A DNA stretch of 64,000 nt from Convolutriloba macropyga. Taxonomy: Eukaryota. Below, in pieces: positions 1 to 64,000 of this stretch. Location of the stretch: positions 13,826,001 to 13,890,000 of the forward strand of contig NC_134480.1 of assembly GCF_964194025.1 (NCBI RefSeq), in the 5' to 3' direction. A program made the position numbers and the translations under genes. A model generated the notes under the pieces. It saw only the letters and a list, made by a program, of their open reading frames with translations. It ran no database searches and was not told where the DNA came from. How positions within the stretch are numbered: the first letter of the stretch is position 1; every line of letters starts with the position of its first letter.

Positions 1-3000
1 TACCAAACTTTGAAAAATGCTTTGGAAAGCATTTTTAAGTAATGGTTTTTATGACATGTTGTGCAGCAGTACCATCTTAGTAAGCATACACAATTTAAAT
101 TTTCAATGCTGTTTACGAAAAAATTTAGAACTTAGTTTTTTATTTTTTGTTAAAATTTTATTCGAGTCCAAACTTTTATAATGTGGTGGCACAATTACTC
201 AGAAGACATATGGGATGGCAGAATACGATCATACAAAGCTGTCCAGTCCAATTCAAGAGCTTGATAACTCGTCTCCTGTAACGTTCCAAAACTGATAAAT
301 ACTATACATCAAAAAAATTAGAGCCAAATTTTTAGATCACTGTAACTGAATTTAACAATTAAAAGTAACGATTCATGGTTGAATTGAGGGTACAATTTGA
401 AAAAATTTATTGTCAAATTTTAACAATTGAGCTCATATTTTTTTAAAACTTAGAGCAACATCATTTTATTTTTTTTTCCTCAAGCGACCAAGTGTTTGGG
501 CTAATTGCAAAATATTCTTCAGTAGCAAGAGAAGATTTGTTGCTTTTGCTAAAGAAATCATTTCAAATAATAGCTCCAAGAGTTATACAATTTGGTACCA
601 ACAAAAGCGCTTCGATGCCACATTTTGAGAATTTTTGCTTGGCAATTATAATTAAAAAATCTACTTTGGATTATGCACAGAGCGTGAGCTCGATTTCAAG
701 GAAAACGAAAGTCAAAGAAATTTTTTACTGTCTTCGCATTAGAATAATTACAAAATGAAACGATTAAATTTGGAGTCCTTCCAAAAAGAAATGTTTAAAA
801 TTGCGTTCCTTTCCGTTTTTGGAAAATTAATGTTGAAAATAATTGTTAGTTACTTAACAAAAACAAGAAAAAAACCAAACAAAATCTAAGTTGGAAAACT
901 GAATCACTGACAAATGCTTACAAGCCAAGTTTCTGTAGAAAATTTGGTTCTTAACATGTTCCTGAGCAAAACAGATAAAAAAATGTTCTTTAAATTTTAA
1001 TTCTTGACAAAACCGGTCGAACACAACACTGAAGAGTGAGTTTAATTATTTTTCTTCTGGTATCAATGAGCGCATTCATGCAGGTTCAGCTCCACTCCAG
1101 TAAAACAACGTTCAGTAGGCGTAAAATTGCCGCGCAAAGAGCAATTTGATTTCCGGTTTACTTATAGTATCTCCTCACTTATGCCCCTCCGCTTTGCCTC
1201 TATCACTCCGAAATTTTCTATATCCAACCAATCGAGAGCCGTTTTTTTCATTCGATGCAATTCATTCGATGGTAGCGGGTTATGTTTTTATGGAATTGAT
1301 TTTGCTAAAAGCAGTCACCTGCTCAGTAGGAAAATGACCGTTTTAGCTTGTTTTCAATGTTTTATGTCTGTTTTTTTATCATGGCTGTTTTTAAGATTAT
1401 AAGATAGCATTCGAAGCCTTTAGCAATGACTGTAACGACTGCTGCTCTTCTTCTTATGAAAACTAAAACTTTAAACTGCCCCGTTTGTTTGTGGTTTTGC
1501 ACCTGTCCGGAAATCACGTTTTTCTGTAAGCTATAGCGTAGACTACCGTTGCATTACTTGATACTCAATTAATCCCAACAACCAAATGTTCAGCTTTACA
1601 GAATAATGATTGGCTGTTATCTCAAATTAATTCCAAGTTAACCGTACTTTTCTTGAAACTTTGATCATAAATCAAATTATAATTCGACATTCCAAAATCA
1701 CCAATGTCCAGCTCTAGATAACCGTCCATGCTACAAGTTTGGGTCATTAGTATCCATTGCCAGTTTGTTACTATTTTTGAAGACCGTTTCCGGAAAATCG
1801 AAAACAATTAGAATAAAAATACCGAGCTCGAGAATGGATAGCGCTTTACTACGCACAGTACATCAGAAGAATGATCTCAATCAACTAATTTTGGTTGTTA
1901 GTTTTTTTTCATAATGGTGGTCTTGTCACGTAAATGTTGAATAACTTTTTTAATTGGCTGTAAAAATGACGACAAAATGTTATCAGTTTTCTACAATTTC
2001 TCATTTTCAGAGTAAATTTGTTGTCTTGAGGTTTTAAACCACTTAGATCCTCTTTTGAAAATTATCTGCCTAACCAAAAAACACTGCGAATCAATCGCAA
2101 AGTATCTGATACTAAAGTTCAATTTGTATTTTGTGCATCTATCGCAATACTAAGTTGGTGATAGTAGAATGAATAGTTTTATTTGAGTTTCACTTTCACT
2201 TCATGTAAGATGTTCAGGTATTATTAATAGTAGCTAACTAAGAATATAGCATAAAATGTCTTTTGTCGCAATTTTCGACTCTACCATGCAATTTTCACTT
2301 GCTTTTCCATTGAGCTCGTTTCCAAAAGTGAGAAATTTTATTTTTGATTTTTGAAATAAAAATTTTGATTTTGAAAATTCATGAAAAAACGTGCTTGTCA
2401 TTGATGCGAGGGTTTAAAGAAGCGAATAAACTCATTATGTACTGCTTTTTGTAATAACAGGTTTTAAAAATCTCCAAATGTTTTCATATTTTGTTTTTGA
2501 AGATATCATTATAATTTTTAGATCAGTTTGAGTCAATAATTGAAAAAAACATCGACTTCAGGAAACATCGTGCGGCATGACTCGTGTTCCTTTTCTTATT
2601 AGTTTTTAGCATAGTAAGTTTATGTCTAGATCACGTTGGTTTTTAAAGTTAATATTTAAATTGTCATAGGTTCAGCAATTTTTCTCAATCTTTAATTATC
2701 ATTTCAAGAATTTTCCTGGGAGCAAGCTAAAACTTCAGTGCAAAAAAGTTTATCCAGTGTGTTTGTTTTTTGAAATGGTACAAATTTTGTGACCCATAAA
2801 AGGTTTCTAATTATACCTATGATTTAATAAATCTTAATCTTTAGTATCTCCACTGTGATAATTTGTTCGGTTGTGATAGTTTCATATCAAGTCCCATGTG
2901 CCGCTAAGGCATGTCCATGGCCCGCGAGGCATGGCCAAACGCGCTGAATACTCAGCTCGTTAATAGTCAAGTGGGGGTTTATTTCCGTGGGGTTTTTTCC

Positions 3001-3290
3001 TATCTAAAATTCAATGGGTTTTTTTTCTGCGGGTTTTTTTCCGAAACCGGTTATTTCAGCCATATTGTGATAGCAAACTTTATATTAGATGAACAATTTG
3101 GGCAAAAAAAGTTTAGTATACAGACAAAGCAATACTTGAGAAATTAGTCCCAAATAGTAAAACAATCCTGAGAAAGATAATCGGTGAAAAAATGGTGCCA
3201 AATACAAGCATCAGACTAGGCGAGTCTGTTGATTCATTGTTTGTGATTCATTGTTTCATCTTAAAGCAGGACCCACCGACATACAGAAGC

Positions 3291-3806
3291 ATGGCGACGG
3301 ACGTTTCTCGAGTGTCTTGCGAAACCCCCTCGGACAACGATTCCATCGACGCCATCAGCCGGACTTCCGTCGTATCCTGGGCCGGAAGTCACAGCTCAGG
3401 TGGGGGTAGTTCCCTTGGGTTCAGCCGGTTTGCCGCGTTTCCCGGGTGGGAACCTCAACTAGGAGATCTGGGAGAAGTTGATGAGTTTGGGGGCGAGGCT
3501 GGAACAGGTTTGCCGAGTTCGGAAAGCCCGACGCTTCGGCGATTTGAGTCGAAAACTTTAGTCGAAATTGAAAACGATGAACGGATTCAAAATTTAGAGA
3601 ACGCAATTGGCCGGTTGAGTGCTATGGAAGATAAACATGAAAAAATTGAAGATGTTGAGGATGAAAAAATGGATCACAAAGATTCACCGGAGGAAAAAAC
3701 AGAAATCAATCGTGATCAAAGAGCGGAAAAGGTCAATGACAATGCTAGTAATGAAAGTAATCATGGAAGTAGCGATGGGAGTGATTATCAAGTTGTTATA
3801 AAGTAG
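3291..3806 (+). other. GC-richer ORF, Ser/Gly/acidic low-complexity with a short coiled-coil-like stretch; orphan exon or retroelement ORF1/gag-like fragment
   Basis: Part of ORF 3192..3806. ATG at 3291 (MATDVSRV...). GC content is clearly above the flanks; RIQNLENAIGRLSAME is heptad-like. No recognisable domain. Confidence 0.3.
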
Positions 3807-3841
3807 AATTATTAATAAAAATTTATAAATACGTTCAATTA

Positions 3842-4902
3842 CCCAGGTTTTGGTCCAGACCCTAATTGAGCTATGATCAGACCCAATCGAGCGCACACCC
3901 CTGTGTTCCCAGACCGAAATTACAGGGTCTGGAAAGCGGTTCGAGCGCACAATAGTCTGGACCATGGTCTGATTTCGGTCTGATCAGAGGTCAATTCGGT
4001 CTGGACGGTCTGATCATAGTCTTTATAGTCTGGACCATGGTCTGGGTTCGGTCTGATCAGAGGTCAATTCGGTCTGGAAGGTCTGATCACAGTCATTATA
4101 GTCTGGACCATGGTCTGGGTTCGGTCTGATCAGAGGTCAATTCGATCTGGAAGGTCTGATTTCGAGTGCATTTTTTTTCAAATTTTTTTGTTTTTTTTAG
4201 GGATGTTGGCTCTGCCAAGAGGCAACAATAAAGCAGCGTTCCGATCAGAGACTCATCTAAAGTCCGATGACTCTGGTCAGAAACAAGGAGTCCAGCTGAT
4301 AGCAAATGCCGGTCCCCTCAAGAGGAAATTTTGATTAACTGAAGACTACGAGGTTTCTTGTGGAAAACTGTCTAAGTTCATCCATTGAGTCAGAAATATG
4401 AACTAAGGGGTATGGTAAATAAAATTTTTTTCTCAACAGTTAAGTTTCGTTTTCATTAGCAATATTTTCAGAATTGGCTTTTCCTTAGATGATTTTAATA
4501 CACCAAACACCAGTTTTTTATGAAATGAATATATTATAGCAAAATTAAGAGATTTGTTCATAATTAAAACCTTTCTCTGATCAGACTATTATGAGCGCAC
4601 ATGAGTCTGATCATAGTCTGATTAAGGTCTGGGCAATGGTCTGAAAGTGAGTCTGGACCATGGTCTGAAGATGGTCTGATCATAGTCTGTTTATAGTCTA
4701 GACAATGGTCTGAGTTTGGGTCTGATCATAAGCGCACTATAGTCTGATCAGAGGACATTTTGGTCTGGAAAGTCTGATCAGAGATCATTTTGGTCTCGAT
4801 GATCTGATCAGAGGTAACTTCGGTCTGGAAAGTCTGATCAGAGGTCATTTCAGTCTGCATAGTCTGATCATAGCTCAATTTGGGTCTGGACCTAAACCTG
4901 GG
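3842..4902. mobile_element. Non-autonomous DNA transposon (MITE) with ~41-bp TIRs, TA TSD and internal TCTGATCAGA minisatellites
   Basis: Left TA|CCCAGGTTTTGGTCCAGACCCTAATTGAGCTATGATCAGAC; the right end reverse-complements to TA|CCCAGGTTTAGGTCCAGACCCAAATTGAGCTATGATCAGAC (2 mismatches). ~73-bp repeats at 3950-4160 and 30-bp repeats at 4741-4870. Remnants also at ~16590-16680, 24060-24290 and 24700-24850. Confidence 0.9.
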
Positions 4903-4904
4903 TA

Positions 4905-5160
4905 TGTTACTTGAAACACGCACGTGCAAGTTCTAGAATTCCAGATCTTTCCAGGGCCAGATTCTACAATACCAGATTTTCCTATAAACAGTGCAGATTA
5001 TATAAAAGATTTTGAACTCACAAGTTTGTGGCTCAAATAAGGTTATGTTACTGTTCTGAAGTCCCTTCGAAAATCTTACTTCACATCTCGAACTGCTTCA
5101 CTGCTCTCGCTCAAGGCCAGACTTTCTCAGTGACTTCATCAGATTCGCGTAACCTATACG
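4905..5160. repeat. Dispersed repeat fragment (same family as 34340-34440 and 35380-35580, inverted)
   Basis: cagactttctcagtgacttcatcagattcgcgtaacctatac and cttgaaacacgcacgtgcaag resemble the reverse complement of segments of 35450-35520. Confidence 0.6.
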
Positions 5161-5440
5161 AGAATTTCTTAATATTGTGTCTGTTAAAAACTGACCTGTG
5201 TTGTTAATTGGCAAGTATTAATCTAGAAATTGGATTTTGTTGTTTGTCTCGTAACCCAATAAAGATAACAATAGTTGAGATTATTTTGACTATATGACAA
5301 TTAGTATTTAAGTTTCGAGTTTCTGTGAAATGTATTTGTAAACACTAATATATTAAAGACTGAAGCGAGAGGACATATCTTCTGTTCAATGATACGAAAA
5401 TAAAAATTTATGATTGAAGTCTTTTTAATGATTTACACAA

Positions 5441-5565
5441 CCCCCCCCCACGCCCATTGCCCCCCCCCCCCCACGCTCGTTTGCCCCCCCCCTCACGCTC
5501 GTTTGCCCCCCCCCCCCTCACGCTCGTTTGCCCCCCACGCTCGTTTGCCCCAACGTTTGCCCCCG
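5441..5565. repeat. C-rich minisatellite (C)n(T)CACGCTCGTTTG, about 6 units; G-quadruplex potential on the minus strand
   Basis: Directly visible tandem units separated by C runs of 4-12. Confidence 0.85.
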
Positions 5566-8500
5566 CTGTTAGCATTTTATATATTTACATAAACATTTAT
5601 GCTGCGGGTGCATTTACAAATTAATGATGGCAAACACAAAAAAGATCCACGAAAACGACTCTTAAATTTTTGGAAGTATTCTACCATTCTTGGTGCCCTT
5701 AAATTGAAGTTAAATCAGCCTGTTCATGATTCAATTTCACTAGAAGGATCCTTCTATTTCCACATACCAATATTCTAAAACTGACCAGTAGACGTAGTTT
5801 TGACCACAATTGAGACTGATCATTCTTCGACACCTTTTAATCGGGTTGAAATGCTAGGATTTTGAATGTAGTATTGAGAATTTAGCAAAACTTTGTCACT
5901 GATATCCATATCTTAGGCTAAAAATTCAGCGCTCAAATATTTTCTACCCCAGACTTGTATCAGATTCTTTTTTTACAGAACGGAGGCAAGGATTAAAAGG
6001 CATAACAAGAAATATAAATAAACAAGAAAAATATTTAAATAAAAACTATATTAAAGAGAACTAAGTCGACAATTTTACTAATGACTTTCAGAGACATTTT
6101 AAAAATCAAGAAAAATTGATTGAACAAGCTGAAAAAAATTTATTCAATAAAATACAAAAAGCATATTTTATGCAAATAGAAAAAACACAAGTTTTGTCGC
6201 AGTTATCAAAAATGATGTGTATAAATATTATATATTTTTATCTTTACATCGTTCTTTATCTTATTTCCTCAGGGACAAGACTGTTACACTATGGAAATTA
6301 CTTTTAAATTAGATTTAAACTTTCATTCAAACATGAAAATATTTGATTTTTTCATTGCTTGATTATTTTCAAGTAAGGGCCAGTAAAATTGAAACTAAAA
6401 AAAATTTTTTTCCAGTTGCTTATGTTCTCATTTTTTCCGTCGGTGCTGTCTGTCATTGCTACAAATTGATATTTTAGCAAAACTTTTTAGATTTATTGAT
6501 TCCAAATACTTCAAAGCCTATTGTGAATTTTTCGTATTATCGGAGTTTTTTTAATTGTCACTCTATTTTTGAAAATGACCCTTGAAGATGTTTTTCTGTT
6601 CTTTGTATCCTCGAACACGATTACCTCGAAAGAACAAGGCTCTTTTTAAGATTTTGGGTGACATACTTTGTAAAACGACCTTTCATTTGACAAATTTATT
6701 AAAAAGATATACCTTTACCTCTACTGCCGTTGTTGACGTTTAATAGTAAAGTATATCGTAAATTAAAATCTTCGTTGTAACGAAAAGAAAATTTGCAATG
6801 ATAGATATAAACTTTTTTGTTTATGTTATAATTTCTGTTACAGTTCTGTTGTTTTTGAAAAGCTTTTCAAATTTGATTGTTGTCCGTTATTTGCTAGTCA
6901 AGATTCAAAATCAAGTTTAAGCAGCTGATAAAGCTTCTGATGTTTTAATTAGCAACTTTTTCATAGTTCCCCATATAAAATTGCGCTATTTTTTGCAGAT
7001 ACGATTGAGCTATTACTAAAGACAAGCTTGCAATTCTTTTCCAACAAGAGTGCTGCAACTTAAATGAACAATTTGTTCGAGATATAGGAAAAGGGAACTT
7101 ATATTTTGAATAACATTGTATCTTCAGGACAACAACGAATTGCACAAATTTTTTTTTAACTAAAACTGGTCGAACTTGATAATATGGTTTTTATTAATTT
7201 AGTTAAGAATGATTTCAAGTAAACCTAATTGGTGAACGCGTCGGTCATACTTCAAAATCTGTGAAATTTAGGTTAAAAAGCATGAACTGTCTTGAATTTT
7301 TTGAAAGTGTCATATTCCTGCTTCTTTTTACTGAAGTATAAGCCTTGTATGTTGATGTGTTGATTCAAAAAACCATTTGCAAACGTGCATTAATGAGCCT
7401 AATTGTTAACAACACTAAAACTTACTTAATTTGAAAATAAATTTTTTCTAAATTTTTTTACATTAAGGTACCTAGACCATTACAGTTAAAATAGATAATT
7501 GATGAGCAATTAAGGTAGCAATAAAAATCAGCTGCGATAACTGCTTTATCTTAAGAATAAAATTTTTAATTGAATTTTTTTGGCAGTTTTCTAATAGTAA
7601 TTTAAATTGGATTGTTTTATCTCAGTGCTGTTTCTTATTGCTCCGGTGTTACTTCAATATTTACAGAAGCAAAAAATGCGAATTTGTTAAAAAGCAGCCC
7701 TTTGAAAGTTTTGCTCGGCACGTGAATAGACCGTGCTCGATCAATAAGTTTTCCTTGGCCCCACTATGCAATGAAATTTCTCGTCATGAAAAATTTTTCC
7801 TCGATCCATGAAAAGATATTTTCTCGACTTCAAGTACAAAGCTCTGCTGTGTAATTTTAGTAAATAAAGGCCCTTAAGTCCGAGGGAAAATCAGAGGCAT
7901 TTTTTTGGGTTAATTCCTAAAAAATTGTTTGCAGCAATGCGAACGTCAATATACAGAACATTACTAAACAATTTTAATGTCTGTTTTGTATTACACATTA
8001 CATGCCACAGTTCAAAAGTTTTTTAGTATATGTCACAATTTAGTTGCATCTCGAGAGGGTGACATATTGAATATGCTCTTTATAATGGTTGGGGGGGGGG
8101 GGGCAATGAAAATGAGACAAAGTCGAACTGTTTCTGTCACCGAGTTTGTTGCATTCTCTGGATTATTCTCCACAGTGGTTTGTTTTTGAACTCTTCAAAT
8201 TTCTGCTCTAGATCATCATGACTGCTTTTTCTATTATCTTGCAGCCATTTTCGTGCTTTTTCAGTTTCAGCCAAAACTTCTTCGTTCCCGTTCGCGTTGC
8301 ATTCAACCTAAACAATAAGCAAAAATTTATGAAGTAGCGCATTTTCTTCAATAAGTCTATTCGAGTCGGGAAAGTTCCCCAAAAAAATTTCTGTCTTTGC
8401 CAGTAACCCCCCCCCCCCCCCCGCTTATCTGTCAGATAACCTATAGCTTCCCTTCCCCAATCCTGGTAAGTATACCATAATGGGGGGTTATAACTCCATG

Positions 8501-11500
8501 GGGGGGGCTATAATGGGAAAAACCCAAAAGTTTGTTGAAAATTATCCTTGAAAATGTGCAACAAATGAAAGAGCTGAAAGCGCGAAACTTTACTTTTGTT
8601 AAGATCAGTCAAAGGTTCTTTAGAATTGTAGCATTTCAAGTAATTATAGCCTCCATTATTGTATCGTAAATGGGGGGGGGGGGGGTATACGTTGCGACAG
8701 CTAAGGCGGGGCTAGGATAATGAGAAAAACCCCAGTCAAGCTCCTATAGGCCTCTTTGATGATATAACGGTTGCTCATTTTTTAGCGGCTGGAGAGAAGC
8801 CTGTGCCACGGAATACGTTAAGACATTAACATTTGTTCTTGTTTCTGTCGGAGAAAAGTGATCGCAGTTTGTTTTAAAATCTGACATCTCTTTCTATACT
8901 TACTGATAACCAAAGTGTTGATAATAACTCAATTCAAAACTGTGAAATCTCCTACCTTTTCTGAATTTGGTTCCAACATTCAGTTTGTATGATCCCCCCT
9001 CCTAAATTATAAACCCCCCAATTACAGAGCACCTGTCATAACATAATAAATCATCATGTAAAAAAAAGCACGTGGGTGTGGGGTGCAATTAATATGCACC
9101 CACTAAGTGGAGGGCACAAATAGAAAACATCCAACTTTTCGATTGAATTGCTTGGAGCTTTCAGTTTTAATCAAATGCCAAGAGAATTTGGCCAGGTTAG
9201 ACGCTGAAATAAAAAAAAAGAGCTGGACCAGTCCTTAATTATAATTCAAAGAACTGAAGCAACAGAAGGCAACAAAAAGATCAGCTTCCGATAATAAACA
9301 AATGAAATGACAATACCTCCGCGAAAACAAACAAAATCCTCCAAAAACCGAAAAAAAGTTCATATTTCTCTTCGAAAAGGAGTATTATTGTAATATTTAC
9401 CCCAACAAAGTATACCTCAAAAAACTTTTACAAAGCAGAACCACAGCAAACGCCTACTCTGCTTACACAGCAAGCACCTATTGAGAAGAAAAGCACTGCA
9501 GACAAAATAGAAGGACTGCGCAAACAACATTTTGCCAAAACATGAATGTCATAACTGGTACCAAAGTTCGTGAAACACACTACTAAAACTTGAACTCTAC
9601 TGTCAATTGGAGGACCACGCAACAAAATAAGCAACAATTGCAGGTAACAATCAAAAGTTAGTCGAAAACAAATGGTGTCGAAGCTAATTAAATTCCTGGC
9701 TTTAAAGATAAACAATAAATACACCCTTTAATGCCTAATTGGAGAGCAATTGAGACACATCATCAATGAGACAAACTGACAAGACCACAAAAAACAATTA
9801 CAAAAATTTGCAGCCGGCGGGGTTGTCGGTAGCCTTCAGTAGGTTATCTCAATCAGTCTCTGTTACAGCAATTCGGGGGTCTGCAATCATGCTCCTTGCA
9901 AGGGATACAAGATTATAGACACATATGAAACGGGAGCAGATCTTTGAATCCTTGTTGCAGAAGTTAAGAGGCGAGTCGGCATTGAATAGTGTGTCATCCA
10001 TGAGCGGGGACAATCTATAGTGATAAGTTTTTGACTCACCCAATGAGTGGGGAGCCCAAATTTAATGAATTATCATACTAGTTGTACCTCAGTGGCGGGT
10101 GAAATGTGATTGTCCAGAACAGGAAGTTTTACCTCAAACAATTTTTCCAAAAAGGAAACTATTTTGATTGCATGATTGATTGCATGGGTTGAACTGATAA
10201 CAATGATCGTTGACCGTTTATGAACCAAGATTTTCTAATTTCGTGAATTAATCTGTAAAATATCTTTATATAAAAAAAATTACAAAAACTAAAATACTCC
10301 GACAAAAGTCTGAAATAATTTCTGAAAACAAGTCGTGCCAAAGTTAAAACTTGGAGCTTAAAATTGAAAAAACTAATTCAACAAAAATTTTCTGATATTG
10401 AAGCTAGTGAGGATCATGGTTAATGAGAGTAAGCGACAGAAAAACAAAAAACTACATGAAGGAGGAAAATCCAAAAATTTTTCGAAAACAGCTGTTGTCA
10501 AAGCAGTGAAGACACTGTTTCATATGAAAAACATTTAAACTGACAACAATTGGACTTATAAGATAGCCGCTTAGAGTTAACAATATTTAATCTAGGTGAC
10601 AAAACAAAAAAACTCCCAAAGATGGAAAATGATCAAAAAATTGCTATTTTTTTAAAAAAACAATTGTTGTCATAGTCGTTAAAGCCATTAGTTTTTAACT
10701 TAAATTAACCATTTAATACAAATTTGCCTCAAGAAATACATTTCATTTACACCAATCGTTGATGATATTAAATTACAACACCACAAAAAGAACAATAAAG
10801 AAAGGCAAAATACAAAAAAAATATTACTTTTATTTCATGAAAACAAATAATGTCACAGTCAATGAAAACCAATTGTTGACTGTTTGAGAGGTTTAAATAA
10901 GTTCAATTATGTATTATCGGAGCAAGGCCAATAGTTTTTAAAAGTATTTGTAGAGATATAAATTTGTTGAAAAGAAAAACAGCGAAAACAGAAGTCAAAT
11001 TGCCGCACCTGAAAAAATTTTTCTCTCAAAAACTGAAAATCTGTTTAAAAACCATTCTAATGTTCACTTTCAATAGCTCTTTCTAAGAGTCGCAACTTTT
11101 AGGTACTCAATTTTTGTTCCTCTTACAACTCTAGCATGACTAAAATCACTGCAACAAATTGACTTCTCAGTGACAAGAAAAGGTTTAAGAATTGTGTACA
11201 GATCATAAAAAAGACAGTACACCAATACAACTCAAATACTTTGAATAGGAAAAATTCAATCCGAACTCCGCAAACTCGTTAATCATTGTGCATAACAGAG
11301 CTCAAACTCGATTGGATTAAAAACTTTGGGAAGTTTTCGATGTTTAATAGCTATCAAGTCTACTCAATTTAAAAGAATCTGATCACTCTACCGCTTTGTG
11401 GATTTTTATGTAGCTCTATTTGATAAAAGTTATCAATGAAATTGACGATCGTTGAGCATAAAGATGAAAAATTAACTGTAAAAGTTTAACCTCCGTCTAT

Positions 11501-14500
11501 ATTGCTCGAAGGTTAACTGTTCTGAGATTATGTTCCGAAAAAATGCTTCTTAAGAGCTTCAATTTATTCTTCTTTTTTTTTCCACTCAAAAAACAGCAAC
11601 CAAATTGAAATTAAATCAGAATGTTATCAGTAAAGATATAAAAGTTTAAATTAGCATTAAGGTATCCAAATACAGGAAAAAAATTATGCGAGATTCAAAA
11701 GAACTTGCGTAAATTTTTGCAAACAAAATTGTTTAAATTTGGGATTGATTGTTTTTATTCCAGGCGAAATAAAAACCATCTACCTACCGTGAAGTTCCCG
11801 ACAAGAGACAACAATTTTTTTTAAACGAAAAGTTTTCATCGCCACTGAAAAATGGAATAAAGACATCGATTTTGTCTAAATGAAAGGTTGAAAAATTTGA
11901 GCAAATGTTTGTGATTACCTGAATTGAACGAAATCCTAAAATTTGGCTCAAGCAAATGACAAGTTAAGTGAAGAGTTTTGAGAGTTAAAATGATGTTCTC
12001 TCGTGTGGTATGTTTTTTCCAGCTTTTTGTTAGGATTCAGAAGCTACACTGGCGTGGGGTCATCTTACTCTCTATCATCAAATTGAACTCACGGAAACAT
12101 CGAAGGCCTAAACACTGACCCTTTTCTTAATAACACAACGTGTGGTTTATATATAAAACGTCCGATCAGCAAAATTCGTTCAATGGCACAGTTTTTTGCC
12201 TAAAAAAGCCAAATTTTGTTACGGATCTGTTTTTCATACATATTACTTTTTTAAAACTAGTTGCAATTTTTCTTGTATCTGTTCATCTTTTTTTGATCAA
12301 TAGTTTGCGCTTTACTGCGTTGACATATCATGCAGCGTCCCAAGTACCAGAATAAATTGTATTTTCGCGGTTAATTTGTTCAAACAACCAAGTAAAAATT
12401 TAGTTAGCAAATATCATAAATGATAAATTGTCATCTGAATAACCATAATTACAAAATTTGAAGATTAAGTTTTTTACACATCAGTTTAAAAAGTCAAAAT
12501 TATGAAACACTTTTAAATAGATTTCAATTTCCTTATTTGATTAAAATTTATCAAATTGTTTTTTGTATAGATTAGCAGACTTACTTTATAAACCAGGGAT
12601 CATGGAAACTCCTTTACTTAAGTAGTCACCATTAACTTTGGTGATCTAAATCTATTCTTTCCTTACAGCAGTGCCTAAAAATGCAAGGCACAGAAATTGC
12701 CTTCGGTGTCGTTGCAATTAATAGCCATTTCAAAAAATTTAAAAAATTCGAAGAACACAGTTTGGTTTTTGGTGAACACAATGTTCACTCAAGGAAAAAA
12801 CTATTTTTTAAAAATGATTACATGTGGCTTCGTTTTTTGAGAATTTAGTTTGATTTAAATCACTTGACATTTAACCAGGTTAGGTCAAATCACTTCAACA
12901 GGAGAAGATGAAAAGTATGTAGCGATGTAAGAGTAGACAGAAACATGAAGATGTAATGGTCACCGAGAATAGAGTCCACAATATCCATGCCAGCAAGTAC
13001 TGGTACTGCAAGTAGAGCTTAAATCAGCAGAAACAGGGTATACTGGTCTCATAGACAAATCAACCTCTCAATAAACCCACGAGATTCACAAGCGTAAAAA
13101 AACTGAATCAAGTTTTTCGTTTTTGTCATTTTGTTTCTCAGTGTATTACGAAATCGGCTTGTTACTCTCTTATTACTTCTCAAAAAATAGGAGAACTTAC
13201 ACTAGCCCTAATTTTTTTCGGTCCGAAAATTTTTCACCTCTGTGAGGACACCCCAAACCAACAAATGTGGAATGAGTTTGAAGATGTCTGCGTCTATTAT
13301 TTCACTACAAGATAAAATTTTGGGAATTTTGATTTTTTGAAAATGTTTTGGCGACTAATTTGACTCAAAAATTAATGCAGTTTAGCCTCATTTTTTAAAA
13401 TCAAATTTAGATAAAACTTTGTCAAAATTCAACCAATTCACACATCAGGTGGCTTATTGAGGGTATCATAGAAGAAGTACGTTTTTTTCAATGCTCCATC
13501 TTGAACTGAAACACATTATTTTTTTCATATGTTGTTTGAGACAGAGGTTTAGTCATTTCTAGCCATTTTTGAATTTTAGTCTGTTTCTTACCTTTTTGAA
13601 CATAATTTTCCGATGTTCCCTTAGTTTTGAAAAATTTTCATAGTCTTGAGAATTACGAAGAAAATTAATTGAGATCTGTCTAATGTTGGTTAGTTGAAAA
13701 AGAATTTCAGAAAAATAAAAAAAAAATTGTGAAATTACGTCTTAACTTTCCTGAAAATTTTGAAAAATAATGACTTTGAGAGATGTATTAATTAATCGTT
13801 CCGCATGTACTATTGACTCAAAAACGAACAGCAATATTTGTTTCTGCATTGTGTAGTTTATTTGGCTACTCTGAGAATTGAAAAAAAAACTTACTATTTT
13901 TTGATAGTTTTTCAAAAAATTCCCACATCTTTGTCCCCCTTTGAGGTTTCTTGTTTCATATAATTGTCAATCATTAAAACTGCAACCAATATCAATTGTA
14001 GGGAGGAGTTTCCTGTACTCAGTCGGCCGTTTTTGAGTTCCCATTTCGTATATTTTATTTTGTATTCGGTGCGGTCTTTTTCAAAGAGCACTTCGTACAC
14101 TCTTAGTGACTTCGAGGTCAACTTAAAGTAAAATTTGTGGCCTGATTTTGATTTCACCGGCCAGATCAAGTAGCAGAGACTGATCATCAAGAATGAAAAG
14201 TATCGGTACTCTGGAAACAAGTAAGGATGTGTTCAGTTGTTTAATTCCCTTTAACTTAGCTGCTTCGAAACATGTGTTTTTTTCAGAAACAGAAATTTAT
14301 TTTTTTTCAACTTTGTCCTGATCTTAAGTTATGTTTTGCTGTTAGTTCATCTTATTGTTGACAAATTCTTCGAGTGTTTGATGATAAAACGTTCAATAGT
14401 TTTGTATGCATTGGTCGGTCGCTTAATGATTTTTTAAGTAACTAAGTATATCTTTAAGTAAAAAGTATAAAAAATTTAACTCAAAGTATTTTTTTTTTAA

Positions 14501-15163
14501 AATGACCAGTCTGAATTGCTCTATATAATTAAACAATTTTGTTGTTTTGATACTCAAAATTTTTTTTAAGAAATGTTTTTGAGTTATTTAGTTTTGAATC
14601 CCAAACAATTATAAAAAAAAATTCAACACAGAGTTTTGTAAACAAATGTTTACGTATTCTAGTGCTTCAAGTTGCCTCAAAATGTCTTTTTTAATTTAAT
14701 TTCAGAGATATATAAGCTCCAAAATCCCTCTTACTAATTCAGTGCTATTGCATAGAAAAATATCTCAGCAAGTGAAGAAGCAGTTGAGCTCTTTTTTACT
14801 CTTTGAATCTCAAATATTCCAATCTTACACTCCTAAAGTTTATTATAATGAGCGGTTTTTCATAACTTATATTAAAAATTTTTTGAAAGCTTTCAAAATT
14901 TTACTTGTTTTCCAATAAATTGGATGCAAACTGATTTGAAACAGATTTATTCATTTTACCTACTTTTACCGCTTCTTTTATGTCACTGCCTAATTTCATA
15001 TAATCTCTAAATGCGTTCAATTGCCATTGTTTTATCAAGAACACATTTATAGAGACCTTGCTAGCAGACCTTATATAAGCCACATAATCGAGTCAATTAT
15101 GGCAGTTGAAATAAAAGGAACATTTGGTTTTCCAGCCTTGTGCGTTTCTGAAACAAAATCTGG

Positions 15164-15250
15164 CTACGAGTAATTTGAGGTGAAAACGGTTTCAGTGAAG
15201 CACGTGGTTTGAATCCGATGGCTGTTTGATGCTTTCGGTTTTTCTTTTAT
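15164..15250 (-). CDS. Probable HSP70 exon 5 (IKEKPKASNSHRIQTTCFTETVFTSNYS*); may be further spliced
   Basis: TTTTTTGCCTAG| acceptor in phase 0; weak lid-like similarity. A second acceptor (TTTTGTTTCAG near 15148) allows alternative endings. Confidence 0.45.
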   Translation of the reverse strand: MKEKPKASNSHRIQTTCFTETVFTSNYS

Positions 15251-18200
15251 CTAGGCAAAAAACTATTGTGACCGCCACAGCTACAATTGCCAACGTTTTT
15301 GACAGAGAGTTTTAAAAACCATTAACTTTTAATTGGAAGCCGGCAATATGACTTTGCGAATATTGATAGCCTTCAAACTTCGAATGAGCTATAGACAAAT
15401 ACAGATAAAGCATAATGAAAACCAACAAAAATGCAAATCGATTTGAAACTTAAATAGTTCATGATTTTTAAAAGAAGCACAATTGAGGAAAACCCTTGTG
15501 ATAATGTTTATCCATAAGTTATGTGCAACTAAGTATTCTTTCGTTTTTGAAAATTAGGTAGATGTTTTGTTTCCATTGACAACTCAAATACTTTTATCCG
15601 CTGTTTTTTTTCAAAGTCCAGCTAAACCATATTGACTTTTATCGAAGCAGCTTGATGAAAACCTTGTTCGGTGCTAAAACAAACGTTTGTGCAATATCAT
15701 TTCCGAGATAATAATTTGTCATGTTATGCTTTCAAATGCTATTGTGGGAACATATGCGAACATATGCTTTTAAATGCTGATGTTGCAAAACATTAAAAAG
15801 GTTTAAAAATATCAATTACAGAGGTTCTTAATCTTCCTTAATAAATTATTGTGGGTTAAATCCAGTTCGTGTTGCTACGGTAAGAACGCGCCTATAAAAA
15901 AACAATTCTCCTTTAATTTTGCCGTTTTTAATACTAGCCCAATTCTGTGAAATCCTTAGAGGTCCCATGTTTTAAAATAGAAAAATGGAATCCAGAAACA
16001 CGTACTTTGTCCCTGATGGTTTGGCCTCGGAGGTGTCATAAAACCTTTTGCCACTATTCCTATTTTAAAATAATTCCCTTTGTTTACCTCTTCAATATAT
16101 TCGAGGAACTCGTCCTTCAACTCTAAGCGTTCCAACTCTTTCCGATCAGTCTCTCGGAACCTTTCTTCGTCATTCAACATGGCCTGGATATCCCTGCACG
16201 AGATCCGGTCTTTCGCCTTGTCAATTCTCATCTCACACTAAAAAACTATTAATGCTGATAATAATCTATAATGATGTAAGAAGATTGAGAGAGAACAACC
16301 TAATGTGAATTGTGCATAAGATAAACTTGACATAGCTTGACAAGAAGCTCTACTTGTTCAACGTATACTTGGCTAGAGAAATAAAGCCTCGAGGAACAAG
16401 AAAGAACGTGAGAACGGGTTATAAGAGATGCCTAAGTTCGAGAGCTTAAGACGAGTTGGTGTAATTGGTAGCACACTAGGCTTGCAAGTAAGAGATACTG
16501 GTTTGAATCCAGTGCTGGTCCATGTTCATAGTAGCTGCACCTGCATAGAACCCCTAGCAAATGACGTACTAGTAGATCATGATTAATTATCAGAGGATAA
16601 ATCCGTCTGGGATGGTCTTATCAGAGACCGCACATAAATTATCGAGACCACATCAGTCTGACCAGAGGTCACTTTCGTCTGGCACGGGGGAGGAGAAGGA
16701 GGGGGGACGGAGGAGTGGAGGAGGGGCGTGTATTTATGACGAATTGAACATGCATATTGATAGGAATTTGGGCGAAATTTGTTATCTGCTCTGTTTTCAC
16801 TTCCAAACTGAAAATCCCCCCCCCCATTTAATTTATACCTTTAAACTGAACTGTTTTTAAATGCTTTTAAGTCAATTGTAATTGATTAAAATGCAGATAT
16901 TATTACCTTTTTGCCTGTGTGTCTCTCAATTTCTCTAACAGTCAAGACACCATCAGCATCCAAGGCCAAATATACATCATATGCGTTTTTTCCAACAGGC
17001 GCAGGTTCGATTCCCTCTAGGACAAACTCCCCCAAATAGTTGCTATACTTTTGAAACTTTCGCTCCCCTTCAAAAACTTTGCACGTGATCGCTTTCTGAT
17101 TGGCTACCGTAGTTCTGAACTCTTTCATGTTTTCACACGGGATTGGTTCGTTTCTGGGTATAATCACGGATACCAGTCCCGCCTTCACGGCCACTCCAAG
17201 CGATAATGGACAGACATCTGATCAGAGCTCTTTTTCAAAGAAATCCAATTAGAAGATAACTATTGAATTATTAGTTATCTCTACCGAAATTCAGAGAGTT
17301 GAGAATAATTTAAGTGACCGATATGAATGCTAATGTTTTTGGTCATTCATAATCTGGATAAAACATCACAGGTTATAACAAAAATTGATTTTCTTTATTA
17401 ATTCTGCAATTTGAATTATTTATAAATCACGCAAGATTCTTGCAAGATTAACATCCTGAATCAACTGGGGCAATGAAGCAATGTTCATAAAAAGCAAGAG
17501 AGCAATATCGAAAAGATTCTCTGAACGAAAAATTTCATGTTTCTGAAAATTTTGAAAAGTCTACAGACTACAGATCTCAATCTGAAAAGTTTCATTACTT
17601 TTTAGTTTAAAAAAACTGATTGAACAAATTTGCATGAAATTTAAGAACCGTTTTGAAAAATTGCGGATATACTAGTCGAAAAATAAGTCTTGTAAGACCT
17701 TCTAAGAGCAATGTATGGTTTCGCACAATCATTGCAAGGTTAATTTTTATTCAAAGGTTAACTTTTGTTATCGCAAGGTTAACTTTTGTTTTCGACGTAG
17801 GAAATATCTCTGAGGAAATTTGTGTCAGCTTCAAAAAAGAGCCCTTTTAAAACCACAGATTTGAGCTCGGCACTCTTTTTGATCAGGGCAGCTTGGATCG
17901 CAGCACCTCTGGCTACAATCTGTTCCGGATCTCCGTTATAAATCACCTTCTGTTGACCAAATTTTTCCTTCAAACTTTCCCTGATTTTGGGAATCTTAGA
18001 CGAACCTCCAACGAGCAGAACAAAATCGATGTTATCCGGTTGCAATTTCGCCTCTTCTAAAATTTCTTCAACATATTTCTCAATTCGTTTGAACAAATCG
18101 TCCGAAATCGCCTCGAAGCGGGCTCTCGAAATTGTTTCATTGAAATCATTCCCATTTATCAGTTCAGGAATATCAATTTTCCCATTTGTTTCGCTTGACA

Positions 18201-21200
18201 ATTGATGTTTGGCTTGTTTACAGTTTTCCATTAGTTTCATCATCGCTATTTTTGATTCTGGCAATCCCTTCCCGCATTGCTTAGCAACTTCTGGTTCCAA
18301 AAACGACATCAAACGGGAATCGAAATCTCGACCACCCAGAGCTGAGTCACCGGTCGTTTTAACAACGGTGAAAACTTCGTTTTTGCATTTAACAATTGTG
18401 ATGTCGAAAGTTCCGCCTCCTAAGTCGAACACTAAAATCAACTTTTCCTCAAATTCGAAGTTTTTGTCCAAGCCGTGAGCCAAAATTGCTGCAGTCGGCT
18501 CGTGTATTAGCCGGATTACATCTAGCTTGGCAATTTTAGCGGCTGCTAGGGTTGCCTCCCGTTGCTCACTATTAAAATAAGCCGGTACTGTTATTACAGC
18601 CTCTGAAATTTTCAAATCTAAAGATTTTTCTGCTTGTTCTTTCAATTTGGTCAGCAGCATAGCTGAAATCTGTTCAGGTGTCAGTATTTTTTCCTCCCCG
18701 AAGCAAACCAATTTGAACTTGGGTTTGTTGTCTTCGTTGACGACTTCAAAAGTGCAAGACTTGATCAGATCCGCGATATCTGGGTCGTCGAACTTCCGCC
18801 CGATGAATCGTTTTGCGTCGTAGATTGTGTTTCCGACATTCTCGTTTGCCTAAATTTTGGAATGAAATGGCATATTGACTGTCACTTGATTGGTAGTGAC
18901 ATTTTAAGCGTTTTAGAAACAATTTATAATGTGCTTTTGTAGGTACAGTTTTTCTCCGAGACTACACTACAAACAACTTGCTAAAACTCAGATAAAGAGT
19001 AAAAATATATTTGCTCGTTTGTCAACAATTCAAACAAATTCTGGTTATGGCGTGTTCCAGCTCGGAAAACTCTCAGTTTTTTCCTTGTGTTTGTTTGTTT
19101 CAGTGATATAGGTTCACAAATGAGAAAGGTGCACAAAAAAGGTTAAAAAAGGCACATGGTGCGGGAACCCTGCTTGATTTTTTTCACCAGTAATATTTCA
19201 AATCTTACAATTTGAAGAAAACTTAATTGCTGCTCGCCTATTTTTCCACTCACAATTGACACACGTAAAAACATTGATTGAAGTATCGTTGCACTCTTAC
19301 TGACCAATTTACTATGGCATATCAAAAGTGAGTTTCGAAATCCAATGCTCTCTACCCGGAAAACTGTATGAGTTTTTATACGGATAAGACGTGTTCTGTA
19401 GCTGGTTTTTTTGTAGTAAATTCAGAATGTCTCATGGGAGTCTCAAGAGTAATTAATATTAAACTTAAGACTTACCTAACCAGTAAAAGATGCACTTCTC
19501 TTAGTCTAGAAATTTTCTGTTCTATGAGAATATTTAGGCAAAGCATGGGCCCTAATGCTAAAATCTTGTCGTTCATATCTGNNNNNNNNNNNNNNNNNNN
19601 NNNNNNNNNNNNNNNNNNNNNNNNNNNNNNNNNNNNNNNNNNNNNNNNNNNNNNNNNNNNNNNNNNNNNNNNNNNNNNNNNNNNNNNNNNNNNNNNNNNN
19701 NNNNNNNNNNNNNNNNNNNNNNNNNNNNNNNNNNNNNNNNNNTTTTACAAACTCAGACCAATTTTTTTAATCTCAGCCAAAACTGGCCCCGCGGTAAAAA
19801 AAAAAGCGAAACTGATCGCACAATTACGTGTCAAGTAATTAAAAATTGAATTTCATAAATAAACAAAGAACAAATTATAAGCTTCGGGCATTCAATTAGG
19901 AATCCTTGATCGTAACGATATTTTTTAACCGTGATGGTGAGTTTTGGTTTTCGCCATTAGATTCTCAGATTAATAGTTCACGGTACATTTTTCCCTGGGC
20001 ATTTCATTTTCTCCCTTTTTTGTTAATGAACTCTTTTGCTGCCTTTTGTAGACTTGGTAGGGAATAACGTGAAGAGGGCTTAAATGCTGAACGTTAGCTT
20101 GTGGCTTGGCCTTCATCAACTTTTCTGATTCATTTTCAGCGAACAATTCATCGCATAATGATCAAGTTTTCAGCTCTCCTTTGTATATACATTCTCTTAC
20201 TCATCATCATCAGTTTTAATAAACATTCCTGCCAGCAATGTTGTCGCTCTGCAGGATATTCGTTCGCCCTAAATGTTTGGGTAAACTATTTCGTTGGCCA
20301 CTTCCGTTTGCTTCTGGAGCTCCTTAATTTGACGAAGAGTGGCTTCATGTTCGTTTGAATTGCGGCGCCAAATGCTTCTTGTATTCGGCTCATTGACATT
20401 TTTGAGATCTCGGGAACATCAAAACAGCTGTTACGGATGATGCAGAGATCATTGTTTTCCGATGTCAACGTTTTTTTTGCATTGTTTGCCCTAGAGAATT
20501 TTTTGTCACTTCGTTCCTATCCTTACGCGGGATTTTGCTACTAATATCTCTGCATATCCCCGATCTTTTCCGCGTTCAGTTGTTTGTTCCTTCTCCGGCA
20601 GTCTTTGCCGTCTGTTTTTGTTAATACTAGAGGAAGTTTGTGGATATCGTCAAGAGGTCCCCACAGCTGTTTGTTTTTTGTGGGCTCAAAGAAGATACGT
20701 AAGGCATTCCATTTGTGGTCTTAATCGAGTGGAGACATTAATTTTCCGATTTTCTCTCAACATCTTAAAACTGTTTACCTCGTGTATTTTAAAACTGCTA
20801 GTTCAGCTCTGACTTAAAAGTTTTCTCTGTTGAAAACCTTCCGAAAAGAAAACAAAGTAACTATATTTTTCTTTTTCGCCGTGCAATTTTTTTTATTCGT
20901 ACCAAAACAGCGAAAAAGTATAGAAACCCTTGTAACCTGTTCCGTTAACTCTATAATGGGCGCTACAGCTGTTTTGTTGCTTACTATTTCAACATTTGAT
21001 TGCTAGCAGTGCTTGCCTGTATAAAGTTTCGTCCCTGCTGTAAAAAGTTTTTAAACTAGAGAATTAAAAAGTTAGAAAATGATTAAAACTGCAGTTAGTT
21101 AAGATGTATAAAAAGACAAGCCTAAAATATTGAGCCTTTTCTGTTTGTCGGTCACCACAAGCGGCAATAGTTATTTTTACCAAAAAAAATTTTTGTTCGA

Positions 21201-21497
21201 AGATTTTGCAAGAAAAACTCAATCGCTTAAAATGTTGTATAGGTTGCTTTTATGATTTTTAAAAAACCATTATTCGACCCAGATCCAAAAAACGAGGCTA
21301 ATTTGGACTAATGACTACAGTGATCATACCTGTTCTAGGGCTGCTGATCCGATGAGTCGTTGATTGCCCGAGAATGCGACATAAGAAGGAGTAGTTGGAC
21401 TCTCATCTTCGTTCAAAATGACCTGTGCCTCCCCGTCACAGTAACTAGCCACGCAGCACGCACTAGTACCCAAATCTATGCCTATATAGGCAACCAT
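15164..21497 (-). CDS. Divergent HSP70-family chaperone, 5 exons: 21330-21497, 17844-18849, 16907-17217, 16088-16237, 15164-15250 (~573 aa; last exon uncertain)
   Basis: Spliced translation contains GIDLGT, TTPSYVAF, NTIYDAKRFIGRKFDD, AVITVPAYFN, RLIHEPTAA, VFDLGGGTFD, LGGRDFD, LLVGGSSKIPKI, ARGAAIQAA, DVCPLSLGV, FEGER, LGEFVLEGIEPAP. All exon phases are consistent. Confidence 0.92.
16088..16237 (-). CDS. HSP70 exon 4 (lid helix A/B: CEMRIDKAKDRISCRDIQAMLNDEERFRETD...YIEE)
   Basis: TTTTTTAG| acceptor and GAG|GTAAAC donor; aligns with canonical [29 protein letters not shown]. Confidence 0.85.
16275..16592 (+). mobile_element. Dispersed repeat carrying an internal tRNA-like segment (SINE- or solo-LTR-like), in HSP70 intron 3
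   Basis: 16340-16550 aligns with the reverse complement of ~57440-57660. Begins TGTAAG, contains AATAAA; boundaries approximate. Confidence 0.6.
16450..16521 (+). pseudogene. tRNA-like sequence (TGC/Ala-type anticodon loop), degenerate
   Basis: Acceptor GACGAGT/GCTGGTC, D arm GTGT/GCAC, perfect T arm ACTGG-TTTGAAT-CCAGT. The anticodon stem is broken and the T-loop has C->T. Confidence 0.65.
16907..17217 (-). CDS. HSP70 exon 3 (substrate-binding beta domain)
   Basis: Acceptor TGATCAG|ATGTC (an in-frame TGA just upstream forces this site); reads (D)VCPLSLGVAVKAG...RHTGKK; donor AAG|GTAATA. Confidence 0.9.
17218..17843 (-). other. Putative non-canonical GG-AG intron (626 nt) with base-paired termini
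   Basis: Starts GGCTCTTTTTTGAAG and ends CTTTGAAAAAGAGCT-CTGATCAG. The junction restores KSVVLK|DVCPLSLG, matching the HSP70 linker DLLLLDVTPLSLG. Confidence 0.7.
17844..18849 (-). CDS. HSP70 exon 2 (nucleotide-binding domain)
   Basis: Acceptor TTTAG|GCAAAC at 18850, in frame with ORF 17779..18711. HSP70 similarity stops at ...KSVVLK, implying a GG donor at 17843. Confidence 0.9.
19582..19742. other. Assembly gap (N run) within HSP70 intron 1
   Basis: 161 N. Confidence 1.
21330..21497 (-). CDS. HSP70 exon 1 (not in ORF track): MVAYIGIDLGTSACCVASYCDGEAQVILNEDESPTTPSYVAFSGNQRLIGSAALEQ
   Basis: 168 nt, HSP70 signature 1, ends CAG|GTATGA (phase 0). Confidence 0.93.
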
Positions 21498-23189
21498 CAC
21501 TATCGTACCACGAAATCTCGCCCAATATTACCTAAAATAACGAAATTAATGGTTCTCTGTATAATTTTCTGAAGTTTTCAAAAGTTTCTTTCAGTTGAGC
21601 TTTTTACAGAAACTTCTATACACTTCACTGTCGTATCATAATTTCTTTTTGCTCATTGAGCACCGAAGTAAAATACTTTCTCACTTAAATATATAAGCAA
21701 TTCTTTGTTTTATAACAAAATTATTGCGCAATTAGAACGCAAATATTAGAACTAATATAAACTCACTTAAAAAATCAGAACCTGAAAAATGCTCTCAATG
21801 TTACTGACCTTCTTTTGAAAAGATCGATTGGGTTTTAAATTAGTAATGGAGTATAGACATTGTAATTTTCTCACCGTAATTTTTGAAAAAAATATATTGG
21901 TATGTCGGAATATCGAAATTAGCTTTGTGGTGCTTCGGAAACAAAAAATTTATGTTCAAATAATGGTAGGAGTATAACTAATAATTTATAACTAAATCGA
22001 AGAGCTGAAGTTTAAAATAATTAAAAGTTGTTCAGTTATTTACCTGACTTGTTTTGCTGCTGTTTTTGTTCTGTACTTTCTTATTTATTCACACAAATCT
22101 GAAGCTTTGCATTGCTTAACTTTGCTCTGTAAAAGAAAACTTTTTAAGCGAAAGACACAACGTTTTAGATAGCAAACACGTGAAAAATCTATTTTCGGAG
22201 GCTACCTCTCAATATAAAATAATGCTCAGAAAATAATTTTAAAAAATAATTCAAGTAAAGTCAGATAACTAAAGTAATGAAAACAGTAGAACGTTTTCAG
22301 TAACCAACTATGTGAACATTTCTATTAGAAAATCATCAATATTTTTTGAGCTCTATACGATTGAATGATTACAATAATGATTTAGCCAGAAAAACTAAGC
22401 CGTATTATAAAACATTTGAAGCCTCAAAATATAGTTATACAATACCTTCAGTTGAGTGTAAACATTAACGCAAGTTAAACAATTGCAGTTAGAAGACCAA
22501 TTAATAAAAGTGGCAATAACTGACTTCCAGTATTTTTTACAGTTAATTTTTTCCCTTTCGATTACAAAATTCGGTTGCAAAAAAGTTTTCTTTGAGGGAC
22601 TGATCGACGCTCAAACTATAGTGAGGTTAGTTATCAACTAATTTGTTTTTCCTGCATTAGTTTTGGCGAATAGCCGTCATTTGGTTCAATGACCCTGAAG
22701 AAATACGATGATCTAAACACAATAAAAAAAATTTTTTTTCCAAAATTTAGTAGCCATAATTTAATCTCAACAATTTTTTGTCTATGAAAGCAGTACTTGC
22801 TCAACAGCCAGACAAGCAGTTAATTTGTTTAAAATAAATGATGGTCAAATTTCCAGTCTTCATGCAAGAGTCTTGCAAGAGCTTTCTAATGTTCAAGTTT
22901 TGTGGATCAATTTTTTTTTGGGTCAAGATACGAAAATTTTCCACCAAAACAATTTCAAAACCAGCTTTTTTTGTGCCTACACGTTTGCACAAAAAGCGTA
23001 CATCATCAATCGCTTTTTCGTATTTCAACTGTAACTTTTCTATTTATCAAATATTGGACGGCCCTGTAACTTAAATGATATAGGGCGAAAACTTTGAAAG
23101 CTCAAGTCAAACAAGTACTTTAATAATGTCAGAAAACTTAAACTTCTGCTGTTGATCTTTTTATTGCAATGGAGCGATGCGCTTCGGCG

Positions 23190-23595
23190 AACGCAAAGGA
23201 AGCCGAAGTAAACGTAGGCCGACAGAAAAGCGAGCCGAAAGTTATGTAATAGTTACGTAATCTATCAGAAATAATACATTGTTAGCCGTTGAAATTAAAA
23301 CTGCGCGTAGTATTACAGTGCATAATGTATTCCAATGCACCAAAGAAACAAAAATACGTCAATTTTTAGACAACTAGTGGGTACAGGCCTCAGCGGACCA
23401 CTGTCCATGGCCATGCCACCCATCCGCTGTGGGATGTAATCCGGAAGTCGCGGGCCGGTTATCGCGGCAAAGGCGCCCACCGGCTCGCTAGGGGCAACTT
23501 GAAATACGGGTATCCCAAAATTTTTTGGCTTACTTGACCTCATTTTCAAAATTCGGCTTGCTTGCCTATCAGTTTGCTTGACCGCCACCATGCGA
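23190..23595. repeat. Dispersed repeat, uninterrupted copy of the element at 29350-30122
   Basis: Near-identical acgcaaaggaagccgaag...caatttttagaca, continuing to cttgcttgcctatcag; contains the empty site CTAGTGGGT at 23374-23382. Confidence 0.9.
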
Positions 23596-25099
23596 TTCAC
23601 CTAACAGTCGATTCCATGCTTTCATCTTTTCATTTAATCTTAGCATGGAATAGATAGTAACGTTGTTCGACGATTGTGCTTTCTCGAAAAACGCAAAGTA
23701 TGTGAAAAACATCATTTTCATTAGAGAAATAAATTGTATTGTATAGAAACATGTTCCAGATATTGAAAACCGTCTATTTTTGTCGATATTTTTTCAAAGA
23801 TGGATAGCGTTCAATATTCGCGTGAATATATCTAAGTTCTCAATTCTGACGTTGACTTTCGTTCTCCTACCAAAGGAGTTTCAAAACGTACAAGCAACCT
23901 TTGAGGAAACTTTTTCGAAGCTTTATTATCACTTAAACTGACGTCTCCTAGTCTGAAAACTGAAATAACACATTACGTCGCCAATCCCACATTTTGAGCA
24001 AGCAAATTTACTTGCTAATGTCAAACGTGTTCGCTCCCCCCGTGTTTTAAAATTAAACGTTATAGTCTGATCAGAGGGCCTATGATCAGACTAAAGTGAG
24101 CTAAAACTTTTTCTGCAGCGCGTAGTTTTTTCAAGTTTACCTCGTACCAAAGTAAAGAGGGCTGGAATCAATTCATTTTTCCTATGGCGTCTAATTCATT
24201 TTCCTTCAATATGTCGCCTCTAATTGGACCAAATCTCGCTTCACGATCAGAATTTATTGCTCAGACAGTAAGGTCTGATCAAAATTATACGCTCAATTTT
24301 TACGCACTCTATAGTGTTTCCAGTTTCAGTTCTGTTTTTTATAGCCTGCATATAATGTGTACTGTAATGTAGCCTAAAATTTCCTCATGTTTCTACAAAA
24401 TCCAATTATTTCTCACAGATTAGGATAGATTTTTTGGTAATAAAAAATAGTCTTGAAAGCGGTTTTTTTTTTGGTTTTTTGTCTTTTGTTCTTTTTATTA
24501 GTTTGACGTCATGAGCTCAAAAAAACAATTGTATTTCGGTTAGTATGTGTTCTATATAATGAAATAGTTCTGTTTGTTTGTCGATACCAATTTCTACTGA
24601 CAAATGAAAATCAATGTTTGTGATTACATATTTATACTCTAGAATTGAAAAGTACAAGCAACGCTTTAGACGGAAACGTTTTTTGATGCTTTTCTATCGC
24701 TTATGCTGATGACCTCCGGTCTGACTAAAAAAAAATTCTCTCTTCAAACTCGTATCAGACTACTCTATTCAGATTCTGATCAGACTATAGTGCGCTTTGA
24801 TATTATTCTGAGGCTGGTGGATTTTTAAAATCTACCTCCTATCAGACTATGAAGCAAGTTCAAAACAGTTTATTGTTCCTACGGCGACTACTTCATTTGC
24901 TTTTCAATGAACCTCCAATAATTGGGTCCAATCGCGTTTCAAGATCCAAATTACCGGTGTTAGAATTTAACTTTGATCAGCCTTAAGCGCGCAGTTCTTT
25001 GCGTCCTCTATTTTACTTCTGGTTTAAATTAATTTTCATTTTTTTTGTCTCTCTTTAATTTGTCCTGTATTCTTGTTTAAAAAGTGCTCTAATTTCTAC

Positions 25100-27697
25100 G
25101 GTTCTACTTCTCTTCACCCACATAATTTAACGCCGTATATATTCACCTCTCAGTAATTTAACCCCGCAATTTATTGAACCCGAAATCAGTATAACACAGA
25201 AATCTTTATTTATCTGTTTCTGCAACCTAAAGAACGACTAGCAAAGCTAAAGTTCAAAGGACGTTAATAGCGAAGAACTGCCGACCTTCAGGAGCGCGGC
25301 ATTGATCAGCTTGAGTTTGTTTGAAATCGCAGAATAATGACGAGACTGGTTTTTAAAGCAATGCTATTGATCAAAGAAGAACACTTGACAAATTGACAAG
25401 TCTGATCTCATTTATGTTGCACTTTGATATGAGTCAGAAAAAAATCAAAAAATGTCCTAGTATTGAAGACGGAAAACTGGTACTTTTCAAATGAAAGGAT
25501 GTAACCTAAATATTAAAACCTACTTACTGAGAAGGCATAAAATAGAAATACAAAAGTAAATTTAACCGTGTTTTTAATAGAATTCTCATAGACAAATCAA
25601 TGTTTTTGCTTGCAGCTTTGCTGTGCAAGTTTTATATCTAAATGTTGCAAAACTGTAATCCCAATTAGGGGTCCCATCATAGGGTTAACAACTGGGATCA
25701 AAATCCCTAATGAGTCACAATACAAGGGTTTGGCGTAACTCTGCGAAAGCGCAAGAAGGGCGCCTACTCAAAAACACATACAAACACACATACAAAAACA
25801 CACACACATAAAAAAAACATTTTAATTGCACAACTAAGTGAAACTGGTATTAGCCCGGAAAAAATGAACATCGGTTTCATCGCTGAGTAAGCCTTGTATC
25901 CTATAATGCCAGCCCTCAACAGCATTAGTTTTTCTGGCAATTCTTTTAACGGCGGCGTCTCTTTGATTCCACTTTTGTGGAGGATATAGGAGGACGATAC
26001 AATAGTGGAAACTTGATAGAACTTGATTGGATATGTAAACAAAGCTCGTCTTTTTTCTCAATCACTAAGCTATCTATATGCTCTTGATCCGTCACATTAG
26101 TTATTTCAACTACAATCAATTCAAAAGATTTTTTTAATATTTCCTCATTTTTTTGAAAGCTAGAGCGCGGATTATATTAAGTAGCGGTGCCACTTCATGA
26201 CTTCTTGACAACAGTTTTAAAAGTTCAAAATCTCCAAATTTCCTAAAAATCTTTTGGTTCTAATGGAAATAGCATCCCGATATTATTGAAGCTGGATGGT
26301 GTTATTGAAACGCATTAATTAGGGCAGTTTCAAAATCTAACAGAAATCTTATCGCGCTTGCTTACAGTCGGACGCAAAGTTTTCTTAGGCATCAAGTAAT
26401 CGGCTCTATGTTTGCTCCATTTGGTTTGGAAGGAGGGCATACAAACAGGCAGGAGCATTAAAAAACGAGAATATATACATGAAGGGTAGAAATTTGTTAG
26501 AAATCTTGAGTGATAAATTAAGTGTTCATCCGCAAGCCAAAACCGCGAATCTCCGAGAACCGATGTCATATACGGATCACCAAGTTTAAAATACGCTCAT
26601 ATTTTCCATCGTCAAACCAGAAATCTCTTGATACGTGTCGGGTATATCAAAATACTGTTCCGACGGTTCAAGAATTGACACTGTTTGCATGTTCTTTCTT
26701 AAACGCTGCGATGTTTGTATTAAAACTGGTTTTAACGGCAACGCATACTGCGTTGAGAGAACGTCACTTGCTGGTAAAATTGTGGAAGCTTCGGCTCCTG
26801 CGGGCGTTTTGTTTTCACTCAGGAATTTGACTTCTCTTCTAACTTTTCGTATGGCTGGCTTACCAATGGAAGCATTATGATTGTGCTCACCGTGTACGCG
26901 AAAAAGTTGGCCATCTTGCGTAAATGTGGAAACGTTTGCATACAATGTTTGCATTTTCTTTATCAAACGCTGCATTGTTTGTATTAAATTTGGTCTCGAC
27001 GGCAACATATACTGGGTCGAGAGGACATCAGTTACTGGTAAAATTGCGGAATATACGGCTGCTGCGGGCACTAGATCTTCACTCAGGACTTTGATCTTTT
27101 TTATACATTTTTGTGTGGCCGGCTTACCAATAGAAGCATTATGATTGTGCTCACCGTGTACGCGAATAAGTTGGCCATCTTGCGTAAAGGCGGAAACGCG
27201 GCATTGTAATTTTGATATTTTGAGCAATTCCAGGCAGTGGTGAACTGATTTGTTCTTTTAGGATAAAACTCCTGGCCCTCTACAACCTATTTTTTTGGAT
27301 TTGGAAGAAATGGTAAATTCAAAGTCGGCAGTTATCATGCTGATTTCAAAATGCAATGAAACAAGAAATGTTGAGCTCCACTCTTTTTTCAATTGTTTTT
27401 AATTATAGCTTTGCTTTAAACTATTGAGTCGTTAGCTCTACATCCCTGACAATAATGATCCTCGATTTTGCGGATTAAAATTGGGGTGAAATGATTGAGG
27501 TGTGAAAAGCATATTAACACCTCAATCATTTCACCCCTATTTTAACCTCTGTTAATTAGACTGAATAGAATTGATTGAGGCCTAAGTTTCCTCAATTATA
27601 GGAAGCTTAAAATGGGGGTGAAACAATAGAGGGATTAAGAAATTGAGGGGTTATATGATATAGGGGTTTAAAATTCGGGGTGAAAAAACAGGACTCC
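25100..27697 (-). mobile_element. Decayed Mutator-like (MULE) DNA transposon with degenerate long TIRs and a 9-bp TSD
   Basis: Flanks AATTTCTAC (25091-25099) and ATTTTCTAC (27698-27706). TIR subrepeats (ttcaccc/ggggtgaa) at ~25100-25190 and ~27480-27697. Contains transposase remnants. Confidence 0.85.
25880..27338 (-). pseudogene. FLYWCH zinc finger + MULE DDE transposase pseudogene
   Basis: Across frameshifts and stops: EFYPK..AWNCSK..CRV..HGEHNH (FLYWCH), RFWLAD, ACLYALLPN, FLLDFETALINAF, SGCYFH, LYPPQKWN, KTNAVEGWH. Confidence 0.9.
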
Positions 27698-27912
27698 ATT
27701 TTCTACATAGGCGAGTACGTAGACATGAAATTAAATAATTGTGTCGGTATTAAAAATGCTCATGAAAGATGGGATTTTCTGTTTTTTTATTATATAGTTT
27801 TGCAGAATGAAAACAACTGAACAACAATACACGGCGTTTTTCTCTGCTTCCATTATATTCATAACCGATTTTTTTCTGTGCAGTACTTCACCACCTTCAC
27901 TTCCGAAGAAAG

Positions 27913-30900
27913 ATGTCTTCGGATAACTTTACGACGTATCGCACCAAAGCGAGTAATCTAGAATCGAAGCTGAACAGTAAAATGGCTCCAGCCATCCAGG
28001 AGCAGCAATTGGACGATGCGTATGGATTCTACCGCAAAGCAGCAGAAAGTGCCAGAAATGGCGATGACCTTCAAAGTACGCTGAAAGATGTTCAGAGAGT
28101 ACTAATAGAGAAGATGAAATTCTACAGGAATTGCTTAAGATTTTCTTTAAGTTTTCGCTTAACATTTTTTCATTTCTTGAATCAAACAGCGGCAAAATTG
28201 CTCAATATTTATTAGGTCTTTTTATTAGGTTTTTATTAAGTTTTGTCTAGAAAAGTTTAACAAAATGTCGTTGCTGCTTGTGTTAAAACTGTTAAATACT
28301 TTGATTTTTTTTGAATAGCGCTAAAAATTAATATTTGCTAGTTTTTAAGTCATATAAGTTCCCGGTCGAGGTGTCACCGCTAAAAATCGCTAAAAGATGT
28401 AAGATTTGCAGTGAATTTGAGGAAACAGTGTAAGCTTTGCGCTCAATGCGTTGAATTCGGTGAAAAAACTTTTAATTGGTGAATAAATTTTTTCAACGCT
28501 TAAGCGGTGAAAAAAAATTCACCGCTACCAGCAGAATGCGGTGAAAAAAAATTTCACCGTTACCAGCAGAATGCAGTGAAAAAAATATTTTCATCGCTAC
28601 CAGCAGAATGCGCTGAAAAAAAATTGCAAATCTTTTTAATATTTGCCGCTATTTTCAACGCTTGTCTTAAATTCACAGGAAATATCATTAATGTATGTGA
28701 GAGATTGCGTAGTGGAATAAAAAGTTGTAGACATGCAGGAGGTGCGAGGTTCGAAACCGTGTACGGTAGTTTTTTTTGTAAGGAATGCGGTGAAAAAATT
28801 ATTTCACCGCAAATCTTACAAAAATTCACCGCATTCAACGCTAAAATATGCGGGCACTTTGCGGTGAAAAAAGTTTTTTTTCACCGCTATTCACCGCTAA
28901 TCTTACATTATTTTTTGACCAAACCTCGACCCGGGTTGGTTATAACCTGAAAACCAAAGTAAAATGACTTCTCGGGTCAACAAATTATTGCACATATTTG
29001 CACGAAAATGCCTGAAGTCGCTGAATTTTCACAATGTATCTCATTCAGCGATTATTATAGAAAATTAAATATTATTTCTTTAGCTCATATTTATTTTTAA
29101 CTCAGCGCTGAGAATAAACCTGTACTCGCATTATCATCAAGGCGATAGCTGATTATAAAGATTCATTCGATTAAATAATTTTGTTCGGTTGAAGTTGATA
29201 TTTTATAAATATGCACACTGAAAAAGGGATAATCGCCAAATTGGCCGGCAGTGTTTTAGCCGAAAACTTAAAAAATGGTATCCGAGCCGACAACCCACCG
29301 GCACACCATTTTTAATGCTCGGACGAAATAGGGATGTTTCGAGCGGTACACGCAAAGGAAGCCGAAGTAAAAGTAAGCCGACAGAAAAGCAAGCTGAAAG
29401 TTATGCAATAGTTACGTAATCTATCAGAAATAATACATTGTTAGCCGTTGAAATTAAAACTGCGCGTAGTATTACAGTGCATAATGTATTCCAATGCACC
29501 AAAGAAACAAAAATACGTCAATTTTTAGACATCTAGTGGGTGGTGTTAGGACAATAGATCGAAAAACAACAGATCGAAATCAAAAACTGGGACAATAGTA
29601 GATCGAAAATTAAATTGTTTAAGATGCGTTTTGGCCAATCATATTTGAGTGCTCATTTATTATACAGCATATAACAAGTTCTGTTGCGATATTTTGTTCG
29701 GTTGTGATGGATTAATATCAAGTCCCATGGTCCGCTAAGGCATGGCTATGGCTCGCGAGGCATGGTCAGAATGTGGTAATTATTGCAGCTGGCAGATAAT
29801 GCTCAGTTTCAACCAATAAGAATAGAGATTGATTTTCGATCTATTGTCCCAAGTTTTTGTTTTCGATCGGTTGTCCTTTCCATCTATTGTCCGGTCACCC
29901 TAGTGGGTAAGGGCCTCGGCAGACCGCTGTCCATGGCCATGCCTCTCATCCGCTGTTGGATGTAATCCCGAAACCACGGGCCGCGGCAAAGCCGCGACGC
30001 GCGCAAAGCGCGCTCACCCGCCCGCCAGGAGCAACTTAAAATACGGGTATCCCAAAATACGGATTACTTGACCTCATTTTCAAAATAGGCTTGCTTGCCT
30101 ATCAGCTTACTTGACCACCACCGTTTCGACCGGTCTGATTTTTCGACTAATCAGAGTTAACCTTGCGGGTAAATTTCTCATTTCTTCATGTCGGCTGAAA
30201 CCCACGTCGGCCAATAGTGCCACCAAAGAAAAATTGATTAAAAATTTCAAAAAAACAGTTCCTCTTAATAGAAAAAATCCCCAATACTGTACCAACTACT
30301 GGCAAGCCGTTAGTAAACTAATTGAAGATATATCGTATCTTCACAGTCGATTACGTTTCAAAACTGGCAGCAATCAAAAAGCCGATTTTGGAAAAATTCC
30401 AGAAGAAATTGACCGGATTCTGGACGACGTCGAAAAGCATATGTGGAGTAACATAGACCCGTACGAAGCTTCATGTTTAATGTTTGGCTCATTTGCCCAA
30501 GGAGCCGACAAAAACGCCATGGGTTTCAAACTATTCGCCAATTACAAATATGCGGACTATCTTTTCAAAGAGGGTGTGAAAAGTTTGGAAAATGATGAAA
30601 TGTTATTAAACGCTAGGAAGGTGTTCAAAGAGGCGTACACGCCTCTAGAAGCTGGTCAGTATATAATCGACAGGAGTAAAAGAGTCGAAGGGATATTTGA
30701 GAACGAGAAGAAATGGCTGGGAAAATGGGAGAAAGAGTTCGAGATTAAAAGGAATGAGGTTCTTATGGAGTCTAAAAGAACGGATGCAAAAATTTTGCTT
30801 CAAGAAAGGATTTTTCTGATGCGAAAATTTATGAATGACTCTTTAAGCTAACTAAATCAGGAATTCCTGAAACAAATGGAAAACCGAACTTTTTGACGAG

Positions 30901-33900
30901 TGCAAACCCCCCCCAGCTTTGTCGGTTGATATGGTCATATGAGTTGCAATCCCGAGCGCCTTCACCTTTGTAGAATTTTTCGTAATAATAATAATAATAA
31001 TAATAATATAAATATTTTTAATAATAATAATAATAATATAAAGGCACGTGCTTTGTAACTGGGCATCCATTACGCACTGGAATTAGGGGGGGAGGGGGCG
31101 TACTTTTTTGAATAAAAAGTATACTGCGGTTACAAAATTGACTGCGACCCTTTAGTACCAAACAAAACTTTTCTGTTCTGGTATGTTAAGAAAATATGCT
31201 GCTGAATAATAACACTATACACAAATTGTTTGAATCAGAAAAATCCTTTCAACTTAGGAAGCTGAGAAACAACATTTGGACGCGATTACAAATAAAGAGG
31301 TATTTGGTCTTGAGGATGCAATAGACATTTATGACTTGTACCATCAGGTACTCACAATCGCGAGGGATTTCGATATTGAAATTGAAGCCCATGTCTGCTG
31401 CAAAATGGGAGTTTATCATTACAAGATTCTACATTTCCCGGACAGGTATGTATTTCCCGAATTTCCATTACTTCTATTTCTACTAATTTTTGTACAAGAA
31501 TTTCTTGGAATAGAAAAATTACTATAAAAATGATTGATCTGAAATATACAAATGAGTCGTGACAATTAAAAGTTGTAAAACAATTAAAAGTTAGAGCAAA
31601 CTGATCTATATTGCAGTTTTATTCTAAACTGAAGACCCGACTGTGTGGGTGTTTCAGAAAATAACGAGAATTGCCGATTACATAGGCTGCCTTTTGGGAG
31701 GAGCTATTGGTACATTTTGTAATGACATCGTATCAAGTCTGGTCTCAACAAAAAGAAATATAGCTTTTCAACAGTTTTGCTTTTAGTCTAGCTCAGTCAA
31801 AGTCTGTAGTCACCAATCGTTGCTCAGTTACAATGGTGCTTGTGCGAGCACCTTAAAAACAACCACTGAAAACCAGACAGAATCGTTGGCTGTCAGATAA
31901 AAAAAGTTCAATGAAAAGGGCGAAAACCCGGTTGTGCAGGTTTGTTGCGCTAAAGTGAAAACCTGATTGTGCGGGTTCAAATGCAGCTATGTTGTTATAT
32001 CAATTACTGATTAATTTTGCTATATGTAATCATGATTCAGTTATCAACATTAACCGAGTGTTTCATAACCAACAAGTATTTTCAATAGACAGTCTGTTCC
32101 TTGAACTATAGATCTTTTGTAGTTAAGACGCTTACATCAATAGCAAAATTTGTATCTACAAATATGTACCACTTCTGAGTCTTTTTCTTTCAAATTTTGC
32201 TTTGAGAAAAACGAAAATCATTTCTTCCAAAAATATACCGAGCAAAAATGTTAATTTAGGAAAAAAGAATAGTGTATAACCGTAGCGTAGATGTTGTTTA
32301 TAGGGCAATGAAATGTTAGATAAATTGTAGTTAGTCTCCTAATCTACTACTTATTGTCAGCTTGGATAAAAACACAAATAAAAAACAGAAACAGGAAAAC
32401 AAATTATATAGCAGATTGACTAGTTTTAGAGAACATAAAAAAATTAACTTCGGTAAAATTATAAATTGCACAAAATACTCTCAATTTGATAGTCAAACCA
32501 ACAATTGTCTATAGGCATGTACCTATTATTATCAGTGAAAAAGGTTATGTTATCGCAACACGAAACGTATGGTTGACCTTTATGCAGAAACTATGTGTTT
32601 TGTCACTATCACCTGACTACTGACATTCAGTTTGTGTGGTACTTGCTACCTAATTATCATTTAAAAAGAATGGACTCACAGAAAATTATTATTTAGAGAA
32701 CAAAAGTCTAATAAAACATTTTACATCATTAGCTGGAGGTCACTGGATGCGACCTTTTTCAGTGCCCTTTTGTGACCTTTTTTCAGAGCTTAACATTTCA
32801 TTCACACTTGGTTTTAACAGAATGAACTCTTGAAATGACCATTGAACTATTTTGTGAAAACGCTAATTCAATTACGTTATCAAGTAGTTTTCCTTAACTT
32901 TTTTTAGTATGTAGTTATTGGTTTTCAAATGCACCTCAATTTCGACAAAAATTCAATTCAGCGACGTTTTAGACATATATGGCTGATCTCAATAATTTAT
33001 TTACTCATTATTTGAGGTCTTTGTCTTTTTGCAAGAATCTTGCAAGATAACCGTTCATCTTGCAAGATCTTGCAAGATAACCATACATCTTGCAAGATCT
33101 TGCAAGATAACCCTTTTTCGCAAGATTCTTACAAGATCTTGCAAGATAGACCATCCGGTCTCGCCTGGGGTAACAAACATATTTATCAGCAAAAATGTAT
33201 TTGTTCTCAAATATGATACGAAAGATAATAATTATTTTGAGAACTCAAATTTTCAGTCTTTTTTTAATACGAAGGTACAAAAAACAGCTGAAATCATGGG
33301 GCTAGTTTGGTGACATACAAATTATTGATAAAAATATTTACATAACCTAAACCTAAAGTATGTTTTCAGAGAAAAAAATTTGTTCAAAGATCGATATAAG
33401 TTAGCTATGACTTGCAAAAATTAAAAGAATGACCAACTCTCGAAACTTCTCTTTTGGAATCATTTTTTGGGTAAAATAGGAGATCCATTTTGGCATTTCA
33501 ATTAGGACTTTAAGACACAATATTGTAAAGCACAATGAAGTTGAAATATTCACTTTTACCAGCAAAGAAAAGGCGCGGAAACTGTTCCAGAGATCAATTC
33601 AATTGGCACTCAGCTTGAGTCCGAAAAACGTCACAAAAGAAGATTGGTATAAAACAGCCGAAAACCATGCCAGGGAATTACAGAAACAGCAGCAGAAAGC
33701 CGAACATGTGGAGAACTTGACAGAGCGTGAAAAATTCAGTGAAGAATTGCAAACCCTGAAAACGTTCTTGGAGAAAAACGTCGAATTTGATCACAACTTG
33801 AAAACAGAGCTGAACAATTTGTTTAATCAATACGAACCCAAGTGCAAATTTGACAGAGAAAGTTTTAATGAAATATCTTCTGACAAGGTTAGTGTACGTT

Positions 33901-34253
33901 CTTATTGTTATTTTTAGGGTTTTCGAGAAAAGTTTTTCTTGGGTTTTGCTAACTTTTCTCCCCTGAGCAATATTAGTGGGTTACATGTCTCTGATTACGT
34001 CACTGAGACCCTCTGGCGTTTATCGAGGATCGCAAAGCAGATATTGTGCCAGAATTTTGAAGTGACTTCTGCAGAGTCACGTAACACAGGTAAAAAAAAC
34101 GTAAAATGTAAGTTTAAAAGCGCCAGAAGTTCTCCGATGTCGACATCTGGCTTTGTATATACGAAAAGGCGGATATTTTCAATATTTTCCATTTGTGTCC
34201 CCCCAGTACGTTTTGAATCCCCAGTTGCAGAACAGGTGCCATTACATAGTTAA
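27913..34253 (+). CDS. Helical TPR-like protein with a C-terminal J-domain-like segment; exons 27913-28127, ~30155(or 30194/30218)-30803, 31258-31445, 33563-33887, 33918-~34253
   Basis: Five phase-compatible coding segments with TPR-like helices (LDDAYGFYRKAAESA, IYDLYHQVLTIARDFDIEIEAHVCCKMG, KEKARKLFQRSIQLALSL). Introns 3 and 4 are canonical GT-AG; intron 1 and 2 donors appear to be GA. The tail past ~34186 is MITE sequence, so the true stop is uncertain. Confidence 0.7.
28361..28935. mobile_element. MITE with CCCGG(G)TCGAGGT termini, TT flanks and GCGGTGAA/TTCACCGC subrepeats
   Basis: Left tt|cccggtcgaggt, right acctcgacccggg|tt. Internal B-box-like GGTTCGAAACC at ~28748. Degenerate inverted copy at ~48215-48480. 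Confidence 0.85.
29350..30122. repeat. Second copy of the 23190-23595 repeat, split by a nested MITE
   Basis: Homology resumes exactly after the 29542-29899 insert. Confidence 0.9.
29542..29899. mobile_element. MULE-type MITE (358 bp) with a perfect 9-bp TSD CTAGTGGGT
   Basis: TSD at 29533-29541 and 29900-29908; TIR GGTGTTAGGACAATAG / CTATTGTCCGGTCACC; empty site present in the paralogous repeat. Confidence 0.93.
30804..31257 (+). other. Putative non-canonical GA-AG intron (454 nt) with a perfect 17-bp terminal stem
   Basis: 5' GAAAGGATTTTTCTGAT (30804-30820) is the exact reverse complement of ATCAGAAAAATCCTTTC (31234-31250), followed by AACTTAG|. Junction gives ...DAKILLQ|EAEKQHL... Confidence 0.75.
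30983..31040. repeat. (AAT)n microsatellite, two blocks
   Basis: Directly visible. Confidence 0.9.
33028..33170. mobile_element. MITE right-arm remnant with CTTGCAAG 30-bp repeats ending CCTGGGG|TA
   Basis: Tandem tcttgcaagatcttgcaagataacc units; related remnants at 17430-17470, 45090-45140 and 61062-61298. Confidence 0.7.
33888..33917 (+). other. 30-nt GT-AG micro-intron
   Basis: AAG|GTTAGTGTACGTTCTTATTGTTATTTTTAG|GGT. Removes an in-frame TAG and joins ORF 33603.. to ORF 33939.. in frame. Confidence 0.65.
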
Positions 34254-37200
34254 TCATTGAGTATAAAATATAGCGTTTGGGGGGTTTACAAACGGAAGAT
34301 CCAAAACATTTGGCATTATAGAATTTCTTGTATTGGTTAAATGACTCTGATGAAGCCACTGGAGAAGACTGGCATTAGTCTAGAAACGCGAAGCGGACCG
34401 AGATGTTTGCCAGAGTTTCGAAATAACTTTAACAGAGCCACGTAATCATTTTGAAACACGCGTTGTGCAAGTTCAGTCAATAACGTTTTACTTGCAAAAG
34501 TGATTACGATTTTTGATTGCGAAGAGAATATAGCTTTCGGGTTATATGCCCCCATCCAATTAGTGCTTATAGTTACACCCACATACTGCAATTGCACGCT
34601 CGTAGCAGCACGCCGATCACCATTTTGGAGGTTAGGTCTTAAATGATTTTTGGGAACAGAAATTATACTATTACTGCATAAAAGACAGAAATATCACTTT
34701 TGCAGACAATCAGCCCTTTTCTTTCCTAATGAACCATTTTTGATATTTTGACTTTTGAATCAATTTTTGGTCTTTTCCGTTTGTAGTTTATGTCCCCAGC
34801 ATAGTGGCTGCATATTGAATGCAACCCCCAGACGAATTTGCCATATTTTTTAAAAATGATTTACAATATAATAGCAATGCTTTGTAACTGGGGAGAATAA
34901 CCTACTTGGGGCCACAAACGAAGATTTTTTTCTGCTATAAGTATAAATTGCATTTTATACAATGTTCTTGTTTTTTTTTAAAAAAAAATAAATGAAAAAG
35001 GTTATTTTTCCTCCATAAAAGATGGCAGACAAGTTTACAACACTAGCAAAAACGAACTGCGAAAACCTTCAATGGTTGAAAAACCTTTGGGGAAGATTGA
35101 TTGAAGTGTGTGTTTGAAGTGAGAAAAGAACCGGATACTGTCTTCTACGGAACTGTGATTCACATGTTCTTTTTTGGGGCTCTAAATACCAACGGATATG
35201 TTCCGCTTGCGTCCCCATCTTATTGCCAGCATAAAATTTGCAAAATTATTCAATATGTAATAACACGTGCTCTGTAGCTGAGGGGCGACTTACGTACTGG
35301 GGACACAAACAGAAAAGTTTCGTAAAAGCTGTACATTTGTCTTAAGTGAAAAGAACGTTTTTGCATGTTTGAGTAGTTTCAGATCTGGCACTGCATGAAG
35401 AAAGATCTGGCATTCTAAAATATGGTACTGTCAAGGTCTGGCATTCTAAACCTTGCACGTGAGTGTTTCAAGTATAGGTTATGTGAGTCTGATGAAATCA
35501 CTGAGATTGTCTGGCTTTAATCGAGAACCACAAAGCGGTTCGAGATTTTATGCCAGAGTTCCGAAGTGGCTTTAGCAGAGTGGCTTTTTTGAAACATGCG
35601 TTGGGTAAATTAGCTTAAAAACACCTTACTTGTAGAAAAGATTAAAATTTGTCTTTGCGAACGAATAAATTTTTGGGGATATACATCCCCTATCCAATTA
35701 GTGTTTATAGTTACACCCACATACTATAATTCCACTTTTATGCCAGCAAGCTAAACACCATATTGGAGGGTAGGATGTAGTTTTTGGGGAAACCAATAGA
35801 TGATAAAAACATGAAAATCACTTTGCAGACTATTAGCCTTTTTGTTTTCCTGATGAAACTATTTTGATGAACATTTTTTGACTTTTGAATCAATTTGGGA
35901 TCTTTCTCATTTCTGCCATAGTGTGTGCATATTATTTGCAACCCCAAGACGCTTTTCCGTGTATAGTGATAAAGCATATAATAGCAAAAGCTCTGTAACT
36001 GGGGGATCATAACGTACTGGTGGGTGGTGCACAAACGGAAGAGATCCCATTTCTGCTATATGTTTTTATTACATTTTATCCAATTGTTTTCATTTTTTAG
36101 AATAAAAGAAAAGTGTTAGTTTTCCTAATTAAAAGATGACAGACGGGGATACAACACTGGCAAAAACTAACTGTAAAAAACTTCATTAGCTGGAATGCAG
36201 ATAATATGCGTTCACTAAGCTGGAGAGGGGGAGGAGGGGTTGGTACAAACGGAAAAAATCACGATTGACACGTGCTCATTTAGTGGGGCTCTATGTAACA
36301 ACGGTACATTCAATGTCAAAGGAAGAGCACGTTTTTTTGTTTGACTACTTTAAGATCTGGCACTGTAAAATGGAAGATCTGACATTCTCAAGTCTGGCGC
36401 TTTTGAAATCTGGCATTCTAAAGCTTGCAAATGCGTGTATTAACATCTTATTATGGTTTTGACTTTGCTTTCATTGTTATGATTGAACAAACTATTGTGG
36501 GTTTGGGATGGAATTATCCAAAAAGAAAGTTTGGATTTTTTGCAGTTTGCCCCCAGCCTAATTAGTGCATATTATTTGCACCCCCAAAACACCATTTAAT
36601 GGCACGTGCTCTGTTACTGAGGGGTTACTCTAAAATATGTTTTAGAGAGGCATAGGGGCATGGAATTCCAAAATGTGGGGGGGGGGCAGATTCTAAGAAA
36701 ACCTTTCAAACAGATAGGAGAGCAACACTCCTATTTTATTCCCCCTAAGTAAATTTTATAGCTCCTCCCGATTCCAATCCAATCTTTTTGAACAGTTGTG
36801 ATTGTTTGAGAGAAAACATGCGCGTGGTTGGGTATAAATTTCAAGGATATCTTCCGTTTGTGCCCCAGATAAGTGGATGCATATTATTTGTACCTCCCAG
36901 TGACACTTGCAACAACTTACATAATGATTTACCATGTAATGGAAGGTGCTTTTTAATTGAGGTGCATAACGTACTGGGGGTTGGGGGCACAAACGTAAAA
37001 TATCCTTTGGATCTATTCTGTTTCGGCCCCCAGTGTTTTTTATGACCCCCCGTTACAAATTATATATTGCTATATAGAACGTTACTATGTAAGAAAGCAG
37101 CACGTGCGACTGGGGGTCATAAAAGATTTATGCTCACTAAGCTTGAAGGCGGCGAAACAGAATGGATCCCATCCCATTTATAATTTTTGCTTTTCAGAAT

Positions 37201-37352
37201 AAAATGGCGACCTATGATAATATTAATGTTTGTGCCCCCGCCAGTTACAGAGCACGTGCCCTTACATATTAAATCATTATGTCAAAACACTGCACGTGCT
37301 GTTGGGGGTGCAAATTATGAATGCCCACTAAGTTGGGGAGCATAAATGGAAG
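34186..37352. repeat. Cluster of nested/duplicated MITEs with TTCCGTTTGTGCCCCC-type termini, including an imperfect duplication with ~1.15-kb offset (34340-35070 vs 35485-36180)
   Basis: Termini at 34186, 34905-34925, 35290-35316, 36010-36040, 36850, 36985, 37228, 37335; related copy at 9040-9125. Confidence 0.7.
37009..37169. mobile_element. ~160-bp MITE with GGATC(T/C)ATTCTGTTTCG TIRs
   Basis: TIRs visible at both ends; a near-complete inverted copy lies at 44335-44485. Confidence 0.85.
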
Positions 37353-37559
37353 GGAATAAAAAAACTTCAAATTTCCACATACCACGCTTGTCGAACTATG
37401 TCAATATATATTTCATAGTGCAATTTTTTACTGAAAACAGAGAAATCTCAAGATTTATCGTACAGGAAATACTAATGAGAATGCACTCAGCTTTTTGTGA
37501 CGCTGCAAAATATCAACAAAAACAATTTCAGTGTAAAACAATTGGGTTACTGATATAAT

Positions 37560-40250
37560 TGTTCCGACCCACTCCATTGGGGGATGAACTATACACTCCA
37601 CTGAGTAATTTTTGTTCAGTCAATTGTCGCCTATTGGTATATCCATCGTACAGAGTTGAGAGCGGTATCATAAGAAAGCTTGACAAATGTAGACTTTCAA
37701 AAAATATATTTTTCTTGAATTTCGTTTTCTGCGAGTGCGAGGAGGTTTAATGTTTTGCGAATTATAGCGTAACTTCTGTTGTTTTAATCACATTTTAATT
37801 TTTGTCGTAAAATATGCCTCAACTTTGATTGGTTTATGCTAAAAACATTAAAAAAAAAGCTAAAGGTGGTCTCAATAGTTTAAAATTTGAAGATAAAGTG
37901 GAGCTGACTAAAAGTCTGAACCACTGTATTCGCTAAAAAAATTTTTGAAAATTTTGCATTATTGATATTTCCTTCATGGAATTGGCATCAAAACGCTTTT
38001 ATGGCGCACTTTGTCACAATTGAGATTTCAAAACAGCTGAAATAACTTTCATTAATTCAGATAAAGGCAATCTGTACCTTCGGTTCCTAAAAGTTTTCTG
38101 AAACTAACGTTTTAGCGATATTTCGCTAATTTAAATCGATATGTTTTAAAGAATTGAAACACTTATGTTTAATTTATCAAGTTTTTGTTAGCCAAAAAAT
38201 CTATCACGAATTTTTTGTCTTAAAATTGGGTTTTTTATCAGCTGGATGCCAAGGTCAACTTCAGTTCTTTTGTTTGTTTTTGCATTGTCAAAAAGGGTTC
38301 CTACTGTCCATTGGATCTGTCCTTTTGAACTACTTTTTCAATTTATTCATACTATTTGAAGGCAAGTGTGTTTTCAAATCAAACTTTAGCTGAAAAGAAG
38401 TTAATTTTATGTTCAATTGAGGTCCAATTATTTCTGGTTAAAGCGTATGGTGTTTATTGCTCGGACAAATTGTTTTTTGTTTTTTTTTAGATGAACTCTT
38501 GAGTTTTTCCAAGTTCTGTTGTTCGTTTTGTAATCTTTTAATTGAGTCTAATTTACCAAATGTAAAATTCAAAGGAGCTCGAAGGAGCTAGAACAAAACT
38601 ATCTAATGCTTTCAATTGAAACATAACCGTTTATGGATATTAGATCTGAATAATTATCCAAGAAACAACCTTTATTTTTGATAATTTGTCTTTTTGGTTA
38701 TATGTGCTCTTTCGGTAACCATTAGATTTTTTGTTTCAATGGAAAACCAGCAAAAATAATTCCACTTTTTGCCTTGTTGTTGATTTTCACATTTCAATAC
38801 ATTATCAGATTATAGAGGAAAGCTGTGCTTTTTAACAAAATATGTTTTGTTTTTTTTTTGTTTTTTTTTCCATGTTAGCTATAGACCGGAATGAATTCAA
38901 CTCAAATTTAGCTTCTAAAAAGTAAACTTAAATGCAAATGGAAAAAAAACTTAAATGATATTAAATGATATATTCAATGAAAAGATCATTTTTTTCCGCT
39001 TTAAAATATTTCGGGTAAAATTGTTTCCTAAAATTCGAGCTCTGTCTGTACTCGGTTTTGTTTTGTAGTATTTTGACTTAGTTTGACTAATGCTATTTCT
39101 GATTGGCTTCCTCGTTAGTAAAATGTTAGTCTATTTAATGATTGTTATTTGAAATTCAATGGTTAGTTTGTTTTCAAAATGAATTAAAGTTTTTTTTCGG
39201 ATTAGCAACTTTGAATCTTATATACGCTATTTTCAGCGTCATCTCAGCAGGGAGAAAAGCCACTTTCTGTTTCAAATGAGAAAAATAGTCTAAATTTATT
39301 TTAGTTTAATTTTTTTTTGGCTTTCATAATGAGAGTTTTCATAACTTTTTTTTTCATTTTTGTTCTTTTCCCGAAATTCTGAGGTTCTTTTTGCTGTCTT
39401 GTCCGATTACAAAATTAATAAAAAACCAGCAATCACCATACTTGAAATATAAGAAGTTGTTTTTTTGTTCCGCTTGGCTTTTTTTATTGATTACTTCATG
39501 ATCCTATAGGCTCGACGCCGTTTCCTCGCAAAATTGAAATATCTTTTTGACTTTTGACTGTATTTGTTCTTTTCGTTGTTGTATGACATTCCGGATAATG
39601 AAAAATCTGAATAGCTTCGTATGGAGCTATAAAAGGAACCATTTAAAGGTGTTGGTTGAGAGCAAATGGTTTTATGACTTTGAACAATTGTTTACAAATT
39701 GTAAAACATAATTTTTAACTTTGCCCCTTTTTTGTTTTTCGGTCTGTTTGTCAATTATTCGCCAAATTACTGATCGCTAGTTTATGATTGCTCCTTCAAG
39801 TCTCATTTCTTTTCTGGTGAAATGTAAGTCAATTGGTTTATTTTGCTTTTTGTCTGGTGCTTTTTTGACTTATTCGTTGGTTTTTTAATAAAATAGATAG
39901 ACATTGAGTTTTGGTCTTACGTAATGCTCGTTGTTTTCGGTTCAGTTCTGTTGTTTATCTTGTCTTTTGCCCTCTTTAATGGCAAGCTTCATCGGACCTC
40001 GACGGATTTGTTATTGATTTTGTCTAGTGGTTTGAGCTGAAAGAAATGTGCAAAATGAATACACCAATTATTTTCCAACAGTATATGAATTTTTGAAAGT
40101 TTTTTTTATCTTCTCCTCATTTGGTATATAATTAAGTCAAGAACGTGGATGAGCGATGTTGGAACATTAGGTGCAAACACACCATACCGAGCCTCCGTGT
40201 TTGTCGTTTTTGTTAAAAATGTCCACATTTTTTCAGACAGGCTGCACTAA
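37560..40250. mobile_element. Degenerate copy (left arm) of the long-TIR element at 45181-53170
   Basis: Starts TGTTCCGACCC...GAACTATACACTC like 45181; interior 40100-40200 resembles 47750-47835. Right boundary not determined. Confidence 0.55.
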
Positions 40251-43200
40251 TATTTATCAATTTCACAGAAATTTAGTTTAGAAAAAACTGAGAAAACGTC
40301 AAAAATCAATCGTTGATATTTTTGTTGCACTAAAAAGATTACAGAACTGAAATCGTGAGCAAGCATCATGATGTTTGCTAGTTGGTCATTGATAAAGATT
40401 CTTGCCAAGATGATCGCTAGTTCTTTAATTCATCGGTCACTAGGGTACTGATATTACAGACTGGGCAATTAAAATTACTCAGTATTGACGTGGCTTTAGG
40501 CCGAACATTGGCGGACAAAAATATGATTGTTTTTAGAAGATGGTTCTCAAAGCGCTGACCTGGTACCATCCTGACAAACAACAATCAAAAGATGGAAAAT
40601 TATGGGAGCTGATGTGTGAAGACATCTCAAGTTATCTCAACAGAATGCTTGAGAAAGTCAAATTATGAGCGGGTGGTTGACACAATGCCAAAGCGTTTAT
40701 TCTATCAGTAACATTTTCCAAACTGAACTTTTGTCAAAATGTTGTAAATTATTTCTTGAAAGTCACTCATAAAGTTTTTAACTATTAATTTAAAAAAACA
40801 TTTTGGAAAGTTCTGACCGCAACTAAGAGCAGTAGAACAACTGGACGGTATAATAGGAAGAGTTCCAGCATAAAATATATTTCTAAAATAAAAAACTCTG
40901 GGGTAGTGTTGGGGAGGGCACAGTTTGAATAACAGAAACACAAAACCCCAACCCGCCTTGTTTCTTGACCTAATTTAGGCTCTAAAAATTAATTTGTGCG
41001 GCAAGTTAACATAATAAACGCTGAAAATTCCCGACCTGCATTTCGCAGAATCATAATTGACTGAACAAAAAAATAGACATGGAAATGACGATGAAAGGGA
41101 AAACCAATTTAAAAAAATTCCGCTTGTGAACAAAACAATAGAGCCGCATGTGAACCCAAAAACAGCAGGACAAGTCCTGACATACATTTCAGAGAGTTTT
41201 CATTGACTAAACACAAAACTAGGCCACAAATGGACTATGACTTCATTGGGAAAACCATTTAGAAAATTATCCTACAAAAAAATTAAAAAAACAGTAAAAA
41301 TCAAACCGAAACTTCTGTATGTGAACAAAAAAAGACTAGCGAGAAAGCAAAGTTTTGTTCATACACCATTTTGTTACTGCACTTTAAACTTAGAATGAAT
41401 AAAATTCACGTCGCAAATCACTCGCTTTTTTGCTCCACTTCCTGTTTCGGCTTGACCAAATTCATCTCTTCAATTTGACTGCAAAAATCATGAAAATGTG
41501 TGATCAGATCTTTAAAAAAGACAACGCCCCATTACAAGTCAAATTCTTTGAATTTTAATAAATCATATTTTCTTATATATTTTAGAAGCGCAGATAAAAC
41601 CAAAACTTTTCATTGGTCCATTTGGTATCATAAAAAATGTTTGCGGAACAACACTAAATCAAAGCTGTAATAGGTCACAAATGTTGAAACAAAATAAAAA
41701 ATGCAAGAAATTGAAGTAAAAAGGTTCAAATTTCTCATTATCTGTCAATTTTCTCAAAAAAACTGTTTTATCTCATCAAAATTGCAAAAAAAGACATCTT
41801 TAATTTTCATTGAGCAATATGCGTCTATTCAATCTCCAGTAAAAGAAGAAACGGGCAAAAAATTGCTTAAACAGTTTGAAAACCACAAAAATGCTGCTAA
41901 ACCTACAAATGGATTAGAGTTGAAAGTAAGAAGCAAAGATCTTCAAACAACACAAAAACAATCAAAACGCTTAAATATGGCCCATTCAAACTCCTTAAAT
42001 AAAGAAACGGTCAAAACTAATGAAAGGGCGTAAAAAAGCTTCACTCGAACCCAAAAAGTTTGCTAGCCTACAGCGAAAATTTTCGCAAATCAACTTCTCA
42101 CTCAATCAAAAAGAGCGGTTTGAACAAAAGTCACTATCTTTTCTCTCCACTCTCCGATTTTGTTCAACAATCAAACCTCTCTAAGTTTTTCACGCATTTC
42201 TAATTCTTGCCTCAATTTCACTCAAAAATTTCGATTGAAAAAAGACACTTCTCCAATACTCTTCTTTGAGTTGTAATAAAACCAAAACCTCAATTTATGT
42301 CAAATTCATTAAATTGTTATAAAACGAGAGTACCATAATTCATTTTCGCAAAACTTTGAATGAAAATTTATGAAATTGCTTCTAAAGTCTAATAATACTT
42401 GTTGGCTATACATATTTTTACGCTTTCTGTTTTTCTTGGCATGGGTACGATGGCTGCAATACGCTGAATTATGCTCATTTAGATTTTTTGAGAGAGTCTC
42501 TTAAGAGTCGAAAGCTAAATTTTCAATATTTTACTAGATCACTAAAAGCCCTAAAAAGGGTATTTTTGTAAATTTTGCCAAGAATCTCATTAAGGAGCAG
42601 TCTGCTATTACCGAATGTATTATAGCAGTACAAAGCAGAAAAAAGCGAGCCAACACTAAATTCGCAATCGAATTGAATATCTTTTGTGTTTTGTAAGTTG
42701 GCAGTGTAATTTAAGTTGTCTTTCAAAAACACTTTAAATTGAAGAAAACAATAAATAAACTTGAACTTATTGCCAGTTTTTTGCAGAAAAATGATAAAAT
42801 AATGAAGTCGTTCAAAATTTAGTTTATGATCGGGGTTGTGGAAAATGACACTTCATCTGTGTTAAAACATATATTTTACTGTATAAGCCCTAAGCGCTCA
42901 AGAAACTTTCAGATACAAAAAAAAGTCCTTTAAAACAAATCGTTTTTCATAGAAAATCTGAGCTAAAATAAAACGTCAAGTTACGTCCACAAAAGCGGAA
43001 CATAAAATTTTGCATTATTTGCTTAATTAGAGAGACTAATGCTCTAGCCTAATTCAGTTTGTTCAATTCCGTGAATCAGCATTGTAAATTAGGTTTTTTC
43101 GTTTTGACTTTCAAGAATCAGTCATTGATTAAATTTAAGAAACATGGTCAGTTCAACTTCAATTAACAATTCGTAAAATTGTTTTATGGTTCATGCCCTC

Positions 43201-43859
43201 ATAATAACTGATTACAGTTAGAATTACTATTATAATTTTTTCTCGCTTGCCGCGTCGTACTTTTTGATTCTTTGTCATGAATTTTGATATGAACGGTCCT
43301 CGGTCCTTCAACAATATTTTCATTTAAAAATATTTTAATCAGCTTAACCTAACTGTATACTCTTCTTTTCTTTGTCTGCATTTACTTCTACATTCGCTGC
43401 TATTTTTTTTTAAATTTGCGTGTTCGGTTCTACTTTTGGCGAAATGATGCAAAATATTAAATACTAAAATCGTACTTATGACAGGTTCTTATATAATGAC
43501 AGTTTGAAATTGAAAGATCGTTGAAAAATTGAGCCACATAATCCGTAAAAGTTTGAAAAAGAAGTACTCTATAAGTTGATACATTGAAGAGCATACTGAA
43601 CCATCACATTTTTGGGCTAAATGCGGCTGCTAATGCGTTAGGTCTCAAGTCTAATTTCAGCGTCTGTCTGTCGGTAGTTCTGAGCAACAATGTCAATTTC
43701 AGTGTCAGTCTCTATGGTACAGGGTTTACTGTTTTATTTTGACAACGAAACAAGTTACAACGAAACCAGACTTGGATAAGATGCCATCATTGGTCGTTGA
43801 AAAGATTTAAAGCAGAGTTTTTCAGAGTTGCTAACTTCATATAAGCAAAATCTTCCACC

Positions 43860-43962
43860 CTTTTCTGTTTTTTGTTTTTTTCCCAGCTGTTTGTTTTTTC
43901 CCAGCTGTATGTTTTTGTTTTTTCCCAGCTGAAGTGTTTTGTTTTTTTTTCCCAGCTGAAGT
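43860..43962. repeat. Minisatellite TTTTCCCAGCTG x4
   Basis: Directly visible. Confidence 0.8.
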
Positions 43963-44334
43963 GCTCCAAAATTTGTCCGAACGAGCGCTTAATTTCCTGA
44001 ACGGCTCAATTATTTTCATTTTTTCAAATTTTGCCATTGAAAATGTCCGTTTTAATTGACGATTTAGCTAAAAAGTTTGCCTTCTAACTCCTTAAGGCAA
44101 CCTTTTGCAACCTTTCTAACGCAACGTTTTTTTTTGCGAACATAGTTTCTGCAACAAGTGTTGTCGGGCCTGTCAAAGAAGAAATTTTGGAAGCTAAAAA
44201 ATACTTCGATTAATTGCTAACTGTCTTCCCCACAAATGAACATGAAAACGATCTCTAGGAGTCAATGACGTCATTTCAAAATGCATTTGATATCCTAAAA
44301 TTTGATAATCCCCTAGCATTTGCTAAAAGAAACC

Positions 44335-44485
44335 CCCCCCGCCCCCCAGCTTAGTGAGCATAAATCTTTTATGACCCCAGGCGCACGTGCTATTTTCTTA
44401 CATAGTAACGTGCTATATAACAACATATAATTTGTAACTGGGGGTCATAAAAAACACGGGGGGGGGGGCGAAACAGAATAGATCC
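44335..44485. mobile_element. Inverted copy of the 37009-37169 MITE
   Basis: Reverse complement aligns over ~140 bp. Confidence 0.8.
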
Positions 44486-44570
44486 GAAAAAACTATAGAA
44501 GAAGGCATTGAATTTTATAATAACTAGTTTCAGTTATAGTTAACAATGTAATATAAATTGCTTAATGCTC

Positions 44571-45089
44571 TCACTGTTCAAACACAATTCTGGAAATCCA
44601 GTCATACGCGTGGGGAATACTGGCAAAGTAACTGCCCCCGGTACACCTTTGATCTCCGTACCGGGTTTGAAAGTTGTCATAGTGACTGGCGATTCCGTAC
44701 AGACAATCCGGAACCATACTTCCGCATTTCATAGCATACAACGGCGCGCCGTCGTCTCTTAAACACAAATTTGAGGTCTTATCACCAGGAAGGCGTTCTA
44801 CGCAAACAGTATCTTCTCGACATAACCGCATATCGTAAATATTACGCGACAAAAATTTGGTTTCTTTGAAGAGCGTCTCTTTTAGCCGAATTGGGTAGTA
44901 GGGTTTCTGGGCGAACGTGGATCCCATGCTGCATGTACCCAAAGTGGTCCCGTGCTCTTCCTCGTTTCGGCATAAGTCGATTGCATAATATTGAGCGTTT
45001 CTGATTGGTCGACGAAGTTGTATTAGGACAATGTTGTTCATTGGCTCATGTGAATCTTCGAAGCTGGAATAGTTGCATTGTTTGGTAGA
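44571..45089 (-). CDS. Trypsin-fold (S1) serine protease homologue, C-terminal exon, catalytically inactive; 5' boundary uncertain (AG at 45064-45065 or frame open to 45089)
   Basis: EPMNNIVLIQL (Asp102 position = N), CSMG, LKET, NLCLRDDGAPLY (GDSGGP position), CLYGIAS, YFASIPHAYDWISRI. Confidence 0.8.
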   Translation of the reverse strand, partial: STKQCNYSSFEDSHEPMNNIVLIQLRRPIRNAQYYAIDLCRNEEEHGTTLGTCSMGSTFAQKPYYPIRLKETLFKETKFLSRNIYDMRLCREDTVCVERLPGDKTSNLCLRDDGAPLYAMKCGSMVPDCLYGIASHYDNFQTRYGDQRCTGGSYFASIPHAYDWISRIVFEQ

Positions 45090-45180
45090 TTAACGTCTTG
45101 CAAGCTGTTGTTATTATGGCAAAATTTTGCAAGATTAAAATTAAGTCTGGACTACGATTGGAATAACAGTTCAACATTTT

Positions 45181-48100
45181 TGTTCCGACCCTCTTGAGGG
45201 GGGGGGAACTATATACTCAAATGGGTTTTTTTTTTGTTCCGTGAATTTTCGCCGCTCGATATATTCATCGTAAAGAGTTGAGACTGGTATCATTAGAAAG
45301 CTCGTCCAGCGTAGAATATGGAATTAAAAAGATTTTTTTAATTTTCATTTTCTACAGGGAGTTATCGAGGTTTAAACTTCTGAGAAAAGAGGAGTGAATT
45401 CACGTTGTTTTTATTCACATTTTCCGGAATTTTTGCCTAAATTTTCGTCAATTTTGCTAAAATTTGTTATAATTTTTAAGAATAGTGTCGTTGATTTTAT
45501 TTTTGAAGACGAACAAGCATTGTTGATTGTTTTGATTTATTTTTTTTTGGTCAAAAAATCTGGATAAACATTTCAAAATTTAGCCTTTTTCATCAAAAAC
45601 AGCACGAAATAAGCTACTTTAGTCACTTTGATTAAATTTGCCGACAGCACACCCCTAAACAACACTCATACAACCTTTGTAGACTCAGAGGGGGGCTATT
45701 TCTACTTCAGAGTCCGCTGAGAGTGCACTGTAGTTAAAACTTTGCCGTTTTTTGCTAACTTTACTCGTTGATTATCAAAAATGCAGAATTTATTTTGAGA
45801 TTTCAACTAACAAATTATCTATATCTACAACATTCGAAAAATCAATTGTTCCGAACGGACAATAAGTATTAGCAGGGCTAGTTTTGGGCGATTCTTGGAC
45901 TGTTACAATCCAAAAAAAATCGGGTTGTAATCAGTCGGTCTTTTTTTTAAAAAAAAGACTTTTTTTAATAATAAAGAACAGAACATATCAAATCAAAGCT
46001 CAGGAGTGATAGGTCCAACCAATTCGCTTGCTCAACAGCTCCAAGTTAATGCATTTAGTTTTTTAATTGAAAGTTTATGGTCGTTTCTTTTTTTAAAAAT
46101 AATTGACTTTTCAATAAATAATGGCTTTTCCTCTATTTTTTTCTTAATTTGTTCAACTTTCAGCTTAGTGTCAGCAAAGAAAGACTGCTTCTTCTTTCTA
46201 CTGAGTTAACATTTATTCTTGGTTGCAGTTTTAAGCCTGAAGTTATTGTTTTCTGGCTTTGATACTACAAGATTTCAGATTTTTGTTTGTTTTGATATTT
46301 GCCAGTTTTTCACGTTTTCTAATTTTGTCACATTATCACATTATTGACAGTTCTCAGTTCACCTTATTAGCATTCACAATAAGGCACAATTGAGCAGATT
46401 AAAATCGTGAAAGATATACATCATCGTTTTAAAGGCGTCAACGCCTCTTTCTTGAAGAAATCAATTGAATTTTTTAATTTTGTCTCTAACTGTCATTTAT
46501 ACTTTGTCGTTTCGGTCTTATGAAATTTCCTTTATAGTAATAGCTTTCATTGGCTTTTCATGGAAGAACAGAAAAACCGATATTCTGATATTAGTAGATA
46601 GCTGATGGCTTTCATGACTTTGAAAACAATCGTTTTCAAAAATTTAAAAAAAAATTTTTAACTTCGCAATTTTGTTCTTCTTATGTTTCTTTTTGTTACC
46701 TAATCTCGTTAGTTAATTACAGGTCAAATATGACATTATGGGTGTGAAAGGAATAAAAGGGATTGGTGTCCCAAAACCTTTTTTTAAAAGAATTTGTCAT
46801 GACCTTACTGGCTTCGACACCGGTTTTTCACAAAAAAAAAGTAAAATAATTTGATTTTTATCATATTTGACGTTCTTTTTGTAGATGCAAGAAATATTCT
46901 GGATAATTACAGGTCTCGAGGGTTTTTTTTCATGACTAAACGACCCTATTTAAATAGCTCTTTTTGTAATTAATGCCTTTCATGACATTGAATGTAATTT
47001 TGTTTCGAAAAAAAAAGTATTACATACTTTAGCACTTCGCTTTTTTGTCTACTTGTTACCTAGTCTTACTAAAGAACGGCCACGTAATACAATATAGCTG
47101 TTTGAAGAAAGTTCAATCAAATATATTTTGATTGCCAAAATTTGGCTTGACGGTTTTGACAGCGTTTTCTGGCAAGTTTCAATTGAAATTTTGTTTGTTC
47201 TTTGTTGTACTTTTTAGCCGCTTTAAAAAATGAATAAGGACAGGTAATTAATGCCCTTCTATAGAAGCAGTGGTAATTGTAAATTTGTGGTAATATTAAT
47301 TGATTCCTAATGGTTTTTATTACTTTGAAGTTAACTGTTTCAAAAAAATAAGTTAATTTTTTTACTTTACTGTTTTCGTTATTTTTTGTATAATTGTTAC
47401 CAAACCCTTTTATGGACTGGTCGCATATGTTTTCTGGTGATTTATAAGTTATTTTTGTTTAGTTTTAGGTTTATCTGACGGTATGTTGACTTCGTTAATA
47501 AATTTAGTTTTTAAGAGGGACATAAATTTTTTGATGTAATTAATGTTTGTTGTTGTTGTTGTTTGATTTTGCTGTTAGTCCTGACTCGCTTTCTTAATAT
47601 TGACATATTACAGCAATCTAATGCATCAATTTTTACTCCACTGAGTTATTTGCTTTGGAGGCTATCTTATCGTTCATACAGAATTTTTTGAAAAAGACTT
47701 GGGCTTTTTTGGGGTTCGCAAAAAATAATTTTTGTGTTTTTCTATCTGTTCCTCATTTGGTAGACAATTATGCCAAAATTGTGGATGGGCGGGGTCGGAA
47801 CCTTATGTGCCATCGCACATTACCGAGTCGCCTTGTTGATATAGATATTTCAAATTAATCTAGATTTTTGAAGAACGCAGGGAATTGAAAACATTTTTCT
47901 TTAAATGGGTTTATTTTCCAAACTTTATCACAAGTGATCTTTAATTGCAAAAAAATGGAGACATATAACCCCGATTTAAATTCCGCCACAAATCTGGAAT
48001 TCCGCCACAAGATGTAGTTCAGAATTCCGCCACAAATCAGTTAAAAAGGAACTCTGCGTGCTTAAAAAAATATGGATTAATATGTTAGGAAGAGCTATAT

Positions 48101-51100
48101 ATGTAAACTGTAATCTATATACTGTACAACAGTTTCAAGCGTCACAAGTATAATTGCAGCCGAGATTGTTAAAGCTATAGTCCACGTTAAGCTATTCTTT
48201 GAGTACAACCAGTCGGGTTCCAGGGATTTTGCAGAAAAATATTGTAAGGTTTGCGGCGAGTAGTGGCGAAAATAAATATTTATCACCGCAGAGGGCCCAC
48301 ATCTCATAGTGGTGAATGCATTGAATGCCAAAAGTTTCTTTTTGGTGAAAAATGAATTTTGTGGTTTTTTACCGAACTGTTTTATACCGTAATTATTGAA
48401 TTTTTTTTCGCAAAAAATGCCTTCAGATACATGAGCTTGAACCCCGGACCTACTGCAATGCAACGATATATTTTTTCCACTGTTCCCTAACCAGTTTTGT
48501 ATTTAATCTTGAAATTAAATCACAACACTGAACGAACTAAGTAAAACCGCATTACAAGGCAGATGAGACCTGCCGTTAATAAGACTTCGAGAAAAAGGAA
48601 ACAAAAACCAAATAACAAAAAGCATTAATTTAGACCCAAACTCAATGTCTATTTTTTTAAATAATAAACTTAATAACAAAGTCATAGAGGCATGAGTTAA
48701 CCCCAAAGGCACAGTAAAAAAACATGTGCTTCACTAAAAACGACATGGGATCTGCGAATATAGAGACTAGGTAACAAGAAAAAAAAGAAAAAACATGCAA
48801 AAGTAAAGAAAAAAACGATTTCATTTTTTTGAAGACAATCAATATCAAAAGTCATGAAAACTATTCCCTATCAGTTAAAAATATAGCCATAGAATTGCAA
48901 AAAAGTTGTTTTGACCTCCATGAAGAAAATTGGGGTTGAAATAGAAACAGAAAGTAGAAGAAATCAAAATTGACAGAAAATTATTAGAAGTGCCAAGAAG
49001 TGTTTTAGTTTGATGTCCAGTTTCGCTTAGCTTCAAAAAAACTGAGGCAACCTAAGTCAGCATCTTAACTGGAGGTTATCAGCGCTGATGTCAGCTAGCG
49101 ACTGCACTAAAGAACTTTGATATCCTTTTGCACTAATAACTAATGACAGGGCTTATCAGTTTATCCTATTTCTTTTGATTTTGCTTCTTTGCTCTGACCG
49201 TATTATTAATTTTTTGTAATCCATAGAGTGAATGGATTTCAAGTCAAATTTTTCGAACCAATGGGTGAGCAAGTTGGGAATCAGGCGCTTAAGTCGTGAC
49301 TTATGTAGAACAAAAGCGTCATCAAAAGGTGAAACGAATTAAAAAAAGGAGACCACCTAAATAATAGCCGTTGAGAGGCTGAAAGCTGCAAATAAAAATT
49401 AAGTAGGACCAGTTAGACTTCAATAGGAAGCCACTGAGAAAGTTTCATATCAATTATTTGTCGTACAACTGCCAAGAGAAGGTTGAATACAAAAAAATTT
49501 TAAAAAATACAGTAATTATGTGAGAAAACGTTTTCGAAGCCGTTGAAGACATAACTTTTTCACTGAAGCCTTAGATATATTAAACTGCGCCGCCTCTGTC
49601 AACGCCCAAAGACATGGTATTTGATCTGCATTGAAGGTGAGGAGACCCAGAAAAAAGAACACAAGATTGTGAAACTGACCAAAATAAAACGAAATAAAAA
49701 CCCGTAGCGTCAAAGACAAAAAAACACCATTTTAAACATGAAATGACTTAAAAAACATAATATAAGTGAGGACAAAGAGAATTTGATCAGTCTTTGCTGA
49801 GACTACGCAACAAATTGACAAATTGAAGATATAAAATAGGCAAAGTTTAAAATTTCACTGGTACTTTCTCAAAAACAAAAAAAAATCATATTCATAAGAA
49901 CTATTCGGTATCAAGCGCAATCTTTGTATAAGTTCAATTATGCCACCCCAAGAAAGCCAACGTTATCCATAATTAAATATATGTCATGAGACTGCATTTT
50001 TTGCCCTCATTTCCATATATAACGATTTTTCTTTAGTTGAGCTGTGATTTGAAAGCATTCTGATCTGTAATTATCACAGAAACCTCAAAATCAAAATTGT
50101 TTTGAAGAGAAGAGCTCCCCATTACAATCAAAATAAAGTTTTGAGCATAACAATTCATGGTGAGGCCAATTCTAACCTTGCAACTTCTGCTTATTAATTC
50201 GAAAACAGGCAGTTTTTCATATATTAGCAAAAATAATGTTTTTGCAATAACAATTTCAACAAATCAAAAATAGATGATGCAATTTGTATACTTATTGAGT
50301 TTAAGTAGCAAAAAAACTGGCATAACTTTATTTCCAGAACACTCTCATAGAAAACGGAGTTAAAACTAACCTTCTCTGAAATTTACAAATATGGGGTTAG
50401 CATTTTGTAGGTCTATACTTTTGGCAAATTTGAACATAGTGTGCTAAAGAAGCATATTAGGTGCCATTTTTGATGAAATTGGGGGTGGGGGATGTGGGAA
50501 GGGGGGAAATAGTTCTGAACAGCCTTACTCTGGATGAATGACATATCGTTTGATGTTGTAGAGACTGATTAGTGGAGTGGTATGTTTTGAGTAACTTCTC
50601 AGTTCCACAGTAATCCTTCTTCCTGAAAAATTTCAACTTTTAATTGTATTACAATTGCATTATAATTATAACTGGCTATTTAGTAAGTCATGTAATATAG
50701 GTTTCAAAATTTGTGTGATATTTAAATACAAGAACAGGTTAGTTTCAAGTGTAAATCTGAACTAAATCACACAACTCAAGAAATTAAATTGAATTAAACA
50801 AAAATTAACCTGAAATAGTGTAACGTTGAAGTGGTTGTAAATTAACGGAAATGTACTGTAACTGCACGATTTCAAGTAAAATAGGGTATACTGTATCAAA
50901 ACATACGAACTCGTTGGTTAAAATTGTGTTTTTCTAATGTCTTAATGCTTGTAGATCATCAAAAACTTAGTTCTTTTATCACCAAATTTAAGTCTAACCG
51001 CCTTAAATAAATGTAGGAAAAAACAAGGAAGCTCGTTAATATGCGTTCGCGCATGATTTTCCGACCCGCGCTCATCTACATTTTTGACTTAACTGTCTTT

Positions 51101-53170
51101 TGACTTACATTTTTGACAAAACGATAATCAAAAATAGATGTTTGAGTTTAAAAAATCGTTACACAACCAAACTAATAATTAAAATAAATAATGCCACGCC
51201 TCATTACAAAGAGATCTACATTAAAATGACTACGAAAAAAACCAGCAACAACAAAAAAAGCAAAAAAAATTCACAGCAAAAACTAAGTATCTTAATTTAA
51301 AAGCACCTAGTAACAACGTCAAATTACAATCAGACAAAACCCTAACTACACATATATACTTTTCAGTAACTAAAAATCTGATGGGATTTTTCCTTAATGA
51401 GCCTAGTTAACAAGTGGACAAAACGAAGAAACAAGGAGGAAAAAATCAGAAGAAAAACAAAAGGACCTGTCTTTGGTTAGACTAAGCCACAAAAACGGAA
51501 TAAAGATGCAAAAAAATCAAAAAATTACAAACAACAAATTACAAATATTGTGAAAACACAAATTATTGAAGCCTTTAAAGTCATTAACTATTATCTGAAT
51601 TTTATGTTTTTTATTTCAAATTCAATATATACTAATTTAGCTAAAATTATACAGAATGAATAAATAATTTCAATTGGCTACATTTGAAAATTATTGGGAT
51701 CTGTTATTACGCGATTGTGCTAAAGGACGAGAAAAAAAATCAAAAACACTCCAGTCACATAAAATTTTATGAAAACGCATATTATCCAAAAAAACAGAAC
51801 ATCAGTTACGTCATAAAATCAGTAACCATGTTAATTTTTAAAATATAAAGATTTGTCTGGGATCCCTCAATGATAAGAATGAGATATAAGTTACGAAAAG
51901 AACAACAAAAACTGAAAAAATTCACAAATCATTGAAAATCTTAAAAAGGCATAAATCTTAATCTTTAAGTTATCTCACAAAAAATTGACTGCTTGCAGTA
52001 AAATAATTCATTTAATTCTCAATCACGAGCTTATGGGACTGGTTAGCATTTTAGGGATACCTATAGATCTAAAAAAGCAAAAATATTAAAATAAAAAAAA
52101 TGAGCGAGAAAAGTGTCGAAGCCATCAAAAATGAACCTCTCGCAAAAATTTTCTACGATCGGTTAAGAATTAATTCGAAACAACGAAATCTTTGAGAAAA
52201 CCTGTAGTATCAATGACATTAAATTCAACAGCTTTCAACCGATGCTAACAAACACTCTAACTTATGCCTTTATGAAACCATAATGATGCTATTTATTCAA
52301 AAGTCATGAGTAGAAAATTACAATAAGTCATTGACTATGAAAACAAAAACAAATACAGGCAAAATCCAAGAATTACTTAGAAAAATGCGAGAAGAAAGTG
52401 TCGAAGCCATTAATCCTTTGAAAACTTTATCCATGATCCACTGAACATCTTCTCTAAGCCAATGAGAGTTATCAATCGCAGGATAATGTGATGAGTTCAA
52501 GAAAAATCATTAATAAAAAATATCCAAAAAATTTTTTTAATTTTTGAAATCTTGTGGCATTGAAATCATATAACAAAAAGTTAGAGGAAAAAACCAAGAT
52601 TTTCTCGAAAAATCATTTTTAAAGCCTTGACAGTCATTAGCTGTCCACTGAAAGCTCTAAAAAGGTTCACTTAATGCTCATTAAGATACCTATTGCACTT
52701 TTAATCAACGAAACTATGCCATAGGACTCCAAAATATGAAAAGTTTTATAAAAGTGCTCTCAAATAGAATTAGAAATTTTTGATTTTTAAACTTCCTTAT
52801 GGGACCAGAACTAGTCTTTTTTATCGCCTTTCGTCTATTAGGATTTCAAAATTGAATCAATTTTGGCGTGAAATTTAATTTTGATTTTAATATTTAATTA
52901 AAAAACTTAAATTGATGAAAAACTACACTATAAGTGAACAAAAGCAGGCCAAATATCCCGTGGTCGCACAAAATTTTAATCCTCGATATCTCCTTGAAAA
53001 ATACGAAAATCAAAAAATTCTTTTTTTTTACTCGATTTCTATGCTGGACCAATTTTTTTATGATACTACTCACATTTCTGTACCATGAATATATTGATCG
53101 GCCAAAATTGTTTGAGCACAAAAAAACCGATTTGAGTATATAGTTCCTCCCCACAAATGGGGTCAGAACA
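45181..53170. mobile_element. ~8-kb non-autonomous element bounded by >200-bp imperfect TIRs, inside the pseudo-protease gene
   Basis: Left TGTTCCGACCC..GGAACTATATACTCAAATGGG..; right end reverse-complements to TGTTCTGACCCC..GGAACTATATACTCAAATCGG..; similarity runs ~230 bp. Internal inverted match 47770-47830 vs 51030-51090. No TSD recognised. Confidence 0.65.
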
Positions 53171-56100
53171 ATGACATGGCGCGAACCTACAGTTTCGAAG
53201 AACTAATAAAAACAGCCAATGGATGAAAATGAAATGCAAACCCTCTCATATCATTTCTTCTTCGTAATTTCAATCAAATGAATTTAGAGACGAGACAAAA
53301 ATCTGTGCAATAAATTTCAAAAAGCTTTCTTTAATTTGTTTGACAATATTTTAAATAATATGTCATAGTGTTAAAAATCAATAACATTTGAGAGAATATT
53401 TCTGCACTAAAATGATATCTGGAGTTTTTTAAAGTTGGACTGAAACATTAGAGCAGTACTAAATTTCAGAACCTAAAATTTTTTGTCAGAAGTAATTTTT
53501 CTTAAATTTGATGATAACTCTCTGGATAATTCTCTGATAAACCAATTTTGAAGTTTAAAACAATCAACACTGAGTTCGGCAGCTTTTAAGAACTTAAAAC
53601 AAATCCTTTTTGCTATTTTTGCATTCTAAATTTACACGCTCAACTAACCTAAATTTTTCAGAGCTCCATTTTAGACCCTAAAATAAATCTTTTTGGTCAT
53701 TCGTCAGCGGCCCGTTGAACTTGATAGAAATCTTTTACAACAGAACATGCGATATGCTTTCTCCAGAATTTTTCTTTGGCTTGTTGCGATTCGCGGTCAT
53801 ATGTCTGTAAAATTTTGCTTCTTGTCTTGAAAAATAATGGAATATAGTGATCAGTAAGCCGAAGCCAAACAAACAATTGTTATGATCTTGATTCCAATCA
53901 GGCAGCAATAAAACTTCTATATCTTAATATTTAATCAATTTTTACTACGTTTTTTTCAGAAATTGTTTCTTTTTGCAATTAAAGATTGTTCTTGAATAGA
54001 ATTTCAGCAAATATTTAGAAGATACTTAGTTTAAGAACAGTTTAATCAGCTCAATGGAACGAGAAAGCCACTAATACACCAATAGAATGCCACGCACGCT
54101 AGTTAAAATGGCAGACGTATGAAAATATAGAAATGTTGCTAGCGTTAAATCAGAACTAAAAAACCTAAATACTGTTTTCTCATTGATTTATTGCTCCATG
54201 AAACAATCAACAAACGTTCTTTGTTTTAAACTAGGATGTAATAATTAACATAAATATGCTCAGAAATACCATTATGCAGAAGAAGAAATGTTCTTAATTT
54301 AGATTATTCCAACGCTCAATAATGATAGATTAAAATTAAGCCCAAAGGACCGCAGAGGCATGAACTGTTCTCATGAGGCACGACCAAATGCTACAGACAT
54401 TTACCTTTGATTTAAGCGTATTTGAAAAATATGTTAATTGACTGCAGTAAAATTGCAGTGTTCGAATTGTTAGCCAATCGAGTCTGTTGAAAAATATGCA
54501 TTTTGGTACAGGTATTGGTTAAGACATCAACACAAGTTAAAAATTGTTGAATGTTTTGCCGCAATAACATGCCTTTAATTTTATTCAATTTTATCCTGTT
54601 TCTAAGTAAATAAACATTAGTGGAAACTATTTTTTAAAAAATGCGTCGTTTTTTAGTCAATCAGTTTAGAGTAATTGAAGTACGCATAAGATGCATTGTA
54701 ATTTTTGTAAGGAATTTGAAAAAAAAGTACAAATAAAATAATTTCAATAAACCTAATCATTATAAATATCAATGAGGTGCGTTTTTTTATAAATTTTCCT
54801 TTTTTGCACGTTTTGTACGGAATGGTGACCGGCTTTGATCTTAAGCATCGAAACTAGACTGATACTTATTAGCAAGAGCATCAAGAAATCTTTGCCGTCT
54901 AAACAACGTGTTGCTATCGGATCTTTATTGATAGTATAATTCTTTGTGTCGTTCTGTTAGTGTTCTTTGAACAGAGACTGAAATTCGATCGGCCAAAGTT
55001 TTTTGAACAAAAAAACCGATTTGAGTATATAGTTCCTCCCCCACAAATGGGGTCAGAACAATGACATGGCGCGACCCTACAGTTTCGAAGAACTAATATA
55101 AACAGCCAATGGATGAAAATGAAATGCAAACAATCTCATATCATTTCTTCTTCGTAATTTCAATCAAATGAATTTAGAGACGAGACAAAAATCTGTGCAA
55201 TAAATTTCAAAAAGCTTTTTTTAAATTTGTTTGACAATATTTTTAAAATAATATGTCATAGTGTTAAAAATCATTAAGATTTGAGAGAATATTTCTCCAC
55301 TAAAATGATATCTACAGTTTTTTAAAAGTTGGACTTAAACATTAGAGCAGTACTAAATTTCAGAACCTAAAATTCTTTGTCAGAAATAATTTTTCTTAAA
55401 TTTGATGACAATTCTCTGGATAAGTCTCTGATAAACAATTTTTGAAGATTAAAACAATCAACACTGAGTTCGGCAGCTTTTAAGAACTTAAAAGAAATCC
55501 TTTTTTGCTATTTTTGCATTCTTAATTTACACGCTCAACCAACCTAAATTTGTCAAAGCTCCATTTTAGACCCTTAAATAAATCTTTTTGGTCATTCGTC
55601 AGCGGACCGTTGGACTTGATAGGAATCTTCTACAACAGAACATGCGATATGCTTTCTCCAGAAACTTTTTTTCGCTCGTTGCGATTCGCGGTCATATGTC
55701 TGTAAAATTTTGCTTCTTCTCTTGAAAAATAATGGAATATAGTGATCAGTAAGCCGAAGCCAAACAAACAATTGTTATGATCTTGATTCCAATCAGTCAA
55801 AAAACTTCTATATATTAATATTTGAGCAATTTTTATTACGTTTTTTCCGAAATTGTTTCTTTTTGCAATGAAAGATTATTCTTGAATAGTATTGCAGCAA
55901 ATATTTAAAAGATACTTAGTTTAAAAACAGCTTAATCAGCCCAATGGAACGGTAAACGTACGTCTGCCATAAACGTACGTCTGCCATAAAAATGGCAGAC
56001 GTATGAAAATTTAGAAATGTTGTTAGCGTCAAATGAGAACTAAAAATACTGTTTTCTCATTGATTTGTTGCTCCATGAAACAATTAATTAAAGTTCTCTG

Positions 56101-56861
56101 TTTTAATTTAGGATGTAATTATTAACATAAATATGCTCAGAAACAGCATTATGCAGAAGAAGAAATGTTTTTAATTTAGATTATTCCAACGCTCAGTAAT
56201 GATAGATTAAAATTAAGCCCAAAGAAGAGCAGAGGCATGACCAATTCCCATAAGGCACGACCAAATGCTACAGACATTTACCTTTGATTTTAGTGTATTT
56301 GAAAAATATGTGAATTGACTGCAATTAAATTGCAGTGTTCGACTTTCTTAGTCTGTTCAAAAAAATGCAATTTGGTACAGGTATTGGTTAAGACATCAAC
56401 ACAAGTTAAAAATTGTTGGCAGTTTTGCTGAAATAATATGCCTTTAATTTTATCCGATTTTATCCTGTTACTAAATAAATAAACATTAGTGGAAAATATT
56501 TTTAAAAAATGCGTCGTTTTTTTAGCCAATCAGTTTAGAGTAATTGAAGTACGCATAAGATGCATTGTAATTTACGTAAGAAACTTGAAAAAAAGTGCAA
56601 ATAAAATAGTTTCAATAAACCTAATCATTTAAAATATCAATAAGGCGCGTTTAAATATTTTTATAAATTTTCGGTTTTTGCACCTTTTGTACGGAGTGGT
56701 GACCGGCTTTGATCTTAAGTATCGAAACTAGAGGATACTTAAGATTAGTAAGAGCATCAAGAAGTCTTTGCCGTCTAAACTACGTGTTGCTATCGGATCT
56801 TTAATGGTAATACGCTTCTTTGTATCGTTCTGTTAGTGTTCTTTGAATAGAGACTGAAATT
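53096..56861. repeat. Tandem duplication of a ~1.89-kb unit (53096-54986, 54987-56861), highly similar copies
   Basis: Both units start GATCGGCCAAA and end AGAGACTGAAATT; collinear throughout. Confidence 0.95.
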
Positions 56862-57481
56862 AAAGAAGTAGATTATATCGGTCTAAGGTGATTTATCTGA
56901 GACATATATGGGATTACAACCCACAACGCATGAAATAGAGTAGTCGCCTGAAGTCGTGCTTATGCTGAGGTTAATAGGACGTCTGAACAACTGTTGACTA
57001 AATAAAATTGTCTTGAAAGGGAGTTTTGAAAAGGTCCCTTTGCTCTTTAAAACGGTTCTGTGTCTCAGTGTCCTATTTAATACGTATATGCATAAGGCCG
57101 AGGGACAGAGTAGTTTTTATTTGCTCACAACACGCGTTTATCAGAACTCAATCAAATGATTTTCGGCTCTATGGTTTTTGTAATGCGTAGAAATTAAATT
57201 TTGAAAAAAAGTTCAAGGCTTCTGCCTACAATATATTTTGAGCTTCTATGCAATTGAAAATGAAGGCAATTTTGCAGAAATGGCAATTAAAATAAGTGAA
57301 AAAAGTTCAACAAAACGTCCTTAACGAATGAAAAATCTTTATAAATTCTCTATCCAGAACTGCAATTGATTATTTGACCCGTCAAACTAGGAATGAAACA
57401 AACCAAACATATGGCTTTACTTTTTCTAAGAGTAATTTTTAATTTTGTTGGAGGAAATCCAGGCAGACGCAAGCAAAAAAA

Positions 57482-57660
57482 GACAATTACTAGACTCGAA
57501 CTAGCCTTTCTTATTTGAAAGCCTTTTGTGCTAACCATTGTACCAAATGATCGTAAGCTCCCAAACTTGAACATCTATAATCACTAATTCTCACGTGCTT
57601 GCTTTCTCATCCAGGCTCATTTTTCTAGCTAAGTGTACGTTGAGCAAGTAGAGCTTCTTC
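57482..57660 (-). mobile_element. Second copy of the tRNA-containing repeat (tRNA-like part 57482-57552)
   Basis: gaagaagctctacttgctcaacgtacacttagctag... matches 16341-16380; T arm GCTAG-TTCGAGT-CTAGT. Confidence 0.7.
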
Positions 57661-58150
57661 TTTTTTTGTGCAATTAGCAGTAGTGTGTTTTCCCTCAATG
57701 CTCCTACAATTGTGTTGTAATTTAATTTCAATTTCATTAAGTGTGTATTATTTTTTAAAATTAAACAAAAAAGTCTATACCGTTAGTTTATTTGTTTATA
57801 GAAAAGTTGCAAACCATATTATGAACCTCCAAAAAATGGAAGCACTTTCGGCAGTAAAATCATGTCGATTAGACTGCTAGAGAAGAACAATTCTATAATA
57901 CGAAAATATTTTTTCATTTTTATGAACGTTGACAAGCTTTCCTATTTTTGTAATGAGCAGCAATTGTCATATTTTAAGGAAGTATTTTCAGCACATGACC
58001 AAATAGGTTAAAAGTGCTCGAAACAAAATGAAAACAATAAATTATAAATCTTTTATAAATCATACATACAGCAATTGAAGTTTATTCTCTGTTGTTGAAT
58101 TGGAGTCATATTTTTTAAAACATCGATTTCTTTTTCTTAATATTTTCCTA

Positions 58151-58460
58151 CACACTAAACAAAAATTAAGGTATTTTTACCTTACCGGAGTTAAGGTAAA
58201 CCGTTGATAAGGTAAAGTTCAGGTAAAGTTTACCTAATTTTCAACTTAACTCGAGTTAAAGTGAAAATTTACGTTAACTCTGTTAAGGTAAAATTACCTT
58301 AACTTTATTTAGTTAAGGTAGTGAGGCCTTAACTTATCAGGTAAAGTTCTGGTAAAGTTAGGGTAGTTAAGGTGAGTTAAGGAAAGGCAAATCTACCTTA
58401 ACAGTTAAGGTGAGTTGGGATGTTTTTTAAGGTAGTGATACCTTAACTTTATTTAGTGTG
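58151..58460. mobile_element. MITE with CACACTAAA TIRs, TA TSD and TTAAGGT/ACCTTAA subrepeats
   Basis: TA|CACACTAAACAAAAATTAAGGTA ... TACCTTAACTTTATTTAGTGTG|TA. Confidence 0.9.
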
Positions 58461-58505
58461 TAAAATAAAAAGAACTTTTAAAAGCTCCTATCCGTATGTG
58501 CTAAC

Positions 58506-58734
58506 CATAAAATGCTCTAAAGCAATGCGCCGCAGATATAACCCAATAAGGACTGATGATTGCCCCTCCACAGAAATCAGGTCTCTCGAATAGCACCTTC
58601 ACGTAAAAAGGTCTCCCCGGGCTGTCGATTCCATTAATGAGACTTGTGCGTAAAATGCTACTAAAATTTTTAGCTTCAATTGTAAATGAGTTGAACAAAA
58701 AAATTAGAAGCACCAACAAAATTTTCAGTCCCAT
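58506..58734 (-). CDS. Trypsin-fold homologue exon 1: signal peptide, propeptide, LING mature start, CGGAII..WVISAAHC
   Basis: Hydrophobic MGLKILLVLLIFLF; conserved His57 motif; donor G|GTTAGC (phase 1). Confidence 0.88.
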
Positions 58735-58775
58735 GATCAAGTTAGAAGACAAATACAAAACCGAAGGCGGGCAGT

Positions 58776-58783
58776 TATTTATA
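58776..58783 (-). promoter_or_regulatory. Candidate TATA box (TATAAATA) of the pseudo-protease gene
   Basis: About 42 nt upstream of the ATG, correct orientation; AT-rich background lowers specificity. Confidence 0.5.
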
Positions 58784-60863
58784 AGATACTAAAATTTAGC
58801 TATTGGCACAAAAAACTGTTAGTTTTCCAAGTTGAACATGACCTCTATGCATCAATTTGAAATCTAATGACCCTGGCTCGAAAATGGTCAAAGAACAGTT
58901 CATTGTTATTTTAACGTATTTATCTAAGTAGAATTTATTGTTTATCTGTTTGTTTCGATAGTTCAAGTGTTTCAAATTGTCAACATTGGAGGTGTTCCAA
59001 GGTTCATTCGGCTGTTTTTAATTCTTGATCTAAACAGGGTGACATTGAAATATAACATACCAAAGAAGAAATGTAGAATGTTAATCAAAAAATGAACTTT
59101 CATAGCACTCAACTAAGGTCATTTTTTGCAGAATGTAGTAAATTGTTATTGAAAAGTGTAATGTCAAGTTGTAGAAATTGAATAGGGACAAATTTTAGGT
59201 GGGGGGGGGGGGGGTACAATATCCTGGCAAATCAAAAATCTGTTTTTTTTTTCTGGTGACCTTCCGGTTCATGCTATCTGCAATCTCAGCTGAAAATTTT
59301 AAATTTAATAAATTAGGCCAACTTATCATAGTATTGTGCACAAATGATTGAAAACTTTCTATAAGAATAAAATAAACAGCCATAGTAATCAATACAATTT
59401 TCCATGGTTAAATTTAGCAGTAGCCGTTTTTCAAGCTGATTTTGGGCAGAGTCATGCTTGCTAACTTAAGTTACATCACTTGAAAAACAGATTAAAGTTG
59501 TCCTATGTGCCCCAAAATCAAAGTAAAAGACTTTTTTGGAAAATTTTTTCTACAAGATTTGTCGACAAAATAATCAATTTTAAAAGCACCATAAAGCAAC
59601 CGAATGAAAAACATCAAATACTTGCTACTAAAAAATTATGCCTATTTTCATCGAATGTTGAGATTGAAATAAATTTTCGCTGACCTCTGATATTTTTTTT
59701 CTGGTATCAATGTTAGTAAAAAAATAGTGAAAAAGACAGAAAACAGATTCCACAATAATTTAATCAAAAATAATGGTTTCAAAATTTTGGATCGAAGAGA
59801 GAAAAATCACTGACAAAAAAAACAAGAAAGGAGCCATTGCGAAAGTCCTGTTGACAGATAGTTCTGATTATGACTGCTGTTTGTCCATGGCTGTCCATTT
59901 TCAAACTCAGCACCGTTTGAAAATTTTAATTGCTTCAAAACTGCATGATTACAGATCGAATTAGATTAAACTAGAAAACACCCCCGTTGCCGCCCCATTT
60001 TTTTAAATTTTGAAAGCCGCTGGCCTTTCTCGAATAACATTGTAAATACTGTTTGCATATTTTACTCCGAATGACAACTCTGAACAACTCAGAACCAAAT
60101 AACAACTCTTTGATAAAAGCAATACTTCGGATGTGGACAACATTGATCAAATATTTGAAAATTTAGCTAGTGGTGTTTGCAAATATTTTAGTGATAATCC
60201 TCTAATTTGAGCGTTTAATTTTGCTCAGAAATTTTTCATTAGTAGAAAGTTCATTGCTGAAATACAGTTTGCGGCTGCTCCAGACCCAATTCAGTCCCCG
60301 GACTTAAATGTTCTTGAGGACTGTGATATGGGCAGTCGACGCCGGTAGTTGACAACGGTAACAAGATCTCTTTCATGTACAATCTTTGACAACTATAGGT
60401 GAACAGGGATAACAGCATTGAAGTATTCGAGAATTCTGAGATTCACTAATAATTCTCTTCAACTTTAAGCCTGTAGCTTTTACAAAAAACTCTTATTGGT
60501 TAATTCAATATAAAATTCAGTCATTTACCGTAGAAAGCGCGTGGGAGTTAGTTGCTCAGTTTGGATAACATAATAAAAATCGACCTAAGTAGACAAAATG
60601 GTTACTTTTTGAATTTCATCAATTCAAGAGAGTTCCTTTTGCAATTCCATTAAAAAACTGTAGATCTCAATTAGCTTCATCGCGTTCTCAAAAATATTCC
60701 CAAAATATTGACTTTGATTGAGTTTTCAAATTCATATGTCAGTATTTTCTCAAAAAAATTTAGTGGCCCTTCATTTTTATACTTTTTTTGTAATTTATTC
60801 ACACTTTTCCAGATTCAATTTTTTTCAAACATCCATTTACATTCATGTCTTGCAACATTTTAT

Positions 60864-61061
60864 NNNNNNNNNNNNNNNNNNNNNNNNNNNNNNNNNNNNN
60901 NNNNNNNNNNNNNNNNNNNNNNNNNNNNNNNNNNNNNNNNNNNNNNNNNNNNNNNNNNNNNNNNNNNNNNNNNNNNNNNNNNNNNNNNNNNNNNNNNNNN
61001 NNNNNNNNNNNNNNNNNNNNNNNNNNNNNNNNNNNNNNNNNNNNNNNNNNNNNNNNNNNNN
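60864..61061. other. Assembly gap (N run)
   Basis: 198 N. Confidence 1.
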
Positions 61062-61298
61062 TTGTAAGTAATTTGTAAGTCGAATGGTTAATTTGTAAGA
61101 GCCTTGTAAGTCGAATGGTTAACTTGTAAGAACTTGTAAGTCGAATGGTTAACTTGTAAGAACTTGCAAGTCGAAGGGTTAACTTGTAAGAACTTGCAAG
61201 TTTTTGGAAGAAAAACTTGCAAGGCGATGCATCGCCTTGTAAGTTTCTGCCAGAAACTTGCAAGTTCTTACAAGATAACCATTCGGCCTCGACCCGGG
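61062..61298. mobile_element. MITE right arm: 30-bp CTTGTAAGTCGAATGGTTAACTTGTAAGAA repeats ending CCTCGACCCGGG
   Basis: Same terminal 12 bp as the 28361-28935 MITE; the left part probably lies in the gap. Confidence 0.75.
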
Positions 61299-61299
61299 C

Positions 61300-61850
61300 T
61301 GACCCAAATCTAGGACCGAATTATGCTTACTGTTGTTCGCGCATCTGAAAGCGAATCATTGTGACGGTATATCCAATTTTGAATATGACCTATTTTTGAT
61401 TATTCTGACTGTTCATCACACACGCTTACATCTCTAATGTTGTGAGAAGATTCATCAAAAAAGTTTCATACCAGGGAAAACATATTTGATAAAATATTTA
61501 TATATTTATATTTTATTATTTGCAGCAACAAGACATCATTTTTGACCGTAATCCGAGATACCCAAACAATTCTTTGAATTTTTGAGCCCATCGATTTTAG
61601 AAAATTCTTCAATTTGCCTAAAACTTTATTGTTTACTTGACCCAAATCTAAGACCTAATTATGCTGGCTGCTGCTCGTGGAGCTTAAAACAGGCCTCGGG
61701 AATTCTTGTGACAGTATTTCTAATTTTGAAGCAAATCTGAATTCGTTTTTCATATTTTGACTTTTTGCCAAACATGCTTACACCTCTAATAGTGCAATTC
61801 GGTCCATGATAAAAGTGTCACTGTCGGGAGAACATATTTGATAAAATGCG
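61300..61850. repeat. Old imperfect direct duplication (~200 bp; 61300-61495 vs 61638-61846)
   Basis: tgacccaaatcta..attatgct and aacatatttgataaaat recur at ~340-350 bp offset. Confidence 0.65.
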
Positions 61851-64000
61851 CTATCTGCAGCATTAAAACAACAATTGAAATTGAAAACTAAAGATACACA
61901 ACAGACTAAAAACTTTTTTTAAATCAGAGGAAGCCGTCAAAAAATTTCTAGCCTGTGTTTCAATCAGTCAAGACAGTGTAGGTGGTTTTCGATTGCTTTA
62001 CAAATGATCTAGCATTGCGTTGAAATAGATGCAAATAGTTGATTTTTTGGGCGGAAAACTGTTAATAAAAATTGGTGGTTGAGAGATTGTCCTCCCGAAT
62101 TACATTTCCCAAGATTGTTTAGAGAACAAATGCAATTTTCACGATAAAAATTACCAAGAAATGACTATTGAACTTATAATTTGACCTGCAAATTATTCAG
62201 TGGGCAGATTTTTTTAAATGTGACCTTTTTGATGCAAAGTTTGCTGACTAAGTTTAGTTGAAAAAATTGAAATCTGCGCATTAAGAAGCCTTATGACTTA
62301 AAAATGCAAAAGATAAGGCTGAAATGCAAAAAAAAACATGAAAACTGGTTCCCGAAAAATTGATTCCAGGAGTAAAAATGTTAATATTTATCACGTTATA
62401 CCTCTATAATATTCTCCTAGACAAAAATATTATTTTCAAAAAGAATCTTATAACCTTTTTTTAATAAACGCTGCAGCCTTTGTCAGTCACTCGTAGCAAC
62501 ATTTTTTGAAAAAAAATTGAAACTTTTATCAGGTGGACAGGTAAATACTCAATTTAACGCAGAGTTCGCTGATTGAAAAAAATACGTTTTTAAGGAAACT
62601 ATAATTCAGGAATTTTTTTTGGTTGAGGAATAATTTGAATCAAATTTGTGTAACCAGTGTAATTTATTAGTTGAGTTGTCTTCTGTTGATGTTGGAAATA
62701 GTTTGATAAAAATCTGATTGAATCTTCCCGGAAAAAGAACTAGAATCTGGTTGCGTAACTTCCCTGAAAAGGGACTAGAATCTGGTCGAAAATTCAGAGA
62801 GTTAACTTTTCAAACTTGAAATATTTTGCTCTTGAAGCTTTTTTTGCACTTATCGACCAAAATTGGCTTGGTAAACATATCACTTGAGAAACTCGCATTA
62901 CACGATATTGATTTGAAAATTTTCAATTCTATTTCTGAAAACATCCGAATCATAAAGATTTTTCAAATGGGTAATTTCGGCTGCACGTCTGTATTCTGTG
63001 TTCCTTTTGTGTTTCATTTTAATTAGCTTAATTAGCTTCCCTTAATTTTTAAGCTTATATGTACATAACAGCAGTTAAAAACGTTTAACTGTATTTTTTA
63101 AACTCTGTATTATGCTCTTAATTTTTTGAAATTTTTAAAACAAATTGTTGTTACTTCTCTCATAACTACGTTTTGTGCGTTTGACCAGTTTTGCTGGCAC
63201 ATGAAAGTTTATGTAGATGGCCTTGAAAAATGATTTTTGTTGTCTTGAGTTGATATTTTCTGGCTGTTTCCTGTGTTTGTGCACCAGAAACAAGGATAAC
63301 TTTATGAGCGAATTGTTGTTTTGTTTTAAGCCATTATTTAAGAATTTCACTTTTGATTTAAAATTAGTTTTAGTTAATATATATTATTTTTCTCTATTGT
63401 ATTTTTTGGACCGATCTTCGAATTATTATTTTTTTTCGGTCACCTGAATCACTGTTTAATTAATTGTATATTTCTTTGTTATATCTGCTTTCTTAAACTG
63501 TTTACTCCTTCGCCAGATTTAAAGTTCAGAGTTGCCCTTAAATCACTAAATGTCTTTATTAAGTCAGTCCAGGGTTGAAGTTTTTGTTCAAAAATGTTTT
63601 TTCAGAACCCAGTCTTTTTAGATCCATTGATGAAAAAGTTCAGCTAATTGAACAAAAAACTTTCCAATCAAGTTCTTTACAAGTGCAGAAGTATTTTTTC
63701 TGCGCAGATTTATATATTTTTTTGTTTTTCTCAAAATTGTGATGAACGCAACTTAATCAATATAGCCAATTTATTGCTTGTCATAAACGAGTATGAACAT
63801 TAGATGCAGCCCTACCTAAAACAAGCAGTTAGAAATGGTATCATAGGTAAATGCAATCTTCAATTTTCTAATGTTCTGTGAAAAATTATATGATCTTGAT
63901 TTATAGAAGTTGCATTTCCCATTAAAACGAGAGTAATTTCTTTGGAAACGAGAGAAAATCACAAATACGGTACAAAATTTTGTTAAATATTTACGTGGAA

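What the first reader, a model, noticed from the sequence alone, without database searches (positions are those of the whole stretch)
17218..17843. Independent second case: GG-AG intron in HSP70 with a ~15-bp terminal RNA stem held by G.U wobbles
Seen: the acceptor is forced (in-frame TGA just upstream) and needs a phase-1 donor. HSP70 linker homology (KSVVLK-DVCPLSLG = QDLLLL-DVTPLSLG) places the donor at AAA G|GGCTC. On the transcribed strand, 5' GGCUCUUUUUUGAAG pairs without interruption with CUUUGAAAAAGAGCU, which ends 8 nt before the intron end. All three deviations from a DNA inverted repeat are G.U pairs valid only in the sense RNA. The arms are unrelated in sequence to those of the 30804 intron, so a single shared transposon TIR does not explain both. 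Inference: selection acts on RNA pairing, with the same geometry (stem from +1, 7-8 nt tail to AG) in two unrelated genes. Canonical alternatives (A|GTGCCG ~17873, A|GTTAAC ~17783) would delete or insert residues in the conserved interdomain linker.
Basis: partly seen in the sequence, partly recalled or inferred. Interest (0 to 1): 0.85.

Follow-up and report, generated by a model that had tools for sequence, protein, structure and literature searches.

The report
Hairpin-closed GG-AG intron, acoel HSP70
An HSP70-family gene of an acoel worm (most likely Convolutriloba macropyga) holds a 626-base intron that starts with GG instead of GT, has ends that pair as a 15-bp RNA helix, and is cut out exactly in RNA data. 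It is one verified member of a class of such introns in this genome, and the RefSeq gene model misses it.

Summary
The intron 17843-17218 (minus strand) is missing from contigs of an independent transcriptome, at exactly the predicted junction. A repeated AG leaves 2 nt of ambiguity, and no register gives GT. DNA contigs of two samples and two assembled copies of the gene all read GG, so this is not an assembly error.

Splicing at the GG donor gives a 601-aa HSP70 that aligns without a gap at the junction to the 600-aa Symsagittifera roscoffensis orthologue. The RefSeq model (412 aa) reads into the intron and stops there.

The first 15 nt pair without a break (3 G.U) with nt -23 to -9. One of 20,000 shuffles does as well. 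A second, diverged copy of the gene (L007) keeps the helix, with one C/U difference opposite a G, although most of the intron interior is unrelated. The intron is absent from the orthologue and from a paralogue. Seven canonical GT-AG introns used as controls lack such helices.

The most likely reading is a lineage-specific, insertion-derived intron removed by a spliceosome that tolerates G-N donors, with the helix helping to pair the two splice sites. Neither that role of the helix nor a transposon origin is shown here.

This scan has already noted the same class elsewhere in this genome. I found no publication describing it in acoels.

The parts
21330..21497 (-). HSP70-family gene, exon 1 (ATG 21497-21495; ends CAG)
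   Evidence: Pfam HSP70 positions 2-53. It matches the start of the RefSeq protein P0121.
18850..21329 (-). Intron 1, canonical GT..AG, no terminal helix
   Evidence: Sequence. The best terminal helix is 4 bp.
17844..18849 (-). Exon 2 (ATPase domain, 335 codons plus the first base of the split D codon)
   Evidence: Pfam HSP70 positions 56-387, E 3.8e-105. The transcriptome contig X6 record 28 fits 18470-17844 and then leaves the genome.
17218..17843 (-). Intron 2: 626 nt, GG..AG, phase 1, removed from mRNA
   Evidence: X6 has zero depth inside the intron. Contigs join ...GGTTTTAAAAG to ATGTCTG.... Splicing here restores a gap-free alignment to the orthologue. The intron is absent from the orthologue and the paralogue.
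17829..17843 (-). 5' arm of the terminal helix (intron +1 to +15, GGCTCTTTTTTGAAG; U-rich)
   Evidence: Identical in the second copy L007 through +17.
17226..17240 (-). 3' arm of the terminal helix (intron -23 to -9, CTTTGAAAAAGAGCT; purine-rich)
   Evidence: Duplex energy is -16.4 kcal/mol. In L007 the first C is T, so that pair changes from G-C to G.U.
17218..17225 (-). 8-nt single-stranded tail CTGATCAG ending in the acceptor AG; holds the in-frame TGA
   Evidence: L007 reads GTGATCAG.
17352..17472 (.). Dispersed repeat fragment inside the intron (about 85 times the single-copy k-mer depth)
   Evidence: Depth is about 3,800 against about 45 in the DNA runs. The rest of the intron is at single-copy depth.
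17731..17790 (.). Three tandem ~21-nt units (TTGCAAGGTTAAC type) in the 5' part of the intron
   Evidence: the repeat finder family D1.
16907..17217 (-). Exon 3 (start of the substrate-binding domain, DVCPLSLG...)
   Evidence: Pfam HSP70 positions 389-488. Of the 17 differences from the second copy, 16 are at third codon positions.
16238..16906 (-). Intron 3, canonical GT..AG, spliced in RNA; carries a tRNA-derived SINE
   Evidence: X6 joint 16237^16907, CT..AC on the + strand. The best terminal helix is 4 bp. Rfam tRNA hit at 16450-16521.
16088..16237 (-). Exon 4
   Evidence: X6 contig record 25; gene model.
8308..16087 (-). Intron 4, canonical GT..AG (7.8 kb)
   Evidence: The X6 loose end at 16086 matches 8305-8276. 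The best terminal helix is 7 bp.
8137..8307 (-). Exon 5, coding part up to the TGA stop
   Evidence: The complete spliced protein is 601 aa.

Best explanation
What it is: a genuine, efficiently removed intron in a functional HSP70-family gene of an acoel, most likely Convolutriloba macropyga. It lies in the interdomain linker, in phase 1, and reads GG...AG.

Origin: it is specific to this gene lineage. The Symsagittifera orthologue and a paralogue in the same genome lack it. It carries inverted-repeat ends, so it most likely arose from an inserted piece of DNA (transposon-like; inferred).

What the intron lacks: its 5' end cannot pair usefully with a standard U1 snRNA, matching only at -2, -1, +1 and +6. 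It has no pyrimidine tract before the AG.

Proposed mechanism (inferred): in the pre-mRNA, nt +1 to +15 pair with nt -23 to -9. This closes the 626-nt intron into a stem and brings the donor within 8 nt of the acceptor. A spliceosome that requires only G at +1 and AG at the end then removes the intron by the usual two-step chemistry. The helix stands in for the missing cross-intron signals.

Shown: precise removal in both copies of the gene, GG in the DNA, the helix in both copies, and absence of the intron from relatives.
Inferred: the insertion origin, spliceosomal chemistry, and a helping role for the helix.
For: RNA: run X6 behaves as a transcriptome. It covers exons only, and it joins 16237^16907 across the canonical GT..AG intron 3. 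Its 646-nt contig fits 18470-17844 and then continues for 19 letters that do not fit the intron. Two contigs coming from exon 3 carry the loose end TTTAAAACC, the reverse complement of the end of exon 2. Depth inside the intron is 0.

DNA: contigs of two samples match the window across both intron ends with no differences and show no intron-less joint. The independent contigs L006 and L007 also read GG.

Frame: the Pfam profile runs 387|388|389 across the junction. The 601-aa product aligns to orthologue P0124 with no gap at the junction. Of the 17 exon 3 differences between the two copies, 16 are at third codon positions, so the downstream exons are translated in this frame.

Helix: 15 bp in both copies. 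1 of 20,000 shuffles reaches 15 bp. Pair probability is 0.87-1.0 with flanks of up to 60 nt in the window copy. Duplex energies are -16.4 and -14.8 kcal/mol.

Two-copy comparison: the first 17 nt are identical and the last 23 nt differ at 2 positions, one of which keeps its pair (G-C to G.U). Nt 18-461 have no detectable similarity, and the last 165 nt are 68% identical.

Lineage-specific: S. roscoffensis reads ...SVTLADVCPLSLG without a break. Paralogue P0004 is also continuous there.

Controls: seven canonical GT-AG introns have terminal helices of 2-9 bp and have pyrimidine tracts. The only other non-GT intron in the window has a 17-bp helix.
Against: - No experiment or covariation series shows that the helix is needed. 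One pairing-preserving change in two sequences is weak evidence.
- Arm conservation (1 difference in 30 nt) is not significantly below the ~10% substitution divergence of intron 3.
- In the L007 copy the helix competes with other predicted folds when flanks are added (probability 0.05-0.28).
- A 15-bp helix that covers the donor would normally hinder U1 and U6 access.
- There is no convincing target-site duplication: only AG is repeated, and the 8-nt tail matches the preceding exon at 4 of 8 positions.
- The intron is single-copy by k-mer depth apart from a nested repeat, so a transposon origin is not demonstrated for this case.
- No lariat or branch point was observed.
Confidence: 0.6

Rival explanations
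1. The helix is a passive relic. The inverted ends are leftover terminal repeats of a decayed transposon. The acoel spliceosome simply tolerates G-N donors, as in Eurytemora and Oikopleura, and finds this intron through exonic AG|G, U-rich sequence just after the donor (a TIA-1-type enhancer) and the YAG acceptor. On this reading the pairing contributes nothing.
For: - GA and GG donors without any reported stem make up about 12% of introns in Eurytemora (PMC5714493). As there, our exon ends in AG.
- The 5' arm is a U-run directly after a weak donor.
- The arms are not significantly more conserved than neutral expectation at the substitution level.
- Inverted repeats are abundant in this genome: 209 pairs of 15 nt or more, and about 1,800 helices of 13 bp or more within 3 kb in the window.
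Against: - Every deviation from a perfect DNA inverted repeat is a G.U on the sense strand, in both copies.
- The interior was replaced right up to +18 while the arms stayed.
- Both non-GT introns in the window have helices of 15 bp or more from +1 with 7-8-nt tails, while seven GT introns have none.
- The intron lacks a pyrimidine tract, so some other 3' definition is needed.
Confidence: 0.27
2. Non-spliceosomal removal. The stem is the substrate of a structure-specific endonuclease and ligase pathway, comparable to the nonconventional introns of euglenids, which pair at their ends and are released as circles.
For: - The donor is buried in a stable helix.
- There is no U1 complementarity and no pyrimidine tract.
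- Euglenid nonconventional introns are defined by end pairing rather than by boundary dinucleotides (PMC11282704).
Against: - G at +1 and AG at the 3' end are kept here, in the second copy and in the 30804 intron. These are the residues the spliceosome's second step needs, and a structure-only enzyme would not require them.
- The same gene has ordinary GT-AG introns.
- The geometry differs from the euglenid +4-6/-8-6 pairing.
- No such pathway is known in animals.
Confidence: 0.07
3. Artefact or dead gene. The apparent junction is a reverse-transcriptase template switch across the hairpin (a short AG repeat at both sides), or the transcripts come from an intron-less copy, and the genomic gene is a truncated pseudogene as in the RefSeq model.
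For: - Template switching favours hairpins flanked by short direct repeats, and AG is repeated at both boundaries.
- RefSeq models a 412-aa protein that ends inside the intron.
Against: - The junction restores the frame and the conserved linker exactly.
- Intron depth in the transcriptome is 0, not a minor skipped fraction.
- Exons 3-5 downstream are under purifying selection, with 16 of 17 exon 3 differences between the copies at third positions, and they are spliced onward through canonical introns in the same contigs.
- The DNA runs show no intron-less joint.
- Both copies give the same junction.
Confidence: 0.03
4. Nested (stwintron-like) splicing. An inner intron starting at +2 (GC...) is removed first, up to an internal AG followed by T. 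This rebuilds a canonical G|GT donor that is then used with the final AG.
For: The window copy has AG|TTAACC sites about 60-100 nt into the intron that would rebuild G|GTTAAC. Mature mRNA cannot tell this route from direct splicing.
Against: - The 5' interior is not conserved in L007. There the first AG|T lies 18 nt in, too short for an inner intron.
- AGT occurs by chance about 9 times in 600 nt.
- The model does not explain the helix or the GA-AG neighbour.
Confidence: 0.03

Closest known systems
GA/GG-donor introns of the copepod Eurytemora affinis (Robertson 2017, PMC5714493) and the G-N..AG introns of Oikopleura dioica (noted in PMC7072748)
   Same: An animal genome in which G at +1 is kept but +2 is free. 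The exon ends in AG before the donor. The introns are recent or idiosyncratic. Automated gene models break at them.
   Different: Those reports describe no end-to-end helix. Eurytemora donors almost always have A at +3, whereas this one has C. The lineage here is an acoel.
Introner elements of Amoebophrya (PMC7789003)
   Same: Non-canonical introns with 8-20-nt inverted repeats joining the two intron ends into a hairpin, plus short direct repeats across the boundaries. Here the inverted repeat is 15 nt and the direct repeat is AG.
   Different: Amoebophrya introners are multi-copy families with highly varied boundary dinucleotides, in a dinoflagellate that seems to lack U1. This intron is single-copy, keeps G..AG, and sits in an animal gene.
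MITE-derived non-canonical introns of Fritillaria borealis (Henriet et al. 2019, as summarised in PMC11282704)
   Same: An animal in which canonical GT-AG introns occupy conserved positions and non-canonical introns occupy species-specific positions. The non-canonical introns have inverted-repeat ends and are thought to be removed by an adapted U2-type spliceosome.
   Different: Fritillaria introns are mostly AG-AC or AG-AT with clear target-site duplications. Here the boundaries are G-N..AG and no target-site duplication is evident.
Nonconventional introns of euglenids (PMC11282704)
   Same: The intron ends are brought together by base pairing, the boundaries are non-canonical, and there is no pyrimidine tract.
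   Different: Euglenid pairing is short (+4-6 with -8 to -6). Their boundaries are not G..AG, their products are circles, and they are protists. None of this was tested or met here.

Membership tests
HSP70 protein family (host gene) | Match to Pfam PF00012 across the ATPase and substrate-binding domains | tested here: met
   Exons 1-3 match profile positions 2-53, 56-387 and 389-488, with E down to 3.8e-105. The 601-aa product is 63% identical to the S. roscoffensis HSP70-like protein P0124.
Spliceosomal intron with G-N..AG boundaries (Eurytemora/Oikopleura type) | Precise removal from mature mRNA | tested here: met
   Transcriptome contigs join 17844 to 17217, and intron depth is 0.
Spliceosomal intron with G-N..AG boundaries (Eurytemora/Oikopleura type) | G at +1 and AG at the 3' end | tested here: met
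   GG..AG in one of the three registers the mRNA allows. The other two are GG..CA and AG..TC. The second copy reads the same.
Spliceosomal intron with G-N..AG boundaries (Eurytemora/Oikopleura type) | Exonic AG before the donor and A at +3 (Eurytemora logo) | tested here: inconclusive
   The exon ends AAAAG, so that part is met. Position +3 is C, so that part is not met (PMC5714493).
Spliceosomal intron with G-N..AG boundaries (Eurytemora/Oikopleura type) | Lariat with a branch-point adenosine; pyrimidine tract | not testable with these tools
   No lariat reads were available. Sequences that fit a branch-point consensus (CTAAT with A at -32; TTGAT with A at -29 in L007) exist just upstream of the 3' arm. 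No pyrimidine tract lies between them and the AG.
Transposon-derived intron / introner | Terminal inverted repeats at the intron ends | tested here: met
   The 15-nt arms are 12/15 Watson-Crick at the DNA level.
Transposon-derived intron / introner | Target-site duplication at or across the boundaries | tested here: inconclusive
   Only AG is repeated. The 8-nt tail matches the 8 exonic nt before the element at 4 of 8 positions, which is chance level.
Transposon-derived intron / introner | Many similar copies in the genome | tested here: not met
   No other copy is in the 64-kb window. K-mer depth at both arms is single-copy, and only 17352-17472 is repeated. A search of the whole genome for diverged copies was not possible.
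Transposon-derived intron / introner | Lineage-specific position (absent from orthologues) | tested here: met
   Absent in the S. roscoffensis orthologue and in paralogue P0004.
U12-type (minor spliceosome) intron | 5' splice site RTATCCTT and branch site TCCTTAAC 10-20 nt before the 3' end | tested here: not met
   The donor is GGCTCTTT. No TCCTTAAC-like box is conserved between the two copies near the 3' end.
Euglenid-type nonconventional intron | Short end pairing at +4-6/-8-6, boundaries without G..AG, circular product | tested here: not met
   Pairing here is +1-15 with -23 to -9, and the boundaries are G..AG. The form of the excised product could not be tested.

The most novel reading that the evidence does not exclude
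Acoels have a second, structure-defined way of choosing splice sites. For a genome-wide class of young introns, an end-to-end RNA helix starting at +1, rather than U1 pairing with GU and a pyrimidine tract, tells the splicing machinery where to cut. This lets inserted DNA become an intron at once. Such a structure-guided intron class has not been described in a bilaterian animal.
Probability: 0.3. Interest if true: 0.85.

Novelty: new variant of a known kind. Interest (0 to 1): 0.6.

Why it matters
(1) Annotation. The RefSeq protein for this gene is cut to 412 aa and lacks its substrate-binding domain because the pipeline cannot splice GG-AG. The real product is 601 aa. If the class is common, many gene models in acoel genomes are wrong in the same way.

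(2) Intron evolution. This is a clean, RNA-verified case of an intron present in one acoel gene lineage and absent from its orthologue and paralogue. It has inverted-repeat ends, and its interior has since been replaced while the ends were kept.

(3) Splicing mechanism. An animal that removes introns lacking GU, U1 complementarity and a pyrimidine tract, but closed by a helix, offers a testable system for structure-assisted or U1-independent splice-site pairing. It would sit alongside Fritillaria, Eurytemora, Amoebophrya and Euglena.

Tried and rejected
- Assembly error at 17843-17842: rejected. DNA contigs of two samples and two assembled copies read GG.
- Canonical alternative donors A|GTGCCG and A|GTTAAC: rejected by the RNA junction and by the 10-aa deletion or 20-aa insertion they cause.
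- U12-type intron: rejected, because the donor and branch boxes are missing and not conserved.
- Reverse-transcriptase artefact, retrocopy or pseudogene: rejected (see the rivals).
- Multi-copy introner family: no other copy in the window, and single-copy k-mer depth.
- Target-site duplication: none convincing.
- A 39-nt hairpin-only allele: I first read the DNA joint 17239->17827 this way. Fetching L007 showed it is the second copy, with a different 564-nt interior.
- Statistical test of arm conservation against neutral divergence: not significant (1 observed against about 3 expected).
- Literature: no paper in the held library links acoels with introners or non-canonical introns.
- snRNA genes: none in the window, so U1 and U6 could not be inspected.
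- Window-wide scan for further stem-closed G..AG segments: it gave many chance helices, because G.U-tolerant pairing is common in this AT-rich DNA, and only unverified candidates.
Full report
**Gene and organism**

The region is part of a five-exon HSP70-family gene on the minus strand.
- Exon 1: 21497-21330
- Exon 2: 18849-17844
- Exon 3: 17217-16907
- Exon 4: 16237-16088
- Exon 5: 8307-8137

Pfam PF00012 matches exons 1-3 at profile positions 2-53, 56-387 and 389-488.

The 90%-identity cluster that holds the window's own exon 2 product also holds RefSeq XP_075259883.1 of the acoel Convolutriloba macropyga. So the window most likely comes from that species. That RefSeq protein (412 aa, P0121) consists of exon 1, exon 2 and a read-through of 21 codons into the intron studied here.

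**The observation**

- Exon 2 ends AAAAG at 17844, and the intron begins GGCTCT at 17843.
- The only usable acceptor is the AG at 17219-17218, because an in-frame TGA lies at 17224-17222.
- Intron nt +1 to +15 (17843-17829) pair without interruption with 17226-17240. Twelve pairs are Watson-Crick and three are G.U (17843.17226, 17833.17236, 17832.17237).
- An 8-nt tail, CTGATCAG, follows the helix.
- In this copy two further pairs with the last two exon bases are possible, giving 17 bp. They are not kept in the second copy.

A 15-bp terminal helix arose in 1 of 20,000 dinucleotide-preserving shuffles of the intron, even with 3 start offsets and 16 tail offsets allowed. It is in the MFE and centroid folds. 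Pair probabilities are 0.87-1.0 with flanks of up to 60 nt, and the duplex energy is -16.4 kcal/mol.

**Is it spliced?**

Run X6 is a 2016 run of the same organism from another sample, labelled 'DNA?'. It behaves as a transcriptome: it covers exons only, and it joins 16237 to 16907 across the canonical GT..AG intron 3.
- Its 646-nt contig fits 18470-17844 and then carries 19 letters that do not fit the intron. That is exactly the distance from the start of exon 3 to the first polymorphic site at 17198, where a k=31 unitig must end.
- Two contigs coming from exon 3 carry the loose end TTTAAAACC, the reverse complement of GGTTTTAAA at the end of exon 2.
- The mRNA therefore reads ...GGTTTTAAAAG|ATGTCTG....
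- AG is repeated at both boundaries, so three registers fit: GG..AG, GG..CA and AG..TC. None gives GT.
- Intron depth in X6 is 0, against 50-130 in the exons.

The DNA runs X1, X3 and X5 (two samples) match the window across both intron ends without a difference and show no intron-less joint. The GG donor is therefore real, and the removal happens at the RNA level.

**Frame and function**

Splicing at the GG donor gives a 601-aa protein. It aligns to the 600-aa orthologue of Symsagittifera roscoffensis (P0124) at 63% identity, with no gap at ...SVVLK-D-VCPLSLG...

Between the two copies of the gene, 16 of the 17 differences in exon 3 and 21 of the 26 in exon 2 are at third codon positions. So the exons downstream of the intron are translated in this frame. 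This, together with the zero intron depth, rules out a reverse-transcriptase skipping artefact or a dead gene.

**A second copy of the same intron**

L007 is a contig of the same ENA assembly that holds the window's own sequence (L006). It carries a diverged copy of the gene, either a haplotype or a recent paralogue; this was not resolved.
- Its eight synonymous differences in exon 3 are exactly those of the minor variant seen in the DNA runs and in X6. In X6 the variant is spliced at the same junction.
- Its intron is 564 nt, GG..AG.
- The first 17 nt are identical to the window copy.
- The last 23 nt differ at two positions. One is C to T at the inner end of the 3' arm, which turns a G-C pair into G.U. 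The other is C to G at the first tail position, which removes the possible extra exonic pair.
- Nt 18-461 of the window intron have no detectable similarity to L007, and the last 165 nt are 68% identical.
- Both copies therefore keep an unbroken 15-bp helix from +1 with an 8-nt tail.

Caveats:
- Exons differ by 3.1%.
- The neighbouring canonical intron 3 shows about 10% substitutions plus many indels. One difference in 30 arm positions, against about 3 expected, is therefore not significant on its own.
- In L007 the predicted helix (-14.8 kcal/mol) is in the MFE of the intron alone but competes with other folds once flanks are added.

**Age and origin**

The S. roscoffensis orthologue reads through this site without an intron. 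It has a canonical GTGAGT intron 24 nt further on, also in phase 1. Paralogue P0004 in the same genome is continuous through both sites. The intron is thus specific to this gene lineage, and a gain is the simplest reading.

It has inverted-repeat ends, but only a 2-nt direct repeat (AG) and no convincing target-site duplication. Apart from a nested dispersed repeat (17352-17472) it is single-copy by k-mer depth and has no other copy in the window. A transposon origin is therefore plausible but is not shown for this intron.

**Comparison with ordinary introns**

Seven canonical GT-AG introns were used as controls: three in this gene, three in the paralogue, and intron 3 of L007.
- Six have best terminal helices of 2-7 bp. 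L007 intron 3 reaches 9 bp in an A/T run.
- They have pyrimidine tracts before the AG.

The GG-AG intron differs in three ways.
- It has a purine-rich 3' arm in place of a pyrimidine tract.
- Its donor matches the U1 consensus only at -2, -1, +1 and +6.
- It has the 15-bp helix.

The only other non-GT intron in the window (30804-31257, GA..AG) has a perfect 17-bp helix from +1 and a 7-nt tail. Its arms are unrelated in sequence to these.

**Mechanism**

I consider it most likely (about 0.6) that the helix forms in the pre-mRNA, brings the donor to within 8 nt of the acceptor, and so substitutes for the missing U1 and pyrimidine-tract signals. Removal itself would be by a spliceosome that needs only G at +1 and AG at the end. 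The retention of exactly these residues in both copies and in the neighbouring intron argues for spliceosomal chemistry.

The main rival (about 0.27) is that the helix is a passive relic of terminal repeats. On that reading the donor is found through the exonic AG and the U-run just after it.

Non-spliceosomal excision, artefact and nested splicing are minor rivals.

**Known relatives**

- GA and GG donors are common in Eurytemora affinis (PMC5714493) and Oikopleura (PMC7072748).
- Hairpin-forming inverted repeats with short direct repeats mark the introners of Amoebophrya (PMC7789003).
- MITE-derived non-canonical introns at species-specific positions are known in Fritillaria, and end-paired nonconventional introns in euglenids (PMC11282704).

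The present case combines G-N..AG boundaries with a long helix starting at +1, in an acoel. I found no paper in the held library that describes this in acoels.

Earlier notes of this scan report the same class at other places in this genome, some with RNA support. I used them only as context and did not re-test them, apart from the stem of the 30804 intron.

**Verdict**

This is one more verified member of a class that is a new variant of known kinds. The particular value of this case lies in the two-copy comparison and the demonstrable mis-annotation in RefSeq.

Noticed in passing
window 17779-21497 (minus): RefSeq XP_075259883.1 (Convolutriloba macropyga LOC142351631, 412 aa) equals exon 1, exon 2 and a 21-codon read-through into the GG-AG intron. 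The model lacks the whole substrate-binding domain. The spliced product is 601 aa.
   Followed up: yes
window 16263-16746 (inside intron 3): A very high-copy tRNA-derived SINE. K-mer depth is about 2e5 against about 45, and Rfam finds a tRNA at 16450-16521 on the + strand. It has a tail of TCTGATCAGAG-like units. Much of it is absent from the second copy L007 (433-nt intron 3), which keeps the tail part, so the insertion differs between the copies.
   Followed up: partly
L002:7000-7030 (Symsagittifera roscoffensis orthologue): The orthologue has a canonical GTGAGT intron after ...CPLSLG. It lies 24 nt downstream of the C. macropyga GG-AG site and is in the same phase (1). C. macropyga has no intron at that position. 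This could be a loss plus a nearby gain, or a coincidence.
   Followed up: partly
L007:1605-2168 vs window 17843-17218: Between the two copies of the gene, intron nt 18-461 are completely unrelated, while the exons differ by 3% and the neighbouring intron by about 10% substitutions. The interior of the stem-closed intron has been replaced right up to the inner edge of the 5' arm. In DNA samples S1 and S2 the L007-type intron and exon 3 appear at lower depth without the L007-type differences in exon 2, which may indicate a recombinant haplotype.
   Followed up: partly
window 29549-29849 (+): A perfect 17-bp inverted repeat (GGACAATAGATCGAAAA and its complement) spans 301 nt. It starts with GG and is followed by CAAG, just upstream of the ORF at 30111-30851. 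It could be another stem-closed GG-AG intron in a 5' exon or simply a small MITE. No RNA data were checked.
   Followed up: no
window 3840-4904: A MITE-like element with 43-nt terminal inverted repeats (95% complementary, 979 nt apart). It is rich in GGTCTGATCAGAGG units, the same motif family as the SINE tail. The tail of the GG-AG intron (CTGATCAG) shares the core of that motif.
   Followed up: no
window 33037-33119 and 61112-61285: Arrays of palindromic CTTGCAAG-containing units (GATAACC/GGTTAAC ... CTTGCAAG). Similar TTGCAAGGTTAAC units form the three tandem 21-nt repeats in the 5' part of the GG-AG intron (17731-17790).
   Followed up: no

Follow-up and report, generated by a model that had tools for sequence, protein, structure and literature searches.

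Can a sequence that begins with GA be removed from a transcript as an intron, and does the long helix formed between its two ends have a part in this removal? The question is raised by a gene in a 64,000-nt stretch of DNA (the window) from the acoel Convolutriloba macropyga, where coding sequence breaks off at ...CTT CAA (30803) and resumes in the same frame with GAA GCT GAG from 31258. The description of the intervening 454 nt (30804-31257, plus strand, GA..AG; intron 2) in the initial annotation was borne out throughout, including an exact pairing of 17 nt that starts at +1, an AACTTAG tail, the preserved frame and an in-frame GT alternative that drops 15 aa. It had also mentioned further imperfect pairing, and the helix does indeed reach 27 nt.

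Host gene and position of the junction

The host gene is acoel-specific, with a 463-aa model that belongs to no Pfam family, and all of its features lie on the plus strand. Exon 1 (27913-28127) is an open reading frame from an ATG, collinear with a paralog and with the ortholog of a related species. It is followed by intron 1 (28128-30271), also GA..AG (CAG|GAATTG ... TTAATAG|A), which has a gapless junction against the ortholog ORF, contains high-copy repeats according to repeat depth and is found in neither the ortholog nor the paralogs. Exon 2 (30272-30803) was delimited by tblastn, which placed ortholog residues 79-256 on 30273-30803, and exon 3 (31258-31445) was matched to the ortholog and paralogs. 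Intron 3 (31446-33562) is canonical (GTATGT..CAG) and lacks a terminal helix, and its counterpart in the related species' ortholog begins with GG where the window has GT. Exon 4 (33563-33887) precedes another canonical intron, intron 4 (33888-40536, GTTAGT..TTTAG), whose position is common to paralog XP_075260760.1 and the ortholog and is therefore ancestral. The last coding exon, exon 5 (40537-40668), includes the stop codon and an HPD-containing, J-domain-like motif (...WYHPDK...).

Across the site of intron 2, the ortholog is one uninterrupted ORF of 316 aa, to which the spliced model aligns with 43% identity over 310 aa and a single 1-aa gap that is distant from both junctions. By tblastn, ortholog residue 256 falls at 30801-30803 and residue 258 at 31261; the alignment of the spliced model has no gap at the junction, and 30803|31258 is therefore exact. 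A second partial copy in L072 is likewise uninterrupted here, and three intronless paralogs have the same gapless 53-residue spacing. Intron 2, present in neither the ortholog nor these three paralogs, thus occupies a lineage-specific position and is an insertion into a once-continuous exon. Because GAA is directly repeated at its borders (30804-30806 and 31258-31260), the junction has four equivalent registers, and GA..AG is the sole one that ends in AG. The second haplotype has the same borders, all three DNA samples carry intron 2 and none of the joints listed for the DNA runs skips it. Taken together, these comparisons make it very probable that this is a real intron, removed exactly at 30803|31258.

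Terminal helices and their conservation

The first 17 nt of intron 2 (30804-30820) match the reverse complement of 31234-31250 at every position, so that +1 to +17 pair with -24 to -8. Imperfect pairing extends this core to 27-nt arms (30804-30830 and 31224-31250, 85% complementary), while the remainder of the two halves is not complementary. The helix therefore runs from the first intron base to a point 7 nt short of the border, which leaves an unpaired AACTTAG tail (31251-31257) that includes the AG acceptor and may also hold the branch adenosine. Pairing of the first 30 nt with the last 45 nt has a duplex energy of -28.4 kcal/mol, a value attained by none of 500 shuffles (-9.0 +/- 2.6 kcal/mol); of 5931 position pairs drawn at random from the window, 3 attained it (0.05%). 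The minimum-energy fold of the whole intron is closed by this helix (z = -3.7). The helix is well above chance expectation. An Rfam search of 30700-31350 gave no match to a curated family above chance. Assignment as a U12-type intron, for which the consensus RTATCCTT and a branch site TCCTTAAC are expected, was rejected, as the intron opens with GAAAGGAT and lacks a branch consensus.

A neighbouring HSP70-like gene, 13 kb away on the minus strand, contains a GG..AG intron (17218-17843) with a helix from +1 (G.U) and an unpaired tail, CTGATCAG. Its duplex energy of -19.0 kcal/mol was attained by one of 500 shuffles. The junction splits the Asp codon of a conserved D-V-x-P-L-S-L-G motif and is collinear with residues 390/391/392 of BiP chain 6hab_A, and the ortholog of this gene is uninterrupted at the site. 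Two unrelated introns thus have a helix that runs from +1 to a point 7-8 nt before the 3' border. The RefSeq model of the HSP70-like gene (XP_075259883.1) continues through the GG intron into a stop codon; this read-through could reflect real retention rather than a pipeline limit.

Two divergent haplotypes allowed selection on both the gene and the helix to be assessed; the second haplotype is real, since DNA runs contain its variants at 30519, 30524, 30542, 30617 and 30635. Exon 2 differs between them by 14 synonymous and 4 non-synonymous codon changes, and the gene is therefore under purifying selection. The core arms of intron 2 (2 x 17 nt) are unchanged at all 34 positions, whereas the interior has 47 changes in 301 aligned nt (16%) and 95 gap columns (P about 0.003 for arms against interior). 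Differences begin at 30821, where pairing is first interrupted; the last 60 nt contain one change, with both the 3' arm and the 31251-31257 tail invariant. The HSP70-like intron follows the same pattern, with an unalignable interior, an identical first 17 nt and 3' arm, and a helix kept in both haplotypes (-19.0 and -17.5 kcal/mol). The comparison indicates that the helix of intron 2 is selectively conserved between haplotypes and that the GG-AG intron is a second, independent case with the same architecture and conservation pattern. The arms are invariant and show no compensatory change, so something other than pairing, for example a site bound by protein, could account for their conservation.

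The other introns of the two genes served as controls. None of the four GT introns has such a helix (end-pairing energies of -6.8 to -13.9 kcal/mol), and the ends of the three that could be compared between haplotypes are not conserved; at the 5' end of intron 3, for example, the base at +3 differs and 7 nt are deleted. Counted from +1, the haplotypes agree over 17 nt in each of the two helix introns, and over 6, 2 and 2 nt in introns of these genes that begin with GA or GT and lack a helix; the sample is small, with two helix introns set against four to five controls. Two further non-GT introns lack a significant terminal helix: intron 1, which has a terminal duplex of -8.1 kcal/mol and keeps its GA in the second haplotype, and the ortholog's GG-initial intron 3. 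The helix is thus not obligatory for GA or GG use, and would be an aid rather than the sole definition of the splice sites. The shared, ancestral introns are GT-AG. Four others are specific to the copies of both genes in the window; three of these begin with GA or GG, and the fourth, intron 3, with GT.

Mode of removal and origin

Our favoured explanation, which is probably correct, is that 30804-31257 is a real lineage-specific intron of a functional gene, and that its GA...AG removal by the spliceosome is aided by a selected helix. Following insertion into a formerly continuous exon, pairing of the first 17-27 nt with the segment ending 7 nt before the AG would close the intron as one large hairpin, which would set the 5' splice site beside the 3' tail with its acceptor and possibly the branch adenosine. 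The major spliceosome would then remove the intron, with A or G at +2 being tolerated in this lineage. The terminal helix would act as a selected helper that joins the ends and offsets a weak donor, CAA|GAAAGG (CAT in place of CAA in the other haplotype), which has A at +3 and lacks the usual G at exon -1. That the helix is functionally needed is likewise probable. One objection is that a 17-bp helix from +1 would need to unwind before U1/U6 could pair, and also before the branch site could do so, should the branch be located within the 3' arm.

Use of an upstream donor, GAG|GTTCTT (GT at 30759-30760), joined to the AG at 31257, would provide an in-frame intron that begins with GT and a protein shorter by 15 aa. 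However, this would remove VLMESKRTDAKILLQ, a block that shares 8 of its 15 residues with VSMETKRVESKLLLK in a gapless alignment to the ortholog, and would disrupt the 53-residue spacing fixed across all paralogs; moreover, GTTCTT differs from the canonical donors seen here (GTATGT, GTTAGT, GTAAGT and GTGAGT). This donor is hardly credible, and the GA donor preferred in the initial annotation is upheld by the uninterrupted ortholog ORF and the intronless paralogs. Alternatively, the insertion could be left unspliced, with translation cut short at the stop codon at 30849-30851, or the gene could be a pseudogene. Consistent with this, mechanical gene calls (P0001) run on into intron 2, no annotated protein with exon 2 spliced to exon 3 was found in public collections and RefSeq has the sister HSP70-like gene truncated in its GG intron. 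Yet exons 3, 4 and 5 remain open downstream and are 45-62% identical to the ortholog, the exon 2 haplotypes differ mainly at synonymous sites (14 against 4) and excision of the insertion, which terminates in AG, restores the frame exactly. This is equally true of the HSP70-like gene, whose substrate-binding exon is intact, and an unspliced insertion is very unlikely. Excision outside the spliceosome, by a helix-guided endonuclease-ligase system of the euglenid kind that recognises paired ends, would fit two unrelated introns whose helices both start at +1 and stop at a constant distance of 7-8 nt from the 3' border. It would also fit the intronic part of the GG donor, which has almost no U1 complementarity, and the U1 genes found, 22 of 22 of which retain the A that pairs with U at +2. 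Nevertheless, G at +1 and the 3' AG are kept in every intron, most exons end in CAG or AAG, as at spliceosomal sites, and the same gene has helix-less GA/GG introns. No excision machinery of the euglenid type is known in animals, and this route appears extremely unlikely.

A transposon origin would place the helix in a different light: a DNA element with terminal inverted repeats would have inserted and been spliced as the lineage's spliceosome accepts G-A and G-G, the helix being a relic with no role. The insertion is missing from the ortholog and paralogs, a 27-nt terminal inverted repeat fits miniature transposons, the 3-nt GAA direct repeat lies on both sides of intron 2 and, by the same collinearity argument, intron 1 and intron 3 of the ortholog have GA/GG donors that work with no helix. 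A transposon is also the accepted origin for the Fritillaria and dinoflagellate cases (PMC11282704). Searches of the 1.18-Gb genome offer little to match this: intron 2 returned short internal fragments only and no transposon family, a terminal-repeat pattern search found only an unrelated satellite, and there are no further copies of the ends of either helix intron. The borders of intron 2 show either the GAA repeat or a degenerate 9-mer (CTTCAAGAA versus CTT-AGGAA), with no clear target-site duplication, while a symmetric element leaves the 7-nt tail past the 3' arm unexplained and complementarity is limited to the terminal ~27 nt. In addition, a dead relic would be expected to decay like the interior, yet the arms are invariant beside an interior that is 16% substituted with indels, or unalignable in the HSP70-like intron. 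We therefore regard a relic helix as rather unlikely.

Significance and comparison with known systems

The GA...AG borders together with the conserved helix point to structure-assisted splicing new to acoels; no description of helix-bracketed non-GT introns in acoels was found in the literature searched. If true, a lineage of bilaterians, frequently positioned at the base of that group, would join the few eukaryotes with many non-GT introns, and would offer a clean natural system in which to ask whether RNA structure can replace splice-site sequence, with conserved arms, freely changing interiors and helix-less non-GT introns in the same gene as internal controls. There is also a bearing on intron gain, as new introns here are mostly GA/GG (3/4) and old ones GT, and intron 3 starts with GT in C. 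macropyga and with GG in the related species. We tentatively raise the possibility that acoels hold a widespread intron class whose sites are set mainly by a terminal helix rather than by U1-GT pairing, with any purine at +2, a poor flanking consensus and a helix from +1 to 7-8 nt before the AG that is under purifying selection while the remainder turns over. Such a class would give Bilateria an equivalent of the nonconventional introns of euglenids, and would account for the small number of conserved genes that automatic annotation finds in acoels. Exon 2 of the host gene is contained in no annotated protein, and BUSCO completeness of the assembly is just 69% (PMC13650328). Introns of this kind may distort the gene sets of acoels and any claim that genes were lost in them.

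End-to-end pairing occurs in some canonical yeast and Giardia introns, where it shortens the effective distance between splice sites; those introns have GT-AG borders and pairing that does not begin at +1, unlike the two helix introns described here. The initial annotation's suggestion of an undescribed intron class is too strong, as Fritillaria, dinoflagellates and euglenids have non-canonical introns bracketed by inverted repeats (PMC11282704; 10.1101/2025.08.15.670264), and Eurytemora has GA/GG donors (PMC5714493). Euglenid nonconventional introns have variable non-GT/AG borders, pair +4..+6 with -8..-6 and are excised as circles by unknown machinery (PMC11282704, PMC12501133). They share with the present introns a helix that unites the borders and a short unpaired 3' stretch, but here the helix is 17-27 bp from +1, G..AG is kept and the host is a bilaterian animal. 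Intron 2 was rejected as a member of this group, as it keeps G+1 and AG and pairs +1 to +17 with -24 to -8.

The "introner" introns of the larvacean Fritillaria borealis (Henriet et al. 2019, summarised in PMC11282704 and 10.1101/2025.08.15.670264) have mostly AG-AC or AG-AT borders and form repeated transposon families with target-site duplications. Larvacean and acoel are both animal lineages with GT-AG ancestral introns and non-canonical species-specific ones, in which inverted repeats lie at the intron ends and removal renders a coding insertion harmless. The acoel introns differ in retaining G+1 and the 3' AG, with only +2 varying, in having sequence unique in the genome with no clear duplication, and in the 7-8-nt unpaired tail after the 3' arm. 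The introners of the dinoflagellates Amoebophrya and Polarella are repeated element families with 3-5-nt direct repeats and inverted repeats (PMC7789003; PMC11282704). There too, non-canonical borders accompany terminal inverted repeats in recently gained introns, although these protists have the family and direct repeats that are not evident here.

GA and GG donors occur in the copepod Eurytemora affinis (PMC5714493) and in Oikopleura (PMC7072748). Those of Eurytemora require an exon ending in AG and nearly always have A at +3, with end-to-end pairing not reported (PMC5714493). As in the copepod, the acoel introns combine G-A/G-G donors with a normal AG acceptor, occupy lineage-specific positions, are needed for full-length proteins, coexist with a canonical U1 5' end and compromise automatic gene models. 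Precise removal of intron 2 restores a conserved protein and its G+1 and AG are in place, while the preceding exon does not end in AG. The copepod rule on exon AG and +3 A fits the two helix-less cases (CAG|GAA and CAG|GGA) and is broken by the two donors that bear a helix (CAA|GAA and AAG|GGC).

Exact junctions of a GA..AG intron

Re-examination of the sequence bore out what the initial annotation had described for intron 2 (30804-31257, + strand). The reading frame stops after ...CTT CAA at 30803 and restarts with GAA GCT GAG at 31258, the 454 nt between them have GA at the 5' end and AG at the 3' end, and pairing is perfect from +1, as 30804-30820 is the exact reverse complement of 31234-31250, with seven unpaired nucleotides (AACTTAG) 3' of the 3' arm. 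A GAA direct repeat allows four possible junction registers, and an AG end is found in the GA..AG register alone. In our five-exon, 463-aa model of the host gene (27913-40668, + strand), exons 1-5 occupy 27913-28127, 30272-30803, 31258-31445, 33563-33887 and 40537-40668. Intron 1 (28128-30271) also has GA..AG borders (CAG|GAATTG), without a terminal helix, and introns 3 (31446-33562) and 4 (33888-40536) are GT..AG. Intron 1 carries very high-copy repeats at ~28350-28950 and ~29350-30150, where contig depth reaches 10^5.

Members of the gene family were found in this acoel lineage alone. A full HMMER search against 1.8 billion representative proteins matched only a mechanical read-through ORF of the locus and the C. 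macropyga paralog XP_075260760.1 (RefSeq), which is encoded on the same chromosome; no Pfam family was found for the protein, and neither was an annotated spliced product. The gene lies head-to-head with a divergent HSP70-like gene in the interval 15956-21497 (- strand; gene 16070-21497), an arrangement kept in a related species, and its last exon features a WYHPDK J-domain-like motif. The two possibly form a pair of chaperone and co-chaperone. Further copies of both families are clustered at C13:19.58-19.80 Mb on the same chromosome. Between the two genes, an ORF at 26586-27227 (- strand) features two GEHNHN-containing repeats, which we take to resemble a FLYWCH-type zinc finger.

Three intronless paralogs align over the intron-2 site with an identical spacing of 53 residues; intron 2 is absent from every paralog in which covariation was sought. 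A related species was reached via P0006, a 65%-identical relative of the HSP70-like gene whose best match in the C. macropyga genome is the gene in the window. Contigs of this species, from ENA assemblies ERZ25071366 and ERZ25878734, retain the head-to-head gene pair, and the ortholog is a single uninterrupted 316-aa ORF spanning exons 1-3. Our spliced model aligns to this ORF with 43% identity over 310 residues and one 1-aa gap, distant from both junctions, while tblastn of the ORF against the window located aa 79-256 at 30273-30803 and aa 258-319 at 31261-31446. This fixes both GA..AG junctions to the exact codon. The GA donor of intron 2 is likewise favoured over the upstream GT at 30759 that had been put forward as a weak canonical alternative, as the ortholog ORF is collinear with the model and use of this GT would remove a conserved 15-aa block. 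Since the ORF is uninterrupted at both sites, introns 1 and 2 represent insertions that only the C. macropyga lineage carries. The canonical intron 4 is common to the paralog and ortholog. Intron 3 of the ortholog (L071:6083-9448, ERZ25071366) has the donor CAG|GGATCT and an end-pairing energy of -10.7 kcal/mol, whereas C. macropyga has GT at that codon position, so +2 is an evolutionarily labile base in this shared intron.

Searches for sequencing runs returned DNA runs only, all from one study. In four of these, which are silent on splicing, depth is even across the introns and there is no 30803->31258 joint among the joints listed, showing that the intron-2 insertion is present in all samples. 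Intron 2 is a real, unusual intron, whose junction and helix conservation are well supported; we infer that it is spliced and that the helix plays a role.

A terminal helix conserved between haplotypes

With mismatches, the inverted repeat of intron 2 extends to 27 nt (30804-30830 and 31224-31250, 85%). The duplex energy of the first 30 nt against the last 45 nt is -28.4 kcal/mol, a value attained in 0/500 shuffles (-9.0 +/- 2.6 kcal/mol) and by 3/5931 random position pairs within the real window, and in the minimum-energy fold the terminal helix encloses the entire intron. An Rfam search of intron 2 returned no known RNA family.

ENA assembly ERZ25071359 (L073) contains a second copy of the locus, divergent from the first. 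Its variants at 30519, 30524, 30542, 30617 and 30635 are those in the DNA runs, which identifies this copy as a segregating haplotype. Exon 2 differs between the haplotypes by 14 synonymous and four non-synonymous codons, indicating purifying selection, and intron 2 has identical GA..AG borders in both. Its interior (30831-31197) has accumulated 47 substitutions over 301 aligned nt, plus 95 gap columns, and the two 17-nt core arms have no changes (0/34 nt, P ~0.003 at the interior rate), the 7-nt tail has none and the last 60 nt have one. The 5'-most difference in the intron coincides with the first unpaired position, 30821. The haplotypes are very divergent in general (27448-34081 against L073; 16907-18700 against L074, the second copy of the HSP70-like locus): exons differ by 2-5%, and introns by 10-16% plus many indels, or are unalignable.

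An independent replicate of a helix-bearing non-GT intron is provided by intron 2 of the HSP70-like gene (GG..AG, 17843->17218, - strand). It pairs from +1 (as G.U) with a segment ending 8 nt before the AG, giving a helix of -19.0 kcal/mol that was attained in 1/500 shuffles. The junction divides the Asp codon of an invariant D-V-x-P-L-S-L-G motif and is collinear with solved BiP (chain 6hab_A), in which the exon ends at about residue 390, Asp is 391 and the next exon starts at 392. The remaining introns of this gene (18850-21329 and 16238-16906) are canonical GT-AG, the substrate-binding exon (16907-17217) is intact, and the ortholog in the related species is uninterrupted at the GG-intron site. 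Exon identity to L074 is 95-98% and the interior of the GG intron is unalignable, while its first 17 nt and 3' arm match exactly and still form the helix (-17.5 kcal/mol).

Both helix-bearing introns have an identical run of 17 nt from +1 between haplotypes, set against runs of 6 nt in the helix-less GA intron 1 and 2 nt in each of the helix-less GT introns 3 of the lineage-specific and HSP70-like genes. An invariant stretch of 17 bases that ends with the helix is not accounted for by ordinary splice-site-proximal conservation. End-pairing energies of the four GT introns of both genes (-6.8 to -13.9 kcal/mol) lie within background. A blind search of the whole window for inverted repeats able to restore long ORFs was too noisy at 40-50 codons, with just the two known cases prominent, and a trypsin-like gene at 44.5-45.1 kb added no introns, its upstream exons being unresolvable.

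RefSeq protein XP_075259883.1 (412 aa) has the canonical first intron of the HSP70-like gene spliced and the GG intron read through to a stop, with loss of the substrate-binding exon. We read this, together with the lack of any annotated protein containing exon 2 of the lineage-specific gene, as a shortcoming of the annotation pipeline; real intron retention could also lie behind both.

The HSP70-like ortholog of the related species carries a canonical intron (CTAG|GTGAGT; L067:6993-7030 compared with window 17196-17217 and 17844) with the same phase as the C. macropyga GG intron and lying 21 nt further downstream, an offset that could reflect independent gain or intron sliding. A tRNA-like sequence (16450-16521, + strand; Rfam tRNA, 41 bits) lies within the third HSP70-like intron on the opposite strand, and may represent either a tRNA gene or a repeat of tRNA origin.

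Donor context, U1 and the origin of the insertion

A helix is not a feature of every GA or GG donor: intron 1 (GA, -8.1 kcal/mol) lacks any pairing partner around its 3' end, and intron 3 of the ortholog (GG) is also helix-less. The GA/GG donors of Eurytemora follow an AG|G-R-A rule (PMC5714493). Both helix-less donors (CAG|GAATTG and CAG|GGATCT) conform to it and both helix-bearing donors (CAA|GAA and AAG|GGC) violate it, which suggests, from four cases only, that the helix may compensate for a poor donor context. Variant U1 snRNAs complementary to A or G at +2 were considered as an explanation of GA/GG use. Of 22 U1 genes found in the genome (including C15:12297861-12406847, C7:54712531-54719795, C7:49259914-49260077 and C10:13477038-13481642), several have altered 5' ends, but in all 22 the A that would face U at +2 is retained, and no variant U1 accounts for such donors. 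Eleven copies have the canonical 5' end ATACTTACCTG, four have TTGATTACCTG, four have TT(C/T)AAAACCTG and the others are single; copies exceed the Rfam cut-off wherever scored. The 5'-end variants may serve different donor contexts, or they may be pseudogenes.

A DNA-transposon origin of intron 2, as in Fritillaria and dinoflagellates (PMC11282704), is compatible with its insertion history and inverted repeat and is possible but unsupported: the ends of intron 2 and the GG intron do not recur in the 1.18-Gb genome, there is no clean target-site duplication, and complementarity of the intron halves is confined to the tips. A long foldback element was rejected, as the halves are not complementary past ~30 nt. 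The 18-nt repeat pattern of intron 2 matches only an unrelated 360-bp satellite, and kinship with these GAAAGGTTTTTTCTGATG arrays was dismissed as chance, the match covering just ~18 nt. A transposon origin would also leave the present conservation of the arms unexplained.

The GAAAGGTTTTTTCTGATG tandem satellites (~360-bp period; C7:31.75 Mb, C8:53.92 Mb, C12:43.56 Mb and C16:41.98 Mb) are one mismatch from the intron-2 5' arm and elsewhere unrelated. A GC..AG candidate intron, 36863->36017, was rejected for its repeat-like, non-coding-looking surroundings; this element (36017-36863, - strand) is probably a miniature transposon, its ends forming an inverted repeat of 20 bp (GCACAAACGGAAGA..., -31.9 kcal/mol).

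Comparison with known systems

The initial annotation had raised the possibility of an undescribed intron class in this animal lineage. Literature searches combining acoels, Xenacoelomorpha, Convolutriloba or Symsagittifera with introners or non-canonical splicing brought up no relevant description; beyond acoels, the proposal is weakened by three systems that resemble intron 2 in part. Fritillaria introners likewise have inverted-repeat ends and are new, non-canonical introns, but have AG-AC borders and form repeated families. The GA/GG donors of Eurytemora use the same dinucleotides as those described here, with no helix reported. Euglenid nonconventional introns share the pairing of their ends, but differ in pairing register, borders and machinery.
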